The notes under the pieces: model-generated | The model's database searches: none | The model's input: the letters and a program-made list of their open reading frames with translations, nothing else | Told to the model about the DNA's origin: nothing | Made by a program: the position numbers and the translations under genes | Shown: positions 1 to 39,843 of the stretch, piece after piece | Layout of the letters: each line of letters opens with the position of its first letter | How positions within the stretch are numbered: position 1 is the first letter of the stretch | DNA from: a virus | DNA length: 39,843 nucleotides | Reading direction: 5' to 3' (one strand) | IMG/VR virus record: IMGVR_UViG_3300029893_000027

Positions 1-99
1 AATGGGCAATAACCTTTGTGCAAAATGTCGCCTTGCTCTTCTCTACTCAATCTCTCCCATTCTTCCATTTTCATTTTTTTCTGCCTCATCCTCCTTAAA
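1..99. repeat. Terminal direct repeat, copy A (identical to 39745..39843), signature of a circular assembly
   Basis: Direct comparison: nt 1-99 (aatgggcaataacctttgtg...ctccttaaa) equal nt 39745-39843. The repeat lies inside coding sequence. Confidence 0.95.
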
Positions 100-951
100 T
101 GTTATAAGTTTACTTTCTCCATATAAACACAATTCATAATATATGCATCTTCCCATATTGTTGCAGCTATTATAATTGAGATAAAAATCTTGCTTCAGCA
201 AACTAATCTCAATCTGCTCACACCATTTTGCAAACATTACTGCAAACTTGTCAATTTCATCAGATGTGCGATTGCTGATATCACGACCAAATCTTTCTTT
301 TGGGTTGTCTGCAACGGAGATGCCATTGATGATAGCTCCACTGCATTGACCACACAACTCTCTGCATGCATACACATATCCATCAATCTGCACTGATGGG
401 CGGAAGCTCCTATAAAATGAGAGACCAAGTGCTGATGTTGTCTTGTGGTCTTTTACAAAAATGTTTTTTTCCCACTCAACAATTTGGTCAATCTTCCCTA
501 CATACATCCTTCCTTCTTCCATACCAACACAAAATTTAATCTCCATTTGTCTTATCTGGTATGGCTCTTCAAAGTATCTCTTCACATACTCTTTGAGGAT
601 AACTTCTCCACGTTCTCTCGTTCTTCTCCCATTGCCGATGTCTTTTGGCAATTGTTCAAATACTTTGACTGCTTCAATTATATCTTTCGTTTTATACCAC
701 ACCAACAATGCCTCGTGCATCACACGCCCAAACACCAATGCAGGTGGCTCAACAACTGGTACTAAGTTACGCACATACCTCCAATAAAACTTTTGGGGGC
801 AAGAGAGATATGTGCTAATAGCACTTGCATCATATACTCTTTTTTTTAAGTCGGCTTTGACCAATTGGTTCCCTTCTTCTTTGCTCTTTGGCGCCACTTC
901 CTCATATATTTTCTCATTCTCACACTGAATGGAGTGGGCAAAAAAGGACAA
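43..951 (-). CDS. PD-(D/E)XK exonuclease, Cas4-like/RecB-family, with Cys cluster
   Basis: Motifs STYLSCPQKFYWRYV, GRVMHEALL, GKIDQIV, VKDHKTT and QIDGYVY, plus one N-terminal Cys and C-terminal C-x5-C-x6-C (NSCNNMGRCIYYELC), as in Cas4/AddB Fe-S nucleases. The start is TTG at 951; an alternative TTG at 864 has an SD-like GAAGGGA. Confidence 0.8.
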   Translation of the reverse strand: MSFFAHSIQCENEKIYEEVAPKSKEEGNQLVKADLKKRVYDASAISTYLSCPQKFYWRYVRNLVPVVEPPALVFGRVMHEALLVWYKTKDIIEAVKVFEQLPKDIGNGRRTRERGEVILKEYVKRYFEEPYQIRQMEIKFCVGMEEGRMYVGKIDQIVEWEKNIFVKDHKTTSALGLSFYRSFRPSVQIDGYVYACRELCGQCSGAIINGISVADNPKERFGRDISNRTSDEIDKFAVMFAKWCEQIEISLLKQDFYLNYNSCNNMGRCIYYELCLYGESKLITFKEDEAEKNENGRMGEIE

Positions 952-1067
952 CTCTTTCTACATTCTTTGTAATTCCATCTCCCGTGGTGGCCAAACAACT
1001 CTTCTATCTCTTCTTCGACTTTGATATGATTTATATAATATTCGCATGTCTTACATCTTTTATTCAC
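846..1067 (-). CDS. Small Cys-containing protein (CxxC...CxxxC), unknown function
   Basis: GTG start overlaps the upstream stop (GTGA), with SD-like AAGGGA 5 nt upstream. The 3' end overlaps the nuclease ORF, so its extent is uncertain. Confidence 0.45.
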   Translation of the reverse strand: MNKRCKTCEYYINHIKVEEEIEELFGHHGRWNYKECRKSCPFLPTPFSVRMRKYMRKWRQRAKKKGTNWSKPT

Positions 1068-1255
1068 AATTTTCCCTTTTTTATCTTCTCTTCAATTATT
1101 TGTGTTGTACCCCACAATGCAAACTTTGCTGACAGCAAGTTATCGTTACATATTTTAACTGCACATTTAAATAATTTTTTGCTCATCTCTTCAATGTCAT
1201 TTCTATATTGTTGAAGAGGTGACTTAAGTCTCTTCTGCCTTTTTCCTTCTCTCAC
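1064..1255 (-). CDS. Hypothetical small protein
   Basis: ORF in the operon frame. GTG start at 1255, or an internal ATG (MSKKLFKC...) at 1183. No clear SD. Confidence 0.35.
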   Translation of the reverse strand: MREGKRQKRLKSPLQQYRNDIEEMSKKLFKCAVKICNDNLLSAKFALWGTTQIIEEKIKKGKL

Positions 1256-1385
1256 TCTCTATCATCCTCCTTTCTTTGCTTCTCATTCTTTTTTCCTTTC
1301 CAATTTCACTTCTTTTTTCTCTGATTTTCTTCAATTCTTCTCTCAACTCTTCTTCTGTCAATTTCTTAAAGTCAATGTAATCCAT
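1224..1385 (-). CDS. Small highly charged (K/E/R) coiled-coil-like protein
   Basis: ATG (MDYIDFKKL...) preceded by GAGGAGGACAAAG. The track ORF 1224..1415 was trimmed to this start. Confidence 0.55.
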   Translation of the reverse strand: MDYIDFKKLTEEELREELKKIREKRSEIGKEKRMRSKERRMIESERRKKAEET

Positions 1386-1809
1386 CTTTGTCCTCCTCGT
1401 ATTCAGCCTCTCCATATTGCTTTATGTGTTCCACTATTGCTTTTGCGGTCCAAGAATTTGGGATATCCCGTAACCTTCTTACTTCTCCCATTGTGTAGCC
1501 ATATTTCAATAAATTATAACATACTGTTGCTTCCATTCTTATGTCGCCAACTCTTACAAGAGGTATCAGTAAAGTGTTACTTTCTTTTTTATAAATAGGT
1601 TTTTTTACCTTTGCAAGAATATATTTCGGTTTTTCTTTTTCTTTGTATTCTCTACCTCCATTCTCTTTAATTCGTAATATGTGATGACACTCCAACCGCT
1701 TAAATTTCCAAAGGGGGCAACTGCAACCGTAATTTCCTTCTGTATCTATTGCAACTGTCCAGACATTTCCATTGCTACCATCGACTTTCCATTTTTTTAT
1801 CCATTTCAT
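1372..1809 (-). CDS. SWIM-type zinc-finger protein
   Basis: CSCPLWKFKRLECHHI fits the CxCx(n)CxH SWIM signature. The ATG at 1809 is preceded by AAGGAAGTGA. Confidence 0.7.
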   Translation of the reverse strand: MKWIKKWKVDGSNGNVWTVAIDTEGNYGCSCPLWKFKRLECHHILRIKENGGREYKEKEKPKYILAKVKKPIYKKESNTLLIPLVRVGDIRMEATVCYNLLKYGYTMGEVRRLRDIPNSWTAKAIVEHIKQYGEAEYEEDKDGLH

Positions 1810-1814
1810 TTTAA

Positions 1815-1997
1815 TCACTTCCTTTTATAACTATTACAACTATTTGGTAAAAATCTTGCACCCGTTACTTTGCGCATCCCTAAATTGCCTACCCATATCC
1901 ATTTTCCTTCATCCATAAGTGTATAACTATACACACAACTAATACATGACTTCATTCTCATAAACTTAAATTCCAATTGTTTTTCTTTATTTTTCAA
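1815..1997 (-). CDS. Doubtful small ORF (CxxC)
   Basis: TTG start without an SD. The internal ATG (MRMKSCISC...) also lacks an SD. It is kept only because it fills the gap downstream of a promoter-like site. Confidence 0.3.
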   Translation of the reverse strand: MKNKEKQLEFKFMRMKSCISCVYSYTLMDEGKWIWVGNLGMRKVTGARFLPNSCNSYKRK

Positions 1998-2027
1998 TTA
2001 AATGATTAATAATATCACTTTTTTAAT

Positions 2028-2056
2028 ATTTATTAGATAAATAAATTGATTGTCAA
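2028..2056 (-). promoter_or_regulatory. Possible internal sigma70-like promoter (TTGACA-17-ATAAAT)
   Basis: On the minus strand, TTGACA is at 2056-2051, followed by a 17-nt spacer and ATAAAT at 2033-2028. Confidence 0.4.
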
Positions 2057-2069
2057 ATAAAATATATTT

Positions 2070-2189
2070 TTACCTTCTTGCTAAAATTGCCACAAAAATT
2101 ATACAAATTACACTAATTGCGCACAACACAAATGCCACAAATTCAGCAATCCTAAAGTTAGGATGTAACCCGTATTTTTCTTTATCCAT
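2070..2189 (-). CDS. 39-aa single-pass membrane peptide
   Basis: Hand-translated: MDKEKYGLHPNFRIAEFVAFVLCAISVICIIFVAILARR. SD GGAGGTTGAAAA lies upstream. It is below the track length cutoff. Confidence 0.5.
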   Translation of the reverse strand: MDKEKYGLHPNFRIAEFVAFVLCAISVICIIFVAILARR

Positions 2190-2228
2190 TTTTCAACCTC
2201 CATTTTTTCAACTTCAATTTCTTCAACT

Positions 2229-2384
2229 TCAACTTTCAATTTCTCTTCCTAACACTTCCTCAATCTCCACCTCTTTTTCACTTTTATATCTCATCCTTTG
2301 AAACTTCACGCAAAAATAATCATTCCCTTCACACATCAGGTTTTGGTACAATTCGCAATGCTCACAAATAGGCGCTATTTCCAT
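2229..2384 (-). CDS. 51-aa Cys-rich (zinc-ribbon-like) protein
   Basis: Hand-translated: MEIAPICEHCELYQNLMCEGNDYFCVKF... SD GGAGGTGGTAAAG lies directly upstream. Confidence 0.55.
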   Translation of the reverse strand: MEIAPICEHCELYQNLMCEGNDYFCVKFQRMRYKSEKEVEIEEVLGREIES

Positions 2385-2420
2385 CTTTACCACCTCCTTT
2401 GTTTTTTATACTAAATCAAT

Positions 2421-2567
2421 TTATCTGGTATAATAAAATATTCTATGCGCTGTCTCATTCATTTCTATGTCCTCATAGTTTATATATCCGCCCAATACTT
2501 CATCATAAATCATACTTATAATGTCAATGTAAGGCGTATATCTCTCAGGTATCCCTTCATCTTCCAT
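2421..2567 (-). CDS. 48-aa hypothetical protein
   Basis: Hand-translated: MEDEGIPERYTPYIDIISMIYDEVLGGY... Its start overlaps the upstream stop as TAATG, which suggests translational coupling. Confidence 0.5.
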   Translation of the reverse strand: MEDEGIPERYTPYIDIISMIYDEVLGGYINYEDIEMNETAHRIFYYTR

Positions 2568-2734
2568 TATATTGAAGCAATGGTCCTGCAATTCTCCTCA
2601 ATTTTGTAAGGAGTCTCATTTATATCATCCAATTTTTTTAATGCCATCTTTTTTATTTCCTTTACTTCTTTGTCGCATAGCTTTCTATTGATTTCCCGTT
2701 TAAAGACAGTTTCAAATTCTTCATATCGACTCAT
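2567..2734 (-). CDS. 55-aa hypothetical protein, first gene of the leftward arm
   Basis: Hand-translated: MSRYEEFETVFKREINRKLCDKEVKEIKK... SD GGAGGTGATAAAG lies upstream. Confidence 0.55.
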   Translation of the reverse strand: MSRYEEFETVFKREINRKLCDKEVKEIKKMALKKLDDINETPYKIEENCRTIASI

Positions 2735-2924
2735 CTTTATCACCTCCTTTTTTATTTTTCATTGTTCAAACGTAAAATTTGGATAAATAAATTGACTATC
2801 AAATGATGAAATATTGAAAAATTGGTTGATTGAGGGAAATTCAGGCAAAAAAATCAAGCGGAAACAGGGCAAGGTTGAAAGATTATTGATGGGTTGATAG
2901 TTTAGTATGGGCTGGAATTTCAAC

Positions 2925-2984
2925 ATTTCAATTTCGATTTCCATTTCGATTTCAATTTCGATTTCCATTTCGATTTCGATTTCC
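2925..2984. repeat. Hexanucleotide-phased tandem array (ATTTCN)x10 with a 24-nt super-unit
   Basis: Reads atttca atttcg atttcc atttcg atttca atttcg atttcc atttcg atttcg atttcc with no phase slip. It lies in the predicted 5' leader of the leftward transcript. Confidence 0.9.
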
Positions 2985-3020
2985 AATATTGATTGGCGGG
3001 TCTGATTTTTGATTGAGCGT

Positions 3021-3049
3021 ATTATACCATAAAAGAAATGATTTGTCAA
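3021..3049 (-). promoter_or_regulatory. Near-consensus sigma70 promoter for the leftward arm (TTGACA-17-TGgTATAAT)
   Basis: On the minus strand, TTGACA is at 3049-3044, followed by a 17-nt spacer and TATAAT at 3026-3021 with an extended -10 TG. Confidence 0.75.
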
Positions 3050-3073
3050 GTAAAAAATTTAAAATTATTTGGA

Positions 3074-3180
3074 TTTTGAAATTGTGAAATTACATAAATT
3101 GGAAGGAAAAAATTTTTGTATTGTGGGAATGTGAAATTATGTAAATTGAATTTTGAAATTATGAAATTATATAAATTGAA
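3074..3180. repeat. Three copies of a 19-29-nt iteron-like unit (TTTTGAAATT)RTGAAATTAYRTAAATTGR
   Basis: Copies at 3074-3102, 3131-3150 and 3151-3180, aligned by eye with a few mismatches. Confidence 0.8.
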
Positions 3181-3240
3181 TTGAATTGAGTTGAATTGAA
3201 TTGAGTTGAGTTGAGATAAGTTGAGCTGAATTAAGCTTAA
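3176..3240. repeat. Pentanucleotide-phased array (TTGAR)x13
   Basis: Reads ttgaa ttgaa ttgag ttgaa ttgaa ttgag ttgag ttgag ataag ttgag ctgaa ttaag cttaa. The phase is kept throughout. Confidence 0.85.
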
Positions 3241-3299
3241 ATTACATTCGAATGAACAACGCAAATGTTGTGATTGTCGAATATGACTTATTCAATAAT

Positions 3300-3335
3300 T
3301 TATGCAAAAACTTATGCAAAAACTTATGCAAAGAC
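3300..3335. repeat. 12-nt tandem repeat x3 (TTATGCAAAAAC)
   Basis: Reads ttatgcaaaaac ttatgcaaaaac ttatgcaaagac. Confidence 0.9.
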
Positions 3336-3346
3336 ATTGTTGAAGA

Positions 3347-3472
3347 TGTGGCAAAAATTATGGAACTAACCTGTTGCAATTGTTGGGGTTGTGGCAAAAA
3401 TATGGAAAACGGATGTTGATGAAATTGTTGCAAATGATTGAAATTATTGAAGATGTGGCGAAAATATGGAAA
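3347..3472. repeat. Three dispersed 18-19-nt iterons TGTGGCRAAAA(T)TATGGAA
   Basis: Copies at 3347-3365, 3390-3407 and 3454-3471. Copies 1 and 3 share a longer flank, ATTRTTGAAGATGTGGC. Confidence 0.8.
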
Positions 3473-3475
3473 TAT

Positions 3476-3643
3476 GGAATATGGAAGGGATATATATAAA
3501 GAAAGGAAGAAAGAAAGGAAAGTCTCTTCTTTCTTTTTTCTATATATACAAAAAAAAATAAAAAAAAAAGAAAAAAAAAGAAAACTATAGAGAACCCTGG
3601 AGAGATAAATATATATATATGTCCCTTCCATACGCCATATTCC
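3476..3643. repeat. Imperfect inverted repeat enclosing a polypurine hairpin and A9-T-A10-G-A9 tracts (candidate DNA-unwinding element)
   Basis: The left arm ggaatatggaagggatatatata (3476-3498) pairs with tatatatatgtcccttccatacgccatattcc (3611-3643). Inside are AAGAAAGAA/TTCTTTCTT and poly-A runs at 3550-3584. Confidence 0.7.
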
Positions 3644-3761
3644 ATAATTTTATCATTTTATAGTCGATAAACTCAAAAATTTCTGAATTTTTAAAGGCAA
3701 AAAATTCTTGTATCTCATTTAGTTGCATAAGTTATCGCCCTAACGAATGTGAATTTTTTAC

Positions 3762-3790
3762 TTGACAAGATTTCGAAGATGTGCTATATT
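3762..3790 (+). promoter_or_regulatory. Sigma70-like promoter (TTGACA-17-TGcTATATT) for the isolated early gene
   Basis: TTGACA at 3762-3767, a 17-nt spacer, then TATATT at 3785-3790 with an extended -10 TG. It lies 58 nt upstream of the 3848 ATG. Confidence 0.7.
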
Positions 3791-3847
3791 TACAATAGAG
3801 AAAAATATGGAAGAAGTAAAAATTAAAAGAAAGGAGGCGAAGAAGAA

Positions 3848-4108
3848 ATGTTTAAAATCACAAAGAAAGATTTAGAAGAAGAGATAAAGAGAGTCAATGA
3901 GCTTCTTGAAAAAAAGAACTTAATCATGACATCAACTTCTGGATATAATTACAGAACGCTTGAGCTTTCAACCAAGGATGGACGTTACCTGGGCGTGATG
4001 ATGAACCGTCTTACAGAAAAAGACGCTTACTATACGCTGGTTACTATTCGCCATGTCTTGTACGAAATAGAAGCTCAAGAAATTGAGAATCCAACCTTTG
4101 CTGTCTGA
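3848..4108 (+). CDS. 86-aa hypothetical early protein (isolated gene with its own promoter)
   Basis: ATG preceded by AAAGGAGGCGAAG. Repeat-rich noncoding DNA flanks it on both sides. Confidence 0.75.
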   Translation: MFKITKKDLEEEIKRVNELLEKKNLIMTSTSGYNYRTLELSTKDGRYLGVMMNRLTEKDAYYTLVTIRHVLYEIEAQEIENPTFAV

Positions 4109-4122
4109 ATCCCAATGTCCCT

Positions 4123-4162
4123 CTGAAGTGAGTGCCATCATCCTGAAGTGAATGCCATCATT
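4123..4162. repeat. 20-nt tandem duplication
   Basis: ctgaagtgagtgccatcatc is followed by ctgaagtgaatgccatcatt, directly after the 3848..4108 stop. Confidence 0.85.
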
Positions 4163-4260
4163 CATTGAGTAAGTGATGATATTCTTCCCTTTACAAATTC
4201 TTAATTGCTAACTATTGTTAAACTATTCGTTATTAAAATCATCATCAATCAAATCAATGA

Positions 4261-4280
4261 CCCCTGCCCTCCCCCCTCCC
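4261..4280 (-). other. Canonical G-quadruplex motif (minus strand GGGAGGGGGGAGGGCAGGGG), C-tract on the plus strand
   Basis: The plus strand reads cccctgccctcccccctccc. That gives four or more G3+ runs with 1-2-nt loops in an otherwise AT-rich region. Confidence 0.6.
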
Positions 4281-4304
4281 TTTGAAAATTTAATTAAGCA
4301 TCTC

Positions 4305-4510
4305 TTTCAAACTGCGACCCATTTTTTAACTCATCCATTTTCGAACTCATCCATTTTCAAACTCACTCACATAATTTCAAACTCACTCATTTTCAGACTC
4401 ACTCATTTTCAGACTCACATAATTTCAAACTCACACTTCATTTAATTTCAAACTCACTCATATAATTTCAGACTTTAGAATTATGAAAGTTTCAGACGCA
4501 ATTTTCAAAC
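4305..4510. repeat. About 12 copies of TTTCARAC(TCAC) at 16-22-nt spacing, upstream of the structural-operon promoter
   Basis: Examples: attttcgaactcatcc, attttcaaactcactc, attttcagactcactc (x2), atttcaaactcac... The plus strand here is nearly G-free. Confidence 0.85.
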
Positions 4511-4561
4511 TTCATTTGTGTCTGCACTGCACTGCGCAGTCATATCTTGTGTTTTGTTATA

Positions 4562-4589
4562 TTGACAAATCTAAATATTGTGGTATAAT
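4562..4589 (+). promoter_or_regulatory. Near-consensus sigma70 promoter (TTGACA-16-TGgTATAAT) for the packaging/structural operon
   Basis: TTGACA at 4562-4567, a 16-nt spacer, then TATAAT at 4584-4589 with an extended -10 TG. Confidence 0.75.
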
Positions 4590-4654
4590 ATAGTGCAGCA
4601 AAAAGCAAGTGGCAAATAGCAAAATTTGCAAAACAAATATTTACCTTTTTCAAA

Positions 4655-5146
4655 ATGGAGAATTACTCACAAAGCACAATTAATGCTATGCCAAAGAGGA
4701 TTAATTCGAGGCATAGGGCACTGATGAGAAGGTTGGTTGCGGGCATACCATTAAGTGAAGCGGCAGAGGAATTAGGGTATGATGTGCAGAGAGCATCACT
4801 TATTGCAAATAGCCCACTATTTAAAGAGGAGAAGAAGAGAATGGAGGAAGAAATTAAAGGAGAGTTTGTGAAGAGTGAAGGAAGTAAAGTGCAAAGTGAC
4901 CTTGTGAGAGTGAGGTTGAAGGAAGAAGCGTTGGAATCACTTGAGACATTAGTGAGATTGAGGGATAGGGCGAGTAGTGAGAGAGTGAGACAACTGAGTG
5001 CAATTGAGATACTGGATAGAGCAGGAATTAAGGCGAGTGAAAAGATGGAAGCAGAAATTGTGATTGATGCAAGTGAAGGATTAATCAATGCATTAAATAG
5101 GGCGATAAAAGAAATGAGGGAAAAAGATGCAACTGACAGTAGATGA
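4655..5146 (+). CDS. terS: Terminase small subunit (putative, HTH-containing)
   Basis: It lies immediately upstream of TerL and overlaps it. The N-terminus is HTH-like (RRLVAGIPLSEAAEELGYDVQRASLI) and the C-terminus is coiled-coil. No SD is seen. Confidence 0.6.
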   Translation: MENYSQSTINAMPKRINSRHRALMRRLVAGIPLSEAAEELGYDVQRASLIANSPLFKEEKKRMEEEIKGEFVKSEGSKVQSDLVRVRLKEEALESLETLVRLRDRASSERVRQLSAIEILDRAGIKASEKMEAEIVIDASEGLINALNRAIKEMREKDATDSR

Positions 5147-6635
5147 TAAGAAATTGAAGGCGGCGAGAGAATTGATAATTAAAAACTTTTCCTTGTTCTG
5201 TCAATCACTGATGTCGCCAGAATGGTTTGATGAGAAGTTCCATACTGAGTTGTGCAACTTTATGCAGAACTCAAAACCGAAGAAGTTAATTATACTGCCA
5301 AGAACTCACCTGAAGACAACAGTCTGTGCAACACTGTATGCACTGTGGCGTGCTACGCAAAATCCCAATATAAGAATATTGCAAGTAAGCAACACAACCC
5401 CAAATGCGGAAAAAACAGTGCGTGCGATACGGTCAATTGTAGAAAGTAATAAAGTATATCAAGTGTTGTTTCCAGAATGCGTGCCTAACTTTGGTAAGGT
5501 GAGATGGAGTGACCGTTGTGCGTGCCTGAATAGAAAGGAAGATTACCCAGAAGGAACATTTGAGAGTGCAGGTGTTGGTGCTAATATAATCAGACGTCAC
5601 TTTAATATAATCATCGAAGACGACACCGTTGCACCAAAGAAGGATGACTTAACAGGGGAAGAATGTATGCCAAGCAGGGATGATATTGAACAGGCAATTG
5701 GATTTCATCGACTAACAACTCCATTATTGATAAATGAGAATGATGAAGTGATTGTGATTGGCACAAGGTGGGCATCATACGACCACATCAATTGGATACT
5801 TGAAAATGAAAAATTTGATGTATATAACAGACCAGCAATTGATGAGAAAGGTATGTCATTGTATCGAAGATTTAGTATTGAAAGATTAGAGGCAATAAGG
5901 ATGGCAATGGGCACATACCTCTTTTCTTCACTTTACTTAAATCAACCACTGGCAAAGGAACAGATGGTATTTAATCCAGATTGGATTAGATATTATGAGG
6001 AGAATGAATTGCCAAATGAAGGAAATGGTGTGGTGACACATGACCCAGCTGACCCACCTACCAATCGTAAGTCTCAGGACTACAGTGCAATTGTGAGTTG
6101 TAAGCATACCAACAAAGGTGTGTTTGTGCGTAGATATATGAGAGACAGAGTTAGTGACAGACAAGCAATTGACACAGCGATTGATTATGCTGTGCAGGAT
6201 GGAGCATTAAAAATAAGGGTAGAGATTGATAGATATGCACATCTGCAATTTGCATACAGAGAAAGAATGAGGCAAAGGAATGTATATTTCATTCTGGAAG
6301 CAGTGAAAACGCATGGCAAGCAAAAAGAGGGAAGAATTAGACAGAGACTTCAGCCAATGTTTGAAAATGGAGTAATATTTCTGAAGAGAGGAATGAAGGA
6401 GCTGGAGAATGAGTTATATCAGTTTCCAAATGGAGCACACGATGACCTAATTGATGCGTTAGCATGGCAGATTGAAGGAGTTCATCCCACAGAGTTCAAA
6501 CCACCTCAAGTAACCATAAGGCGACGACTACCAACGTTTGAAGAGATGTTGCAGACACTCTACAGTAGACAGAGTAGAAGCAAATATCCGTTTGATGTAC
6601 AATTAGGAAATGAGTTGTTAACTAAACCATATTAG
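5127..6635 (+). CDS. terL: Terminase large subunit
   Basis: Walker A-like ILPRTHLKTT, Walker B NIIIEDD and a GTRW coupling motif. Nuclease-half acidic motifs are THDPAD...SQDYSAIV and GAHDDLIDALAW. Confidence 0.9.
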   Translation: MQLTVDDKKLKAARELIIKNFSLFCQSLMSPEWFDEKFHTELCNFMQNSKPKKLIILPRTHLKTTVCATLYALWRATQNPNIRILQVSNTTPNAEKTVRAIRSIVESNKVYQVLFPECVPNFGKVRWSDRCACLNRKEDYPEGTFESAGVGANIIRRHFNIIIEDDTVAPKKDDLTGEECMPSRDDIEQAIGFHRLTTPLLINENDEVIVIGTRWASYDHINWILENEKFDVYNRPAIDEKGMSLYRRFSIERLEAIRMAMGTYLFSSLYLNQPLAKEQMVFNPDWIRYYEENELPNEGNGVVTHDPADPPTNRKSQDYSAIVSCKHTNKGVFVRRYMRDRVSDRQAIDTAIDYAVQDGALKIRVEIDRYAHLQFAYRERMRQRNVYFILEAVKTHGKQKEGRIRQRLQPMFENGVIFLKRGMKELENELYQFPNGAHDDLIDALAWQIEGVHPTEFKPPQVTIRRRLPTFEEMLQTLYSRQSRSKYPFDVQLGNELLTKPY

Positions 6636-6657
6636 TATTTTCAATAATTGAAAATAC
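6635..6657. promoter_or_regulatory. Perfect 23-bp palindrome GTATTTTCAAT-A-ATTGAAAATAC (family copy 1 of 3)
   Basis: Read directly. It overlaps the TerL stop codon. Related copies are at 24105-24127 and 37982-38002. Confidence 0.7.
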
Positions 6658-6675
6658 CAAAATGTGAGGTGAGAC

Positions 6676-7017
6676 ATGCCTATAGAAGCGAGAGGAGCAA
6701 AGGCCTGCAGAGAGTATACATTACTTGATGCAAAAACAAGTACAACAAGTGGGGAATGGGCGGATGTGAGTGGCTGGAGGCGTGCTACTGTTCACATTAC
6801 AGGTATTGTTACTGCAACCTGTCAAATTCGTGGATGTGCAACGCCCACAAAACCTTTAGATAGTGAAGACCACATTCAAATAGGTAGTGACATCACATCT
6901 GACACACTTTATGAGATTACAGCAAAATTAAAGTGGTTGAAGGTAAAGATTAGCGCTTACACAAGTGGAACAATTTCTGCATACGCAATTGGAGACCAGT
7001 TTGTAAGCGGCATTTAA
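6676..7017 (+). CDS. Hypothetical protein (113 aa)
   Basis: ATG preceded by GTGAGGTGAGAC. Function unknown. Confidence 0.7.
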   Translation: MPIEARGAKACREYTLLDAKTSTTSGEWADVSGWRRATVHITGIVTATCQIRGCATPTKPLDSEDHIQIGSDITSDTLYEITAKLKWLKVKISAYTSGTISAYAIGDQFVSGI

Positions 7018-7035
7018 CACAAAAGGAGGTAAACT

Positions 7036-7350
7036 ATGCCAGAATTAACATCAAAAGAAAACGTTTCGTTGTTAGATGTAAGAGAGATTCACACAATCAG
7101 AGTAGTGGAGCACATCAAAGACATAATTGTTCCCAACTTCATTCAGAAGGATGTGGAAGTGCCAAAGTATAGGGAAGTAGAAATCGACAGACCAGTCATC
7201 GTAGAGAAGCGAGTAACTGTAGAGAAAATACAAATGGAGGATATAACAAAGGCTGTAGCTGAGGCAGCGATTGAGCAAGTCAAACAACTCATCTCATCCA
7301 TACAACTAAAAGTGATTGGTGACGGAACAATAAAAATAGAAGTAAAGTAA
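7036..7350 (+). CDS. Hypothetical protein (104 aa, acidic, V/E/I-rich)
   Basis: ATG preceded by AAAGGAGGTAAAC. Confidence 0.7.
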   Translation: MPELTSKENVSLLDVREIHTIRVVEHIKDIIVPNFIQKDVEVPKYREVEIDRPVIVEKRVTVEKIQMEDITKAVAEAAIEQVKQLISSIQLKVIGDGTIKIEVK

Positions 7351-7351
7351 G

Positions 7352-7732
7352 ATGGCAACAGATAAAATATCAGGGGAAAAATTTCGTCTGGTTAGCGGGG
7401 ATGTTCCAGGTGCTATCCAACTTGCAAGAGAGGATGGAAATTTAGCAAAAGCTTTAGGTTTGTCTGGAGCTGGTACAGATACAACTTTTACTCTTACTCT
7501 TGCCAACACTGCTTATGCAATACCTGAAAGTCCGCCTTCAGACTATTACACTTTAATAATCTGCAACGTTTCTGATACGGATGTTTATTTTAGGTTTACT
7601 TCAGGCACAACTGGGGGAATAAAGATTGCTACAGGAATAGTCTTATCCATAGATTTAGGAGCAAATCAACAAGTATATGTCTATTGTGGTAGTGCGGGAA
7701 AAGTAATTAACTTATCCCATAAGATTGTATAA
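7352..7732 (+). CDS. Hypothetical protein (126 aa, beta-rich)
   Basis: Tightly packed after the 7350 stop. Function unknown. Confidence 0.65.
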   Translation: MATDKISGEKFRLVSGDVPGAIQLAREDGNLAKALGLSGAGTDTTFTLTLANTAYAIPESPPSDYYTLIICNVSDTDVYFRFTSGTTGGIKIATGIVLSIDLGANQQVYVYCGSAGKVINLSHKIV

Positions 7733-7748
7733 CACAGGATAAAAATAA

Positions 7749-8165
7749 ATGAAAGAGCCAAAAATAATCTTAAAGGTTGAGGAAAAAAGAAAATGGAATG
7801 AACAACTGAGAGGTTTGATTTCTGCTACACACGAAGCAATCCTTAAAGATTACAAGAATGATTTTGACAGGGGAACGGTCGAATACAACTTTCAGTCCAA
7901 AAATTACTCTTTCCACAAAGTTGTGATTCCAAATGGCACAATTATAAAAGAAGCAAATTTTACGCAAAAAGAACCTCATACAGATTGCATTGCAGGGAAA
8001 AATTTGACTTTTATAGAATGTAATTTAGTCAATGTTGAATTAGACCCAACTTGGACAGTTATAGACTGCAACACTGCTCAGATAAGAAGGGTTCCAATTG
8101 CTCCTACAAATAAGATTAGAAGGGATACTTTTAAACTGCCAGATTGGTTTCACATCGGGGAGTAG
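7749..8165 (+). CDS. Hypothetical protein (138 aa)
   Basis: ORF in an operon context. No motif recognised. Confidence 0.6.
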   Translation: MKEPKIILKVEEKRKWNEQLRGLISATHEAILKDYKNDFDRGTVEYNFQSKNYSFHKVVIPNGTIIKEANFTQKEPHTDCIAGKNLTFIECNLVNVELDPTWTVIDCNTAQIRRVPIAPTNKIRRDTFKLPDWFHIGE

Positions 8166-8199
8166 CAAAAGGTGTAGATGAGATAATTGAGGAGGTTTG

Positions 8200-9843
8200 A
8201 TGGCATTACGAGGAGACACAGTTTGGGAGGTTCGAACTACTGGAAGCCAAAATAACGGAGGAGGGTTTTCTTCTTTCTGGGGTGGAACAGATTACTCTCA
8301 GCAGGATTCTGCTCAATTAGCCCCAACTGATTTAGCTATGATTTATCCAGCGGTTACCTTCGTAGGAGTTGGATTAAATGATTTAACTCTAAAGGGTGTT
8401 CATACAGCAGATGCCGTTAATTACAAAGTAGAAATAGATGGAGTAGGAACTCCAGACACTTTTAAATGGTCGGATAGTGGAGGAGCTACTTGGAATGCAA
8501 CTTTAGTGGCAATAACAGGGAGTGACCAACCTTTGAATAACGGGGTAGTTATAATCTTTGGGGCAACAACAGGACATACTTTAGGAGATTATTGGACTTG
8601 GACTACAACTTTAAATTTAACTTCTGCAACAGGTGGATTCATTTCGGGTTTGGTAGGCAATAATATCAAAATTACTGCGGGAACTAACTTTATTGTTGGG
8701 TATTATCAGATAACTACATATGTAGATACTAATACAATAAAAATAGATAGGACTGCAGCAAACTTAGCCAATGCATCAGCAGGAACTGGATATATTGGAG
8801 GAGCAGCAAACCACCCACAAACAGTTGCTCCCCCAGTTGTAGCAGGCAATAGAATTTGGATTAAAAACGGAACTTACACTCGCTTAGGAGCTAATACTTT
8901 TGTTTTGAGGCCAGTTGTAGGAGGCACTTCGGCTGCTCCAATCTGTTGGGAAGGTTATAATGTTACTCGAGGAGATAAACCAACTGATGATACAAGGCCT
9001 CTTCTTGATGCAGCAAGTGTTGCTACCTATGGTATATCTATATCGGCAAGCCACAATATTTTTGCTTATCTTAGGATTGCAAGAGCTACTCAAACTGGAG
9101 TATATTTTGCTGTCGCAGGTCTGGCGATTTTGTATTTCTGTAAATCTTCAAATAATGGATATTGGGGGTTTGATAGAGGTACTACCAATGATTATGCTCT
9201 TTTTCAATGTCAAGCTAACAATAACAGCAGAGGTGGCTTTAGTATTCTTTCAACTGGAATAGCTCTTGCTGTAGGTTGTCATGCGCATGACAATACCTGG
9301 GGTGGATTTGTAATAACGAGAGCCGAGGGAAGGAACTTCGTTTATAACAATATTTCTCGTTCAAATGGGGGTGGTGGTTTCGCTTTTGGGGGAACAAGTT
9401 TAGGGGGAATTGTTAATAACATTGCATTTAATAACACAGGCTCAACTTCCGATGGTTTTAGAAGTGATGCTGGAGGACTTGGTTATGCTTGGTTCAATAA
9501 TATCGCTGTGAATAATGGAAGATTTGGTTTCAATTATGTGACTAAACAGCCATTTTTATTATTTGATTATAACTGCTACTTTGGTAACGTAGGCGGTAAC
9601 TTGAACAACATTGATGCAGGTTTAAATGATGTAGAAGCAGACCCTCTTTTCACTGATGCAGCAAACGCAAACTTCACTCTTCAATCAACAAGTCCTTGCT
9701 TAGGAAAAGGATTTCCTCAAACTTTTAATAGTGGTGTGATTGGCGATTACCAATGGAACATTGGTCCTGACCAAGATGATAATGTGGTAGCAGGAGTAGC
9801 AGTAATAAAACATATTTCATTATCAAAGTATATAAAATTTTAA
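8200..9843 (+). CDS. Right-handed beta-helix protein (tailspike/depolymerase-like)
   Basis: Repeated coil motifs NNISRSNGGGGF, VNNIAFNNTG and FNNIAVNNGRFGF are typical of pectate-lyase-fold beta-helices. The ATG at 8200 is used rather than the track TTG at 8197, after GAGGAGG. Confidence 0.65.
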   Translation: MALRGDTVWEVRTTGSQNNGGGFSSFWGGTDYSQQDSAQLAPTDLAMIYPAVTFVGVGLNDLTLKGVHTADAVNYKVEIDGVGTPDTFKWSDSGGATWNATLVAITGSDQPLNNGVVIIFGATTGHTLGDYWTWTTTLNLTSATGGFISGLVGNNIKITAGTNFIVGYYQITTYVDTNTIKIDRTAANLANASAGTGYIGGAANHPQTVAPPVVAGNRIWIKNGTYTRLGANTFVLRPVVGGTSAAPICWEGYNVTRGDKPTDDTRPLLDAASVATYGISISASHNIFAYLRIARATQTGVYFAVAGLAILYFCKSSNNGYWGFDRGTTNDYALFQCQANNNSRGGFSILSTGIALAVGCHAHDNTWGGFVITRAEGRNFVYNNISRSNGGGGFAFGGTSLGGIVNNIAFNNTGSTSDGFRSDAGGLGYAWFNNIAVNNGRFGFNYVTKQPFLLFDYNCYFGNVGGNLNNIDAGLNDVEADPLFTDAANANFTLQSTSPCLGKGFPQTFNSGVIGDYQWNIGPDQDDNVVAGVAVIKHISLSKYIKF

Positions 9844-9865
9844 GATTAAATGAAGGGAGTTAAAA

Positions 9866-10027
9866 ATGCCACTCAAAAGAGGAACAAGTAGAGAAGTGAT
9901 TAGTGCAAACATCAGTGAGTTAGTACGTGCTGGCTATCCACGTAAACAGGCAGTTGCAATTGCGTTGAAGCAAGCAAGAAAAGGAAGAAGTCGGGTAGCA
10001 GATGCAATCGAAAGGAGAGGAAAATAA
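9866..10027 (+). CDS. 53-aa conserved small phage protein ([31 protein letters not shown] motif)
   Basis: Hand-translated and below the track cutoff, with SD GAAGGGAG. Its stop overlaps the next start as TAATG. From memory, the motif resembles small proteins often found near portal genes. Confidence 0.6.
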
Positions 10028-10269
10028 TGGGCGGCAGAATAATGGGTGAAAAGTTGTTGAGATGGAGAGAAAGACAGAGACCAGGTGCAATTATGCGTCC
10101 AGCAACATTTGAAAGAATTGTGCGGCAGATAATGAGAAGATATGGGTTTGGTAGAGAAAGAGCAGAGAAAATTGCGGGAGCTGCTTACTGGCAAACAGTA
10201 AGAGCAAAATATAGAGAACGTAGAAGAGGCTCACCAGTCGCACGAGCAATCAGGGATAGGAGTAAGTAA
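10027..10269 (+). CDS. 80-aa basic small protein
   Basis: SD AGGAGAGG upstream, with TAATG coupling at both ends. Confidence 0.65.
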   Translation: MGGRIMGEKLLRWRERQRPGAIMRPATFERIVRQIMRRYGFGRERAEKIAGAAYWQTVRAKYRERRRGSPVARAIRDRSK

Positions 10270-12023
10270 TGCCAGAACAAATAAGTGACAAATTGAAGCA
10301 ATGGCAAGATGCCATTGACCTTGGCGTGTTGTATAAAAAGCGTTATGGGAACAGCGATGATTGGGAAACCTATCGCAGATACTACCGAGGTAACTTCCCA
10401 GGTTACTCAACTGCTGGTAAAGTTCTGCCATACAACCTGACATACGCAATGGCACGCACCCTCATCCCAAACATCTACTTCCGCAACCCATACATCAACA
10501 TCACACCAAGGCACAAGATGGGTTCACCAATTAGATTAGACATCCACGCAAAAATTGTTGAGAGCATAGACAACTGGCTGATGCAAGAGATGAGTATGAA
10601 GAAAGAAATGAAAACAGCACTGCTGGATTGCTTCTTCACAAACAGAGGAATATGGAAGATAGGTTATGACAGTATGTATGGATTTGCAGCAGAACACACA
10701 ATGGATGAGATAGGGATGGAAGATACAACACCCACTCAATACAGCAGAAAAGGAGAAGCAGTTGAATACAACATAAATGTAAAACCAGGCATGCCTTGGG
10801 TTCTCCGCATTGACCCCGATGACATAATCGTTCCATTCGGCACTCGCACCCTGGATGAATGCCCTTGGATATGTCATCGGGTCATGCGACCACTCGAAGA
10901 TGTGAAGGCAGACACAAAATATAAGAACACCAGAGACTTGAGTGGCACACACTTAGAGCAAATATACAAAGATAGCAAAAGGGCTGACTTCTACCGACAA
11001 ATGACCAGCATCTGCGACTGGGTAGAAATATTTGAAGTGAGGGATAGAAAAAGAAAAGAAATATTTGCATTCGTATATGGATATGGTTACATAAGAGAGC
11101 CAGAGGAAGATATCCTTCAAATTGAAGGACTACCCTATGTGGATATTGCATTCAACGAAGACTGCCAATTCTACTGGGGTGCAAGTGACTGTGCAATCAT
11201 CGAACCACAGCAACTGGAAGTGAATGAAGCACGCACGCAAGCAATGTTGCACAGGAGAGTAGCATTGGTGAAAATGTTGGTAGACACAGGCGTAATAGAT
11301 GACGCTGAAATACAGAAAATGATAAGTGAAAATGTTATGCCAGTTGTGAAGGTGAAAGGTAATCCTAATGCAGCAGTTGCACTACTACAACCACACATCC
11401 CAGCAGACCTCTCAATCTGGGTGGAGCAAATAAGGAGTGATGTGCGTGAATTGATAGGAATGAGCAGACAGGCATTAGGTGAAATACCTGCTGGACGGAG
11501 AACAGCAAGGGAAGTTGACATTGCAACACTGGCGAAAGAAATAAGATTGGATGAAAGAAGAGATATGTTGGCTGATGCACTCACAGAAATTGTGCGAAAA
11601 GTAAATCAAATCATCTTTGAACGATGGGATGACAGACATGTTGTGCAAGTGGTAGGATATGATGCCGCACGCTACTGGGTCGAATACACAAAGGAGGCAA
11701 TTACGGGTGAATACAATGTACGGGTAGATGTGGAAAGTATGACACCAACAACAAAAGCAATGAAGAAGAGGGAAATTGTTGAATTGATTGGTGCATTGAG
11801 TAGATACCCACGTGCAAACATCGACTACCTGATGCGTATGTTGCTGAGAGAATTTGACTACATCGACGTAATGACGTTATTACCTGAAGCACCAGAAGCA
11901 CCAATAGGACAACCAATGCTGGCGGAGCAATTTGTGCGACAGCAACAAGGATTGCTGGCATCACCAGAAATACTTGGGGCAAGGACAAGAAGAACACAAC
12001 AATTAGTAGGAGCAGGAATGTAA
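10269..12023 (+). CDS. Portal protein
   Basis: The call rests on size (584 aa), its position before the scaffold and capsid genes, and a typical N-terminus (DWETYRRYYRGNF). Confidence 0.8.
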   Translation: MPEQISDKLKQWQDAIDLGVLYKKRYGNSDDWETYRRYYRGNFPGYSTAGKVLPYNLTYAMARTLIPNIYFRNPYINITPRHKMGSPIRLDIHAKIVESIDNWLMQEMSMKKEMKTALLDCFFTNRGIWKIGYDSMYGFAAEHTMDEIGMEDTTPTQYSRKGEAVEYNINVKPGMPWVLRIDPDDIIVPFGTRTLDECPWICHRVMRPLEDVKADTKYKNTRDLSGTHLEQIYKDSKRADFYRQMTSICDWVEIFEVRDRKRKEIFAFVYGYGYIREPEEDILQIEGLPYVDIAFNEDCQFYWGASDCAIIEPQQLEVNEARTQAMLHRRVALVKMLVDTGVIDDAEIQKMISENVMPVVKVKGNPNAAVALLQPHIPADLSIWVEQIRSDVRELIGMSRQALGEIPAGRRTAREVDIATLAKEIRLDERRDMLADALTEIVRKVNQIIFERWDDRHVVQVVGYDAARYWVEYTKEAITGEYNVRVDVESMTPTTKAMKKREIVELIGALSRYPRANIDYLMRMLLREFDYIDVMTLLPEAPEAPIGQPMLAEQFVRQQQGLLASPEILGARTRRTQQLVGAGM

Positions 12024-12220
12024 TGAAAGGAGAGAGTTGTGAACAGTGCGGATGGTGGAAAAAGATATGCAAATGTGGGGAAGACACATCACCAAAGCCG
12101 ATGTTTTTTACCCCCTGGACATACGAAGACCTTGATGTCTATCCCATCCACATCACCAGCAAAAGACAACTCAAAGAAGAGTGCAAAAAGAGAAACCTCA
12201 TCGCAGTCAGGCTTCTCTAA
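12023..12220 (+). CDS. 65-aa Cys-rich protein (CEQCGWWKKICKCG)
   Basis: TAATG coupling to the portal stop. Confidence 0.55.
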   Translation: MKGESCEQCGWWKKICKCGEDTSPKPMFFTPWTYEDLDVYPIHITSKRQLKEECKKRNLIAVRLL

Positions 12221-12302
12221 TATTTGGTGGTGTGAAAGAGAACTTGCAGAAAAATATAAAAAGAGGCGTGGATTTAGAGCGCCCTGTATGTAGGAGAAAT
12301 AA

Positions 12303-12542
12303 ATGCCAAGATTAGATATTGCTGGTCCATACGACATAATCCTTGATGCTCTCTTCAGAGAAGCAAAGAGAAGAAAAATACCTATTGGGCGAATTTTAGA
12401 AGAGTTAAACAAAGTAGGCATTGAATTACGTCCTCCAAAACCTTACTTAGCTCAATTACTTTTCGGAGAAGCAGGTGATATTCGTTTGGAAGCTGACCCG
12501 TTTAGACAATATATAGGCTTGAGAGGGAGTTTTAGATGGTAA
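12303..12542 (+). CDS. Hypothetical protein (79 aa)
   Basis: SD GTAGGAGAAATAA upstream. Confidence 0.65.
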   Translation: MPRLDIAGPYDIILDALFREAKRRKIPIGRILEELNKVGIELRPPKPYLAQLLFGEAGDIRLEADPFRQYIGLRGSFRW

Positions 12543-12557
12543 AAAAGGAGGTGAAGT

Positions 12558-12785
12558 ATGGGAGAGGCGAGCACTTCAGTAGCAGGCGACAAAGATTGGA
12601 AAGCAACAATCACCATTACCCTCTACAACAACAAACCGCCGACTGCAATATTTGATGGTGATGTAAAAGGGGCAGATGTTTCTGTAGCGTGGAGAGGAAT
12701 GATGAAGGAGTATAGAAAGTGGAAACATTCACAAATGTCTGAAAAAGACAGAAAACTAAAAATAGGCGAAGGAGGTAAAACATGA
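12558..12785 (+). CDS. Hypothetical protein (75 aa)
   Basis: SD AAAGGAGGTGAAGT upstream. Confidence 0.65.
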   Translation: MGEASTSVAGDKDWKATITITLYNNKPPTAIFDGDVKGADVSVAWRGMMKEYRKWKHSQMSEKDRKLKIGEGGKT

Positions 12786-13513
12786 ACGGCGAAGATATCA
12801 AAAAGGAAGGCGATACAGAACCAGTAGGCGAAAACCTGGAAACACTGAAATCGCAATTAAATGCGATGAAAGGCGAGATGGAACAACTAAAGGCTGCGAA
12901 AGCTGATTTAGAGAAAAAACTGGATGATGCTGACAAAGAACTTCTCAGCCCTGACTATCTTGAGTTCATTGAGGGAAGGAGAGGTGCAGGTGCACCAGCG
13001 CCAGCAGCAGAGAAGGAAATAAACTTTGATGAAATGACACCTGCACAAATTGCACAGTATTTTGAAAGCAAGTATAAGGGTGACTTGGAGAAAGCAGGGA
13101 AGGCTGTCACAGACAGAATGGACGCAATTGAGGATGGGATTGGAAGACTTGCTGCTCAAATTGACCTCACCCTCACATCTATGAAATATAAAGATTTAGG
13201 TGAGGCACTCGAGACACCGATTAAAGAACGAACTGAAGAGCAGAAAGCACTTGTTGACAAAATCTACAACATAGCAATAGAAAATCCAACCTGGCCAACT
13301 GAAAAGTGCTACAAAGTCGCAAAGATGGAAATAAAAGAAGAGGCAGAGGCAAGGGAAGCTGCGAAGAGGGAGAAGGCTGAGAAGGAGCGAAAAACGCTGA
13401 CTGAAAAGCCTGGTGCTGTAGAAGCACTATTGCAAGGTAAGCAACTAAGCAAAGAAGAGGCAGCAGAAAAGGCGTGGAGAGCATCATTTGGTAATAAGCA
13501 GTCTGTGGATTAG
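12782..13513 (+). CDS. Scaffolding protein (putative)
   Basis: Acidic/Lys-rich and predicted coiled-coil (EMEQLKAAKADLEKKLDDADKE, EEAEAREAAKREKAEKERK). It lies between the portal and capsid genes. Confidence 0.6.
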   Translation: MNGEDIKKEGDTEPVGENLETLKSQLNAMKGEMEQLKAAKADLEKKLDDADKELLSPDYLEFIEGRRGAGAPAPAAEKEINFDEMTPAQIAQYFESKYKGDLEKAGKAVTDRMDAIEDGIGRLAAQIDLTLTSMKYKDLGEALETPIKERTEEQKALVDKIYNIAIENPTWPTEKCYKVAKMEIKEEAEAREAAKREKAEKERKTLTEKPGAVEALLQGKQLSKEEAAEKAWRASFGNKQSVD

Positions 13514-13534
13514 TGGAAGAAAGAGAGGTGAGAA

Positions 13535-14224
13535 ATGGCACTTTCGTATGTTGAGCAGTTGGATACTCTCGCAAAGTGTAAGGGAGCATCTGGAGAAATG
13601 ATGAGACGAATAGAGTTGCTTTCGGATGCGGAAAGAGCCTATCTCGCTGGTATTTTTGATGGAGAAGGTTGTGTTGTCCTCTACAAAGACAAGATGTGTG
13701 AGGTTAGCAAAAGGGGTTATCCCATTTTTCGCTGCTACTTATTTATTGCCAACACATCTTTAGAGTTAATCCTGCATCTTTACAAAATGACTGGTATTGG
13801 GACGCCAAGAGACAGAAAGACAAGCGGCAAAAGGAGACCGTTGTTTGATTGGCGTGTGGGAGGAACTCAAGACATTTTAGACCTGATAGAAGCAATGCAT
13901 CCCTTTTCCATAGTCAAGAAAAGACAGTTGGAGATAGTTTATGAAGTTGTGTCTACATTTAAGAGAAACAATTTCGTAACAGCTGAAGTGAACGCACGGA
14001 GAGAGCGACTATTTAAAGAGTTACAGTCCATCCTGCATCCAGATGAAAAATTGGGTGAATTCGGTGAACATCCAAAAATGGACGATACCGAGCCAAGCTC
14101 CAGAAGTGGAGAAGGTGTGGAGGTCAGTCCTGAAATAATGGACATAAGTGCCCAACCGAATGAAGCGGATGAGATGACCCGAGCTACACAGCAATGTGTA
14201 GAACTACAGGGGAGATACCTGTAG
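13535..14224 (+). CDS. LAGLIDADG homing endonuclease (single-motif, I-CreI-like). The first 10-20 codons may instead be capsid exon 1.
   Basis: Contains the motif YLAGIFDGEGCVV and a downstream helix, HPFSIVKKRQLEIVYEV. Internal ATG-ATG at 13598 would place the motif about 16 aa from the N-terminus, as in I-CreI. Confidence 0.85.
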   Translation: MALSYVEQLDTLAKCKGASGEMMRRIELLSDAERAYLAGIFDGEGCVVLYKDKMCEVSKRGYPIFRCYLFIANTSLELILHLYKMTGIGTPRDRKTSGKRRPLFDWRVGGTQDILDLIEAMHPFSIVKKRQLEIVYEVVSTFKRNNFVTAEVNARRERLFKELQSILHPDEKLGEFGEHPKMDDTEPSSRSGEGVEVSPEIMDISAQPNEADEMTRATQQCVELQGRYL

Positions 14225-14256
14225 GATAACAAAACTGGTACACGACTACCTTTCAG

Positions 14257-15189
14257 TTGCGTCGAAGACAAATAATCGATCAAATTTTTACAGCAACACC
14301 ATTATGGTATTTGCTGACAAAGAAAGGCAAACGCACAACTGAAGCTGGTGGTAGGTGGATAGAAATTCCTCTGCAATATGCACGCAATGAGACTGTGCAG
14401 TTCTTTGGAAAGGGCGATGCAATCTCAATTGCAGACACTCAACCTCTCACAGTAGCAAGGTGGGATTGGAAATACCTTGCAGGCAGCATCGTTAGATACT
14501 TTGTAGATGACCAGAAGAATAGGGGTCAGGCAGCAGTCATCAATATGATGAATGCGAAGATTGATAACTTACAAAGTAGTTTAATTGATAAGTTAGAAAA
14601 TTCGCTATTCGGAGATGGAACTGCTGATGCTGGAAAAGCAATTGATGGATTTGGTAACATAATTGCTGAAGTTCCTACTTCTGGGACAGTTGCAGGAATT
14701 GACCGTGCAACTTATGTTTGGTGGAGAAATAATGCCACCAATATGACTGGTCTTAGTGCATCTGTCAATCTACGTAAGTATATGTCGACTATGTTTAACG
14801 ATTGCGGAAGGCAAGGTGAAGGTGTAACACGCTTCCCAGATTTGATTGTTACCTCACAGACCACCTATGAATACTATGAGAGTGAGTGCCTTGAGATTGC
14901 TCAAATCCGCATTGGCGATAGGACATTAGCTGACCTTGGTTTTGGAGATTTAGCATACAAGGGAAGACCAATGACTTGGTCACCTGCACTTACTGCAAAT
15001 AGTATGTATTTTGTGAATACTGCATTTTTGCAATGGGTTGCAGACCCTATTGCTAATTTCGATATGACCGAGTGGAAGCCAATAATAGACCAGCCGAATG
15101 ACAGAGTTGCACAGGTAGTTACAGTAGGCAATTTGGTGTGCAGTAATTGCAAGAGGCAAGGCGTGTTGTTCAATATTGACACTCCATAA
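14257..15189 (+). CDS. Major capsid protein (HK97-fold candidate), probably a 3' exon lacking its own start
   Basis: Assigned by position after the scaffold gene, size, and capsid-like sequence (IIDQIFTATPLWYLL, GGRWIEIPLQY, GIDRATYVWWRN). The only start is TTG at 14257 with no SD, and the frame is open from 14230. Confidence 0.65.
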   Translation: MRRRQIIDQIFTATPLWYLLTKKGKRTTEAGGRWIEIPLQYARNETVQFFGKGDAISIADTQPLTVARWDWKYLAGSIVRYFVDDQKNRGQAAVINMMNAKIDNLQSSLIDKLENSLFGDGTADAGKAIDGFGNIIAEVPTSGTVAGIDRATYVWWRNNATNMTGLSASVNLRKYMSTMFNDCGRQGEGVTRFPDLIVTSQTTYEYYESECLEIAQIRIGDRTLADLGFGDLAYKGRPMTWSPALTANSMYFVNTAFLQWVADPIANFDMTEWKPIIDQPNDRVAQVVTVGNLVCSNCKRQGVLFNIDTP

Positions 15190-15271
15190 TAATATGGGGT
15201 GTTAGTGGCACGGCACTTAACTGAACTTTACACTCCGTGCGGTGTAAAGGATACAGAAGGAGGAAATTGAA

Positions 15272-16015
15272 ATGGCAGACCCAAGAACAACAGTATGGGG
15301 TAAACAAGTCGGGCCAACAGTTGTCGGTCAAGACATTTATGAGGAAAGTAGCACGCCAAAATGTAGAATTGGTTTACTACTGCAGCTTGGTGACCGTTTC
15401 TTTCGCTATGCAAAGAATGGAGCTGTTGCATTAGCAAAAGGGAAGATGACACAAGGAGCAGTAGCAATTGCAAACCACAGGAATATAGTAGTTGCAGCTG
15501 CTGCACCTGCTGCTACAACAACAGTAACTGTCACTTTAGGTGCAACTGCAGTGGTAGCAAACCAATATGCAGATGGTTACTTGCACGTAAATAATGAAGC
15601 TGGAGAAGGCGTGACATATAGAATTAAGTCACACCCAGCTGCAGCTGCAAGTGCAAACCTCGTAGTTACACTATATGATGCACTTGAGACTGCACTTACA
15701 ACAACAAGCAGAGTGACGTTGACAAAGGGCAAGTATGATAGTGTGGTAATTGCACCAGCCGCTGGTTTAACAAGTGCAGCAACGGGAGTTCCTCTCATTA
15801 ATGTCGCCGCAGGCAACTTCTTCTGGATGCAGACAAAAGGCCCTGCAGCTGTTCTTACACAAGGAACAATTGTGATTGGGCAGAATGTTGGATTAGGTGG
15901 CACAGTTGATGGTGCTTGTGGCCCAGTAGGTGCAGTGACAACTGACGTCTGGGGTCGTGTTCTTCAAGTCAATGCAAGCACTGACTATAGCTTAATTGAC
16001 CTATCACTTGAATAA
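15272..16015 (+). CDS. Virion protein, possibly head decoration/cement (A/V/T-rich beta protein)
   Basis: Strong SD GAAGGAGG, immediately after the capsid gene. Motifs such as GDRFFRYAKNGAVALAKG and GYLHVNNEAGEG recall DUF2190-type decoration proteins. This is from memory and not verified. Confidence 0.45.
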   Translation: MADPRTTVWGKQVGPTVVGQDIYEESSTPKCRIGLLLQLGDRFFRYAKNGAVALAKGKMTQGAVAIANHRNIVVAAAAPAATTTVTVTLGATAVVANQYADGYLHVNNEAGEGVTYRIKSHPAAAASANLVVTLYDALETALTTTSRVTLTKGKYDSVVIAPAAGLTSAATGVPLINVAAGNFFWMQTKGPAAVLTQGTIVIGQNVGLGGTVDGACGPVGAVTTDVWGRVLQVNASTDYSLIDLSLE

Positions 16016-16102
16016 CACACTCAATGTGGGGTGCGCATACATTATCACGCACAACTTAACTTAGGTAAACGGCAAGTATCGGCACTAAGGAGGTGAAAAA
16101 AG

Positions 16103-16561
16103 ATGGCATTAACAGTTACACTCGACACACCTCACGCAGAGAGGATTAGTCGCAACTTGGGCATACTGATAGGAACAATTACCTTTGACAGTAGCTACCC
16201 AACTGGCGGTGAGCCACTCACACCAGCTATAACAGGTCAATTTATGACTCTACTTCGTATGACATTTGACCAAAGAGGTGGTTACCTTTTCGAGTTTGAT
16301 AGGGCAAACAAGAAAGTAAAAGTCCTACACCCAAGAGCAGCAATTGCAAGCACTCTTGCAGTTTCTACCCCAGCGCTTGCCCACGAAGCAGGTGCAACAA
16401 CAGTTACATCTACCGCTGCAACAATGCCCAGCCACGCAGCAGCATCTTGCACCATTTCTGGAGTGGCTGGTGTGGCAGCAGGTGCGGGTGCAGAAGTTCC
16501 CAATGGGACTAACTTAAGTGCGCTGACAGGTGTGAGTTTCATAGCAGTAGGGTTAATTTAA
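16103..16561 (+). CDS. Virion structural protein (unknown role)
   Basis: Strong SD AAGGAGGTGA in the head-module context, with an A/T/S-rich C-terminal half. Confidence 0.6.
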   Translation: MALTVTLDTPHAERISRNLGILIGTITFDSSYPTGGEPLTPAITGQFMTLLRMTFDQRGGYLFEFDRANKKVKVLHPRAAIASTLAVSTPALAHEAGATTVTSTAATMPSHAAASCTISGVAGVAAGAGAEVPNGTNLSALTGVSFIAVGLI

Positions 16562-16562
16562 T

Positions 16563-16961
16563 ATGCCTGCAAACAAAGAGTATATTGCAGTGCTTGAGCA
16601 CTATGGGAGGATGACAGGTGATTATGCACAGCTGGAACCTGTCGTCCTCCGTGACTTACAAGAAAATAAAGGTTTATTCAAAGATGTGAAATGGTCTGAT
16701 GTAGTGCCAGGCACTCAACTTTATGATGATATTGTTGATGCATACTGGGAAAGATTAGGCGACTTTGGGATTCCCGATGATGACTTTACTCGTGCTTTAT
16801 GGTGGTTAACACCTGGTAGATATGCAAGGACAGGTGGGGACATAGAAAAGATTGAGAGTAAGAGGATAAGAGAAATAATGAGAGGACGAGAGAAAAGGTT
16901 GCGTGAACACATCAACAAAACTGAAGGGACAGCAGGAGCAATTTTTGAGAGGATGAGATGA
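16563..16961 (+). CDS. Hypothetical protein (132 aa)
   Basis: Packed 1 nt after the upstream stop. Function unknown. Confidence 0.6.
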   Translation: MPANKEYIAVLEHYGRMTGDYAQLEPVVLRDLQENKGLFKDVKWSDVVPGTQLYDDIVDAYWERLGDFGIPDDDFTRALWWLTPGRYARTGGDIEKIESKRIREIMRGREKRLREHINKTEGTAGAIFERMR

Positions 16962-17069
16962 AGAAACGTCGCAATCTACGCCTGATGATACACTCATTAG
17001 ATTATTTAGATAGAGGGCTGCAATTGTTGAGACAAGCAATAAAAAGGGAAATGAGTGCAAGGAGGAAAG

Positions 17070-17750
17070 ATGACAAGGTCAGAGATAAGAACAGAAGTAA
17101 GAAGTAACATAAAGAGGACAACTGATGGCGTCCCTGATAGTAGAATAAACACTTGGATAAATTGGGGACAGGCGTTGATTGCTGATTGGCACACATACGA
17201 AGAGATGAGAAAGAACTACACAGCTGCAACAGTAAGTGCACAAAAAAGGTATGGTTTCCCCACACGGATGAAGGACGTTTACTCACTCACCTTGCAAGAT
17301 GGTGCATCTTCCAGAAAGTTGATATATGTGCATCCTCGTGAGTTCGACCAGAAAGTGCCCCGTCCAGAGCAAACAACCAAAGGACGTTCTGCATTCTACG
17401 TAGACTATGGCGTGAACTTTGAGTTGTATCGCATACCAGACAAAGCATACACTCTCAACTTGCGATGTTCTGTCTACCCAGCTGACCTTACTGCTGACAG
17501 CAGTGAAAGTACATTACTTAGGAAAGACCAATTGATTGTTGCATGTGCAACAATGTTTGGTTTTCTCTCCTTACGTGAGATAGAAGATGCAACATACTGG
17601 AAGAATGAAGTGGTGGCGCCGTTGTATTTGGCAAGTGTGGCAAGTGACCACAGCGCAGAAGATTGGGTACCGATTGCAAGAGGGTATGACACGAGAGTTG
17701 AAAGAGTAGGTGAATATTGGAGTAATCCTTTAGTAAAGGCGATGCCGTAA
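17070..17750 (+). CDS. Head-tail adaptor/connector-like protein (putative)
   Basis: Position between the head and fiber genes. The ATG at 17070 after AGGAGG is preferred over the track GTG at 17055. Confidence 0.45.
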   Translation: MTRSEIRTEVRSNIKRTTDGVPDSRINTWINWGQALIADWHTYEEMRKNYTAATVSAQKRYGFPTRMKDVYSLTLQDGASSRKLIYVHPREFDQKVPRPEQTTKGRSAFYVDYGVNFELYRIPDKAYTLNLRCSVYPADLTADSSESTLLRKDQLIVACATMFGFLSLREIEDATYWKNEVVAPLYLASVASDHSAEDWVPIARGYDTRVERVGEYWSNPLVKAMP

Positions 17751-17772
17751 TTTTTCGTATGTTCAATATAAA

Positions 17773-17994
17773 ATGAATTGGGAAGAACAAACACCAAACA
17801 CAACAAATTGGGTTGAGGTAGGACCTGAAGTAACGAGTCACACAGAAATAACACCAAATACACAAGTTTGGGATGAGACAATACCAAATATAAAGGTGTG
17901 GAATGAAGAGCCGACATTACTTCTTAATAACCAAGAGAATATACTAAATAACACAGAAGAGTGGACAAATGAAGGATTACCAAATTGGAGATAA
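17773..17994 (+). CDS. 73-aa Trp-repeat protein
   Basis: Contains internal repeats TPNTTNWVE, TPNTQVWDE, IPNIKVWNE and NTEEWTNE. No SD. Confidence 0.5.
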   Translation: MNWEEQTPNTTNWVEVGPEVTSHTEITPNTQVWDETIPNIKVWNEEPTLLLNNQENILNNTEEWTNEGLPNWR

Positions 17995-17997
17995 GAG

Positions 17998-18999
17998 ATG
18001 GCATTTGATAAATCACCATTAGGTCAGACAATCAAACATTTAACTGAACGCTTTAATCAACTTATTGATGATTTGCTTTCCACTACGAGTGGGAAAGGTG
18101 CATCACAAATTGGCATTGAAGATAACACAAGCAGATACACATCTACGAATGTAGAAGATGGATTGGCAGAAATTGCAGGTTCTGGTAGGACCACAGAGAC
18201 AGTCAAAGGAAACAAAGACCTGATTGGCGCAAATAAAACCACTTGCGACGATAGAAAAACAGAATTTGATACGCACAAAGCTGGAACTGCAAAAGCACAA
18301 CACACAGCTGGACTTGGTGCACACGCAGCAGACCACCAACCAGGCGGAACAGATGTTGTTTTAGAGAAAGCCACAGGCACAGATGTCAACACAGGCACAG
18401 ATAACACTAAATTCACCACTCCAAAAGCAATAGAAGATAGTAGATTATGGAGAAATCTTAGAGATGCAGATAAAGACACAACAGTTGACGTAGAAGAAAC
18501 TGCTGACGCTGATACCATCGTTGGAAAAGTAGCAGGAGTTGAGGCATTAAGATTTCATACTTCTGGAATTCTGGATTTACCGAAGCAGTCAGGATGTTTA
18601 GTTACAAATGGTGTAATTCAGGTTATACCATCTGGAGCTGATACAAAAGTAGTTTTAAATGGTAAAGAGTATGATACTCAAAACGAATTTGATGCAACTA
18701 CAAACTATAGATGGACAACTACAAAAGTAGGAAAGTATTTAGTTACGCTAAAAGTAAGATTAGAAACTACCGACGGGATGCCTTGGAGACTTTCACTGCA
18801 TAAAAATAGTGCAGCGCATGTCTATTTTTTCTCAATTCCAGGTGCTACTACAATAGAACATAGTTGTGGTTTCTCAATTCCGCTTCACCTTGGTGCAGGT
18901 GATTATCTTGAGATGTATGTTTACCAGACGACAGGGGCTAATAAAAATTTGTATGCGACGCTTTATAATTGCCATTTCTCAGTTACGAAACTATTTTAA
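17998..18999 (+). CDS. Tail fiber protein
   Basis: Fiber-like N-terminal motifs (GASQIGIEDN...NVEDGLAEIAG, KFTTPKAIEDS) and a beta-rich C-terminal domain. Confidence 0.65.
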   Translation: MAFDKSPLGQTIKHLTERFNQLIDDLLSTTSGKGASQIGIEDNTSRYTSTNVEDGLAEIAGSGRTTETVKGNKDLIGANKTTCDDRKTEFDTHKAGTAKAQHTAGLGAHAADHQPGGTDVVLEKATGTDVNTGTDNTKFTTPKAIEDSRLWRNLRDADKDTTVDVEETADADTIVGKVAGVEALRFHTSGILDLPKQSGCLVTNGVIQVIPSGADTKVVLNGKEYDTQNEFDATTNYRWTTTKVGKYLVTLKVRLETTDGMPWRLSLHKNSAAHVYFFSIPGATTIEHSCGFSIPLHLGAGDYLEMYVYQTTGANKNLYATLYNCHFSVTKLF

Positions 19000-19011
19000 T
19001 AAGAAGGTAAA

Positions 19012-19251
19012 ATGGGAGAATATAGAATTGTATTAACACCAGAAGAAGAAAAAGCATTGCTTACGGATATGATTTCAATTCAGGAGTGGATAGAGAATGC
19101 AATCAAAAACAAGGCCCGACAATGTATTGACGAAATCGTTGAGCGAAGTGGGTTGGGTAGTCAATATACACCACTTGAGAAAAAATTGGAAATTATTAAG
19201 TCTTTGAAGTTAGAAACTGCTGAAGAAAGAAGTAAAAAATCAACAATTTGA
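19012..19251 (+). CDS. Hypothetical protein (79 aa), possible fiber assembly factor by position
   Basis: SD AAGAAGGTAAA. It follows the fiber gene directly. Confidence 0.55.
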   Translation: MGEYRIVLTPEEEKALLTDMISIQEWIENAIKNKARQCIDEIVERSGLGSQYTPLEKKLEIIKSLKLETAEERSKKSTI

Positions 19252-19269
19252 AGTAGGAGGTGAAAAGCA

Positions 19270-19440
19270 ATGTTAGACAAAATCCGACAGGTGTTAGCTG
19301 GCAAAAAGACTTATCTCGTTGGTATCGTGACCATCATCGGCGTCTTGATTACTTGGGTAGAGACAGGCGAACTCAACTGGAACTTGTTGATGACCACAAT
19401 TTTAGCAATGACACTTAGAGCAGGCATTGCAAAAAAGTAA
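19270..19440 (+). CDS. 56-aa two-TM membrane protein (holin-like)
   Basis: Hand-translated: MLDKIRQVLAGKKTYLVGIVTIIGVLITWVETGELNWNLLMTTILAMTLRAGIAKK. SD GTAGGAGGTGAAAAGCA. Below the track cutoff. Confidence 0.55.
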   Translation: MLDKIRQVLAGKKTYLVGIVTIIGVLITWVETGELNWNLLMTTILAMTLRAGIAKK

Positions 19441-19444
19441 TCTT

Positions 19445-19511
19445 GGGTGCTTTCGTAGTAACCAAAGAACTATTAAGTGGTAGACTGAAAATTGGTTACT
19501 GTGAAACACCC
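19445..19511 (+). other. 67-nt extended imperfect hairpin in a 133-nt intergenic gap
   Basis: GGGTGCTTTC pairs with GAAA-CACCC, and AGTAACCAA pairs with TTGGTTACT, around a 26-nt apical loop. No tRNA-like T-arm and no U-tract. Confidence 0.5.
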
Positions 19512-19573
19512 GCAGGGACAAAATACTGGGGATTTAAATACTCTTTTAGGTGGTAGATGTCAGAAAATAAGAC

Positions 19574-19819
19574 ATGAACAAAGAAAAGGTAAATAATTTT
19601 GGTATTCTGTTTCGCTTCATTACTCCCATTTTGATAACTATTATGTTATATATGTTGACGATGATGCAAACAAACATCTCAACATTACAATCAGACATCA
19701 AGGAGATAAAAGAGCATTTCGTAAATCATTTAAAGGAACACAAACAAGTAGAAGTGTTGATGGAGAAACGTCTAACAAGAATAGAAACATTGCTAAATGC
19801 AATGGACAAAGGAAGGTGA
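19574..19819 (+). CDS. 81-aa N-terminal-TM plus coiled-coil protein
   Basis: TM segment FGILFRFITPILITIMLYMLTMM. The start overlaps (ATGA) a 6-codon upstream mini-ORF (19557-19577, MSENKT) that carries the SD AGGTGGT. Confidence 0.6.
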   Translation: MNKEKVNNFGILFRFITPILITIMLYMLTMMQTNISTLQSDIKEIKEHFVNHLKEHKQVEVLMEKRLTRIETLLNAMDKGR

Positions 19820-19822
19820 CAT

Positions 19823-21016
19823 ATGGCAGCAACAAGAGCTTGGGATGAAACTAAACCTGCAGGACCTGATTATGTTAGTGAAGGGGATGATGAAATACGA
19901 GCCACGAAGGTTGATATCAGAGAAAGGTTAGCACTTGAGCACATTTGGAATGTCAATGTTACTGATGATGGGTTGCACAAAGATGGTTCGGCAAGAATAC
20001 AATCAGGCACAGATGCAACCAAACCTGCTTCACCTAAACTAAATCAACTCTATTATGCTACTGACACATATAAGTTGTATCATTGTAAGACTGCAGGGAG
20101 CTGGACTGACATAACCGCAGAATTTGCAGGATTTGTTCGACTGAGCGGTGCTCAGACAATCGCAGATGTAAAGACATTTGATTCTATTCCAGTTTTACCT
20201 GCTACTAACCCAACAGCGGATAATGAAGCAAGTAGAAAGGCATATGTAGATAGTTATTTTCCAGTGGTTGAAGCAAACATTGGTGCTTCCGTAGTCTCCC
20301 AGACAAAACTTAAAACTACAACAGGAGAAGTATCAACGACTATGGATGGTGCAAATGACCGTTTTTGGGGCATTCATCATAGATTATCAGGAGGAACTTA
20401 TGCGCCACGAGTTGTTCTTTGCAGCGTTGTAGCTACGGTAGGGGAAAACTGTTTAGTTGTAACTTTGACCCTTCCAGGAGGAGAATATGGATTTTACCCA
20501 AATGGTTACACCTCAGGAACAAACTCATATTTCAAACAACGTTACATCACCACCTCAGGTAAAGACCATTGGATATTTTTATTGGTAGATAAAGAAACAA
20601 ACCAAATTATTAGTAGTTATCAAGCATTAGACCACCCTTGTGCTAATCAAAGTAGAACGACTGAATTAGATATACCCCATCCATTTGGGTCGTATAACCC
20701 AGAAAAGTATGAAGTAGTAGTTGTAGATAATGACATCCTTGCTCAATTAAAAACGAAATTAAATCGAAGAAACTCTTTATTGTCCCTAATAAATGAGCAA
20801 TGCTTAATTGATGATACTAAAAGACCAAAGTATGAACCAAGAGAGATAATAAAAATAAATGAGTATCCTTCAGAACCAATTGGTGAAACTATTGCAAGAA
20901 TTAAAACTCCTCAGTGGGCGAAAATAATGATAAACCAAGATGAAATAACCCTTGAACAAAGAATAGTAGAAAAGTTGCCAGATTATATGTTGTATAAGAA
21001 GATAATCTTAAAATAA
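19823..21016 (+). CDS. Tail fiber/receptor-binding protein (putative)
   Basis: The N-terminus (WDETKPAGPDYVSEGDDEIRATKVDIRERLALEH) resembles conserved fiber anchors. Also KTFDSIPVLP...ASRKAYVDS. Confidence 0.55.
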   Translation: MAATRAWDETKPAGPDYVSEGDDEIRATKVDIRERLALEHIWNVNVTDDGLHKDGSARIQSGTDATKPASPKLNQLYYATDTYKLYHCKTAGSWTDITAEFAGFVRLSGAQTIADVKTFDSIPVLPATNPTADNEASRKAYVDSYFPVVEANIGASVVSQTKLKTTTGEVSTTMDGANDRFWGIHHRLSGGTYAPRVVLCSVVATVGENCLVVTLTLPGGEYGFYPNGYTSGTNSYFKQRYITTSGKDHWIFLLVDKETNQIISSYQALDHPCANQSRTTELDIPHPFGSYNPEKYEVVVVDNDILAQLKTKLNRRNSLLSLINEQCLIDDTKRPKYEPREIIKINEYPSEPIGETIARIKTPQWAKIMINQDEITLEQRIVEKLPDYMLYKKIILK

Positions 21017-21017
21017 A

Positions 21018-22799
21018 ATGCCAACAAGACGAAGACAATACCACAAAATATATGCGCCAATCGAAGGTTTGAAGTATGACCTTGCATCAACACTAATCCC
21101 TGAAGCAAACACACCTGCTTGCAATGAAGTCGTATTCAGGGAAGGTAAAATAAGCAAGGCAAGGGGCACATCCATTTTTGCACAGACCAACACATACCCG
21201 TTGAATGGAACGGTAATGCATTTGGACCAGTTTTACAAAAGTGATGGGTCGGAAAAGTTGGTGTGCCACTCAATTAGAGATGTGTATTGTTATAATACAG
21301 TGACCAACAAATTTGACCTCCTCACATTGTGTTATACCACGGGCACAGTAGCTGTGACGAATGGAAGTGCTGTGGTGACTGGCACAGGCACTTCTTGGGT
21401 AACTGCGGGAATAAAGGTAGGGGATAAGTTTGGTGTTGGTAACACTGACCCTAAATTGATTAGTGTGTGGTATACAGTTCAAACCGTAGACAGCGAGACA
21501 CAAATAACATTGACTGCCACATACACAGAAGCAAGTGCAATAGGTCAATCATACTGCATACGTAGGTTGTTTACTGGCGATGAGGACCATGCTTATAGCA
21601 GTGAGACAATGAATGACCTGTACATCTTTTGCAACTACGTTGATAACATTTACAAGTGGGATATGACTGCTACAACAGTTTCTTTATTGGGTGGTGCATC
21701 CACTCATAAAGCAAAGAAGATACTTAAGTATGGTGAACGCCTTTGTCTGTTTCATGTAGTTGATGGAGGAACAGCATACCCACAAAGGGTGCGTTGGTCA
21801 GTAGTGGCAAACCCAGAGGATTGGACTGGCACAGGGAGCGGATATGTTGATTTAATTGGCGTACTTGGTGTTGACTTCATACAAGGTGCAGAAAAGATTG
21901 GAAATTATGTGGCGGTGTATGGTGAACGCACTATTGCATTGATGGAATACAAGGCAGATGTCACCGAACCATTTACTTTTGACGCACGCCTGTCTGGTGT
22001 TGGTTTGGCAGCTCCTCGTGCAGTAATTAACTTAGGTGAAGAACATGTTTTTCTTGGTTGGGATAATGTGTATAGTTATAAAGGTGGAAGGAGTGCTGAA
22101 GGAATAGCGAATGGGATAAGAGAAGAATTATTTAGACTTATAACTCCAGAATACATTTGCCGCTCCTTTATGCTATATGTGGAAGAGACAGAGGAAATAT
22201 ATTTGTTTGTGCCGATTGCTGGAAGTTCAATACCCAACGCTCTCTTCATATATAACTTAAAAAATGGGAGTTGGAGCAGAGGTTCTCGTTCTTTCACTGG
22301 GTGCGGTTATTATGAGACGAAGAGTGCACCTACTTGGAATGAGATGACTATGACTTGGGATAGTTGCACTATTAGATGGGACGACAGTGCACTGCTTGCA
22401 CTTGCTCCTCTCAATTTGTTTGGTGACACAAGTGGTCGTGTGTATAAAGGTGATGCATTGAAGCACAATTTGTCTGGCATAGCAATAGATGGTTGGTGGC
22501 AAACAAAAGACTTTCTGGTTGGCGACGGTTATAGAAGAGAATTGACAAACTGGATGGAACTTAATTTCGAAGCGTTTGGGAACAGCGTTGGTGTCTCATA
22601 CAGCACTGATTCTGGTGACACTTGGAGTCCAGAAAAGATATTTCCGCTGACAAATGAGTGGGCACTGCAAAACTATGATATGGAAGTGAACTCTCCGCAG
22701 ATAAGGTTTCGTTTTCGTAACAATGGAATGAATGAAACATTTGAATTGAGGATGCTGGAAGTTGGCTTTTTGCCTGCATCGGATAGAGGTGTAAGTTAA
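21018..22799 (+). CDS. Large tail structural protein (tubular/nozzle-like, beta-rich)
   Basis: Assigned from size (593 aa), position, and W/G/Y-rich beta character. No specific motif recognised. Confidence 0.45.
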   Translation: MPTRRRQYHKIYAPIEGLKYDLASTLIPEANTPACNEVVFREGKISKARGTSIFAQTNTYPLNGTVMHLDQFYKSDGSEKLVCHSIRDVYCYNTVTNKFDLLTLCYTTGTVAVTNGSAVVTGTGTSWVTAGIKVGDKFGVGNTDPKLISVWYTVQTVDSETQITLTATYTEASAIGQSYCIRRLFTGDEDHAYSSETMNDLYIFCNYVDNIYKWDMTATTVSLLGGASTHKAKKILKYGERLCLFHVVDGGTAYPQRVRWSVVANPEDWTGTGSGYVDLIGVLGVDFIQGAEKIGNYVAVYGERTIALMEYKADVTEPFTFDARLSGVGLAAPRAVINLGEEHVFLGWDNVYSYKGGRSAEGIANGIREELFRLITPEYICRSFMLYVEETEEIYLFVPIAGSSIPNALFIYNLKNGSWSRGSRSFTGCGYYETKSAPTWNEMTMTWDSCTIRWDDSALLALAPLNLFGDTSGRVYKGDALKHNLSGIAIDGWWQTKDFLVGDGYRRELTNWMELNFEAFGNSVGVSYSTDSGDTWSPEKIFPLTNEWALQNYDMEVNSPQIRFRFRNNGMNETFELRMLEVGFLPASDRGVS

Positions 22800-22804
22800 C
22801 TACA

Positions 22805-23107
22805 ATGAGAATATATTTGCCAAGTAAAGTAATGCTGGTACCTGACTTAATTCTGCCAGAAACACCAGAGGAGCAAAGAGATGAGTTGCAAAGATGGCTG
22901 GCAGAACTGTGTCATTCAATAGAAGAATACTTTAGAAAGGCATATCTTGATGTAAGTATGGGGACGAGTAGATTTAGGATAACTGCATCTGTGCCAACTA
23001 CAGGGGATTTAGAAGAGGGAGAAATTTTGTTGTATGACAACCAAATTGACACAAGACGAATATATACTAAAATGAATGGAATACTGAGATATGTAACACT
23101 TACATAA
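22805..23107 (+). CDS. Hypothetical virion-module protein (100 aa)
   Basis: ORF in the operon. No SD. Confidence 0.55.
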   Translation: MRIYLPSKVMLVPDLILPETPEEQRDELQRWLAELCHSIEEYFRKAYLDVSMGTSRFRITASVPTTGDLEEGEILLYDNQIDTRRIYTKMNGILRYVTLT

Positions 23108-23122
23108 ACAAAGGAGGTAAAG

Positions 23123-24100
23123 ATGCCATTACCAAAGTGGGTACTTCCAGCAGCAATAGGAGCACTTGGAGGATTATTAGGAAGGCGTGGAATACGTGGG
23201 AGACCAGGGGGAATTGAGCGTATGCCAATTTTAGCACCAGAACAACAACGAATACTGGCAAGACTTACACCATTTGTTGAAGAACGAATTGGGCGAGGAT
23301 TACCTGCGTGGGAAGGACCATGGATAGCGCCACCTTCACCAGAAGAAGAAATAGGACTTGGAAGACTTGGTGAATATTTACGTGCTGGTATTCCAGAAAT
23401 AACAGAATTTGGTTTAGGACGGTTCAGGGAAGCACTTGCTGGACTAACACCAGAAGAGACAGAAGCGTGGTGGCGTGCATACAGACAACCAATGTGGCAG
23501 AGAATGTGGGAAGAAGAGATAGTGCCTGGATTGAGAGAGGCAAGAGTTGCACCAGGCACATTGTATGGGACGCCGTATGTGACAGATGTAGAAAGAATGA
23601 TGGGAAGGTGGGCAGAAGCACAACAGGCAGAACTTGGTAGAGCAATAATGGAAGAAAGGGAAGCAGCGAGAGCTATGTTACCTTACGTGCCAGAAATGGC
23701 TGCACTTGTTGAAGAGGCACCACTTCGTAGGGCACGGGCAGCAATGGAGTTAGGTGCATTGCCTCGATTGTTGAGACAAGCGGAAATTGCTGCTCAATTT
23801 GAGGAGTTCAGACGAACAACACCAGAATTATCACCTGTGCTTGATTTAGCAATGAATTTACTGCGTTTACAGACACAAGCAGCATTTTATAGACCGTATC
23901 GACCATCTCCACTCGTGGAAATACTTGGTGCAATTGCACCTGGGGTTGGAGCATACTTGGGCGGGTTAGCAACTGATGGGGTTAGTAGATTAGCTAGTGA
24001 AATAGCTGGCCAAATAGGGCCTGCCCTTTCTCGTCGTACTAGAGACCCATTAAGACCTATTACCAGACATGAGATAGAAGCTATTTTGAGAGGAGAGTAA
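23123..24100 (+). CDS. Internal virion/ejection protein candidate (325 aa, R/E/A/P-rich)
   Basis: SD AAAGGAGGTAAAG, an N-terminal hydrophobic segment (WVLPAAIGALGGLLG), and a position before the giant protein. Confidence 0.5.
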   Translation: MPLPKWVLPAAIGALGGLLGRRGIRGRPGGIERMPILAPEQQRILARLTPFVEERIGRGLPAWEGPWIAPPSPEEEIGLGRLGEYLRAGIPEITEFGLGRFREALAGLTPEETEAWWRAYRQPMWQRMWEEEIVPGLREARVAPGTLYGTPYVTDVERMMGRWAEAQQAELGRAIMEEREAARAMLPYVPEMAALVEEAPLRRARAAMELGALPRLLRQAEIAAQFEEFRRTTPELSPVLDLAMNLLRLQTQAAFYRPYRPSPLVEILGAIAPGVGAYLGGLATDGVSRLASEIAGQIGPALSRRTRDPLRPITRHEIEAILRGE

Positions 24101-24104
24101 TTTA

Positions 24105-24127
24105 GTATTTTCAATTTTTGAAATTAC
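24105..24127. promoter_or_regulatory. Palindrome-family copy 2 (GTATTTTCAATTTTTGAAATTAC)
   Basis: 20 of 23 positions match the copy at 6635-6657, including an identical TTAGTATTTTCAAT stretch. It lies 5 nt after a stop codon and 18 nt before the homing-endonuclease ATG. Confidence 0.65.
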
Positions 24128-24144
24128 GAAAGTGAGGTGTAATT

Positions 24145-24636
24145 ATGGCAGAGTTATTTTCCCAATTTGATTTGGGGTGGTTAGTTGGAATGATTGAAGG
24201 TGAAGGTTGTTTGAGTTGTAAAGCTGGATATGATAAAAGAGATGATAGAACCAGAGTAATGCTGAGGGTAACTATATCAACATCGAGTGTTCCTCTCAGA
24301 GACAATATAATTAGAGTATACAACGGGATGGGAGTTGAATATAGTATTCACGTAACTAAACCTAAGACTTATATCGGGAGAGATGTCTATCATATAAATG
24401 TTCAAGCACATAAAAGTATTTTAAAAGTTCTTTTACCAATAGTCAATTATTTGTTAAGTGGAAAAAAACAAATTGCTCAATCTATGATTGATTACATCAA
24501 AAATAGATTAGACAAAGGTGGGAAAGAAAAATATGATGATGTAGATTATTATTTAGCTAACAAAATAAGAAGTTTATGTACTGAATACAACATAAAAAAG
24601 GGTGCTAAAATGGGAGGTGAAATATGGCAGGTTTAA
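24145..24636 (+). CDS. LAGLIDADG homing endonuclease (single-motif, free-standing)
   Basis: Motif WLVGMIEGEGCLS at residues 12-24, I-CreI-like size (163 aa), SD GTGAGGTG. Confidence 0.85.
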   Translation: MAELFSQFDLGWLVGMIEGEGCLSCKAGYDKRDDRTRVMLRVTISTSSVPLRDNIIRVYNGMGVEYSIHVTKPKTYIGRDVYHINVQAHKSILKVLLPIVNYLLSGKKQIAQSMIDYIKNRLDKGGKEKYDDVDYYLANKIRSLCTEYNIKKGAKMGGEIWQV

Positions 24637-25283
24637 CTTGGCTTGGTGTCTTACCAAGAGAAGATAGGTGGAGTTATTTAGCTGAAGCAATAAGAGAAGG
24701 ACTTGGAGCGTATATTGGTGCAAGGGAAAGAAGGGAACAGAGAGAATTGGAAAGAGCACGAATTAGACCGTGGGAAAGACAATTTGAATTAGAAGAGAGA
24801 AAAATTGCTGCAGAAGAAAGAAGAGAAACTGTACGTGCACTGCTGGAAAGCGATGAACAAGTATTTCGACGACTTCACGCAGAACTTGAAGCCATCGACT
24901 GGGACAAAAGACTGCCCTTCCTAAGAGAAAGAGCTCCTATGTTGGATGCAACATATATTGGCAGAGAGTGGCAAAGGCAATTTGGTGAACGTTTTAGTGA
25001 TATGTATATCAGAGCATACGAAGCTACTCAAGACCCTCCTAAAATAGGTTGGTGGCAACGCCTATTCGGAGGTGAGAGAGTTACGCCTCCACCGTTTCCA
25101 CCACCTGCACCAACAGCGCCTACAGTCACACCGCCCGCGCCAGCTGCAATCGCAGACTACTATGTACCACCACCAGCGCCAAGAAGAAGGAGGGGAAGAA
25201 TAAGAGTTAGACTTAAAGCCACAGGACAAACTGGCACAATCGAAGAACACGAATTTGACCCTGCAATTTATGAGAGGTTCTAA
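24624..25283 (+). CDS. Internal virion protein candidate (219 aa, R/E-rich with a Pro-rich tail)
   Basis: The SD GGGAGGTGAAAT lies inside the endonuclease 3' end. Contains a PPPFPPPAPTAPTVTPPAPA tract. Confidence 0.55.
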   Translation: MAGLTWLGVLPREDRWSYLAEAIREGLGAYIGARERREQRELERARIRPWERQFELEERKIAAEERRETVRALLESDEQVFRRLHAELEAIDWDKRLPFLRERAPMLDATYIGREWQRQFGERFSDMYIRAYEATQDPPKIGWWQRLFGGERVTPPPFPPPAPTAPTVTPPAPAAIADYYVPPPAPRRRRGRIRVRLKATGQTGTIEEHEFDPAIYERF

Positions 25284-28200
25284 TGCCATTTATACCTGAT
25301 AAAGAACAAAGACCAACGCCTTCTTTTGTGGCTGATGTCCCTCGCACTCCTGCTATTACTGGCGTAACTCCTTCTTTTGTTCCTGACGAACCACATAAAC
25401 CAACACCTTCTTTCATTGCTGATTTAACAATACCACTTTGGAGTAAAGCAACAGAAGGCTTTGTAGCAGGAGTAGGCGACTTACTGTCCACAAGCGGCAC
25501 AGTTTTAGGTTGGATGGGTGCAAAAAAGTTATCAGAAAAAAGTAGAGCTTTAGGTGTACAACTACGTACAAGATACATTCCACCAGAAAGACCAGAAGAA
25601 TTTAGTTGGAAAAGTGTATTAGACCCTGAATGGTGGGCTACTTCAGTATCCAGGGCTGTACCTTTTACTCTATCATTAGTGCCAGCTGCAATCCTTGGTG
25701 CTTATGGTGGAGTTAAGATGGCAACAATAGCAGGATTAGGTGCATTTGGGAAAACTGTCTTAGGTTCACTTGGTGGTGCAGCACTATCAAGACCAATTGA
25801 GTCGGCATTAGAGGCAGCAGGCGCACACGAGCAAATGATTGCAAGAGGAAGAACAGAACAGGAAGCTGAGAGGTCAGCCAACAAAGTTTTTTGGGACAAT
25901 ATGAAACTGGTAGGGTTAGATGCTGCTCAATTTATTATTGCCTTTGCTCCAATCAAAGGTTTCGGTCCAATATTCAAAGGTGCATTAAGTAGAAGAATAC
26001 TATCAGTCGGAAGAGTTGGTGCCAGAATTGGAGTAACAGGTGCAGTGGAAGCAGGCGAAGAAGGATATCAAGATATTATACAAAGGAGAGCAATTGGCGA
26101 GAAAGTTACTTTAGACCCGCAAATGTCCGAAGCAATGGCAATAGGAGCTATCTTTGGTGCTGGATTAGGTACAGCAGGAAGCGTCTATACCAGTTTAGTG
26201 CAGAAAATTAGGAGAAATATGCCACCAGGGATGACAATTGACCTTGAAAGAATTAAAGCTGAAGAACTAAGAAAAGGAATTCCTGAACAGCAAGCAGAAC
26301 TAAATGCACTTGACAGAATAGCCGAGACTGACGAAGGCAGGGTAGTTATTGAGTCAGCAGTTGAAGACCTAAAGACTAAAGCAAAAGCCGTAGAACCTAT
26401 ACCAGCAGATGAAGCAGAGGCATACGAGGCTTGGTTGAGAGAACGTATGCCAACCATACGGCCAGAGTTAGAAGTTCCTTTACATCCTACACCTCCACAC
26501 GTAATAGAAGAAGAACTTGCACAAGTTCCTGCACCTGAACCTTCAACCATTCCACCTACACCTGAACATATCAAACCTATCCCTGAACCAATTAGGAAAA
26601 TAACTGACTTCACACTCTCACCACACATTCCTATTTCTGTTACAGCCACTGACGCATTGGTCATTCTACGGACGCAAGACCCTGAAAAGATAAGAGATTT
26701 GGTGGGAAGAATAGAAAATGCTAAGACGACATACCCTACCTTAGTATCAGACTTCACTTTGCTGGCAGATAGCATCAAAGCATCTTTTCCTGAAGCATTC
26801 CTTACTTTGCACGACCGACTCGGTAACCCAATTTATCAGCATCTACAGTATGATGTAGCATACAGAGTGGGAGAAACCATGGTGTATGGCCCAATGAGCG
26901 GCAGAGATATTTTTTCAGCACATCAAACAGGTCGTATACCTGATGGTAGACCATTTTCATTCATCTACGCAGACCTCCGTCCTGCCCAAACACCATACCT
27001 TCCAGAGGTTGCCATTGCCGAACAAGAGATTGCAAAGAAAGCAGCAATTGAAGATGTGCAGAAAGAACCTGAACAAGAACTAATCAGTGGAGTTGGTGAG
27101 ACTGTCAATCCCACAGAAGCAACGATGGAAGCAGAGGTTGAAGACATCCTCTCAGGAAAGCCAGTTCCAACTATCACACGTGCCCAACAGAGGGCAATCT
27201 TCTTATATGCACAAAGAAAAGGATTAACTCCACGACAGATGAGTAGATTAAGAAAAGTTCTTACGGAAGCTACCACCTTCAGACTTGCTCCACTCGGAAG
27301 GGGAGAAGTTGTAATGACGAGAAAAGAGGCAGCAGATTTCATTCGTGCTATTCGTCATGTCGTCAAACCACCTTATAAACCACCAGTCATACCACGCACA
27401 GCACGAATGACACCAGAAGGCTTCTTCGAGTGGATTGCATCACTTCCAGATATTGGCATCACAAGACTTGGCCCAATCAGATACTGGACTGACACATACC
27501 AGGCAAAGACAGGCATACCCATTCGCACACAAATAGTCGAACCAGTGGAGAATGCTGACCAGCAAACAAAGGCGGCACGTATCTATTGGTTTGATAGAAT
27601 GAGAAAAGCATTTGGCGATACACTGCACCAATCCGAGTCACTAAAAATTCTTACTTCTTACTTAGACAACCCGTTGTCCGAAGACCCTACATCTGCTGAC
27701 GGCATCAAATTGGCGACTGAACTAAATCTAAGTGATGTTGAGTATGAGGCAGCAAAACGTCTGCGTGCAATGACCAAAGAGTTGTTTGACTACTTTGACT
27801 GGTTAGGCCCTGAAAAGTATGTGAAAGGCTATTGGTCTCGTATTCGACCAAGAGAAGGTTTTAGAGCACATTATCCTCGCTACGAGTATGTTCCCGACGA
27901 GCTAAGATGGTTTGCTGACCTCGAAAGAGCTGGAATTCTCTCACCAAAAGAAACCGATGCTTTCACTATCTTCAGCACATATCTCAATGCTGGCATCAGA
28001 AAGAAATTCTTTCAACCTGTCTTAGAAAAAATAAAACCCATTCGTGCACTACTTCCCCGAAACGTAAGTCAAGGCATAGATGCATACCTCCAAGAGAAAC
28101 TCTTTGGCGGCAAAAGAGGAATGATGCTGGCAGAAGCAACAATGGACAATATATTTAGGTCATTAAAAATAGAACTGCATCCAGAGACGAAAGATGCCTT

Positions 28201-29515
28201 CCGACATCTCTACTTCCTTTCCACATACGGAGGTGCATTGGCATACAGAATTATGCCTATCATCAGAAATTTGATAGTCCAGCCAATTGGAATGTTATTG
28301 CCAGAGGTAGGGCCAAGATGGTGGGCAAAAGGTGTAGAAGCAGTTGTCAAACCTGAGAGCTGGAGAAAAGCACGCAGAGAAGGATGGCTTCCATATATGG
28401 GTGTGCCATACGCAGAGATGATTGCATCCAAGTTAGAACTTGGCAAATTGACAGCACCTTTGGAAATATGGAGAAAAATTCTAAAAATAGGAATGATGCC
28501 CTATGGGCAGTTTGCCGATAGTGTGGGCAGAATAATGGGCATTGGTGCAGTGGAAGCACGTTTCAACCATTATCTTTCTCTATACAAAAAAGGGAAAATA
28601 AATTTTAAGACATTTGCCAGAGGTATTGATTTAGATGGAGCACCAATCACTTTGCAACCAGAAATAGAAAGATTAGTGAAGGAGGGGAGAGCAGATGAAG
28701 CATTGAGGTTGCAGACGAGGGAAGTAATTGATGGTATATTCTATCCATATCGTAGAGGAAGTGAGATACTTGTTGGTGTAAGTGCTGGCAAATACTTTGG
28801 ACAATTTGGTGTTTGGCCAACTGAATTTGCGTTCAATTTGGCCAGAAGGTGGATAGGTCGCGGTCAATTTGATAAGCTTGCATTGTTTGGAATTGTTGGA
28901 GCAATCATAGTAGGGACACTACGCAAATTAGGAGTCCACCCACGAAGATTTTATGCTTTAGATGCTATACTTAACCCTACCCTTGCACCACTTCCACAAC
29001 TCACCGTCTCTTCAATTGAATTAATGCAATCTCTCTACTATGGCAACCGAAGATTAATAGATAGAAACATCGGAAAAATGTTAAGCACATTACGCATTTT
29101 CCTCCCCGCTGGAATTGCTGTTAGTGAAGTAGCAGACTTCTGGAGGGCAGAAGCTGACAATTGGATGATTAGAGATAAAATCACTGGCAAGCCACTCTAT
29201 CAGTCTTCTCCCACCGAAGAGTTGATGAAGATGTTTGGGTTTACAACTGTGAAGGAGATGGAAGTGCGTCGTTTCTTAACTCAACGCAGAAATGTCGTTT
29301 ACACTGTGCAAAAATTAAATAGAAAAATAAAACAACTATACTTACAGAGAAGAGGAAGAGAGGCACGAGATTTAGATGACTGGAAGATTATGAAGTATAG
29401 CGAATTATATAAGAATGCGACAGGCACTGCTCTCAAAAGAATAACACCTGGAGAAGCATACCGATGGGAGAGAAAAAGAAGAAGAGAAATATATGAATCT
29501 CCTGCGTTTGAGTAA
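25283..29515 (+). CDS. Giant internal virion/DNA-ejection protein candidate (1410 aa)
   Basis: Assigned from size, hydrophobic segments, and position at the end of the tail module. The N-terminus carries a triple repeat: PTPSFVAD, VTPSFVPD, PTPSFIAD. No lysozyme or RNAP motif was recognised. Confidence 0.55.
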   Translation: MPFIPDKEQRPTPSFVADVPRTPAITGVTPSFVPDEPHKPTPSFIADLTIPLWSKATEGFVAGVGDLLSTSGTVLGWMGAKKLSEKSRALGVQLRTRYIPPERPEEFSWKSVLDPEWWATSVSRAVPFTLSLVPAAILGAYGGVKMATIAGLGAFGKTVLGSLGGAALSRPIESALEAAGAHEQMIARGRTEQEAERSANKVFWDNMKLVGLDAAQFIIAFAPIKGFGPIFKGALSRRILSVGRVGARIGVTGAVEAGEEGYQDIIQRRAIGEKVTLDPQMSEAMAIGAIFGAGLGTAGSVYTSLVQKIRRNMPPGMTIDLERIKAEELRKGIPEQQAELNALDRIAETDEGRVVIESAVEDLKTKAKAVEPIPADEAEAYEAWLRERMPTIRPELEVPLHPTPPHVIEEELAQVPAPEPSTIPPTPEHIKPIPEPIRKITDFTLSPHIPISVTATDALVILRTQDPEKIRDLVGRIENAKTTYPTLVSDFTLLADSIKASFPEAFLTLHDRLGNPIYQHLQYDVAYRVGETMVYGPMSGRDIFSAHQTGRIPDGRPFSFIYADLRPAQTPYLPEVAIAEQEIAKKAAIEDVQKEPEQELISGVGETVNPTEATMEAEVEDILSGKPVPTITRAQQRAIFLYAQRKGLTPRQMSRLRKVLTEATTFRLAPLGRGEVVMTRKEAADFIRAIRHVVKPPYKPPVIPRTARMTPEGFFEWIASLPDIGITRLGPIRYWTDTYQAKTGIPIRTQIVEPVENADQQTKAARIYWFDRMRKAFGDTLHQSESLKILTSYLDNPLSEDPTSADGIKLATELNLSDVEYEAAKRLRAMTKELFDYFDWLGPEKYVKGYWSRIRPREGFRAHYPRYEYVPDELRWFADLERAGILSPKETDAFTIFSTYLNAGIRKKFFQPVLEKIKPIRALLPRNVSQGIDAYLQEKLFGGKRGMMLAEATMDNIFRSLKIELHPETKDAFRHLYFLSTYGGALAYRIMPIIRNLIVQPIGMLLPEVGPRWWAKGVEAVVKPESWRKARREGWLPYMGVPYAEMIASKLELGKLTAPLEIWRKILKIGMMPYGQFADSVGRIMGIGAVEARFNHYLSLYKKGKINFKTFARGIDLDGAPITLQPEIERLVKEGRADEALRLQTREVIDGIFYPYRRGSEILVGVSAGKYFGQFGVWPTEFAFNLARRWIGRGQFDKLALFGIVGAIIVGTLRKLGVHPRRFYALDAILNPTLAPLPQLTVSSIELMQSLYYGNRRLIDRNIGKMLSTLRIFLPAGIAVSEVADFWRAEADNWMIRDKITGKPLYQSSPTEELMKMFGFTTVKEMEVRRFLTQRRNVVYTVQKLNRKIKQLYLQRRGREARDLDDWKIMKYSELYKNATGTALKRITPGEAYRWERKRRREIYESPAFE

Positions 29516-29533
29516 ATTATATAATAATTTCAA

Positions 29534-30832
29534 ATGAACGTCTTATTTGTTAGTATGAGTGGCGACTCACTCTCTCTCGCTGAGCGTGTGCAAAGAGAGG
29601 GACACAATGTGTTCTTCTACATATATGAAGAAAAGGCACAGAAAATTGGGGATGGAATAGTGCAGAAGCCAAAGTGTAAGTTGCCAATAATGACGAAGAA
29701 GACTCGTAAAGTAATTAAGGCGAATGTGAATGTGCTTTTGCGTGAAGTACAGCCTGATTTCTGTGTATTTGATATGGTGAAGATGGGAGAAGTTGCTGAC
29801 TGCATACGCACACAAAATATACCTGTATTTGGTGCAAGCAAGTGGGCTGATGTTGCTGAACTTGACCGTGCGTATGGATATAAGTTGATGAAGGCAACGG
29901 ACATACGCACTCCTCTCACACATATGTTTACTGCAGGACAACATGAAAAGGCAGCGGAGTTTGTGCAGAAGACGGGAAAAAGGTATGTGTATAAGCCGAG
30001 TGGGAATATTGAGTGTTCTCATACATATGTTGCAAAAGGAACAGAGGATATGATAGCGATGTTGCAACTTTGGCATAATGACAAGTGTGAGTTTGAGTTG
30101 CAGGAGTATGTAGAAGGAGTTGAGGTAAGTTGTGAAATTTGGTGGAATGGCATCAGCGCACATTTGCACAACTGGACGATGGAAGAGAAGAAGTTTATGA
30201 ATGACGATGTTGGGCCTGCGATGGGATGTGCAGGCAATGTGGTTGCTTTCTTACCTTCGAAAAGTAGATTGGTAAGAGAAGGTGTGGGAAAGATGGAACG
30301 CTTACTGAAGAAAGTACAATATCGTGGCCCAATTGATTTGAACTCAATTGTGAATAAAGATGGTTTGTTTGGGTTAGAGTTTACAGTGAGATTTGGATAT
30401 GATGCTGTGCAAACATTGCTCGAACTTTACCGTGGCTCTCTTACACAACTATTATTTGCAATAGCGACAGGAAGTAATGAACATGGAGAATATCACAGTG
30501 GATATGCAATTGGCGTTCGTGTCAGTATACCGCCTTATCCTCACACTGCAGAAAATGTCCCTATAGGAGTGCCAGTGATTGGAACTAATAGTGAGAACTT
30601 AAAACATATTTGGTGGGGTGATGTGCGAGCGGGAAGCAAATATTATGAGAGTGCAGGTAGTGATGGTAATTTAGGTGTGGTGACTGCAAGAGGGTCGGAT
30701 GTGAGGGAATGTCGTCGTCGTGTTTATAGGACAATAAATAATTTAATTATACCACAAGCGCAGTATCGAACTGACATAGGGGAGAGGGTAAATGAAGATG
30801 TTAAAAGGTTAAAAATGTGGGGTTACTTATAA
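29534..30832 (+). CDS. ATP-grasp ligase, PurD (glycinamide ribonucleotide synthetase)-like but divergent
   Basis: Collinear by eye with E. coli PurD: VFGASKWADVAELDRAYGYKLM, YVYKPSG, LQEYVEGVEVSCE, EEKKFMNDDVGPAMGCAGN, GLEFTVRFGYDAVQ and GVVTARGSDVRECRRRVY. It lacks the N-terminal GGREHA loop and the GDPE motif. Confidence 0.7.
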   Translation: MNVLFVSMSGDSLSLAERVQREGHNVFFYIYEEKAQKIGDGIVQKPKCKLPIMTKKTRKVIKANVNVLLREVQPDFCVFDMVKMGEVADCIRTQNIPVFGASKWADVAELDRAYGYKLMKATDIRTPLTHMFTAGQHEKAAEFVQKTGKRYVYKPSGNIECSHTYVAKGTEDMIAMLQLWHNDKCEFELQEYVEGVEVSCEIWWNGISAHLHNWTMEEKKFMNDDVGPAMGCAGNVVAFLPSKSRLVREGVGKMERLLKKVQYRGPIDLNSIVNKDGLFGLEFTVRFGYDAVQTLLELYRGSLTQLLFAIATGSNEHGEYHSGYAIGVRVSIPPYPHTAENVPIGVPVIGTNSENLKHIWWGDVRAGSKYYESAGSDGNLGVVTARGSDVRECRRRVYRTINNLIIPQAQYRTDIGERVNEDVKRLKMWGYL

Positions 30833-30834
30833 TT

Positions 30835-31938
30835 TTATGTCCACAATTCTTTCTGTAATTGTAATTTATTTAATCTTGGTATGATAATCTCATCTAAATA
30901 TTTTTTAGATAATTCTATTCCAATAAACTTCCTGCCTAATTTTCGTGCAACCACCCCTGTTGTTCCGCTTCCCATAAATGGGTCAAGAATAATACCATTT
31001 TTTTGACATCCTGCTTTAATTGGAGTTATACAAAGTTCTTCTGGATAAACTGCAAAGTGAGCTCCTGTAAAGCCTTTTGTTGGAATAGTCCAAACACAAC
31101 GTTTGTTGCGACCTAATTTGTTAGGTCGCATATTTCTACTTCTTAAAAGTGCCTTTTGAGATTCAACATATTGTTCTATTTCTTTTGCATCTTTAACTTT
31201 ATAATTAAAATAATTTCCACCCCATCTGTTTATTGGTGCTTGATATTTTTCAAATTGCTGTTCAAACCAATACTTTTTATTTTTTACAAAGAAAAATATT
31301 TTTTCAAAATCTACTGTAAATCTATCTTTTGCTGATGAGGGTAAACAATTAGGCTTGTGCCAAATCAACTCATTGCGTAATGTCCAGCCACGATTTGTCA
31401 TTTCTATGGCAAAGCGAGAAGGAATTTGAAGAAGACATTTTGCTGATAAATTATTTGTAGATTGATTATTATAAGAATCTCCTATATTTACCCAACAAGT
31501 TCCTGTTTTTTTAAGCACTCTTTTTATCTCATCAAAAATATCGTAAAGGTGTTTAAGATAAAGTTGGAAAGTAGGTTCTGAACCTAAAGAACCACGCCAA
31601 GCTCCACAATTACAAAATTGAGAATCAGATTGATAATCTTCTGTAGTTGCTTTCTTAAATTGTTTTTGTCCTTTTGGAGTTGCTTCCCATCCTATTCTGC
31701 CTTTATGGATATTTAATTCCCAATTGTGAACATGTTTATAGTTATAAACAGGTTCATCCCAGATTTGAGGTTCTAATTCATAATTTCTTAATGTCCAATA
31801 AGGAGGAGAAGTTAGAACACAATCCACAAATTCATCAGGAAAAGTCTTCAAAATCTCTAAAGCATTACCTTTATAAAGTTTGACGTTTTCAGTCTGATAG
31901 TAAGCATAATTTAAAATTGTGAAATCTTCAGTTGTCAC
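30835..31938 (-). CDS. DNA methyltransferase, beta-class amino-MTase (SPPY motif, likely N4-cytosine, alternatively N6-adenine)
   Basis: Motif IV (DCVLTSPPYW) is N-terminal and motif I (ILDPFMGSGTTGVVA) is C-terminal. No adjacent restriction gene. Confidence 0.85.
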   Translation of the reverse strand: MTTEDFTILNYAYYQTENVKLYKGNALEILKTFPDEFVDCVLTSPPYWTLRNYELEPQIWDEPVYNYKHVHNWELNIHKGRIGWEATPKGQKQFKKATTEDYQSDSQFCNCGAWRGSLGSEPTFQLYLKHLYDIFDEIKRVLKKTGTCWVNIGDSYNNQSTNNLSAKCLLQIPSRFAIEMTNRGWTLRNELIWHKPNCLPSSAKDRFTVDFEKIFFFVKNKKYWFEQQFEKYQAPINRWGGNYFNYKVKDAKEIEQYVESQKALLRSRNMRPNKLGRNKRCVWTIPTKGFTGAHFAVYPEELCITPIKAGCQKNGIILDPFMGSGTTGVVARKLGRKFIGIELSKKYLDEIIIPRLNKLQLQKELWT

Positions 31939-32164
31939 CCCTTACCTCCTTTGTTTTTTTCTCCTTCTCCTTCTTCACCACTGCAATTACTGCACTCCCT
32001 ACTTTCTCCCCCAATTCAATGATTGCATTGTGTATTACTTCAGAGATATGATTGACAGTTACCCATTGTTGCAATTCAGCTGGTAACATCATCCATATTT
32101 CCAGCTCTGATTTACCCTGAAACTCTTTTCTTGTCATATCTACATATTTGCTGACTTTAATCAT
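31928..32164 (-). CDS. Hypothetical protein (78 aa)
   Basis: SD AAAAGGAGGTAAGT, with TAATG coupling to the upstream peptide. Confidence 0.6.
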   Translation of the reverse strand: MIKVSKYVDMTRKEFQGKSELEIWMMLPAELQQWVTVNHISEVIHNAIIELGEKVGSAVIAVVKKEKEKKTKEVRGDN

Positions 32165-32277
32165 TACTTACCTCCTTTTTTCTGAATTTGTTGGTTTCCA
32201 TATTTATATCCCATATAAAAACCAATAGATAATATGACAACCAAAGACACAAACAAAACAATGTTTCCATTTTCCAT
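32164..32277 (-). CDS. 37-aa membrane peptide
   Basis: Hand-translated: MENGNIVLFVSLVVILSIGFYMGYKYGNQQIQKKGGK. SD GGAGGTGTGTAAGATA. Confidence 0.5.
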   Translation of the reverse strand: MENGNIVLFVSLVVILSIGFYMGYKYGNQQIQKKGGK

Positions 32278-32295
32278 TATCTTACACACCTCCTT

Positions 32296-33453
32296 TCATT
32301 TCCTCTTTATCTTAAAATATCTCTTCCCATCTCTTATTATTTCTTCAATTATCTCCTCCGCAAGCAAACTCTGCAATACTTCAGTCAATCTCTTCGCATC
32401 AATACAATAGCTAACATTACGAAGTACCTCAGTGAAACTTGCCTCTTCTCTTCTTGCTATTGTGCGATACACTTTTCCTTTGTCTTCTCCAACTTGTGTT
32501 GCCATCACACTCTTCAATACTTCAGGCAAATACTTCTCATTTTCATCCATCGCTTTTAATGCTACCTCTAAATCACTATCATTTACTATTAACTCATCAT
32601 TGTGAGATGCAGCGACACACATTGCAACCTTCAACAGTGTGTCGTGCTTCCTTCCATAATATCCGTTCAATGCACTCTCACTTTTGTTCATCGACTTGCT
32701 AAATATATTCACATACCACGTCTCATACCACTTTTTTGCATCTTCATTCAACTCATACTTCCCTTTCAATTTATTTATTAGCTTTAAGTCAGCTATTAAC
32801 ATCTGCCTCTGTTTTCTCTGATTATTTGTCAATTGAGGAAATGGCACTAACTTCTCTGGTTCATATTGATAAACGAAAATAACACGAGAAGTAAATCCTC
32901 CTCCAATTGCGTGTGAGGGTAGTGAGCCTTTTATCCATTCTGGTGTTGTGCTTCCAATTAAGTTCATATACACATTACGACATACCTCTCTTCCTCTTAT
33001 TATTGTATGATAATCAAATATATCTTCGCAATCATATAATTTAGTAAGTAATTGTATGAGTGCATCATCTTTAACTGATGTGCCCAGGAATACACTTAAC
33101 TCACTACTAACAATAGTTCCTCCTGCCATTCCCGTTTTGTTTTTGTCTACCAGTACAGATATTAACGCCTCTGGTGTTATTTTCTGGCTTATTGTGCATA
33201 CATTAGGAAGTGCGTCTTTGAAAATTGAGTAGCCTATATTTATCGCAGTTGTGCGACGTGTGCGTGCACTTGCGCCAACTAATACTATATATAAGTTTGG
33301 ATAAAGTGTGTAATATCCTCTATCCATATACACTTTCCTCTCAAGCGCACTGGTAATGACAGACAAGCCGACCCAAAGATGGAACATACTCGGACTTTCC
33401 TGTTCTTGCGTATACTCTAAGTATGTGCCTAACCAGTCCTTGCATTGTCTCAT
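32296..33453 (-). CDS. DUF3987-like replication protein with a degenerate P-loop (putative helicase/loader-like)
   Basis: The N-terminal pattern SPSMFHLWVGLSVITSALERKV...YPNLYIVLVGASARTRRT resembles the DUF3987 template as recalled, but Arg replaces the Walker Lys. The ATG at 33453 after AAGGGA is preferred over the track TTG at 33480. Confidence 0.45.
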   Translation of the reverse strand: MRQCKDWLGTYLEYTQEQESPSMFHLWVGLSVITSALERKVYMDRGYYTLYPNLYIVLVGASARTRRTTAINIGYSIFKDALPNVCTISQKITPEALISVLVDKNKTGMAGGTIVSSELSVFLGTSVKDDALIQLLTKLYDCEDIFDYHTIIRGREVCRNVYMNLIGSTTPEWIKGSLPSHAIGGGFTSRVIFVYQYEPEKLVPFPQLTNNQRKQRQMLIADLKLINKLKGKYELNEDAKKWYETWYVNIFSKSMNKSESALNGYYGRKHDTLLKVAMCVAASHNDELIVNDSDLEVALKAMDENEKYLPEVLKSVMATQVGEDKGKVYRTIARREEASFTEVLRNVSYCIDAKRLTEVLQSLLAEEIIEEIIRDGKRYFKIKRK

Positions 33454-33469
33454 ATATGCAGTTCCCTTT

Positions 33470-33994
33470 TTATTCCTCAAACTTTGTAACTATAAACCTT
33501 CCCATCAAAGGACGATAATCACCAATGCCTATCCTTTGACCTGCATAATCAAGTATCTCCTTTAACTTATCTTTTCCAATTATTTCCTCATCATACTCAA
33601 TTTCAAACTCCAACGCCCACTTGTCAAAACGTGGTCTGGCACGCATTATTCTCATCCTTTGTATAACTACAGGTCTACGGTCAATTACCCATTCCTGGCA
33701 GATATGGGGTATCGCATCTGGAGTAACGAAAACACTACTTTTTATAACTGAGGAATAAGTTAGTTTTCTTTCAAACTGAAATCTTGCTCCAGCTTTAATT
33801 AAAGCTCCTAAAATGTGAGTGGCAGGCTGATAAATAGTTCCTTTCTCGTCTTTATACAAACTCTTCTCACATTCCTCTCTTGCAGGAAACTCTTTTATTT
33901 TCTTCTTTGACTTATGCTCTGGATTTTCTTCTTCTGGAAAACGATGCTGTAATAATGGTGCTATACCCTCAATTTTAACTTTTACTTTTTTCAT
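33470..33994 (-). CDS. Hypothetical replication-module protein (174 aa)
   Basis: SD AAAGGAGGAAAAA. Motifs GIAPLLQHRF and GIGDYRPLMGRF are present. No family was recognised by eye. Confidence 0.7.
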   Translation of the reverse strand: MKKVKVKIEGIAPLLQHRFPEEENPEHKSKKKIKEFPAREECEKSLYKDEKGTIYQPATHILGALIKAGARFQFERKLTYSSVIKSSVFVTPDAIPHICQEWVIDRRPVVIQRMRIMRARPRFDKWALEFEIEYDEEIIGKDKLKEILDYAGQRIGIGDYRPLMGRFIVTKFEE

Positions 33995-34018
33995 TTTTTC
34001 CTCCTTTCTTTGTATTGT

Positions 34019-34258
34019 CCCTACCCTACCTTACCTTACCAAACCAGACCCAACCGAACCACACCAAACCGCACAACACCTCACCCCGACACACCTAACC
34101 AAACCGCACCTTACTTTGCCAAACCGTGCCCCACCAATCCAAACCAAACATCACCAAACCTCACCCTACCTGACCGAACCAAACCAAAGCCTACCTCACC
34201 AAACCTTGCCCGACCCAACCATACATCGCCTTACCTAACCTCGCCGTGCCTCACCTCC
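34019..34258. repeat. 48-unit pentanucleotide-phased array: CCNNA on +, TNNGG on the transcribed minus strand
   Basis: Parsed base by base from 34019. CC occupies positions 1-2 in 42 of 48 units and A occupies position 5 in 39 of 48. There are no indels over 240 nt, and the plus strand is almost G-free. Confidence 0.95.
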
Positions 34259-34386
34259 TTTTCATCCTCAACTTTAAACAATCCTTGATGACCGCAAGGA
34301 GAAGCAGTCGCTCTAATTACATCTATATCTGTCTCATCGTTGTATCCCCACTTACAACCGCAAACGATACAAGTGCAAATTATCAT
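34231..34386 (-). CDS. 51-aa zinc-ribbon-like protein (CTCIVCGC...CGH)
   Basis: ATG (MIICTCIVCGCKW...) after GGGAGTGAGAAA. Its last 9 codons run into the pentamer array. Confidence 0.5.
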   Translation of the reverse strand: MIICTCIVCGCKWGYNDETDIDVIRATASPCGHQGLFKVEDEKEVRHGEVR

Positions 34387-34415
34387 TTTCTCACTCCCTT
34401 TTTTCACGCATTTCC

Positions 34416-36668
34416 TCACCTTTTGTGCATTTCGTCCCAGTTTTTACCTGTCTTAATCTCAACAGGGATTGTGAATGTCTTGTTGTTTATTGTGAGAGGT
34501 ATTTTAAATATTTCTTTAATTGCATCAGCATACATGTTTACTTCTCCTTCCGCACATTGCACCACAAAGGCATCATGTATTTGCAACATAATCTCCGCAT
34601 TTGGTATTGATTTCTTTAAATTGATGATTGCCAAATTTAAGACATCAGCAACTGTGGATTGCGGTATGTAGCTATATGCCTCACGAAACAATTGCTCTCC
34701 CCAACGACCAAAGAATAGTCTTTTTCTTCCCATTGGTGTTTCCATTATTCGTGTTTTAGAAAGATGTGCTTGTATTTGTAATTGCCACATTTTGATTTTT
34801 GGGAATGTGTCAAAATACTTCTGCAATACCTCCCTTGCTTTGCTTTCTTTGATTTGTGCGTGGTAAGCAAATGTTCTTACACCAATTCCGTAATTACTTC
34901 CGTGCACTAATCTTTTTGCCAGCTCTCTATCAACACCAATCCATTCTGCAACTTGTGCGTGTATGTCACCTCCTTTCTCGAACAAATTAATTAATTTCTC
35001 TTCTCCTGAGAGGTATGCGACAATTCTTGCTTCGGCTTGCGACAAATCTGCCTCAATAAACACCTTTCCTTCGTCAGCGACAAACATCTTTCTGCAAATG
35101 CCTTTTGGTATATTTTGTAAATTTGACCCAGTGCCAAACACACTTTCTCTACTGGATAGTCTTCCTGTTTTTGTTCCACCGATGAGATATGAGCATCTTA
35201 TCCTCTCTCCTTCATCTGTCAAATATGTTCCTAACAGCTTCAGGTTCTTTCTTATTGTTAAGATTAAATCAAATACCTCATTTGGATATTGTGCTGCAAG
35301 TGCTTCAATTGCTTCTTCATCTGTTGTTTCTGTTCCTCGCACTCTGCTAATGCGAGGAGGCAATTTCATCTCTTCATAAAATAATTGTTTAAGTTGCTTT
35401 GGTGACACCACATTTACCTGTCTTCCTACCAATTCATTCAATCTGTTTTGTGTTTCTGCAACTTTTCTCAAGCATTCCTCATTTGCTTGTAGCCTTACGA
35501 GATTATCAACTTTCACTCCTCTTATTTGCATCTCAGTTAATATTGGTATCAATGGATGCACCAGTTTGTAGTAAAAGTCATACACACCAAACTCTTTCAT
35601 TTCCTTCTCAATTGCAATTGCAGTTTCAAATGCAATGCAGGCATCCATTGCATTATACTTCCAAAAATCTACTGCTGAGCCAGTTTTTGCCCAATGTTTA
35701 TAGTAAGGTTGACGAGTATAAATACTGCATAATACTTCTAATCCTTTAGGCAATTCTGGGTAAATTGTGTGGTGAGCGCACATTGTGTCCATCACCAAAT
35801 TTTTGGTATTGATGTAAGGAGGATTGATGGCAAATATGACACAATCAAATTGAGCATTTTGTGCAATCTTCTCAATTTTCTCATCTTCCATCAACTTTTT
35901 TATTTCATTCATTACCGCAATTTCTTCTTCTATTGTTGGCCAGTAGTTGATGGTCTCTGTTCCTTTGCTAAATGTGAAGGGAATGCAGATGGCAGAAAAA
36001 GGCGAATCAGCAAATGCGATGGCAGTTATTATAGTTCCTTCTGTTTCAATATCAAATGCAATTTTTTTACATTTTTGCAACCTAACCAATTCACACATCA
36101 CTTGTTCAAATGTTGGTGCAAGAATGAAGTCCCTATTTGGTATATTACATTTTGGTGTCTCACTTTCTTCCTTCACTTTTCGCAGGTCGAATAAAACAAG
36201 TGGTGCAAAATCCCATTGACGCATAATCATTGCAGGGTGCACTGTGGGAATAACTTTGACATTAAGACGATGATGCCAAAGAATACTGCCACGCCAATCA
36301 GTAATATTTCTGTGGGAGAATAGTGCCATCAATGCTTCATTTCCTAAAGCACAGACAACATTTGGTCTGCACTTTTTGATGTCTTCCAACAAATATTTTC
36401 TTCCTTCAATTAATTCTGGCTTTGGTATATGCATCTGTTTGTCAACATAGAAGTGAGCAAAGTTATTCGTTGGCGGACGAATTCTCATTACATTTGCAAG
36501 ACGACATTCACTTCTCACTATACCTACATCCATCAATAACTTATCAAGTATTCGTCCTGCACTTCCAACAAAGGGTCGTCCTTGTGCTTCTTCTTCTGCG
36601 CCAGGTGCTTCCCCTACTATGTAAATCTTTGCGTCAGTGGGACCTTCAAATGGAACTATTGTATTCAT
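34416..36668 (-). CDS. polA: Family A DNA polymerase with 3'-5' exonuclease and an N-terminal family-4 UDG-like domain
   Basis: The UDG4 motifs GEAPGAEEEAQGRPFVGSAGRIL and VHPAMIMR lie in residues 1-165. Exo I is IAFDIETEG. The Pol motifs are A (EADLSQAEARIVA), B (RELAKRLVHGSNYG) and C (QIHDAFV). Confidence 0.9.
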   Translation of the reverse strand: MNTIVPFEGPTDAKIYIVGEAPGAEEEAQGRPFVGSAGRILDKLLMDVGIVRSECRLANVMRIRPPTNNFAHFYVDKQMHIPKPELIEGRKYLLEDIKKCRPNVVCALGNEALMALFSHRNITDWRGSILWHHRLNVKVIPTVHPAMIMRQWDFAPLVLFDLRKVKEESETPKCNIPNRDFILAPTFEQVMCELVRLQKCKKIAFDIETEGTIITAIAFADSPFSAICIPFTFSKGTETINYWPTIEEEIAVMNEIKKLMEDEKIEKIAQNAQFDCVIFAINPPYINTKNLVMDTMCAHHTIYPELPKGLEVLCSIYTRQPYYKHWAKTGSAVDFWKYNAMDACIAFETAIAIEKEMKEFGVYDFYYKLVHPLIPILTEMQIRGVKVDNLVRLQANEECLRKVAETQNRLNELVGRQVNVVSPKQLKQLFYEEMKLPPRISRVRGTETTDEEAIEALAAQYPNEVFDLILTIRKNLKLLGTYLTDEGERIRCSYLIGGTKTGRLSSRESVFGTGSNLQNIPKGICRKMFVADEGKVFIEADLSQAEARIVAYLSGEEKLINLFEKGGDIHAQVAEWIGVDRELAKRLVHGSNYGIGVRTFAYHAQIKESKAREVLQKYFDTFPKIKMWQLQIQAHLSKTRIMETPMGRKRLFFGRWGEQLFREAYSYIPQSTVADVLNLAIINLKKSIPNAEIMLQIHDAFVVQCAEGEVNMYADAIKEIFKIPLTINNKTFTIPVEIKTGKNWDEMHKR

Positions 36669-36851
36669 TTGGCATTTTTCCTCTTTTCCATTAAATTGGA
36701 ATGAAGCTGAATTAATTTTTGGTTCAACTCCGCCTCACATCTTACACTCATTTCATACATTTTTTTGTCAAATTTTTGAAGTGGAAAGTATGTGTTATTT
36801 TTCCAGCAACCAATAATATTAAGGGAGATATTAACTACAAAGTCGTGGCTG

Positions 36852-36922
36852 TTGTGAGTAAATAAGAAATACATTTATTTTATAAAGTTATAGTTATTGT
36901 GAGCAAATAAGAAATACATTTA
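36852..36922. repeat. 26-nt direct repeat x2 (one mismatch, 45-nt period) upstream of polA
   Basis: ttgtgagtaaataagaaatacattta at 36852-36877 and ttgtgagcaaataagaaatacattta at 36897-36922. Confidence 0.85.
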
Positions 36923-36923
36923 A

Positions 36924-37343
36924 TTATATCAGTGCTCCTATTGTTACTCCAATTAATGCTCCAGTCATAAACTCGCACATTTTCCAATAGAATTGATTTG
37001 CGAGTGGTCGCCAATTTGATAATCGAAACATAATAATCCATAAGATAGGTGTGATAAGTTGCCAAATGGTATAGCCTAATAATAGAGTTGGTAAGATGAA
37101 GCAAATCCCCACCAACATTTTGATGGAGTATGGCTTGCGTTCGCCATACCCCAGAGAAAATGCAAACATTAGGCCTATCATCAATAAAACTACCTTATGG
37201 AGAGGAAAATTTGAGATGTAAGCAACTGCGGCTAAAACAAAAGGCAAACAAAATCTTCTCAACCATTTCCATCTGTAGCCTCCTAAACTGAAAAGTAAGC
37301 CGCCGAAGGTCATAGAGATAATTTGTAGAAGTTCTTTATTCAT
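36924..37343 (-). CDS. 139-aa polytopic (about 4 TM) membrane protein
   Basis: Four hydrophobic segments. SD AGAGGAGGTAAAA. Confidence 0.7.
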   Translation of the reverse strand: MNKELLQIISMTFGGLLFSLGGYRWKWLRRFCLPFVLAAVAYISNFPLHKVVLLMIGLMFAFSLGYGERKPYSIKMLVGICFILPTLLLGYTIWQLITPILWIIMFRLSNWRPLANQFYWKMCEFMTGALIGVTIGALI

Positions 37344-37476
37344 TTTTACCTCCTCTAATTAAATTAATTAGGAATAAAAATATCAGAAAGTTGAGGCAAA
37401 AAAGTACATCTCCTCCTCTTGTTAAGAAAACAAATGCAAAGACAGTTGAAAAAATCAATGGAAACAACCAATTCAT
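37336..37476 (-). CDS. 46-aa two-TM membrane peptide
   Basis: Hand-translated: MNWLFPLIFSTVFAFVFLTRGGDVLFCLNFLIFLFLINLIRGGKNE. ATGA/TAA overlaps couple it to both neighbours. Confidence 0.45.
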   Translation of the reverse strand: MNWLFPLIFSTVFAFVFLTRGGDVLFCLNFLIFLFLINLIRGGKNE

Positions 37477-37553
37477 TTTGGCCATCCCCAAATGAGGTAT
37501 GCCAATACCATTACTGCAATCAATCCCAATATGTCTTTTATTATTGAATCCAT
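37473..37553 (-). CDS. 26-aa membrane peptide
   Basis: Hand-translated: MDSIIKDILGLIAVMVLAYLIWGWPK. TAATG coupling to the upstream gene. Confidence 0.4.
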   Translation of the reverse strand: MDSIIKDILGLIAVMVLAYLIWGWPK

Positions 37554-37939
37554 TATTTCCCTTTCCTTTTTGGCATCACTTCATCATATACATGAGTAAA
37601 ATACGCCGTCTTTACATAACCTTTCACAGGCACAATCAACCAAACCACAACTGCTAAAACTTTTTCTTCTTCTCCCACTCTTCTTAGATAAATCTTAGTA
37701 TCTGGACGCTTACTGTCTATCACAATTAACTGCGGGTCTAATAAGGTTATTTTTATATATTCAATGGTAACATCTGGATGTTTTTCTTGAATATGTTCCC
37801 AAGTTTCTTCAGTTAAGGTAAATTGTCCAATAGTGAGTGGGAAAAGAGGAGTTTTAATTCTACGTGCAAATGAAGGAATATCACATCCACTAATTATTAT
37901 GATTAGTAATAGTTTAGAAATAAAATTTCTTATTGACAT
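37553..37939 (-). CDS. Predicted lipoprotein (lipobox IISG|C) with a small alpha/beta domain
   Basis: Signal MSIRNFISKLLLIIIISGC. The ATG at 37939 is preferred over the track TTG at 37945. No SD. It follows a terminator-like hairpin. Confidence 0.6.
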   Translation of the reverse strand: MSIRNFISKLLLIIIISGCDIPSFARRIKTPLFPLTIGQFTLTEETWEHIQEKHPDVTIEYIKITLLDPQLIVIDSKRPDTKIYLRRVGEEEKVLAVVVWLIVPVKGYVKTAYFTHVYDEVMPKRKGK

Positions 37940-37946
37940 ATTCAAT

Positions 37947-37981
37947 GGGAAAACACGAACTGCAACATAGTGTTGCAGCTC
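37947..37981 (-). terminator. Intrinsic-terminator-like hairpin (CTGCAACA-cta-TGTTGCAG) followed by GUGUUUUCCC
   Basis: Perfect 8-bp stem at 37960-37978, extendable by 2 bp, with a short U4 tract on the minus strand. Confidence 0.5.
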
Positions 37982-38002
37982 GCATTTTCAATTTGAAATT
38001 AC
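37982..38002. promoter_or_regulatory. Palindrome-family copy 3 (GCATTTTCAATTTGAAATTAC)
   Basis: Same half-sites as copies 1 and 2 with a centre 2 nt shorter. It overlaps the stop codon of 38002..38391. Confidence 0.6.
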
Positions 38003-38391
38003 TAAACAAGTGAGCAAGGATAGTATGGTGGCACAATACGATTGCGAAGCACATTCGAATCTGGCGGATATTCTTCCTGCTCCACATTTATATCAACCTT
38101 CAACCCAATCACATCCTCCGTATTGAACCCGCCTTCATCAAACTTTGCTCCACAAGCTGAAAGAAACCCTTTCAAATTCCACAATGCTTCCTTCTTTAAA
38201 GCCGTATTCAACCACAATCTTCTCCCATTCTCAGTTGGCCCTAATATTGTCAATTCCCATACAATCAACTTCCCACTTCCATCTTTTGTTGCTCTTACAT
38301 CCGCACTCGTAACAGTTGCACTATACCTCCCTGGTTGAATTGGCTCAAACCCAACACCAACCTCATCAAAGTTAGGCAGTTCTATTCTCAT
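38002..38391 (-). CDS. DUF669-like protein (SSB-like partner of Sak4-type ATPases)
   Basis: The pattern PIQPGRYSATVTSADVRATKDGSGKLIVWELTILGPTENGRRLW fits the DUF669 layout as recalled, and the gene is adjacent to the AAA_24 ATPase. ATG at 38391 after AAGGAGGTGA. Confidence 0.6.
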   Translation of the reverse strand: MRIELPNFDEVGVGFEPIQPGRYSATVTSADVRATKDGSGKLIVWELTILGPTENGRRLWLNTALKKEALWNLKGFLSACGAKFDEGGFNTEDVIGLKVDINVEQEEYPPDSNVLRNRIVPPYYPCSLV

Positions 38392-38608
38392 CTCTCTCAC
38401 CTCCTTCCTTTAATTGCTGTCTAATGTATGCATTTATTTCTTCCTGCAAAGGTCTTCCACATACCATACAAAACTTGTTCCATATTCCTACCTCTGCATT
38501 GCATTTAGAACACTTGATTATTCCTCTTATTAACTTTTCTCCACAAAAACCACACCATATTGCCTCTTCCTGATGTATTGCTACATTACATTTCGCACAA
38601 TATTTCAT
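38372..38608 (-). CDS. Double zinc-ribbon protein (78 aa)
   Basis: Four CxxC pairs: CAKC, CGFC, CSKC, CMVC. Confidence 0.65.
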   Translation of the reverse strand: MKYCAKCNVAIHQEEAIWCGFCGEKLIRGIIKCSKCNAEVGIWNKFCMVCGRPLQEEINAYIRQQLKEGGERDENRTA

Positions 38609-39276
38609 TCTTTTTCTCCTTTCAACTTGCCCATAATTACATTATAATCTGGCGTCTCAATCACATCGAGACACCCCAATCTTGACTTCGCACTGTATTT
38701 CACATCTGCTGTCGTCAGCAATTGATATACTGGCTTACCTTCCTTATTTCTTGCTGTCTGACACCTATAGACTTCATCAAAGAAGAGTGGTAATTGTGCT
38801 GGCATCTTTTTTCCTACAATTAATGGTAATATAGTTATCTCACTTGTCAATTCATCTTGCAGAAGTTGCTCATGCGCCACAACCACAATATGTTGCGTTA
38901 ACTTCGTTAAGAGCAAAAACAAATTTTGCAGCCAATCAACAAGTCTTCCCCATTCGTGCAATGTTGGCTCAACCCTTTTATTAAGAGTAAGTATCTCCTG
39001 CATCATATACTCCTGCAACGTCGTCACACTATCAATGACCAATGTCTCAAATTCACATTTCTGTTCAAACTCTCTCAACTTTTGAAAAAACAATTTCCAG
39101 TTAGTATATGTGTCATAATCAATATCCTTGCCTCTTTGAGAGAGCATCCCATTGTCGAAATCGAACACATACGGACGAGGAAATGTGCAGGCAAAAGTAG
39201 TTTTCCCTGTGCCTGACTTTCCATACACCAACACCTTCAATTTTAAGTTACTCACATCAATATCTTTTGCGTTCAC
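38605..39276 (-). CDS. Sak4-like AAA_24 ATPase (RecA-fold recombination/annealing accessory)
   Basis: Walker A VLVYGKSGTGKTT, Walker B-like TLVIDSV, size of about 220 aa. GTG start after GGAGGTGA. Confidence 0.75.
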   Translation of the reverse strand: MNAKDIDVSNLKLKVLVYGKSGTGKTTFACTFPRPYVFDFDNGMLSQRGKDIDYDTYTNWKLFFQKLREFEQKCEFETLVIDSVTTLQEYMMQEILTLNKRVEPTLHEWGRLVDWLQNLFLLLTKLTQHIVVVAHEQLLQDELTSEITILPLIVGKKMPAQLPLFFDEVYRCQTARNKEGKPVYQLLTTADVKYSAKSRLGCLDVIETPDYNVIMGKLKGEKE

Positions 39277-39469
39277 TATCTCTCACCTCCTTATCTTGTA
39301 ATAGTTGTTGTATTGCAACCATAATTTTTTCTGCTGCTTCAAAACTTAAAAACAGATGAGTAATTCCTCCTTGTTTATCAGCAAAAACCACTAAGATGTT
39401 GTCATCACTTGAAGTAAGACTAACCCTACCAAGCTCTAAAGGGCACGCTACATTTACATAACACTTCAT
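39257..39469 (-). CDS. Hypothetical protein (70 aa)
   Basis: ORF packed directly after the upstream stop. Function unknown. Confidence 0.55.
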   Translation of the reverse strand: MKCYVNVACPLELGRVSLTSSDDNILVVFADKQGGITHLFLSFEAAEKIMVAIQQLLQDKEVRDSERKRY

Positions 39470-39655
39470 CTATTCCTCCTTCCAAAACCAACCTTTTCCG
39501 TTACATTCAAAACATTCTACTTTTTCATCTCCTTCCCATACCCATCCTTTACCACCGCAGTCGAAACATTCCGCCTTCCTTTTTCTTGATATCAACATAC
39601 TATTATCAGGTGGAACATATCCCAATTTATTTGGATTATGCTTGTCAGTAGCCAT
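39470..39655 (-). CDS. Mini-protein with two DnaJ-type CxxCxGxG zinc-finger repeats
   Basis: CFDCGGKGW and CFECNGKGW. ATG at 39655 after AAAGGAGGTGAAA. Confidence 0.65.
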   Translation of the reverse strand: MATDKHNPNKLGYVPPDNSMLISRKRKAECFDCGGKGWVWEGDEKVECFECNGKGWFWKEE

Positions 39656-39833
39656 TTTCACCTCCTTTCATAAATGCATAGCCACATCCTAAGCAATGTG
39701 TTGTTACTTCTTCCTCAATGAACATAGCAAGCACACTTTCGCAGAATGGGCAATAACCTTTGTGCAAAATGTCGCCTTGCTCTTCTCTACTCAATCTCTC
39801 CCATTCTTCCATTTTCATTTTTTTCTGCCTCAT
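39645..39833 (-). CDS. Zinc-ribbon protein (CPFC...CLGC), spans the circular junction
   Basis: Two CxxC pairs. The 5' part lies in the terminal repeat and is duplicated at 1-89. The start may be an internal Met (39818 or 39812). Confidence 0.55.
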   Translation of the reverse strand: MRQKKMKMEEWERLSREEQGDILHKGYCPFCESVLAMFIEEEVTTHCLGCGYAFMKGGENGY

Positions 39834-39843
39834 CCTCCTTAAA

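Follow-up and report, generated by a model that had tools for sequence, protein, structure and literature searches.

The window, by which we mean the entire 39,843-nt stretch of viral DNA analyzed here (one strand; IMG/VR record IMGVR_UViG_3300029893_000027), carries a major capsid gene whose N-terminal coding sequence lies in two pieces, which are in different frames and 668 nt apart (Table 1). A strong Shine-Dalgarno site within gaaagagaggtgagaa and an ATG at 13535 open a 229-aa ORF (13535-14224), which has two internal ATGs 21 codons downstream (13598/13601) and encodes a LAGLIDADG homing endonuclease. The capsid frame downstream of it is closed by a TAA at 14227-14229 and is open only from 14230, its sole listed start being a TTG at 14257 that lacks a Shine-Dalgarno site. 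An initial annotation of this DNA had correctly recorded these features and proposed that a LAGLIDADG-bearing group I intron splits the capsid gene. As 801 nt of the intron region are 100% identical in four other independent assemblies, the region is no assembly artefact.

Table 1. Coordinates of the split capsid gene, its intron RNA elements and the endonuclease ORF in the window
Feature	Position	Strand	Remarks
Capsid ribosome-binding region	13519..13534	+	gaaagagaggtgagaa, GAGG at 13525-13528; alignable with the sequence preceding the ATG in intron-less L001 and L002
Capsid exon 1, 35 nt	13535..13569	+	MALSYVEQLDT plus CU (first two bases of Leu12); ends at U13569
P1 hairpin	13566..13586	+	CUCU|C 13566-13570 with GGGAG 13582-13586; U13569-G13583 wobble at the 5' splice site
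Group I intron, 668 nt	13570..14237	+	follows exon base U13569; ends at the terminal G (omega-G) G14237
P10 part of internal guide, GUGUA	13576..13580	+	pairs with exon 2 UACAC 14239-14243
P2, 5' strand CAUCUGGA	13587..13594	+	pairs with 14038-14045; overlaps GGAG 13592-13595 upstream of the internal AUGs
LAGLIDADG homing endonuclease ORF	13598..14224	+	208 aa from AUG 13598; 229 aa from the in-frame capsid AUG 13535
P2, 3' strand UCCAGAUG	14038..14045	+	closes a ~440-nt loop holding the endonuclease domain
Ribozyme core	14051..14201	+	RF00028 alignment, minimum-free-energy fold, covariation
P3	14051-56 / 14150-55	+	
P4	14061-66 / 14086-91	+	
P5	14071-74 / 14079-82	+	
P6	14092-94 / 14114-16	+	
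P6a	14098-102 / 14107-111	+	
P7	14122-26 / 14175-79	+	
P7.1	14127-30 / 14140-43	+	extra hairpin between P7 and P3'
P8	14156-58 / 14166-68	+	3 bp only
P9	14184-90 / 14195-201	+	GCAA loop
P9.1 hairpin CUACAGG / CCUGUAG	14204..14224	+	endonuclease stop UAG 14222-14224 in its 3' strand
Capsid exon 2	14238..15189	+	G14238 finishes Leu12 (CU+G), then YTTTFQLRRRQ... to the stop codon

A search recovered 220 capsid homologues, the intact ones among which are 327-328 aa long with the N-terminus MALSYTEQLDTLYTTTFQLRRK. The N-termini of the homologues read MALSYTEQLDTL, matching the product of exon 1, and those of 23 intact homologues are matched by 12 residues encoded from 13535 together with six that precede the TTG (14239-14256). 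The homologue alignment proposed as a check in the initial annotation thereby exposes 18 N-terminal residues that are absent from the TTG-started product and conserved in intact homologues. Joining 13569 to 14238 gives a spliced CDS of 987 nt and a 328-aa capsid protein with a full-length match to the phage major head protein family phrog_9953 (3e-60; residues 9-323 collinear with profile positions 9-327 of 329); the TTG-started product begins only at profile position 20. In relatives whose capsid protein is 83% identical, the gene is uninterrupted and preceded by the same Shine-Dalgarno site, and the Shine-Dalgarno region upstream of 13535 can be aligned at the DNA level with intron-less relatives (in L001 the uninterrupted site reads ...GACAGTCTCTACACCACC...). 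Homologues of 316 aa ('MYTTTW...') were considered as further split genes and discarded, their DNA being contiguous and free of an intron in every case; an internal ATG chosen by the gene caller (L005, L006) or an in-frame TAA (L007) explains their length.

The exact junction follows from the rules of group I introns and from three divergent relatives of this intron (L012, L013 and L014). The last exon base, U13569, forms a U-G wobble with G13583 in P1, an arrangement shared by the three relatives, and the last intron base is G14237, ...AACUG ending all four introns. In L012, AU|...G|G is the sole junction that restores a conserved Met of its divergent capsid gene, which fixes both the U at the end of the exon and the terminal G. 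Exon 2 accordingly starts at G14238, making the conserved YTTTFQ part of the protein. The initial annotation had rightly placed capsid exon 1 at 13535 and ended it too early, at 13564 or 13567 instead of 13569|13570; its 3' junction (14256|14257, with G14256 as the intron-terminal G) has to be moved to 14237|14238. We reject its junction and its P1 because they delete YTTTFQ and offer no U-G wobble at the splice site; within that P1 (AUACU with 13577-13581), the segment GUGUA at 13576-13580 pairs with exon 2 as P10 instead. Another candidate, CUC|...|UAC (13570|14239), encodes the same protein but leaves C as the last exon base, and a junction of this type in L012 yields Ile instead of the conserved Met.

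The RNA between these junctions has the group I helix order P3-P4-P5-P6-P7-P3'-P8-P7'-P9 with the P3/P7 pseudoknot, and covariation supports it. The minimum-free-energy fold (z = -2.9) independently finds P4/P5, P6, P7, P7.1, P8, P9 and P9.1, the last being the hairpin CTACAGG-ggagata-CCTGTAG pointed out in the initial annotation, whose stem covaries in L013 and L014. Across the four divergent introns, the 39 core pairs are 99.4% paired, with one of 156 cells failing to pair, as against 30-39% in slid controls; 11 of the pairs show compensatory double changes, a number matched by none of 500 shuffles. Neither P7 nor P7.1 varies among the four closest introns; P7 is supported only by comparison with more distant relatives, in a model-fitted alignment. 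The guide pairs of P1 vary with each exon (CUCU/GGAG, ACGAU/GUCGU, CUGAU/GUCAG and CCACU/GGUGG), and in L013 the 5' splice site predicted by P1 joins exon 2 in frame. P2 (8 bp in the window) occupies a common relative position with four unrelated sequences; for L012, ACGUGG (75-80) with CCACGU (521-526) is preferred over a 7-bp pairing of 110-116 with 515-521, as P2 starts directly after P1 in all four introns. P10 has 5 bp in the window and L012 and is weaker in L013 and L014. With the N-terminus restored by homologues and a covarying group I core, the proposal of a split capsid gene is borne out.

Rfam yielded no group I match at its gathering score, including in a scan of the whole window. 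In the scan proposed earlier, RF00028 does align end to end at 13965-14201, with 20 bits (E = 0.016), far below the gathering score of 50 bits, which is a detection threshold and not a structural criterion; L012 and L013 score about 30 bits. R1, a covariance model for further members that is a product of the present work, gives 82 bits to a further relative, L104, which scores 47.3 bits on RF00028 (cut-off 50). The P7 of L104 is the consensus GACUA/UAGUC, from which the window's GGUCA/UGACC differs by three compensatory pairs. Searching viral_contigs for the exact pattern of the conserved P7/P7.1 block returned no match; the scan of a single metagenome with an exact pattern added one new intron, L014. 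L012 occupies the same capsid site in a divergent capsid gene and encodes an endonuclease 52% identical to that of the window, L014 lies 10 nt downstream of the window's insertion site and L013 resides in an unrelated capsid family. Each of the five close relatives interrupts a capsid gene; together they occupy four sites, and the capsid genes belong to two unrelated families.

In the endonuclease, counted from AUG 13598 (208 aa), residues 15-24 form the motif YLAGIFDGEG, in which E takes the catalytic position and which is conserved in relatives; the LAGLIDADG motif (LAGIFDGEG) lies about 16 residues from the N-terminus, as had been noticed for the ORF from 13598. Sequence profiles place it in phrog_5046 (3e-19), a family labelled 'HNH endonuclease', and it falls short of the Pfam gathering scores of LAGLIDADG_1 (16.9 vs 23.1 bits) and LAGLIDADG_3 (18.3 vs 22.5 bits). 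The AF2 model (pLDDT mostly 85-96 over residues 1-150) has the alpha-beta-beta-alpha-beta-beta-alpha core fold, and its best Foldseek matches are I-CreI, I-MsoI, I-CvuI and I-Vdi141I (probability 1.00; for I-CreI, I-MsoI and I-CvuI, E ~1e-7 and target-normalised TM 0.72-0.76). Confident protein fold stops at residue 150, corresponding to nt 14047, and P3 starts at 14051; the last ~58 residues are translated ribozyme core only, in line with the earlier remark that a low-complexity C-terminus overlies the intron core. The predicted enzyme is of the I-CreI-like LAGLIDADG type with one motif, presumably acts as a homodimer and would cut intron-less capsid alleles of co-infecting relatives at this site, their repair copying the intron in (homing); its activity and target are predictions of this kind, as is the choice between its two possible start codons. 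Homing has indirect support from the lack of the intron in close relatives and from a divergent capsid gene that bears an intron at this very site. A by-eye search for a pseudo-palindromic homing site near the junction picked out only TGTACA at the junction. A second LAGLIDADG gene of the same family (24145-24636) was considered as a second intron and rejected: with no R1 or Rfam match there, complete homologues (299-325 aa) of the upstream gene, and the two flanking genes adjacent without an insert in a relative, we take it to be free-standing.

We conclude that the major capsid gene of the window is, with high confidence, split by a mobile 668-nt group I intron that bears a LAGLIDADG homing endonuclease ORF. 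The split gene, its exact junction, the RNA architecture with its covariation, the endonuclease fold and the presence/absence polymorphism among relatives are observed; catalytic self-splicing is what we infer from them. The intron would fold in the late transcript, where P1 offers the U13569-G13583 wobble, P2 closes the ~440-nt loop and P3-P9/P9.1 form the predicted catalytic core with the P3/P7 pseudoknot and P7.1. External guanosine would then attack after U13569, P10 (13576-80 with 14239-43) would align exon 2, the terminal G14237 would be released and the exons would be ligated as CU|G. The predicted spliced mRNA thus reads ...GGATACTCT joined to GTACACGACT... and would be translated into a 328-aa capsid protein starting MALSYVEQLDTLYTTTFQ, with the predicted N-terminal peptide (M)ALSYVEQLDTLYTTTFQLR and the junction-spanning stretch ...EQLDTLYTTTFQ... 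(LDTLYTTTF).

Translation in the exon-1 frame would meet no stop codon in P1, in P2 or anywhere in the ribozyme core before P9.1. In T4 introns, an early in-frame stop keeps ribosomes out of the ribozyme (reviewed in PMC3984707), and by extension from these, ribosomes should enter the ribozyme of the window's intron and hinder its folding. Two of the four introns keep this frame open across the ribozyme and the other two close it early; L012, a sister of the window's intron, has no AUG of its own ahead of the LAGLIDADG motif. A tentative and rather unlikely reading is that the endonucleases of the window and L012 are made as fusions to the first 12-13 capsid codons and that, in addition, this ribozyme lineage specialises in capsid genes. 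With such a fusion, ribosomes would start on the endonuclease at the strong binding site that belongs to the capsid gene, and each pre-mRNA would have one of two fates: translation into endonuclease, in the course of which ribosomes unfold the ribozyme, or splicing, which leads to capsid protein. This would amount to a kinetic switch like that of the exon-fused intron ORFs of fungal mitochondria and the opposite of the early-stop rule of phage introns.

The public database annotation (P0001, 310 aa; P0121, 229 aa) corresponds to a free-standing LAGLIDADG gene inside or upstream of a capsid gene that starts at TTG 14257 and encodes a 310-aa protein without the first 18 residues. An endonuclease gene of the same family does stand free at 24145-24636 in this phage, but we consider this account of the capsid locus very improbable: the TTG has no Shine-Dalgarno site, all intact homologues conserve the 18 residues, whose two halves are still encoded in the window along with the original Shine-Dalgarno site and ATG. 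Moreover, YTTTFQ is conserved in frame, though it would be untranslated if the TTG were the start, and the insert has a covarying ribozyme core and exon-matched guides that are pointless for a free-standing gene. There is likewise little likelihood that the intron is a decayed, non-splicing remnant in a capsid pseudogene of a defective phage or prophage. Its low Rfam score and the predicted status of its splicing fit with such decay, as does the stop-free exon-1 frame through the ribozyme, which is expected to disturb folding. Conversely, the single unpaired cell among 156 in the four introns and the compensatory nature of the changes argue for continued selection on the intron RNA, the endonuclease ORF and both capsid exons are intact, and the identical sequence was assembled from no fewer than four further samples, where the contigs, at 39.8 kb, approach genome length. 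The phage is present in samples SRR13164376, SRR5011275, SRR28264341 and SRR5011273.

We assign only a negligible probability to some other kind of interruption, namely an intein, a group II intron, an archaeal bulge-helix-bulge intron or translational bypassing. LAGLIDADG enzymes do also occur in inteins, archaeal rRNA introns and a few group II introns, and one capsid homologue was binned with a Thorarchaeota genome; nevertheless, all four introns show the helix order of a group I intron and follow the U/G rule at their splice sites. An intein had been excluded at the outset from the differing frames, and this holds, given that the 668-nt insert is not a multiple of 3, the exon-2 frame has the stop at 14227-14229 and Pfam detects no Hint domain. 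As for a group II intron, there is no reverse transcriptase, the ORF being LAGLIDADG only, and the group II Rfam families have no match in 13400-14400 even at E up to 10. An archaeal origin is at odds with the SLT and DPBB peptidoglycan-lytic domains encoded by relatives, which indicate bacterial hosts; a search for tRNAs, as a clue to the host, found none. The bypass of T4 gene 60 spans 50 nt, and 668 nt is, to our knowledge, far beyond any known translational hop.

With the split gene resolved, the genes called for this phage in public databases prove incorrect, comprising a capsid protein of 310 aa that misses 18 residues and a 229-aa 'endonuclease' of which the first 12 residues are capsid and the last ~58 ribozyme. 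Standard annotation by Rfam and gene calling misses the window's intron and, since it is invisible at the curated Rfam threshold, similar capsid-gene introns are probably under-counted in viral metagenomes. The set adds a LAGLIDADG-bearing group I intron lineage found repeatedly in the most highly expressed phage gene and provides a clean test case for the competition of splicing with translation. Capsid-gene group I introns of phages are already-known selfish elements, to which the window contributes another copy, and the known picture of phage introns is unchanged.

The closest precedent is mycobacteriophage LittleE, whose major capsid gene contains a group I intron bearing a putative homing endonuclease (Pope et al. 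2013, PMC3706429, who also cite lactococcal phage Tuc2009 for an intron in its capsid gene). Like the window, LittleE has a major capsid gene that is interrupted where relatives lacking the intron have it whole, with U closing the exon and G closing the intron. Each of the two introns contains an endonuclease ORF and is present in some close relatives and absent from others. Splicing in LittleE was shown by RT-PCR and N-terminal sequencing, whereas for the window we infer it. The window's insertion lies 35 nt into the gene and its fold has covariation support; the capsid family and phage type also differ, the window phage having an SU10-like portal and adaptor. Group I introns, some with LAGLIDADG enzymes, are likewise known from the major capsid, PolB and primase genes of crAss-like phages of the Delta/Zeta groups (Yutin et al. 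2021, PMC7886860). These are also metagenomic phages with fragmented major capsid genes, their introns being recognised through endonuclease domains; the window belongs to an unrelated lineage with a ~40-kb genome and a single intron, for which the junction and RNA structure are given at nucleotide resolution.

Related cores (BLASTN 79-88% identity over P4-P6) are found in annotated split genes matched by R1, namely the joined terminase and neighbouring gene of Pseudomonas phage vB_PsyM_KIL1 and the DNA polymerase 'part A / part B' of Erwinia phages phiEa1H and phiEa100 (55.7, 42.3 and 22.4 bits, the first two in KIL1). They differ from the window's intron in their host genes, in a canonical P7 (GACUA/UAGUC) and in having no annotated LAGLIDADG gene at these sites, with an HNH-like gene near that of phiEa1H. 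The window's enzyme resembles I-CreI, I-MsoI and I-CvuI, the homodimeric single-motif enzymes of algal chloroplast rRNA group I introns, in its one motif ~16 residues from the N-terminus and its fold, with weak sequence similarity (13-21% identity). Unlike these, it resides in a phage protein-coding gene rather than in rRNA and has a 58-residue low-confidence tail, which is translated ribozyme core. The T4 td, nrdB and nrdD introns (subgroup IA2) share with it protein-coding host genes, an internal endonuclease ORF (PMC3984707) and an extra hairpin between P7 and P3', at the position of P7.1/P7.2 in subgroup IA. They encode GIY-YIG or HNH enzymes, whereas the window's intron encodes a LAGLIDADG enzyme, and its exon-1 frame, in contrast to theirs, stays open through the intron in an ORF that covers the whole core.

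The sequence features first reported for this locus all hold when 13300-15400 is read and its ORFs are listed: the frame of the downstream ORF, a major head protein (phrog_9953, 1.4e-59), is closed by a TAA at 14227-14229, its only listed start is a TTG at 14257 without a Shine-Dalgarno site, and an upstream ATG at 13535, preceded by gaaagagaggtgagaa, opens a 229-aa ORF that runs to 14224 and contains an ATG-ATG at 13598/13601. The PHROG alignment of the capsid ORF begins 5′ of the TTG, at the fourth codon past the stop and profile position 13. With the open capsid frame as the query, we retrieved 220 homologues, of which the intact ones are 327-328 aa long and have the aligned N-terminus MALSYTEQLDTL-YTTTFQLRRK. 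In the window, MALSYVEQLDTL is read from 13535 onward and YTTTFQLRRR from 14239, 668 nt downstream and in a different frame; the N-terminus is thus present in two pieces and two frames, the residues missing from the TTG product are encoded across both, and the capsid gene is split as the initial annotation had proposed. The gene is contiguous in L001 and L002 (83% identical protein), as well as in L003 and L004; in these intron-less relatives, the stretch comprising the Shine-Dalgarno site and the first 36 nt of the gene corresponds to window 13519-13570 in the alignment, and the codons after it correspond to 14239 onward. Joining 13535-13569 to 14238-15189 gives a 987-nt CDS for 328 aa that is collinear with phrog_9953 from position 9, compared with profile position 20 for the 310-aa, TTG-started database capsid protein (P0001). 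Public databases store 13535-14224 and 14257-15189 as P0121 (229 aa) and P0001, respectively. Both calls are annotation artefacts caused by the intron; P0121 merges capsid exon 1 with the endonuclease and the translated ribozyme. Another capsid homologue (L007 126-170; NCBI GCA_004196295.1, SDBS01306640.1) has an in-frame TAA at codon 9 (ATG CCG CCA ACA TTG ACG GAA CAA TAA AAA ACT ATG TAC), because of which its gene is called from an internal Met; the TAA may reflect an error of sequencing, a pseudogene or stop-codon recoding.

The exact junction is fixed by a second intron. The closest relative of the endonuclease (P0122; 52% identity) is encoded on contig L012 at the same position of a divergent capsid gene, where exon 1 ends in ...AAU ACG AU, exon 2 starts with G UAC ACC, and the Met of the homologues (NTMYTTTW) is restored only by AU-intron-G. 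By analogy, the window would splice as CU-intron-G to yield Leu, placing the last exon base at U13569 and the last intron base at G14237. The joins originally suggested, from 13564 or 13567 to 14257, are wrong because they delete the conserved YTTTFQ.

The RNA that separates the two exons is a group I intron, as had been proposed. At gathering thresholds, Rfam has no match in the window; the group I model RF00028 does align end to end at 13965-14201 in a permissive scan of 13400-14400, yet with only 20 bits (E = 0.016). Three further introns of this lineage were recovered, L012 and L013 via the endonuclease protein and L014 via a DNA pattern scan. In the alignment of the four cores, the 39 pairs of P3, P4, P5, P6, P6a, P7, P7.1 and P9 are 99.4% paired, with compensatory double changes in 11 of them; none of 500 shuffles reaches any of five measures, and sliding the partner as a control lowers pairing to 30-39%. 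P8 and P9.1 covary too, and each of the four introns has a GNRA loop as its L9. P2 directly follows P1 in each, and its partner segment is 5-9 nt upstream of P3; the P2 sequences of the four are unrelated. The P1 guide differs between introns along with the exon, keeping a U-G wobble at every splice site, and in L013 the 5′ site predicted from P1 gives an in-frame exon join, an independent check. An independent minimum-free-energy fold of 14030-14245 has the same P4/P5, P6, P7, P7.1, P8, P9 and P9.1 hairpins (z = -2.9), and the hairpin noted initially at 14204-14224 is present. The extra hairpin between P7 and P3′ occupies what we take to be the P7.1/P7.2 position of subgroup IA introns in the Michel-Westhof classification.

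Intron and helix features of the window and its relatives (a slash marks the splice site)
Feature	Location	Sequence or position	Remark
P1	window	exon CUCU/C	guide GGGAG
P1	L012	exon UACGAU/UG	guide CAGUCGUA
P1	L013	exon CUGAU/UCC	guide GGAGUCAG
P1	L014	exon CCACU/U	guide AGGUGG
P2	window	CAUCUGGA 13587-94	with UCCAGAUG 14038-45
P10	window	GUGUA 13576-80	with UACAC 14239-43
Intron	L012	58-716	same site as window, divergent capsid gene
Intron	L013	112-746	after codon 9, phrog_371-type capsid gene
Intron	L014	880->205 (- strand)	window's capsid family, 10 nt further downstream, after codon 16
Intron	L104	about 1955-2640	near 3′ end of phrog_371-type head-protein gene

A covariance model built from the four cores (R1) connects this lineage to canonical group I introns. 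It finds the more distant L104 intron with 82 bits, which itself scores 47.3 bits on RF00028 against the 50-bit cut-off. The P7 of L104 has the consensus GACUA/UAGUC and that of the window GGUCA/UGACC, a difference of three compensatory pairs; it is because of this sub-lineage-specific P7 that the window intron falls below the Rfam threshold. The spliced N-terminus of L013 is 40% identical to the L104 phrog_371 head protein, a capsid family different from that of the window. R1 and BLASTN also match annotated split genes of cultured phages, namely the ‘DNA polymerase part A / part B’ of Erwinia phiEa1H and genes of Pseudomonas phage KIL1 (R1 55.7 and 42.3 bits). In vB_PsyM_KIL1 (L176; KU130126.1 19759-22828), the matches at 596-802 (42.3 bits) and 1494-1661 (55.7 bits) fall within and downstream of the terminase large-subunit gene, annotated as two joined pieces, as is the next gene but one; KIL1 probably carries several introns related to the window lineage. 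Further group I introns are likely where sub-threshold RF00028 and/or R1 matches adjoin LAGLIDADG genes, on IMG/VR contigs as well as in genome bins of Planctomycetota and Lentisphaeraceae (L117 1478-1663 and 2311-2519; L137 2310-2468; L059 2402-2584; L063 2464-2647).

The upstream ORF matches an endonuclease PHROG (3e-19), with Pfam LAGLIDADG_1 and LAGLIDADG_3 below threshold, and has a single motif, YLAGIFDGEG, with the acidic residue kept. Its AlphaFold model is confident over residues 1-150, with pLDDT <50 for most of 151-208. Since the codon of residue 150 extends to nt 14047 and P3 starts at 14051, the tail GEFGEHPK...GVEVSPEIMDISA...MTRATQQCVE is the ribozyme core read as protein, which bears out the earlier idea that the endonuclease C-terminus overlies the core. 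The non-intron relatives P0124-P0126 stop before the tail, and where it looks conserved, as in P0122, P0123 and the ORF of L014, what is conserved is the RNA. Foldseek groups the model with the homodimeric enzymes I-CreI, I-MsoI, I-CvuI and I-Vdi141I (target-normalised TM 0.72-0.76), and a sequence search agrees weakly with this placement.

The exon-1 frame continues without a stop for 217 more codons, across P1, P2 and all of the core, up to a UAG in P9.1; L012 is likewise open and lacks a separate AUG upstream of the motif. The frame closes after 18 codons in L013 and 2 in L014, each with its own Shine-Dalgarno site and AUG, and the window's internal AUG at 13598/13601 is preceded by a GGAG lying inside P2. 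An early in-frame stop in phage introns is viewed as stalling ribosomes so that the ribozyme folds (PMC3984707). The prior chance of being in frame without a stop over the 9 intervening codons is about 0.2, and the window and L012 introns are sisters; the open frame may be fortuitous and not a device. In each of the five related introns, the LAGLIDADG ORF covers the core completely and in one and the same frame, although such overlap is already known (PMC3984707). The host gene is a major capsid gene in all five cases, with four insertion sites spread over two unrelated capsid families, in a small sample found through similarity.

A free-standing endonuclease followed by a TTG-initiated capsid gene does not explain the locus, as it accounts neither for the conserved N-terminus that is still encoded to either side of the insertion nor for the preserved Shine-Dalgarno site or the covariation of the ribozyme. 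The change of frame together with the stop codon excludes an intein, already dismissed initially on the differing frames; a group II intron is excluded by size, ORF type and zero Rfam group II matches. That the group I intron has decayed is unlikely because near-perfect pairing is kept by compensatory change; nor is the sequence an artefact or from an obviously dying phage, as four further assemblies contain it unchanged over 801 nt.

R1 and Rfam scans give no further group I signal in the window, and no tRNA was found there. A second single-motif LAGLIDADG gene at 24145-24636 (+; 163 aa, phrog_5046; GC 0.32 versus 0.46-0.47 in the flanks) lies between genes 23123-24100 and 24624-25283, overlapping the start of the latter by 13 nt. 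Homologues of the upstream gene are complete (299-325 aa), the flanking genes of the relative L177 are 57 nt apart without an insert, and the gene itself has no ribozyme signal; it is free-standing and not intronic. Elsewhere, 34416-36668 (-) encodes a family A DNA polymerase with an N-terminal uracil-DNA-glycosylase-superfamily domain (PF03167, 1.8e-26), and a 432-aa ORF at 29534-30832 (+) matches the ATP-grasp and C-terminal domains of phosphoribosylglycinamide synthetase (GARS_A 1.4e-7; GARS_C below cut-off), which is unusual in a podovirus-like genome of ~40 kb.

Beyond the established gene structure, junction, RNA architecture and protein fold, we infer catalysis, cleavage and homing as follows. 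The late transcript would comprise the capsid Shine-Dalgarno site and AUG, exon 1 (35 nt) and exon 2, with the intron between the exons; this intron would fold and splice by the standard guanosine-initiated two-step pathway, and the spliced mRNA would direct synthesis of the 328-aa capsid protein. The endonuclease would cut intron-less capsid alleles of co-infecting relatives, with repair copying the element in. The distribution fits a mobile element: close relatives either carry or lack it, capsid genes with proteins of about 64% identity are occupied at one and the same site, and other capsid genes are occupied at other positions. Capsid-gene group I introns are already known in phages: one was demonstrated experimentally in mycobacteriophage LittleE and another is cited for lactococcal phage Tuc2009 (PMC3706429), while in Delta and Zeta crAss-like phages they are described as typical of major capsid genes and LAGLIDADG intron endonucleases are also present (PMC7886860). 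Phage group I introns mostly carry GIY-YIG, HNH, PD-(D/E)xK or EDxHD enzymes (PMC3984707), and LAGLIDADG is a less common choice in them, not a new one.

Follow-up and report, generated by a model that had tools for sequence, protein, structure and literature searches.

Glycinamide ribonucleotide (GAR) synthetase, PurD (EC 6.3.4.13; TIGR00877; GARS_N/GARS_A/GARS_C; PDB 1GSO, 2YW2 and 2QK4), has an N-B-A-C domain architecture, and the roles of its active-site residues, including the hinge and the Asp and Glu that bind glycine, have been described (PMC2978367, PMC8880213). The half-life of its substrate PRA is a matter of seconds, and channelling is thought likely (PMC2978367). Brown et al. used loss of the aspartate in the R[LF]GDPE motif as a criterion against 'extra' PurD-like proteins being GARS (PMC3261824). 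Virome surveys list viral 'purD' among the auxiliary metabolic genes (AMGs) for purines (PMC11097641, PMC12043954). The reports that we found on phage ATP-grasp proteins cover unrelated LUZ24-type, RNA-ligase or R2K proteins, while a search for 'PurD-like' proteins found Brown et al. 2011 alone.

Here we describe a PurD-like gene on a viral sequence of 39,843 nucleotides (IMG/VR record IMGVR_UViG_3300029893_000027; hereafter the window). The gene starts with ATG and is, as the initial annotation stated, the last of the virion operon: an unbroken plus-strand run, comprising the genes from TerL to the 1410-aa ORF, ends with it at position 30832 (Table 1). PurD, in comparison, is encoded in the pur operon. 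The giant ORF is the positional partner of the PurD-like gene in this type of arrangement. It had no matches in Pfam, PHROG or the PDB, and we presume that it is an internal or ejected virion protein. A scan of the spacer between the two genes revealed no Shine-Dalgarno sequence, promoter or terminator. With neither promoter nor terminator in the spacer, the PurD-like gene is co-transcribed with the late genes. Two other genes noticed initially were also found: a convergent SPPY N6/N4 methylase (30835-31938, minus strand), whose stop at 30835 lies just past the end of the PurD-like gene, and a UDG::PolA fusion (34416-36668, minus strand). No second purine-pathway enzyme was present among the scanned window ORFs (all but a few shorter than 165 aa), in agreement with the first reading, and no pur genes were found in approximately 170 related phage loci.

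Table 1. Positions in the window of the late operon, its PurD-like gene and the segments of the encoded protein discussed in the text
Feature	Position	Strand	Basis
Late/morphogenesis operon ended by the PurD-like gene	4655..30832	+	PHROG assignments, ORF map
TerL	5127-6635	+	PHROG
Portal	10269-12023	+	PHROG
Major head protein	14257-15189	+	PHROG
Tail fibre-like genes	19823-22799	+	PHROG
Giant 1410-aa ORF directly upstream of the PurD-like gene	25283..29515	+	ORF map
AT-rich 18-nt spacer, giant ORF stop to PurD-like ATG	29516..29533	+	Sequence, scan
PurD-fold ATP-grasp gene, 432 aa, active-like member of the phage clade	29534..30832	+	ORF, fold, catalytic pentad
N-domain loop S7-M-S-G10-D11, in place of PurD G-N-G-G-R (PRA/phosphate-binding)	29552..29566	+	Alignment
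B (lid) domain, residues ~127-192, with K154 at 29993-29995	29912..30109	+	Deletion mapping
Hinge Q190-E-Y-V-E-G-V-E197, adenine/ribose-binding segment, aligned to PurD EEFLDGEE	30101..30124	+	Alignment
E217-E-K219-K220, counterpart of PurD DHKR (phosphate/Mg lysine)	30182..30193	+	Alignment
D268-L-N270, derived acidic/amide pair; canonical PurD has LYAGLM	30335..30343	+	Alignment
Catalytic strand E282-F-T284-V-R286-F-G-Y289-D290-A291	30377..30406	+	Alignment
C-domain R412-T-D414 (YRxDIG motif, common with PurD)	30767..30775	+	Conservation

The window protein is a divergent PurD-fold ATP-grasp protein that is collinear with PurD over four domains, as originally proposed, and profile searches, PDB comparisons and an AlphaFold2 model agree on this. 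The structure prediction that the initial annotation had recommended yielded a confident model (pLDDT 94.4, pTM 0.91) with the PurD fold: the best 15 structural matches in the PDB were all GAR synthetases (Foldseek, TM 0.72-0.78), and the predicted domain order and topology are those of PurD. In sequence searches, PurDs from the PDB matched residues 86-419 (E 1e-18), while TIGR00877 aligned residues 1-419 with profile positions 1-423 of 425 (E 1e-25). Identity to PurD is only about 20%, however, and the scores are below the family thresholds, with 90.2 bits against a curated equivalog cutoff of 288 bits for TIGR00877 and 27.2 against a gathering score of 34.8 for Pfam GARS_C. When the protein was aligned with three canonical PurDs in MAFFT, both of the motif pairs quoted in the initial annotation lined up, EEKKFMNDDVGPAMGCAGN with DHKR..GPNTGGMGA and LEFTVRFGYDAVQ with IEFNCRFGDPETQ. 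The alignment also bore out the two reported motif losses, GNGGREHA being replaced by SMSGDSLS in the N-terminal loop (SxxGD in the phage proteins) and GDPE by GYDA.

The residues for ATP-grasp chemistry are retained. Like PurD, the window protein has the lysine for ATP, the glutamate for ribose, the DHKR lysine, the glutamate for Mg and the arginine for the acyl-phosphate, as well as the YRxDIG motif near the C-terminus. The ATP-grasp fold is predicted to include the lid domain, whose boundaries were mapped from its clean deletion in 22 short forms. The pentad K154/E197/K219/E282/R286 is kept in 173 of 241 distinct homologs, which we term active-like. Within this class, K154, Q190, E197, K219, D268, E282 and R286, all present in the window protein, are 99-100% conserved (K154, E197 and K219 100%; Q190 and D268 99%), alongside about 25 polar positions at 93-100%. 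E217 and N270 are also invariant (100%). In degenerate forms, E217 and K219 drop to 15-16%, whereas the C-domain R412-T-D414 is still found in 78%, compared with 98-99% of active-like forms.

The substrate pockets, as read from alignment columns, differ from those of PurD throughout. All PurD contacts for PRA (R11, E12 and the C-domain Arg) and for the glycine amino group (D293 and E295) are replaced, and the replacements D11, E109-x-D-R112, W203, N270, T284 and Y289-D290 are nearly invariant. In the N-domain loop, S7 occurs in 176 of 178 family members and G10 in 171, and the arginine at position 11 has become aspartate in 135. PurD EGSK corresponds to ELDR, and the Gly-rich B-loop over the gamma-phosphate, GLAAGKG in PurD, is gone (GNIECSH in the window protein, with a family consensus of GN..T..). 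The arginine of the C-domain GGR motif is N379 here and V, D or N in the family. On the catalytic strand, the Mg glutamate and the acyl-phosphate arginine are kept, but the Asn of the E-x-N Mg motif is T284 (T in 160/178) and the PROSITE PS00184 motif R[LF]GDPE reads RFGYDA (Y in 167/178, A in 154/178). A new D-x-N lies one strand earlier, and its invariant N270 may take the place of the lost Asn. Since the residues that hold the glycine amino group in PurD (D293/E295 in E. coli, D295/E297 in human GARS) are replaced family-wide by Y289 and A291, glycine, suggested at first as the acyl substrate, is unlikely. Loss of the ATP-binding residues would, according to the initial annotation, have spoken against its proposal. 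It was not found in the window copy, which is apparently an active enzyme with rebuilt substrate pockets.

The window protein groups with a phage-only clade in a neighbour-joining tree and has every residue of the clade signature (S7..G10, E109-x-D-R112, W203, D268-x-N270, E282-x-T284-x-R286-F-G-Y289 and R412-x-D414). This clade, which comprises about 1,200 clusters at 50% identity, is large, unstudied and routinely mislabelled as a purine gene. Its hosts are phages of roughly 40-50 kb with a UDG::PolA and DUF3987 replication module, and the window genome fits this description. Neither a PHROG family for the window protein nor a comparable viral structure in BFVD was found, and PADLOC defence and anti-defence models had zero matches to the phage protein and four cellular relatives. 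Among 50,697 phage records searched with tblastn for cultured relatives, there was a single distant (29%), unannotated match, MW202796.1; the other matches were bacterial purD genes in contaminated records. In Bradyrhizobium phage ppBjS10J-1, the closest cultured capsid relative, TerL abuts the portal gene and there is no PurD-like gene.

A survey of homolog neighbourhoods, as had been advised, placed the gene in the late operon throughout but in three positions. In window-type relatives, a giant ORF of 892-1670 aa always precedes it. At approximately 45 loci the order is TerS-TerL-gene-portal-scaffold-MCP, and the third arrangement is a tail/internal-protein block (DUF1353-gene-c85-c18-c86-giant ORF). 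DUF1353 adjoins the gene in two of the arrangement types and was rejected as an obligatory partner, being missing from the window. Many loci show a 4-nt overlap of the PurD-like gene with its upstream gene, including the giant ORF in relatives. Scored on all ORFs, the gene was present in 64 of the 71 evaluable portal-anchored loci and in 23 of 27 evaluable DUF3987-anchored loci, a prevalence of about 89%. The neighbouring giant ORFs have no similarity to one another that BLAST could detect, their C-termini are not conserved, and no conserved substrate motif was found. These C-termini are moreover basic, and a RimK/TTL-type modification of the giant ORF at its C-terminus was therefore rejected.

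About a quarter of the clade, unlike PurD, is catalytically dead. Among the 241 homologs, 45 forms lack the lid domain and a further 16 retain it but have degenerate catalytic residues. At least six independent switches between active-like and pseudoenzyme states were counted. The dead forms occupy an unchanged operon slot and are under purifying selection as strong as that on active forms, with a dN/dS of 0.066-0.15 compared with 0.12-0.15 for active-like pairs. A short form is predicted to fold confidently (pLDDT 93.1), and its best structural match is still PurD, followed by PylC. Long clade members were considered as Rosetta-stone fusions and rejected, since they contain inteins or disordered tails. 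Two inteins lie directly after active-site residues, one after N270 (homolog P0212, ...IDLN|C) and one after R286 (homolog P0231, ...EFTPR|C). Some clade members carry disordered acidic or Pro-rich tails. A HAD-like tail was seen in a single homolog, P0176, and had zero detectable homologs.

The sister of the phage clade is an uncharacterised cellular family of more than 6,800 members, automatically annotated as PurD. They bear names such as 'phosphoribosylglycinamide synthetase C domain-containing protein' (for example Parvularcula maris L257 and Hyphobacterium P0268) and probably include the haloarchaeal 'extra PurD-like' proteins described by Brown et al. 2011. A search of genome contigs with an 8-sequence alignment found the family in CPR and DPANN genomes among others. 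The two groups are about 32% identical, compared with 20% to PurD, and have the same length and domain order. They also share the derived features ExT, RFGY, E-x-D-R, Q190, D268-x-N270 and S7, with D268 and N270 invariant in the cellular family. The cellular proteins differ in keeping a partly Gly-containing SGEAQNxK loop, in EHK and F203, and in Y-P-T where the phage clade has Y-D-A. They are 60-70% identical across phyla, and none of 80 sampled was a pseudoenzyme. Whereas the phage gene sits in the late operon, the cellular gene is stand-alone and chromosomal, with no conserved operon context. It adjoins an agmatinase-family gene in Moranbacteria (L210, L236 and L240), and a pyruvoyl arginine decarboxylase and agmatinase in Altiarchaeota (L204 and L234). 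This polyamine link was seen in two of the approximately 25 cellular lineages sampled, and five further contexts had none.

From these results, we tentatively prefer the reading that the window protein, an apparently active member of the phage clade and not a GAR synthetase, is a late carboxylate-amine ligase with a non-PurD substrate that also has a catalysis-independent role in binding or assembly; we regard this as quite possible. Late in infection, the enzyme would activate a carboxylate with ATP and ligate it to an amine. This amine would be non-phosphorylated, because Asp and a neutral residue stand in for the two arginines that bind phosphate, and aromatics were gained. A second function would require no catalysis, because the lid or catalytic residues were lost at least six times and yet the proteins are folded, in the same slot and under purifying selection. 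The near-core status of the clade, the three positions of its gene, the selected pseudoenzymes, the inteins and the cellular sister together point to a role that is partly catalysis-independent. Most simply, the protein may bind a partner that the morphogenesis module supplies; candidates are the portal/packaging complex, the giant internal protein and other intermediates of assembly. Its active versions would covalently modify this partner or spend ATP on it, while dead versions would just bind or chaperone it. Modification of a virion protein, one of the initial suggestions, is possible. Against this reading, particle architecture does not depend on the gene, which about 11% of the related phages lack, and accessory 'cargo' genes are also classically found where TerL meets portal and where the late operon ends.

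Such a cargo gene might encode a small-molecule amide ligase that joins a carboxylate to agmatine, putrescine or another polyamine and has no virion role; its product could serve as a DNA counter-ion at packaging or alter host metabolism. The acidic or neutral residues in place of phosphate-binding arginines and the gained aromatics (D11, W203, Y289 and D290) would suit it, as they resemble amine-binding pockets, and most relatives have the gene between the packaging genes terminase and portal. Its shifting position and occasional absence are as expected of cargo, and the agmatinase and decarboxylase neighbours of the sister gene occur in two independent lineages from two domains. We nevertheless consider it unlikely given how few cellular lineages show the polyamine link. 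Furthermore, no polyamine genes were seen in the phage loci, and selected dead copies in the same slot are hard to explain unless they bind the same molecule. As is typical of conflict proteins, enzyme and pseudoenzyme forms exist side by side, which suggests a host-directed effector, possibly packaged and ejected with the giant internal protein, that would take over or protect the infection by modifying or binding a host protein and whose dead versions would bind or inhibit the target. The gene adjoins, and is translationally coupled to, giant ORFs reminiscent of polyvalent or ejected internal proteins; that of locus L073 matches phrog_9854 and phrog_14770. The disordered tails that some members carry might act as signals for targeting or packaging. 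However, the gene mostly lies beside terminase and portal rather than ejection proteins, no known defence or anti-defence model matched, and dN/dS is low and uniform, not raised as in arms-race proteins; an effector therefore seems distinctly improbable to us.

Two further explanations start from existing labels. Pointing to the UDG::PolA fusion and the methylase, the initial annotation had speculated on a link to DNA modification, in which a modified base that bears an amine would be the acceptor for an amino acid or another acid. In principle, the chemistry would allow this, and late, post-replicative modifiers of DNA are known, Mu Mom being one. In the vicinity of the cellular sister gene, some CPR and Chlorobi genomes also have a UDG-family gene. 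This link did not hold up, and we judge it very unlikely: the gene was outside the replication/nucleotide module in all of the approximately 170 phage loci, and no hydroxymethylase, kinase or aminotransferase/transferase partners were found among the scanned ORFs (all but some small ones). Nor would a modification pathway explain the retained dead copies, and relatives without the gene have an unchanged polymerase and methylase module. If the automatic annotation were right, the gene would encode a true GAR synthetase with an auxiliary function, raising purine synthesis in the host. No characterised family is closer in sequence and fold than PurD, relatives are labelled 'phosphoribosylamine--glycine ligase' in the sources, and the virome surveys list viral purD as an AMG. 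The first reading had already doubted a housekeeping PurD role, and our results make it extremely improbable. The score is far under the TIGR00877 cutoff (90 against 288 bits), the substrate contacts and the aspartate of the PROSITE motif are gone, neither purF nor any other pur gene was found, and a quarter of the family is dead. The sister family is found in CPR and DPANN genomes, and to our knowledge these generally lack de novo purine synthesis.

The label 'phosphoribosylamine--glycine ligase' has been automatically assigned to thousands of phage and cellular proteins, and for the present family it is almost certainly wrong. If our preferred reading of a late ligase with a binding or assembly role is correct, particle assembly or packaging would involve a so far unrecognised step that needs ATP, or a covalent modification, in a widespread and uncultured lineage of podovirus-like phages whose assembly operon almost universally includes this ATP-dependent ligase. 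The alternative is a new late-stage metabolic intervention. The active, lid-less and absent states in one genomic slot also offer a natural series for studying the transition from enzyme to pseudoenzyme. It is possible, if somewhat doubtful, that the phage clade and its cellular sister form a so far unrecognised branch of amide ligases with the PurD fold and a non-purine substrate, the one contextual hint being an amine of the agmatine/polyamine type. Phages would have recruited the enzyme to head assembly and packaging as a catalyst and, where catalysis was repeatedly lost, as a binding or assembly factor. This would be a case of a metabolic-enzyme fold turned morphogenetic protein. Of the uncharacterised enzyme families met in this analysis, the cellular sister is one of the more conserved, and the substrate of either family, once solved, would probably settle both.

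RimK, tubulin-tyrosine ligases, PylC and graspetide macrocyclases use ATP to join a carboxylate to an amine on proteins, peptides or amino-acid side chains. These are not PurD-type enzymes, and neither a conserved acidic C-terminal tail nor a precursor peptide was found beside the phage gene. For the binding role, the comparison is with Cdc123, an ATP-grasp protein that is an assembly chaperone of eIF2 (PMC8844851, PMC12860950). Cdc123 is eukaryotic, belongs to the R2K clade and lacks GARS-type N and C domains, and its sequence kinship to the phage protein is at the superfamily level only. By analogy, however, the phage protein may likewise use an ATP-grasp fold to bind a protein partner and promote complex assembly instead of metabolite synthesis.

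The gene that the initial annotation had placed last in the virion operon was confirmed as an ORF on the + strand, starting with ATG and encoding 432 aa, and the unbroken + strand run of late genes ends with it. It is co-transcribed with these genes. An AT-rich spacer of 18 nt (TAAATTATATAATAATTTCAA-ATG) separates it from a giant ORF, and a DNA methylase gene is convergent with it, the two stops lying 2 nt apart. Behind the methylase follows a replication module of a DUF3987-type protein, a UDG::exonuclease::PolA fusion, a DUF669 protein, an AAA_24 ATPase and a PD-(D/E)XK nuclease. We found no Shine-Dalgarno sequence, promoter or terminator in the spacer, and no terminator-like hairpin between the convergent stops. 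The missing Shine-Dalgarno sequence may hint that the host does not rely on one. In relatives, the giant ORF and the PurD-like gene frequently overlap by 4 nt.

Window features around the PurD-like gene and elsewhere
Feature	Position	Strand	Remark
Large terminase	5127-6635	+	Same run as PurD-like gene
Beta-helix protein, 548 aa	8197-9843	+	
Portal	10269-12023	+	Same run as PurD-like gene
229-aa ORF	13535-14224	+	Just upstream of major head protein
Major head protein	14257-15189	+	Same run as PurD-like gene
Tail-fibre-like genes	19823-22799	+	Same run as PurD-like gene
Homolog of c18	23123-24100		
Giant ORF, 1410 aa	25283-29515	+	Directly upstream of PurD-like gene
TPSF repeats of giant ORF	25283-25430		N-terminus
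Spacer	29516-29533		
PurD-like gene	29534-30832	+	
Methylase stop	30835		
130-aa ORF	37553-37945	-	

For the giant ORF, we found no match in Pfam, PHROG or PDB and no BLAST similarity to the giant ORFs at the same position in relatives. Its N-terminus carries three tandem ..TPSF[VI]xD.. copies (PTPSFVADVP, VTPSFVPDEP and PTPSFIADLT), followed by glycine-rich hydrophobic segments with Kyte-Doolittle peaks at residues ~126-145 and 1195-1219. With its Pfam Beta_helix and DUF5123 matches, the 548-aa right-handed beta-helix protein resembles a depolymerase or tailspike; its gene lies between terminase and portal, in the variable slot that holds the PurD-like gene in most relatives. The 229-aa ORF, weakly similar to LAGLIDADG homing endonucleases (I-MsoI, E 5e-5), may encode a free-standing enzyme of this kind in the head module. 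The 130-aa ORF has a sub-threshold match (E 5.5e-5, 23.8 bits versus a 27.1-bit cutoff) to PBECR2, a phage Barnase/EndoU/ColicinE5-D/RelE-like nuclease domain.

Structure prediction, proposed as a check on the PurD fold, bore this fold out. The best 15 PDB structural matches of the AlphaFold2 model (pLDDT 94.4, pTM 0.91) were all GAR synthetases (GARS, PurD; TM 0.72-0.78, E down to 4e-32), with biotin carboxylases next (TM ~0.6). In sequence searches, PDB PurDs matched at E 1e-18 and the purD equivalog model TIGR00877 aligned end to end, though with a score of 90 bits, below its cutoff of 288. Nothing comparable was found among the predicted viral structures of BFVD (best TM 0.46), and the protein belongs to no PHROG family.

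We then placed 178 members of the family and three canonical PurDs in one alignment, onto which we transferred the residue roles described for human GARS (PMC2978367) and for Aquifex PurD (PMC8880213). The window protein retains K154 (strand lysine), E197 (ribose glutamate), K219 (the DHKR lysine), E282 (Mg glutamate) and R286 (the arginine holding the carboxylate/acyl-phosphate), as well as the C-terminal YRxDIG motif. The loss of the GGREHA loop and the GDPE motif, already noticed in the initial annotation, extends to the whole family: GNGGREHA has become SxxGD (R11 is D in 135/178) and RFGDPE has become RFGYDA (Y in 167/178, A in 154/178). Also replaced family-wide are EGSK (ELDR), the Gly-rich B-loop GLAAGKG (GN..T..), ExN (ExT; T in 160/178) and the arginine of the C-domain GGR (V, D or N), while a derived D268-x-N270 pair on the strand preceding the ExT strand is 99-100% conserved. 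Therefore, the ATP, Mg and acyl-phosphate machinery appears conserved, and every contact to phosphoribosylamine (PRA) and to the glycine amino group appears to be gone. Judged by these residues and by its TIGR00877 score, the window protein is not a PurD. Haloarchaeal "extra PurD-like" proteins without the GDPE aspartate were likewise called "not actual" GAR synthetases by Brown et al. (PMC3261824).

A word-indexed search returned 1,253 relatives and an exhaustive search 1,195 representatives of 50%-identity clusters (E <= 1e-30), almost all on contigs of 35-50 kb. The suggested survey of homolog neighbourhoods, for which we called ORFs and clustered their products in ~90 loci carrying the gene, located it in the late operon throughout, in three arrangements. 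The window type (i) consists of a giant ORF (892-1670 aa), the PurD-like gene and a convergent replication module. Arrangement (ii), which most of the more distant members (32-42% identity) show, runs from an HTH small-terminase-like gene through TerL, the PurD-like gene, sometimes a ~190-aa ORF, the portal, a small ORF and a scaffold-like gene to the major head protein; both the portal and the capsid of this arrangement have homologs in the window. In arrangement (iii), DUF1353 and the PurD-like gene are followed by members of gene product clusters c85, c18 and c86, and then by an ORF of 1,700-1,840 aa.

To avoid circularity, we also retrieved loci with the portal or the DUF3987 gene as anchor. 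Here the family HMM detected the PurD-like gene in 64 of the 71 portal-anchored loci with enough flank and in 23/27 DUF3987-anchored loci; in seven portal-anchored loci it was truly absent, TerL being followed by the portal or small ORFs. The gene is therefore near-core yet dispensable. Among GenBank phage records, only MW202796.1 has a homolog (42140-43441; L008 12001-13332), an unannotated ORF of 29% identity located at the structural region's end, behind two ORFs of ~500 aa and a GNAT acetyltransferase. The early region of three loci with 45%-identity relatives (L003-L005) encodes a radical SAM protein and a protein with a transketolase-pyrimidine-binding domain (~20028-21314, - strand), neither of which occurs in the window.

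When 241 distinct homologs were aligned with the family HMM, repeated loss of the catalytic apparatus became evident. The B (lid) domain is present and the pentad K154/E197/K219/E282/R286 intact in 173 homologs, the window copy with all signature residues among them, and seven have one pentad residue changed. In 45 the lid is cleanly excised (window residues ~127-192) and the pentad degenerate; another 16 have the B domain and have lost catalytic residues. About 25 polar positions, 93-100% conserved in the active-like class, drop jointly to 10-30% in the degenerate class, in which the fold-core (G206, L258, G265, W203, G227, P334, P336, R412, D414) is still 76-97% conserved. Parsimony on a tree without B-domain columns required at least six state switches. 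Degenerate forms occupy the same slots, after the giant ORF (L006 and L007) or before the portal (L103-L152). Their dN/dS of 0.066-0.15 in the least saturated pairs (L164/L165, 0.14 at dS 0.71; L170/L172, 0.13; L131/L141, 0.07) is indistinguishable from that of active-like pairs (0.12-0.15). A model of the lid-less P0055 was confident (pLDDT 93.1) and matched PurD best (TM 0.73-0.77). On sequence grounds, the degenerate forms are functional proteins incapable of ATP-grasp chemistry.

Hint and LAGLIDADG inteins interrupt six representatives of 747-870 aa (P0212, P0218, P0231, P0241, P0252 and P0257) at two different catalytic motifs, right after ...GFIDLN in P0212 (window N270) and ...LEFTPR in P0231 (window R286). 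Inteins typically occupy conserved catalytic motifs of proteins that a phage cannot afford to lose. The insertion sites here fit motifs that are functional and, among co-circulating phages, highly conserved in DNA sequence. One homolog, P0176 (529 aa), has a C-terminal extension (residues ~420-529) whose first residues, VGVDLDGTLA, resemble the HAD phosphatase motif DxDGT. This single case, which matched nothing in PDB or Pfam, may be a true fusion or a gene-calling read-through.

Scanning species-representative genomes with family-specific motifs revealed full-length cellular relatives (30-34% identity) in Acidobacteriota, Gemmatimonadota, Patescibacteria, Omnitrophota, Planctomycetota, Gammaproteobacteria, Altiarchaeota and other archaea, and also in the isolate Parvularcula maris (L257 8001-9269). 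They share ExT, RFGY, E-x-D-R, Q190, D268-x-N270 and S7 with the phage clade. This cellular family comprises >6,800 proteins (E <= 1e-20) that are 60-70% identical across phyla, carry only automatic PurD-type names, score ~110 bits on TIGR00877 and match no defence model. Mean identities were 32% between phage and cellular proteins, 20% between phage proteins and PurD, and 22% between cellular proteins and PurD. In a neighbour-joining tree, the phage clade (joined by two phage-type copies from MAG bins) and the clade of cellular proteins were each monophyletic and together stood apart from PurD. The cellular gene stands alone among variable neighbours. A UDG-family gene adjoins it in several CPR genomes.

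The phage clade is of PurD type within the ATP-grasp superfamily. We found no description of it or its cellular sister in the literature searched, and both are undescribed in PHROGs, NCBIfam, PADLOC, BFVD and Pfam, with only weak Pfam GARS matches. The biology of this family is unusual: near-core in an assembly operon, intein-bearing, and converted to pseudoenzymes again and again.

By alignment, the window protein thus combines an intact, strongly constrained ATP-grasp core with a remodelled acceptor/acyl pocket. It would form an acyl-phosphate on a carboxylate and transfer it to an amine without a phosphate. The two phosphate-binding arginines are now Asp and a neutral residue, and aromatics have been gained. 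Dead, lid-less copies are kept in the same slot under purifying selection; therefore, part of the role would be binding rather than catalysis. A product of the morphogenesis programme would be the most economical partner, since the gene lies between terminase and portal or beside internal-protein genes. We tentatively favour this composite of ligase and binding protein, at somewhat less than even confidence.

Less probable is a ligase for small molecules (polyamine-type) that the phage would carry as late cargo. Beside the cellular gene, Moranbacteria have an agmatinase-family gene and a SAM methyltransferase directly upstream (e.g. L240 6450-9272), and Altiarchaeota a pyruvoyl arginine decarboxylase and agmatinase directly downstream (e.g. 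L204 7986-12039); by a rough estimate, these two coincidences are unlikely by chance, and five other lineages showed nothing similar. We consider a host-directed effector unlikelier still, and the DNA-modification enzyme envisaged in the initial annotation improbable. A true PurD acting as an auxiliary metabolic gene is the least credible. For the favoured ligase and binding role on a morphogenesis partner, there is a precedent in the eIF2 assembly chaperone Cdc123, which is also an ATP-grasp protein (PMC8844851, PMC12860950).

Follow-up and report, generated by a model that had tools for sequence, protein, structure and literature searches.

VIPR (Viral Interference Programmable Repeat) was described in 2026 by a single group in two bioRxiv papers, both preprints (10.64898/2026.04.26.720920, 10.64898/2026.04.26.720927). 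Its protein component, Vipr, is a small (~20 kDa) phage-encoded RAMP that polymerises on guide RNAs (vrRNAs) built of YNNGG repeats (10.64898/2026.04.26.720920). Cryo-EM resolved a right-handed filament that holds one protomer for each repeat; in it, the Vipr of phage SUSP1 keeps GGY flipped out and gripped by H17, R138, D177, W178 and R179 and presents the NN dinucleotides (10.64898/2026.04.26.720927). Pairing to the target skips one base per repeat (NNx, '1-nt skip'), usually at the wobble position of a codon; Vipr binding represses transcription and serves to silence competing phages, with satellites, prophages and other VIPRs as targets in nature (10.64898/2026.04.26.720920). A type II vrRNA comprises 9-16 repeats with conserved GGY and hypervariable NN, closed by an invariable structured 3' tail; degenerate repeat units are common in the arrays, some Viprs are stand-alone genes, and the vrRNA upstream of the SUSP1 genes is a functional guide (10.64898/2026.04.26.720920). 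The same preprint numbers the VIPR types I-VII and allows for other architectures, namely staggered arrays, a single vrRNA and ribozyme-interspersed arrays (10.64898/2026.04.26.720920).

The DNA analysed here (the window, 39,843 nucleotides, IMG/VR record IMGVR_UViG_3300029893_000027) encodes terS, terL, portal, major head and tail proteins together with a phage replication module, and by this gene content it represents a tailed phage of ~40 kb, an environmental phage that is apparently complete. We assign the locus around 34019-34258 to a VIPR system of this phage, with a probability of roughly 0.88. Our confidence in the detailed mechanism is lower than in the VIPR identity and can be called moderate, because the mechanism is carried over by homology from preprints. 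The locus consists of the following features, and all genes flanking the array lie on the minus strand.

34019..34258, minus strand: vrRNA repeat array, 48 slip-free 5-nt units, YNNGG on the minus strand
34019..34040, minus strand: gene-proximal (3') array end, GGTAAGGTAAGGTAGGGTAGGG, carrying the block-end motif of the clade; candidate short 3' handle
33995..34018, minus strand: leader from the array to the vipr start codon, 24 nt, with the ribosome-binding site AAAGGAGG
33470..33994, minus strand: vipr gene, 174 aa, assigned by homology to SUSP1 Vipr
34231..34419, minus strand: Zn-ribbon ORF, 62 aa, from the ORF list; flanks the array
34416-36668, minus strand: PolA with a UDG-like domain, assigned by domain match
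overlapping vipr, minus strand: primase/helicase-like gene, 394 aa, from the ORF list and domain searches

Cut every 5 nt from 34019, the plus strand of the array reads as 48 CCNNA units with 0 indels. C occupies position 1 in 46/48 units and position 2 in 44/48, with CC in register in 42/48; position 5 holds A in 39/48 and G in 7, and positions 3-4 are unconstrained. The counts given in the first-pass annotation (48 units, 42/48 CC, 39/48 A, no indel) were thereby reproduced exactly. Viewed on the minus strand, the two G positions are occupied in 46/48 and 44/48 units, Y in 46/48 (T 39, C 7), and NN is free. The first unit, CCTCC (GGAGG on the minus strand), is a boundary unit, and 47 well-formed units stand in the GGYNN register between 34021 and 34255. 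Six of these (GGYNN units 7, 14, 22, 29, 34 and 37) bear a single G substitution, which spaces the degenerate units roughly every 7 units; one unit has a purine at the Y position. The plus strand of the array contains C115 A76 T32 G17, corresponding to 48% C and to 7% G as against 20.6% G across the window. Among the NN dinucleotides TT is over-represented (12/47), and part of the array may for this reason be filler or decayed.

The periodicity far exceeds chance. Spectral power at period 5, calculated over 240-nt segments, was 19.9 in the array, whereas the window as a whole had a median of 0.6 and its 99th percentile stood at 3.8; peaks appeared only at the array and at ~3100-3240 (5.1). The pattern (CCNNA)x7 with at most 2 mismatches matched 22 times, every time within the array, and had 0 matches across 100 dinucleotide-preserving shuffles. 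The spectrum and the shuffle, both proposed by the first-pass annotation as checks on its array, thus came out in its favour. Runs of at least 4 GGYNN units were absent elsewhere in the window, and no hairpin, pseudoknot or internal spacer was found within the 48 units. The self-fold of the array RNA was not significant (z = -1.35), as expected for a strand that is coated by protein. A search of the whole window against Rfam at gathering thresholds gave no match, including no hammerhead or other ribozyme, which places the array outside the curated RNA families. No convincing dedicated promoter or terminator for the array was detected, and blastn of the locus against GenBank phages returned no match.

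At its 5' end the array overlaps the neighbouring Zn-ribbon ORF (34231-34419), whose final ~9 codons (KEVRHGEVR*) are read from its first units; the frame continues into the array because a stop codon is first supplied by a GGTAA unit. This limited intrusion of the upstream minus-strand ORF had been described beforehand and was seen again. The 62-aa product has no family match, and tblastn found no homologue of it beside vipr among the array loci listed (at least 120, see below). We regard it as a flanking gene rather than an established part of the VIPR system. The 394-aa primase/helicase-like gene likewise lacks homologues beside vipr among these loci, and the neighbours of vipr in close relatives are unrelated to either gene. 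Both were considered as candidates for a vap accessory gene, and with no conservation there neither stands out as one. The adjoining PolA carries an N-terminal domain of the uracil-DNA-glycosylase superfamily (PF03167, E = 1.8e-26), followed by 3'-5' exonuclease and polymerase domains.

The partner of the array is indicated by searches in both directions. Viral contigs were scanned blindly for the DNA pattern (GGNNN)x11+GG, that is, without any protein information, which gave at least 120 loci. The matches listed are mostly diverse arrays with invariant GG, C or T at position 3, free positions 4-5 and several blocks per locus; the remainder are a few poly-G tracts and true microsatellites. When twelve proteins of the window were compared with these loci by tblastn, the 174-aa protein was the only one recurring beside arrays among the matches listed (~67-70 loci, against only 2 for PolA). 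Of the 205 arrays situated no more than 1.5 kb from vipr in the loci listed, 204 share its strand; 59 arrays are upstream and 146 downstream of vipr, and the median block has 14 units. Retrieval in the reverse direction, through the protein (17-sequence profile, 21 loci), revealed same-strand arrays within ~1 kb in 19/21 loci, with blocks of 6-35 units, and no opposite-strand array in any of the 21. The two exceptions (L145 and L159) have degenerate tracts instead of GG-phased arrays. In an IMG/VR contig (L001), four same-strand slip-free GGTNN blocks with quite different NN precede a homologue of the 174-aa protein with 64% identity. The neighbours of vipr in close relatives are sugar-modifying enzymes, radical-SAM/glycosyltransferase genes or YqaJ/RecT. 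Since the linkage recurs amid such unrelated genes, the array belongs with vipr and not with the replication operon. The co-orientation also suggests that it is the G strand that functions: the minus-strand reading as (UNNGG)n, put forward in the first-pass annotation, is supported in this respect, and its transcription is a supposition that we take from the preprints.

The two exceptional loci deserve a remark of their own. They encode Vipr homologues of 48% and 36% identity (L145 3300-3530 and L159 3040-3420, respectively) and carry no GG-phased array. L145 features period-5 tracts with a single G (GTTGAGTTGAGTTCAGCCGAG...), each of which is followed by a hairpin and TAGGG; these tracts resemble the alternative YNNNG-type repeats of the VIPR paper (10.64898/2026.04.26.720920).

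By its sequence the 174-aa protein is a Vipr homologue and a stand-alone RAMP. It aligns over its full length with SUSP1 ALH47069.1 (31.6% identity, E = 2e-17, tblastn; SUSP1 = KT454805.2), and in the SUSP1 genome YNNGG tracts accompany the gene for ALH47069.1, one of them upstream and three downstream, in full agreement with the published locus. A profile of 63 family sequences matched PDB 36pp_D, 'SUSP1 Vipr protein', with E = 7.1e-24 over residues 1-172. The contact residues H17, R138, D177, W178 and R179 of SUSP1 correspond to H17, R120, D159, Y160 and R161 in the window protein. In an alignment of 32 family members the R, D and R positions of this GGY contact are invariant, the H position is occupied by H in 27/32 and N in 5/32, and the aromatic position by Y, F or W in 30/32. 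The protein is predicted to adopt a RAMP fold: the AlphaFold2 model (pLDDT 88.8, pTM 0.82) has its best Foldseek matches in the PDB with Csm3, Cmr4 and type VII Cas7 (E from 3.6e-6, probability 1.0, TM 0.5-0.6), and it corresponds to a minimal RAMP with RRM core, thumb and the G-loop GIGDYRPLMGRF. Homologues occur in 136 phage records, mostly of Felixounavirus-like coliphages. Pfam returned nothing for the protein, and PHROGs only phrog_4652, 'unknown function'. The first-pass annotation had suggested a ring or filament protein with a 5-nt footprint and had named the product of 33470..33994 among the candidate binders. Both proposals were essentially right, as the named protein is the Vipr homologue and the footprint agrees with the published one protomer per YNNGG repeat.

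Comparison of close relatives indicates which part of the repeat is maintained. Two loci with Vipr proteins of 90% amino acid identity (L157 and L160) share length, phase and end of the array and differ in most NN; in a second pair (L161 and L162, 94%) the first guide is common, the other guides are different and the tail is identical. Hence NN turns over between close relatives while GGY and phase persist, and the conservation of phase that the first-pass annotation proposed to look for in relatives is indeed found. The meaning of the variable positions had been missed there: according to the VIPR preprints, these positions make up a gapped guide for base pairing with DNA. The L161/L162 pair by itself clearly illustrates how guides are replaced in nature in a cassette-like manner. 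In the region 3600-4010 of both loci the first vrRNA is exactly identical, and all guides are capped by a tail of the form GGGCTAATACAGCGTTAT-hairpin-AGCGAAGTAAAG.

From the two preprints we infer RNA expression, filament assembly, 1-nt skip pairing and transcriptional silencing for the present locus as well. The minus strand of 34019-34258 would be transcribed into a YNNGG-repeat RNA, probably as part of the replication-operon transcript or else as the leader that precedes vipr on its mRNA. The 174-aa Vipr presumably polymerises on this RNA with one protomer per 5-nt repeat, so that each pair of neighbouring protomers would flip out and lock one GGY by means of H17, R120, D159, Y160 and R161. 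The NN dinucleotides would stay exposed and act as a gapped guide. The filament could then bind double-stranded DNA in the reading NNxNNx..., with one base skipped per repeat, and block transcription of the target, presumably that of a competing phage, satellite or prophage.

The array stops 24 nt short of the vipr start codon and shares the strand of the gene, in agreement with a VIPR locus, and it departs from the definition of type II (9-16 repeats and a structured 3' tail). This argues against type II and not against VIPR, because other architectures are allowed by the paper. Of those published, the 'staggered' arrays (fig. S18 of 10.64898/2026.04.26.720920), long contiguous arrays that reportedly give rise to several vrRNAs without intervening tails, fit the 48 uninterrupted units best. 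In the array of a relative with 80% Vipr identity (L126), which counts 37 units, TAGGG|TAAGG occurs every 7-12 units; this arrangement fits the staggered arrays mentioned in the preprint, and the junction could mark the vrRNA boundaries. The window array differs from that of L126 in lacking regular internal TAGGG|TAAGG junctions, as TAGGG is present only in unit 19 and at the end. The end itself follows a common pattern. Blocks of the clade (Vipr identity of at least 45%; L001, L123, L126, L127 and L144 compared with the window) terminate in ...TAAGG TAGGG followed by T/A-rich sequence, and the window array has this TAAGG-TAGGG motif once only. We consider 34019..34040 a candidate short 3' handle that would replace the structured tail.

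How the long block is used allows for different proposals. The array could give rise to one ~240-nt vrRNA, corresponding to a ~47-protomer filament and a target of ~140 bp, or else to a tail-less precursor that is cut by a ruler-like mechanism; we think it rather doubtful that either of the two applies. A filament of ~47 protomers would by far exceed the 9-16 repeats of the vrRNAs characterised to date, and the 48-unit block exceeds every block of the protein-anchored sample (6-35 units). Ruler-like cutting, if any, would perhaps take place at the six degenerate units. In the case of a long guide as well as of a precursor, the array RNA may also serve as a leader through which the vipr mRNA is autoregulated.

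A target was searched for with the published 1-nt skip, the NN dinucleotides being joined by one wildcard base. Such exact seeds miss the matches of at least 80% NN that the VIPR authors accepted in their mismatch-tolerant nhmmer search (10.64898/2026.04.26.720920), and the negative results are therefore weak evidence. Within the window the best self-target scored 16/20, compared with 15-17/20 for shuffled guides, and so showed no excess. Four exact 9-unit seeds yielded 1, 1, 2 and 1 independent matches in IMG/VR, none of which extended past the seed; two 10-unit seeds had 0 matches in the metagenome collection, one seed matched 596 Gb of genomes once, which is about the chance expectation, and 1.2 Mb of retrieved loci contained no match that reached 19/24. 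These searches thus produced no natural target beyond the chance level. Guide units 27-35 match, in codon-wobble register, a ParB-like gene (L130 3185-3210, KKALYVGEV) and a 2103-aa tail-fibre-like gene (L131 3926-3951, NNAFYVGDV) of unrelated IMG/VR phages. Neither is put forward as a target, as the proteins are unrelated, the matches do not extend and their number equals the chance expectation. A match to a methyltransferase (L133-L141) lies out of wobble register.

The strongest competing explanation accepts the array as a VIPR array and lets it act mainly in cis. As the 5' leader of the vipr mRNA it would be coated by Vipr, which would autoregulate expression of vipr and of the downstream primase-like gene or would titrate Vipr, part of the array being filler. 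The position of the array speaks for such a function: it adjoins the vipr ribosome-binding site, ends 24 nt before the start codon, and the upstream arrays of relatives likewise stop 10-25 nt before the ribosome-binding site. The 48 units without internal tails, the 12/47 units of TT type and the failure of the exact-seed searches to deliver a target point in the same direction. On the other hand, diverse NN are needless for an autoregulatory track, 146 of the 205 arrays of the loci listed are downstream of vipr and cannot serve as a leader, the upstream vrRNA of SUSP1 is a functional guide, and the missing target counts for little in a search by exact seeds. A role mainly in cis is improbable in our opinion.

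Much less probable still is a G-rich replication element, in which two-tetrad G-quadruplexes or a stable R-loop would prime or position PolA or the primase at a secondary origin. The array is situated between PolA and the primase/helicase-like gene, its G-rich strand is the non-template strand, and the GG-N3 spacing would presumably suit two-tetrad G-quadruplexes. However, neither these structures nor R-loops need a strict 3-nt spacer and a pyrimidine at position 3, and the arrays travel with vipr and not with replication genes: among the loci listed, PolA adjoins an array in no more than 2, whereas vipr does so in ~67-70. Least credible of all is a function of the plus strand, either as a C-rich transcript that serves as a large Rho rut site in antisense or read-through termination or as ORF 34010-34288 coding for a P-N-x-T-x pentapeptide-repeat protein: the strand does contain 48% C and 7% G and has one frame open over 92 codons, but one open frame of three has a probability of ~0.2 by unit composition (estimated from the unit counts), AT-rich spacers interrupt the arrays of relatives, the co-orientation with vipr is 204:1 among the loci listed, and the Vipr structure explains the conservation of GGY residue by residue (10.64898/2026.04.26.720927). 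The G-quadruplexes, the Rho site and the origin or packaging signal proposed earlier for the array gained no support and are unnecessary, given that the array accompanies vipr into unrelated gene neighbourhoods; the claim that the array is non-coding was borne out.

The plus-strand ORF 34010-34288 is nevertheless mechanically present, and a similar one is found at 2769-2939 of L125. These spurious ORFs inside vrRNA arrays, which gene callers also produce, encode P-N-x-T-x-like pentapeptide repeats and exist because the C-rich strand rarely has stop codons. They are an annotation artefact to be expected at VIPR loci.

A second period-5 tract, (AATTG/AGTTG)x13 at 3172-3240, has a single G per unit and an almost invariant 'NN', and was rejected as a VIPR array on these grounds; 1.37 Mb of related loci contained no similar tract. 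The first-pass annotation had expected a period-5 peak here too (at 3176-3240); the tract turned out to be a low-diversity single-G repeat, an element of another kind than the array. It lies in the region where the leftward and the rightward gene blocks diverge (2900-4650), which is packed with repeats and may be an origin, an iteron or a regulatory region. Further features of this region are:

2925-2983: (ATTTCG/ATTTCA)x10 repeat
4305-4474: about nine copies of TTTCAAACTCAC(T/C)CA
~4563-4591: near-consensus promoter TTGACA-N17-TATAAT, upstream of terS

The first-pass annotation knew of no described phage element with this architecture, a statement overtaken by the VIPR preprints (10.64898/2026.04.26.720920, 10.64898/2026.04.26.720927). 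Because the class was described in 2026, the biology is no longer surprising, and what is noteworthy here is the tail-less 48-unit architecture. The window adds a compact phage from the environment whose Vipr shares no more than ~32% identity with the Vipr characterised so far, and its array is the long, tail-less extreme among the sampled architectures. It is thus a useful test case for the definition of vrRNA ends, for the maximal length of the filament and for the regulation of vipr by an upstream array. As this case shows, a period-5 analysis of raw DNA is by itself enough to find VIPR systems. They represent a newly reported, CRISPR-related type of DNA recognition by gapped guides that has been proposed to be ancestral to the CRISPR RAMP effectors, and its very small size makes Vipr attractive as a programmable DNA binder.

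Of the known systems, the type II VIPR of SUSP1 (vipr ALH47069.1, vap1 and four vrRNAs; PDB 36pp) is closest to the window locus. Both are phage-encoded and have homologous Vipr proteins that keep H17, R, D, an aromatic residue and R in the GGY pocket, and in both the YNNGG repeats with variable NN are on the vipr strand and directly flank vipr. SUSP1 has four separate vrRNAs of ~100 nt with ~12-13 repeats each, a 5' hairpin and a 3' pseudoknot tail, one of them upstream and three downstream of the genes. The window, by contrast, has a single uninterrupted 48-unit array, located only upstream, without hairpin or pseudoknot and with just the short TAAGG-TAGGG end; no vap1 homologue is evident, and the locus lies inside a replication operon.

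The Cas7 family of Class 1 CRISPR systems (Csm3, Cmr4, type VII Cas7) shares with Vipr the fold, consisting of RRM core, G-loop and thumb, and both form helical filaments on a guide RNA in which the thumb periodically breaks the duplex of guide and target. Sequence identity between Vipr and Cas7 is only 8-15%. VIPR has a period of 5 nt, sequesters three guide bases and skips one target base; in CRISPR the period is 6 nt and one base is flipped. The window differs from CRISPR in having a single small protein, no adaptation genes and no CRISPR repeats or spacers. Surveys of tandem repeats and ORFs revealed no direct-repeat/spacer array in the window, and there was no other cas-like match beside the single RAMP gene. 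Membership in Class 1 CRISPR-Cas was ruled out, as a repeat-spacer array and multiple cas genes are missing.

The analogies drawn in the first-pass annotation to TRAP and to TMV are formal only. TRAP on (G/U)AG and Vipr have in common that an oligomer reads a short single-stranded RNA motif at a fixed period of ~5 nt. TRAP, however, is a closed 11-mer ring of unrelated fold and Vipr an open RAMP filament; the spacers of TRAP sites carry no information, whereas in VIPR the spacer NN is the payload, and TRAP regulates a host operon in cis whereas VIPR targets DNA.
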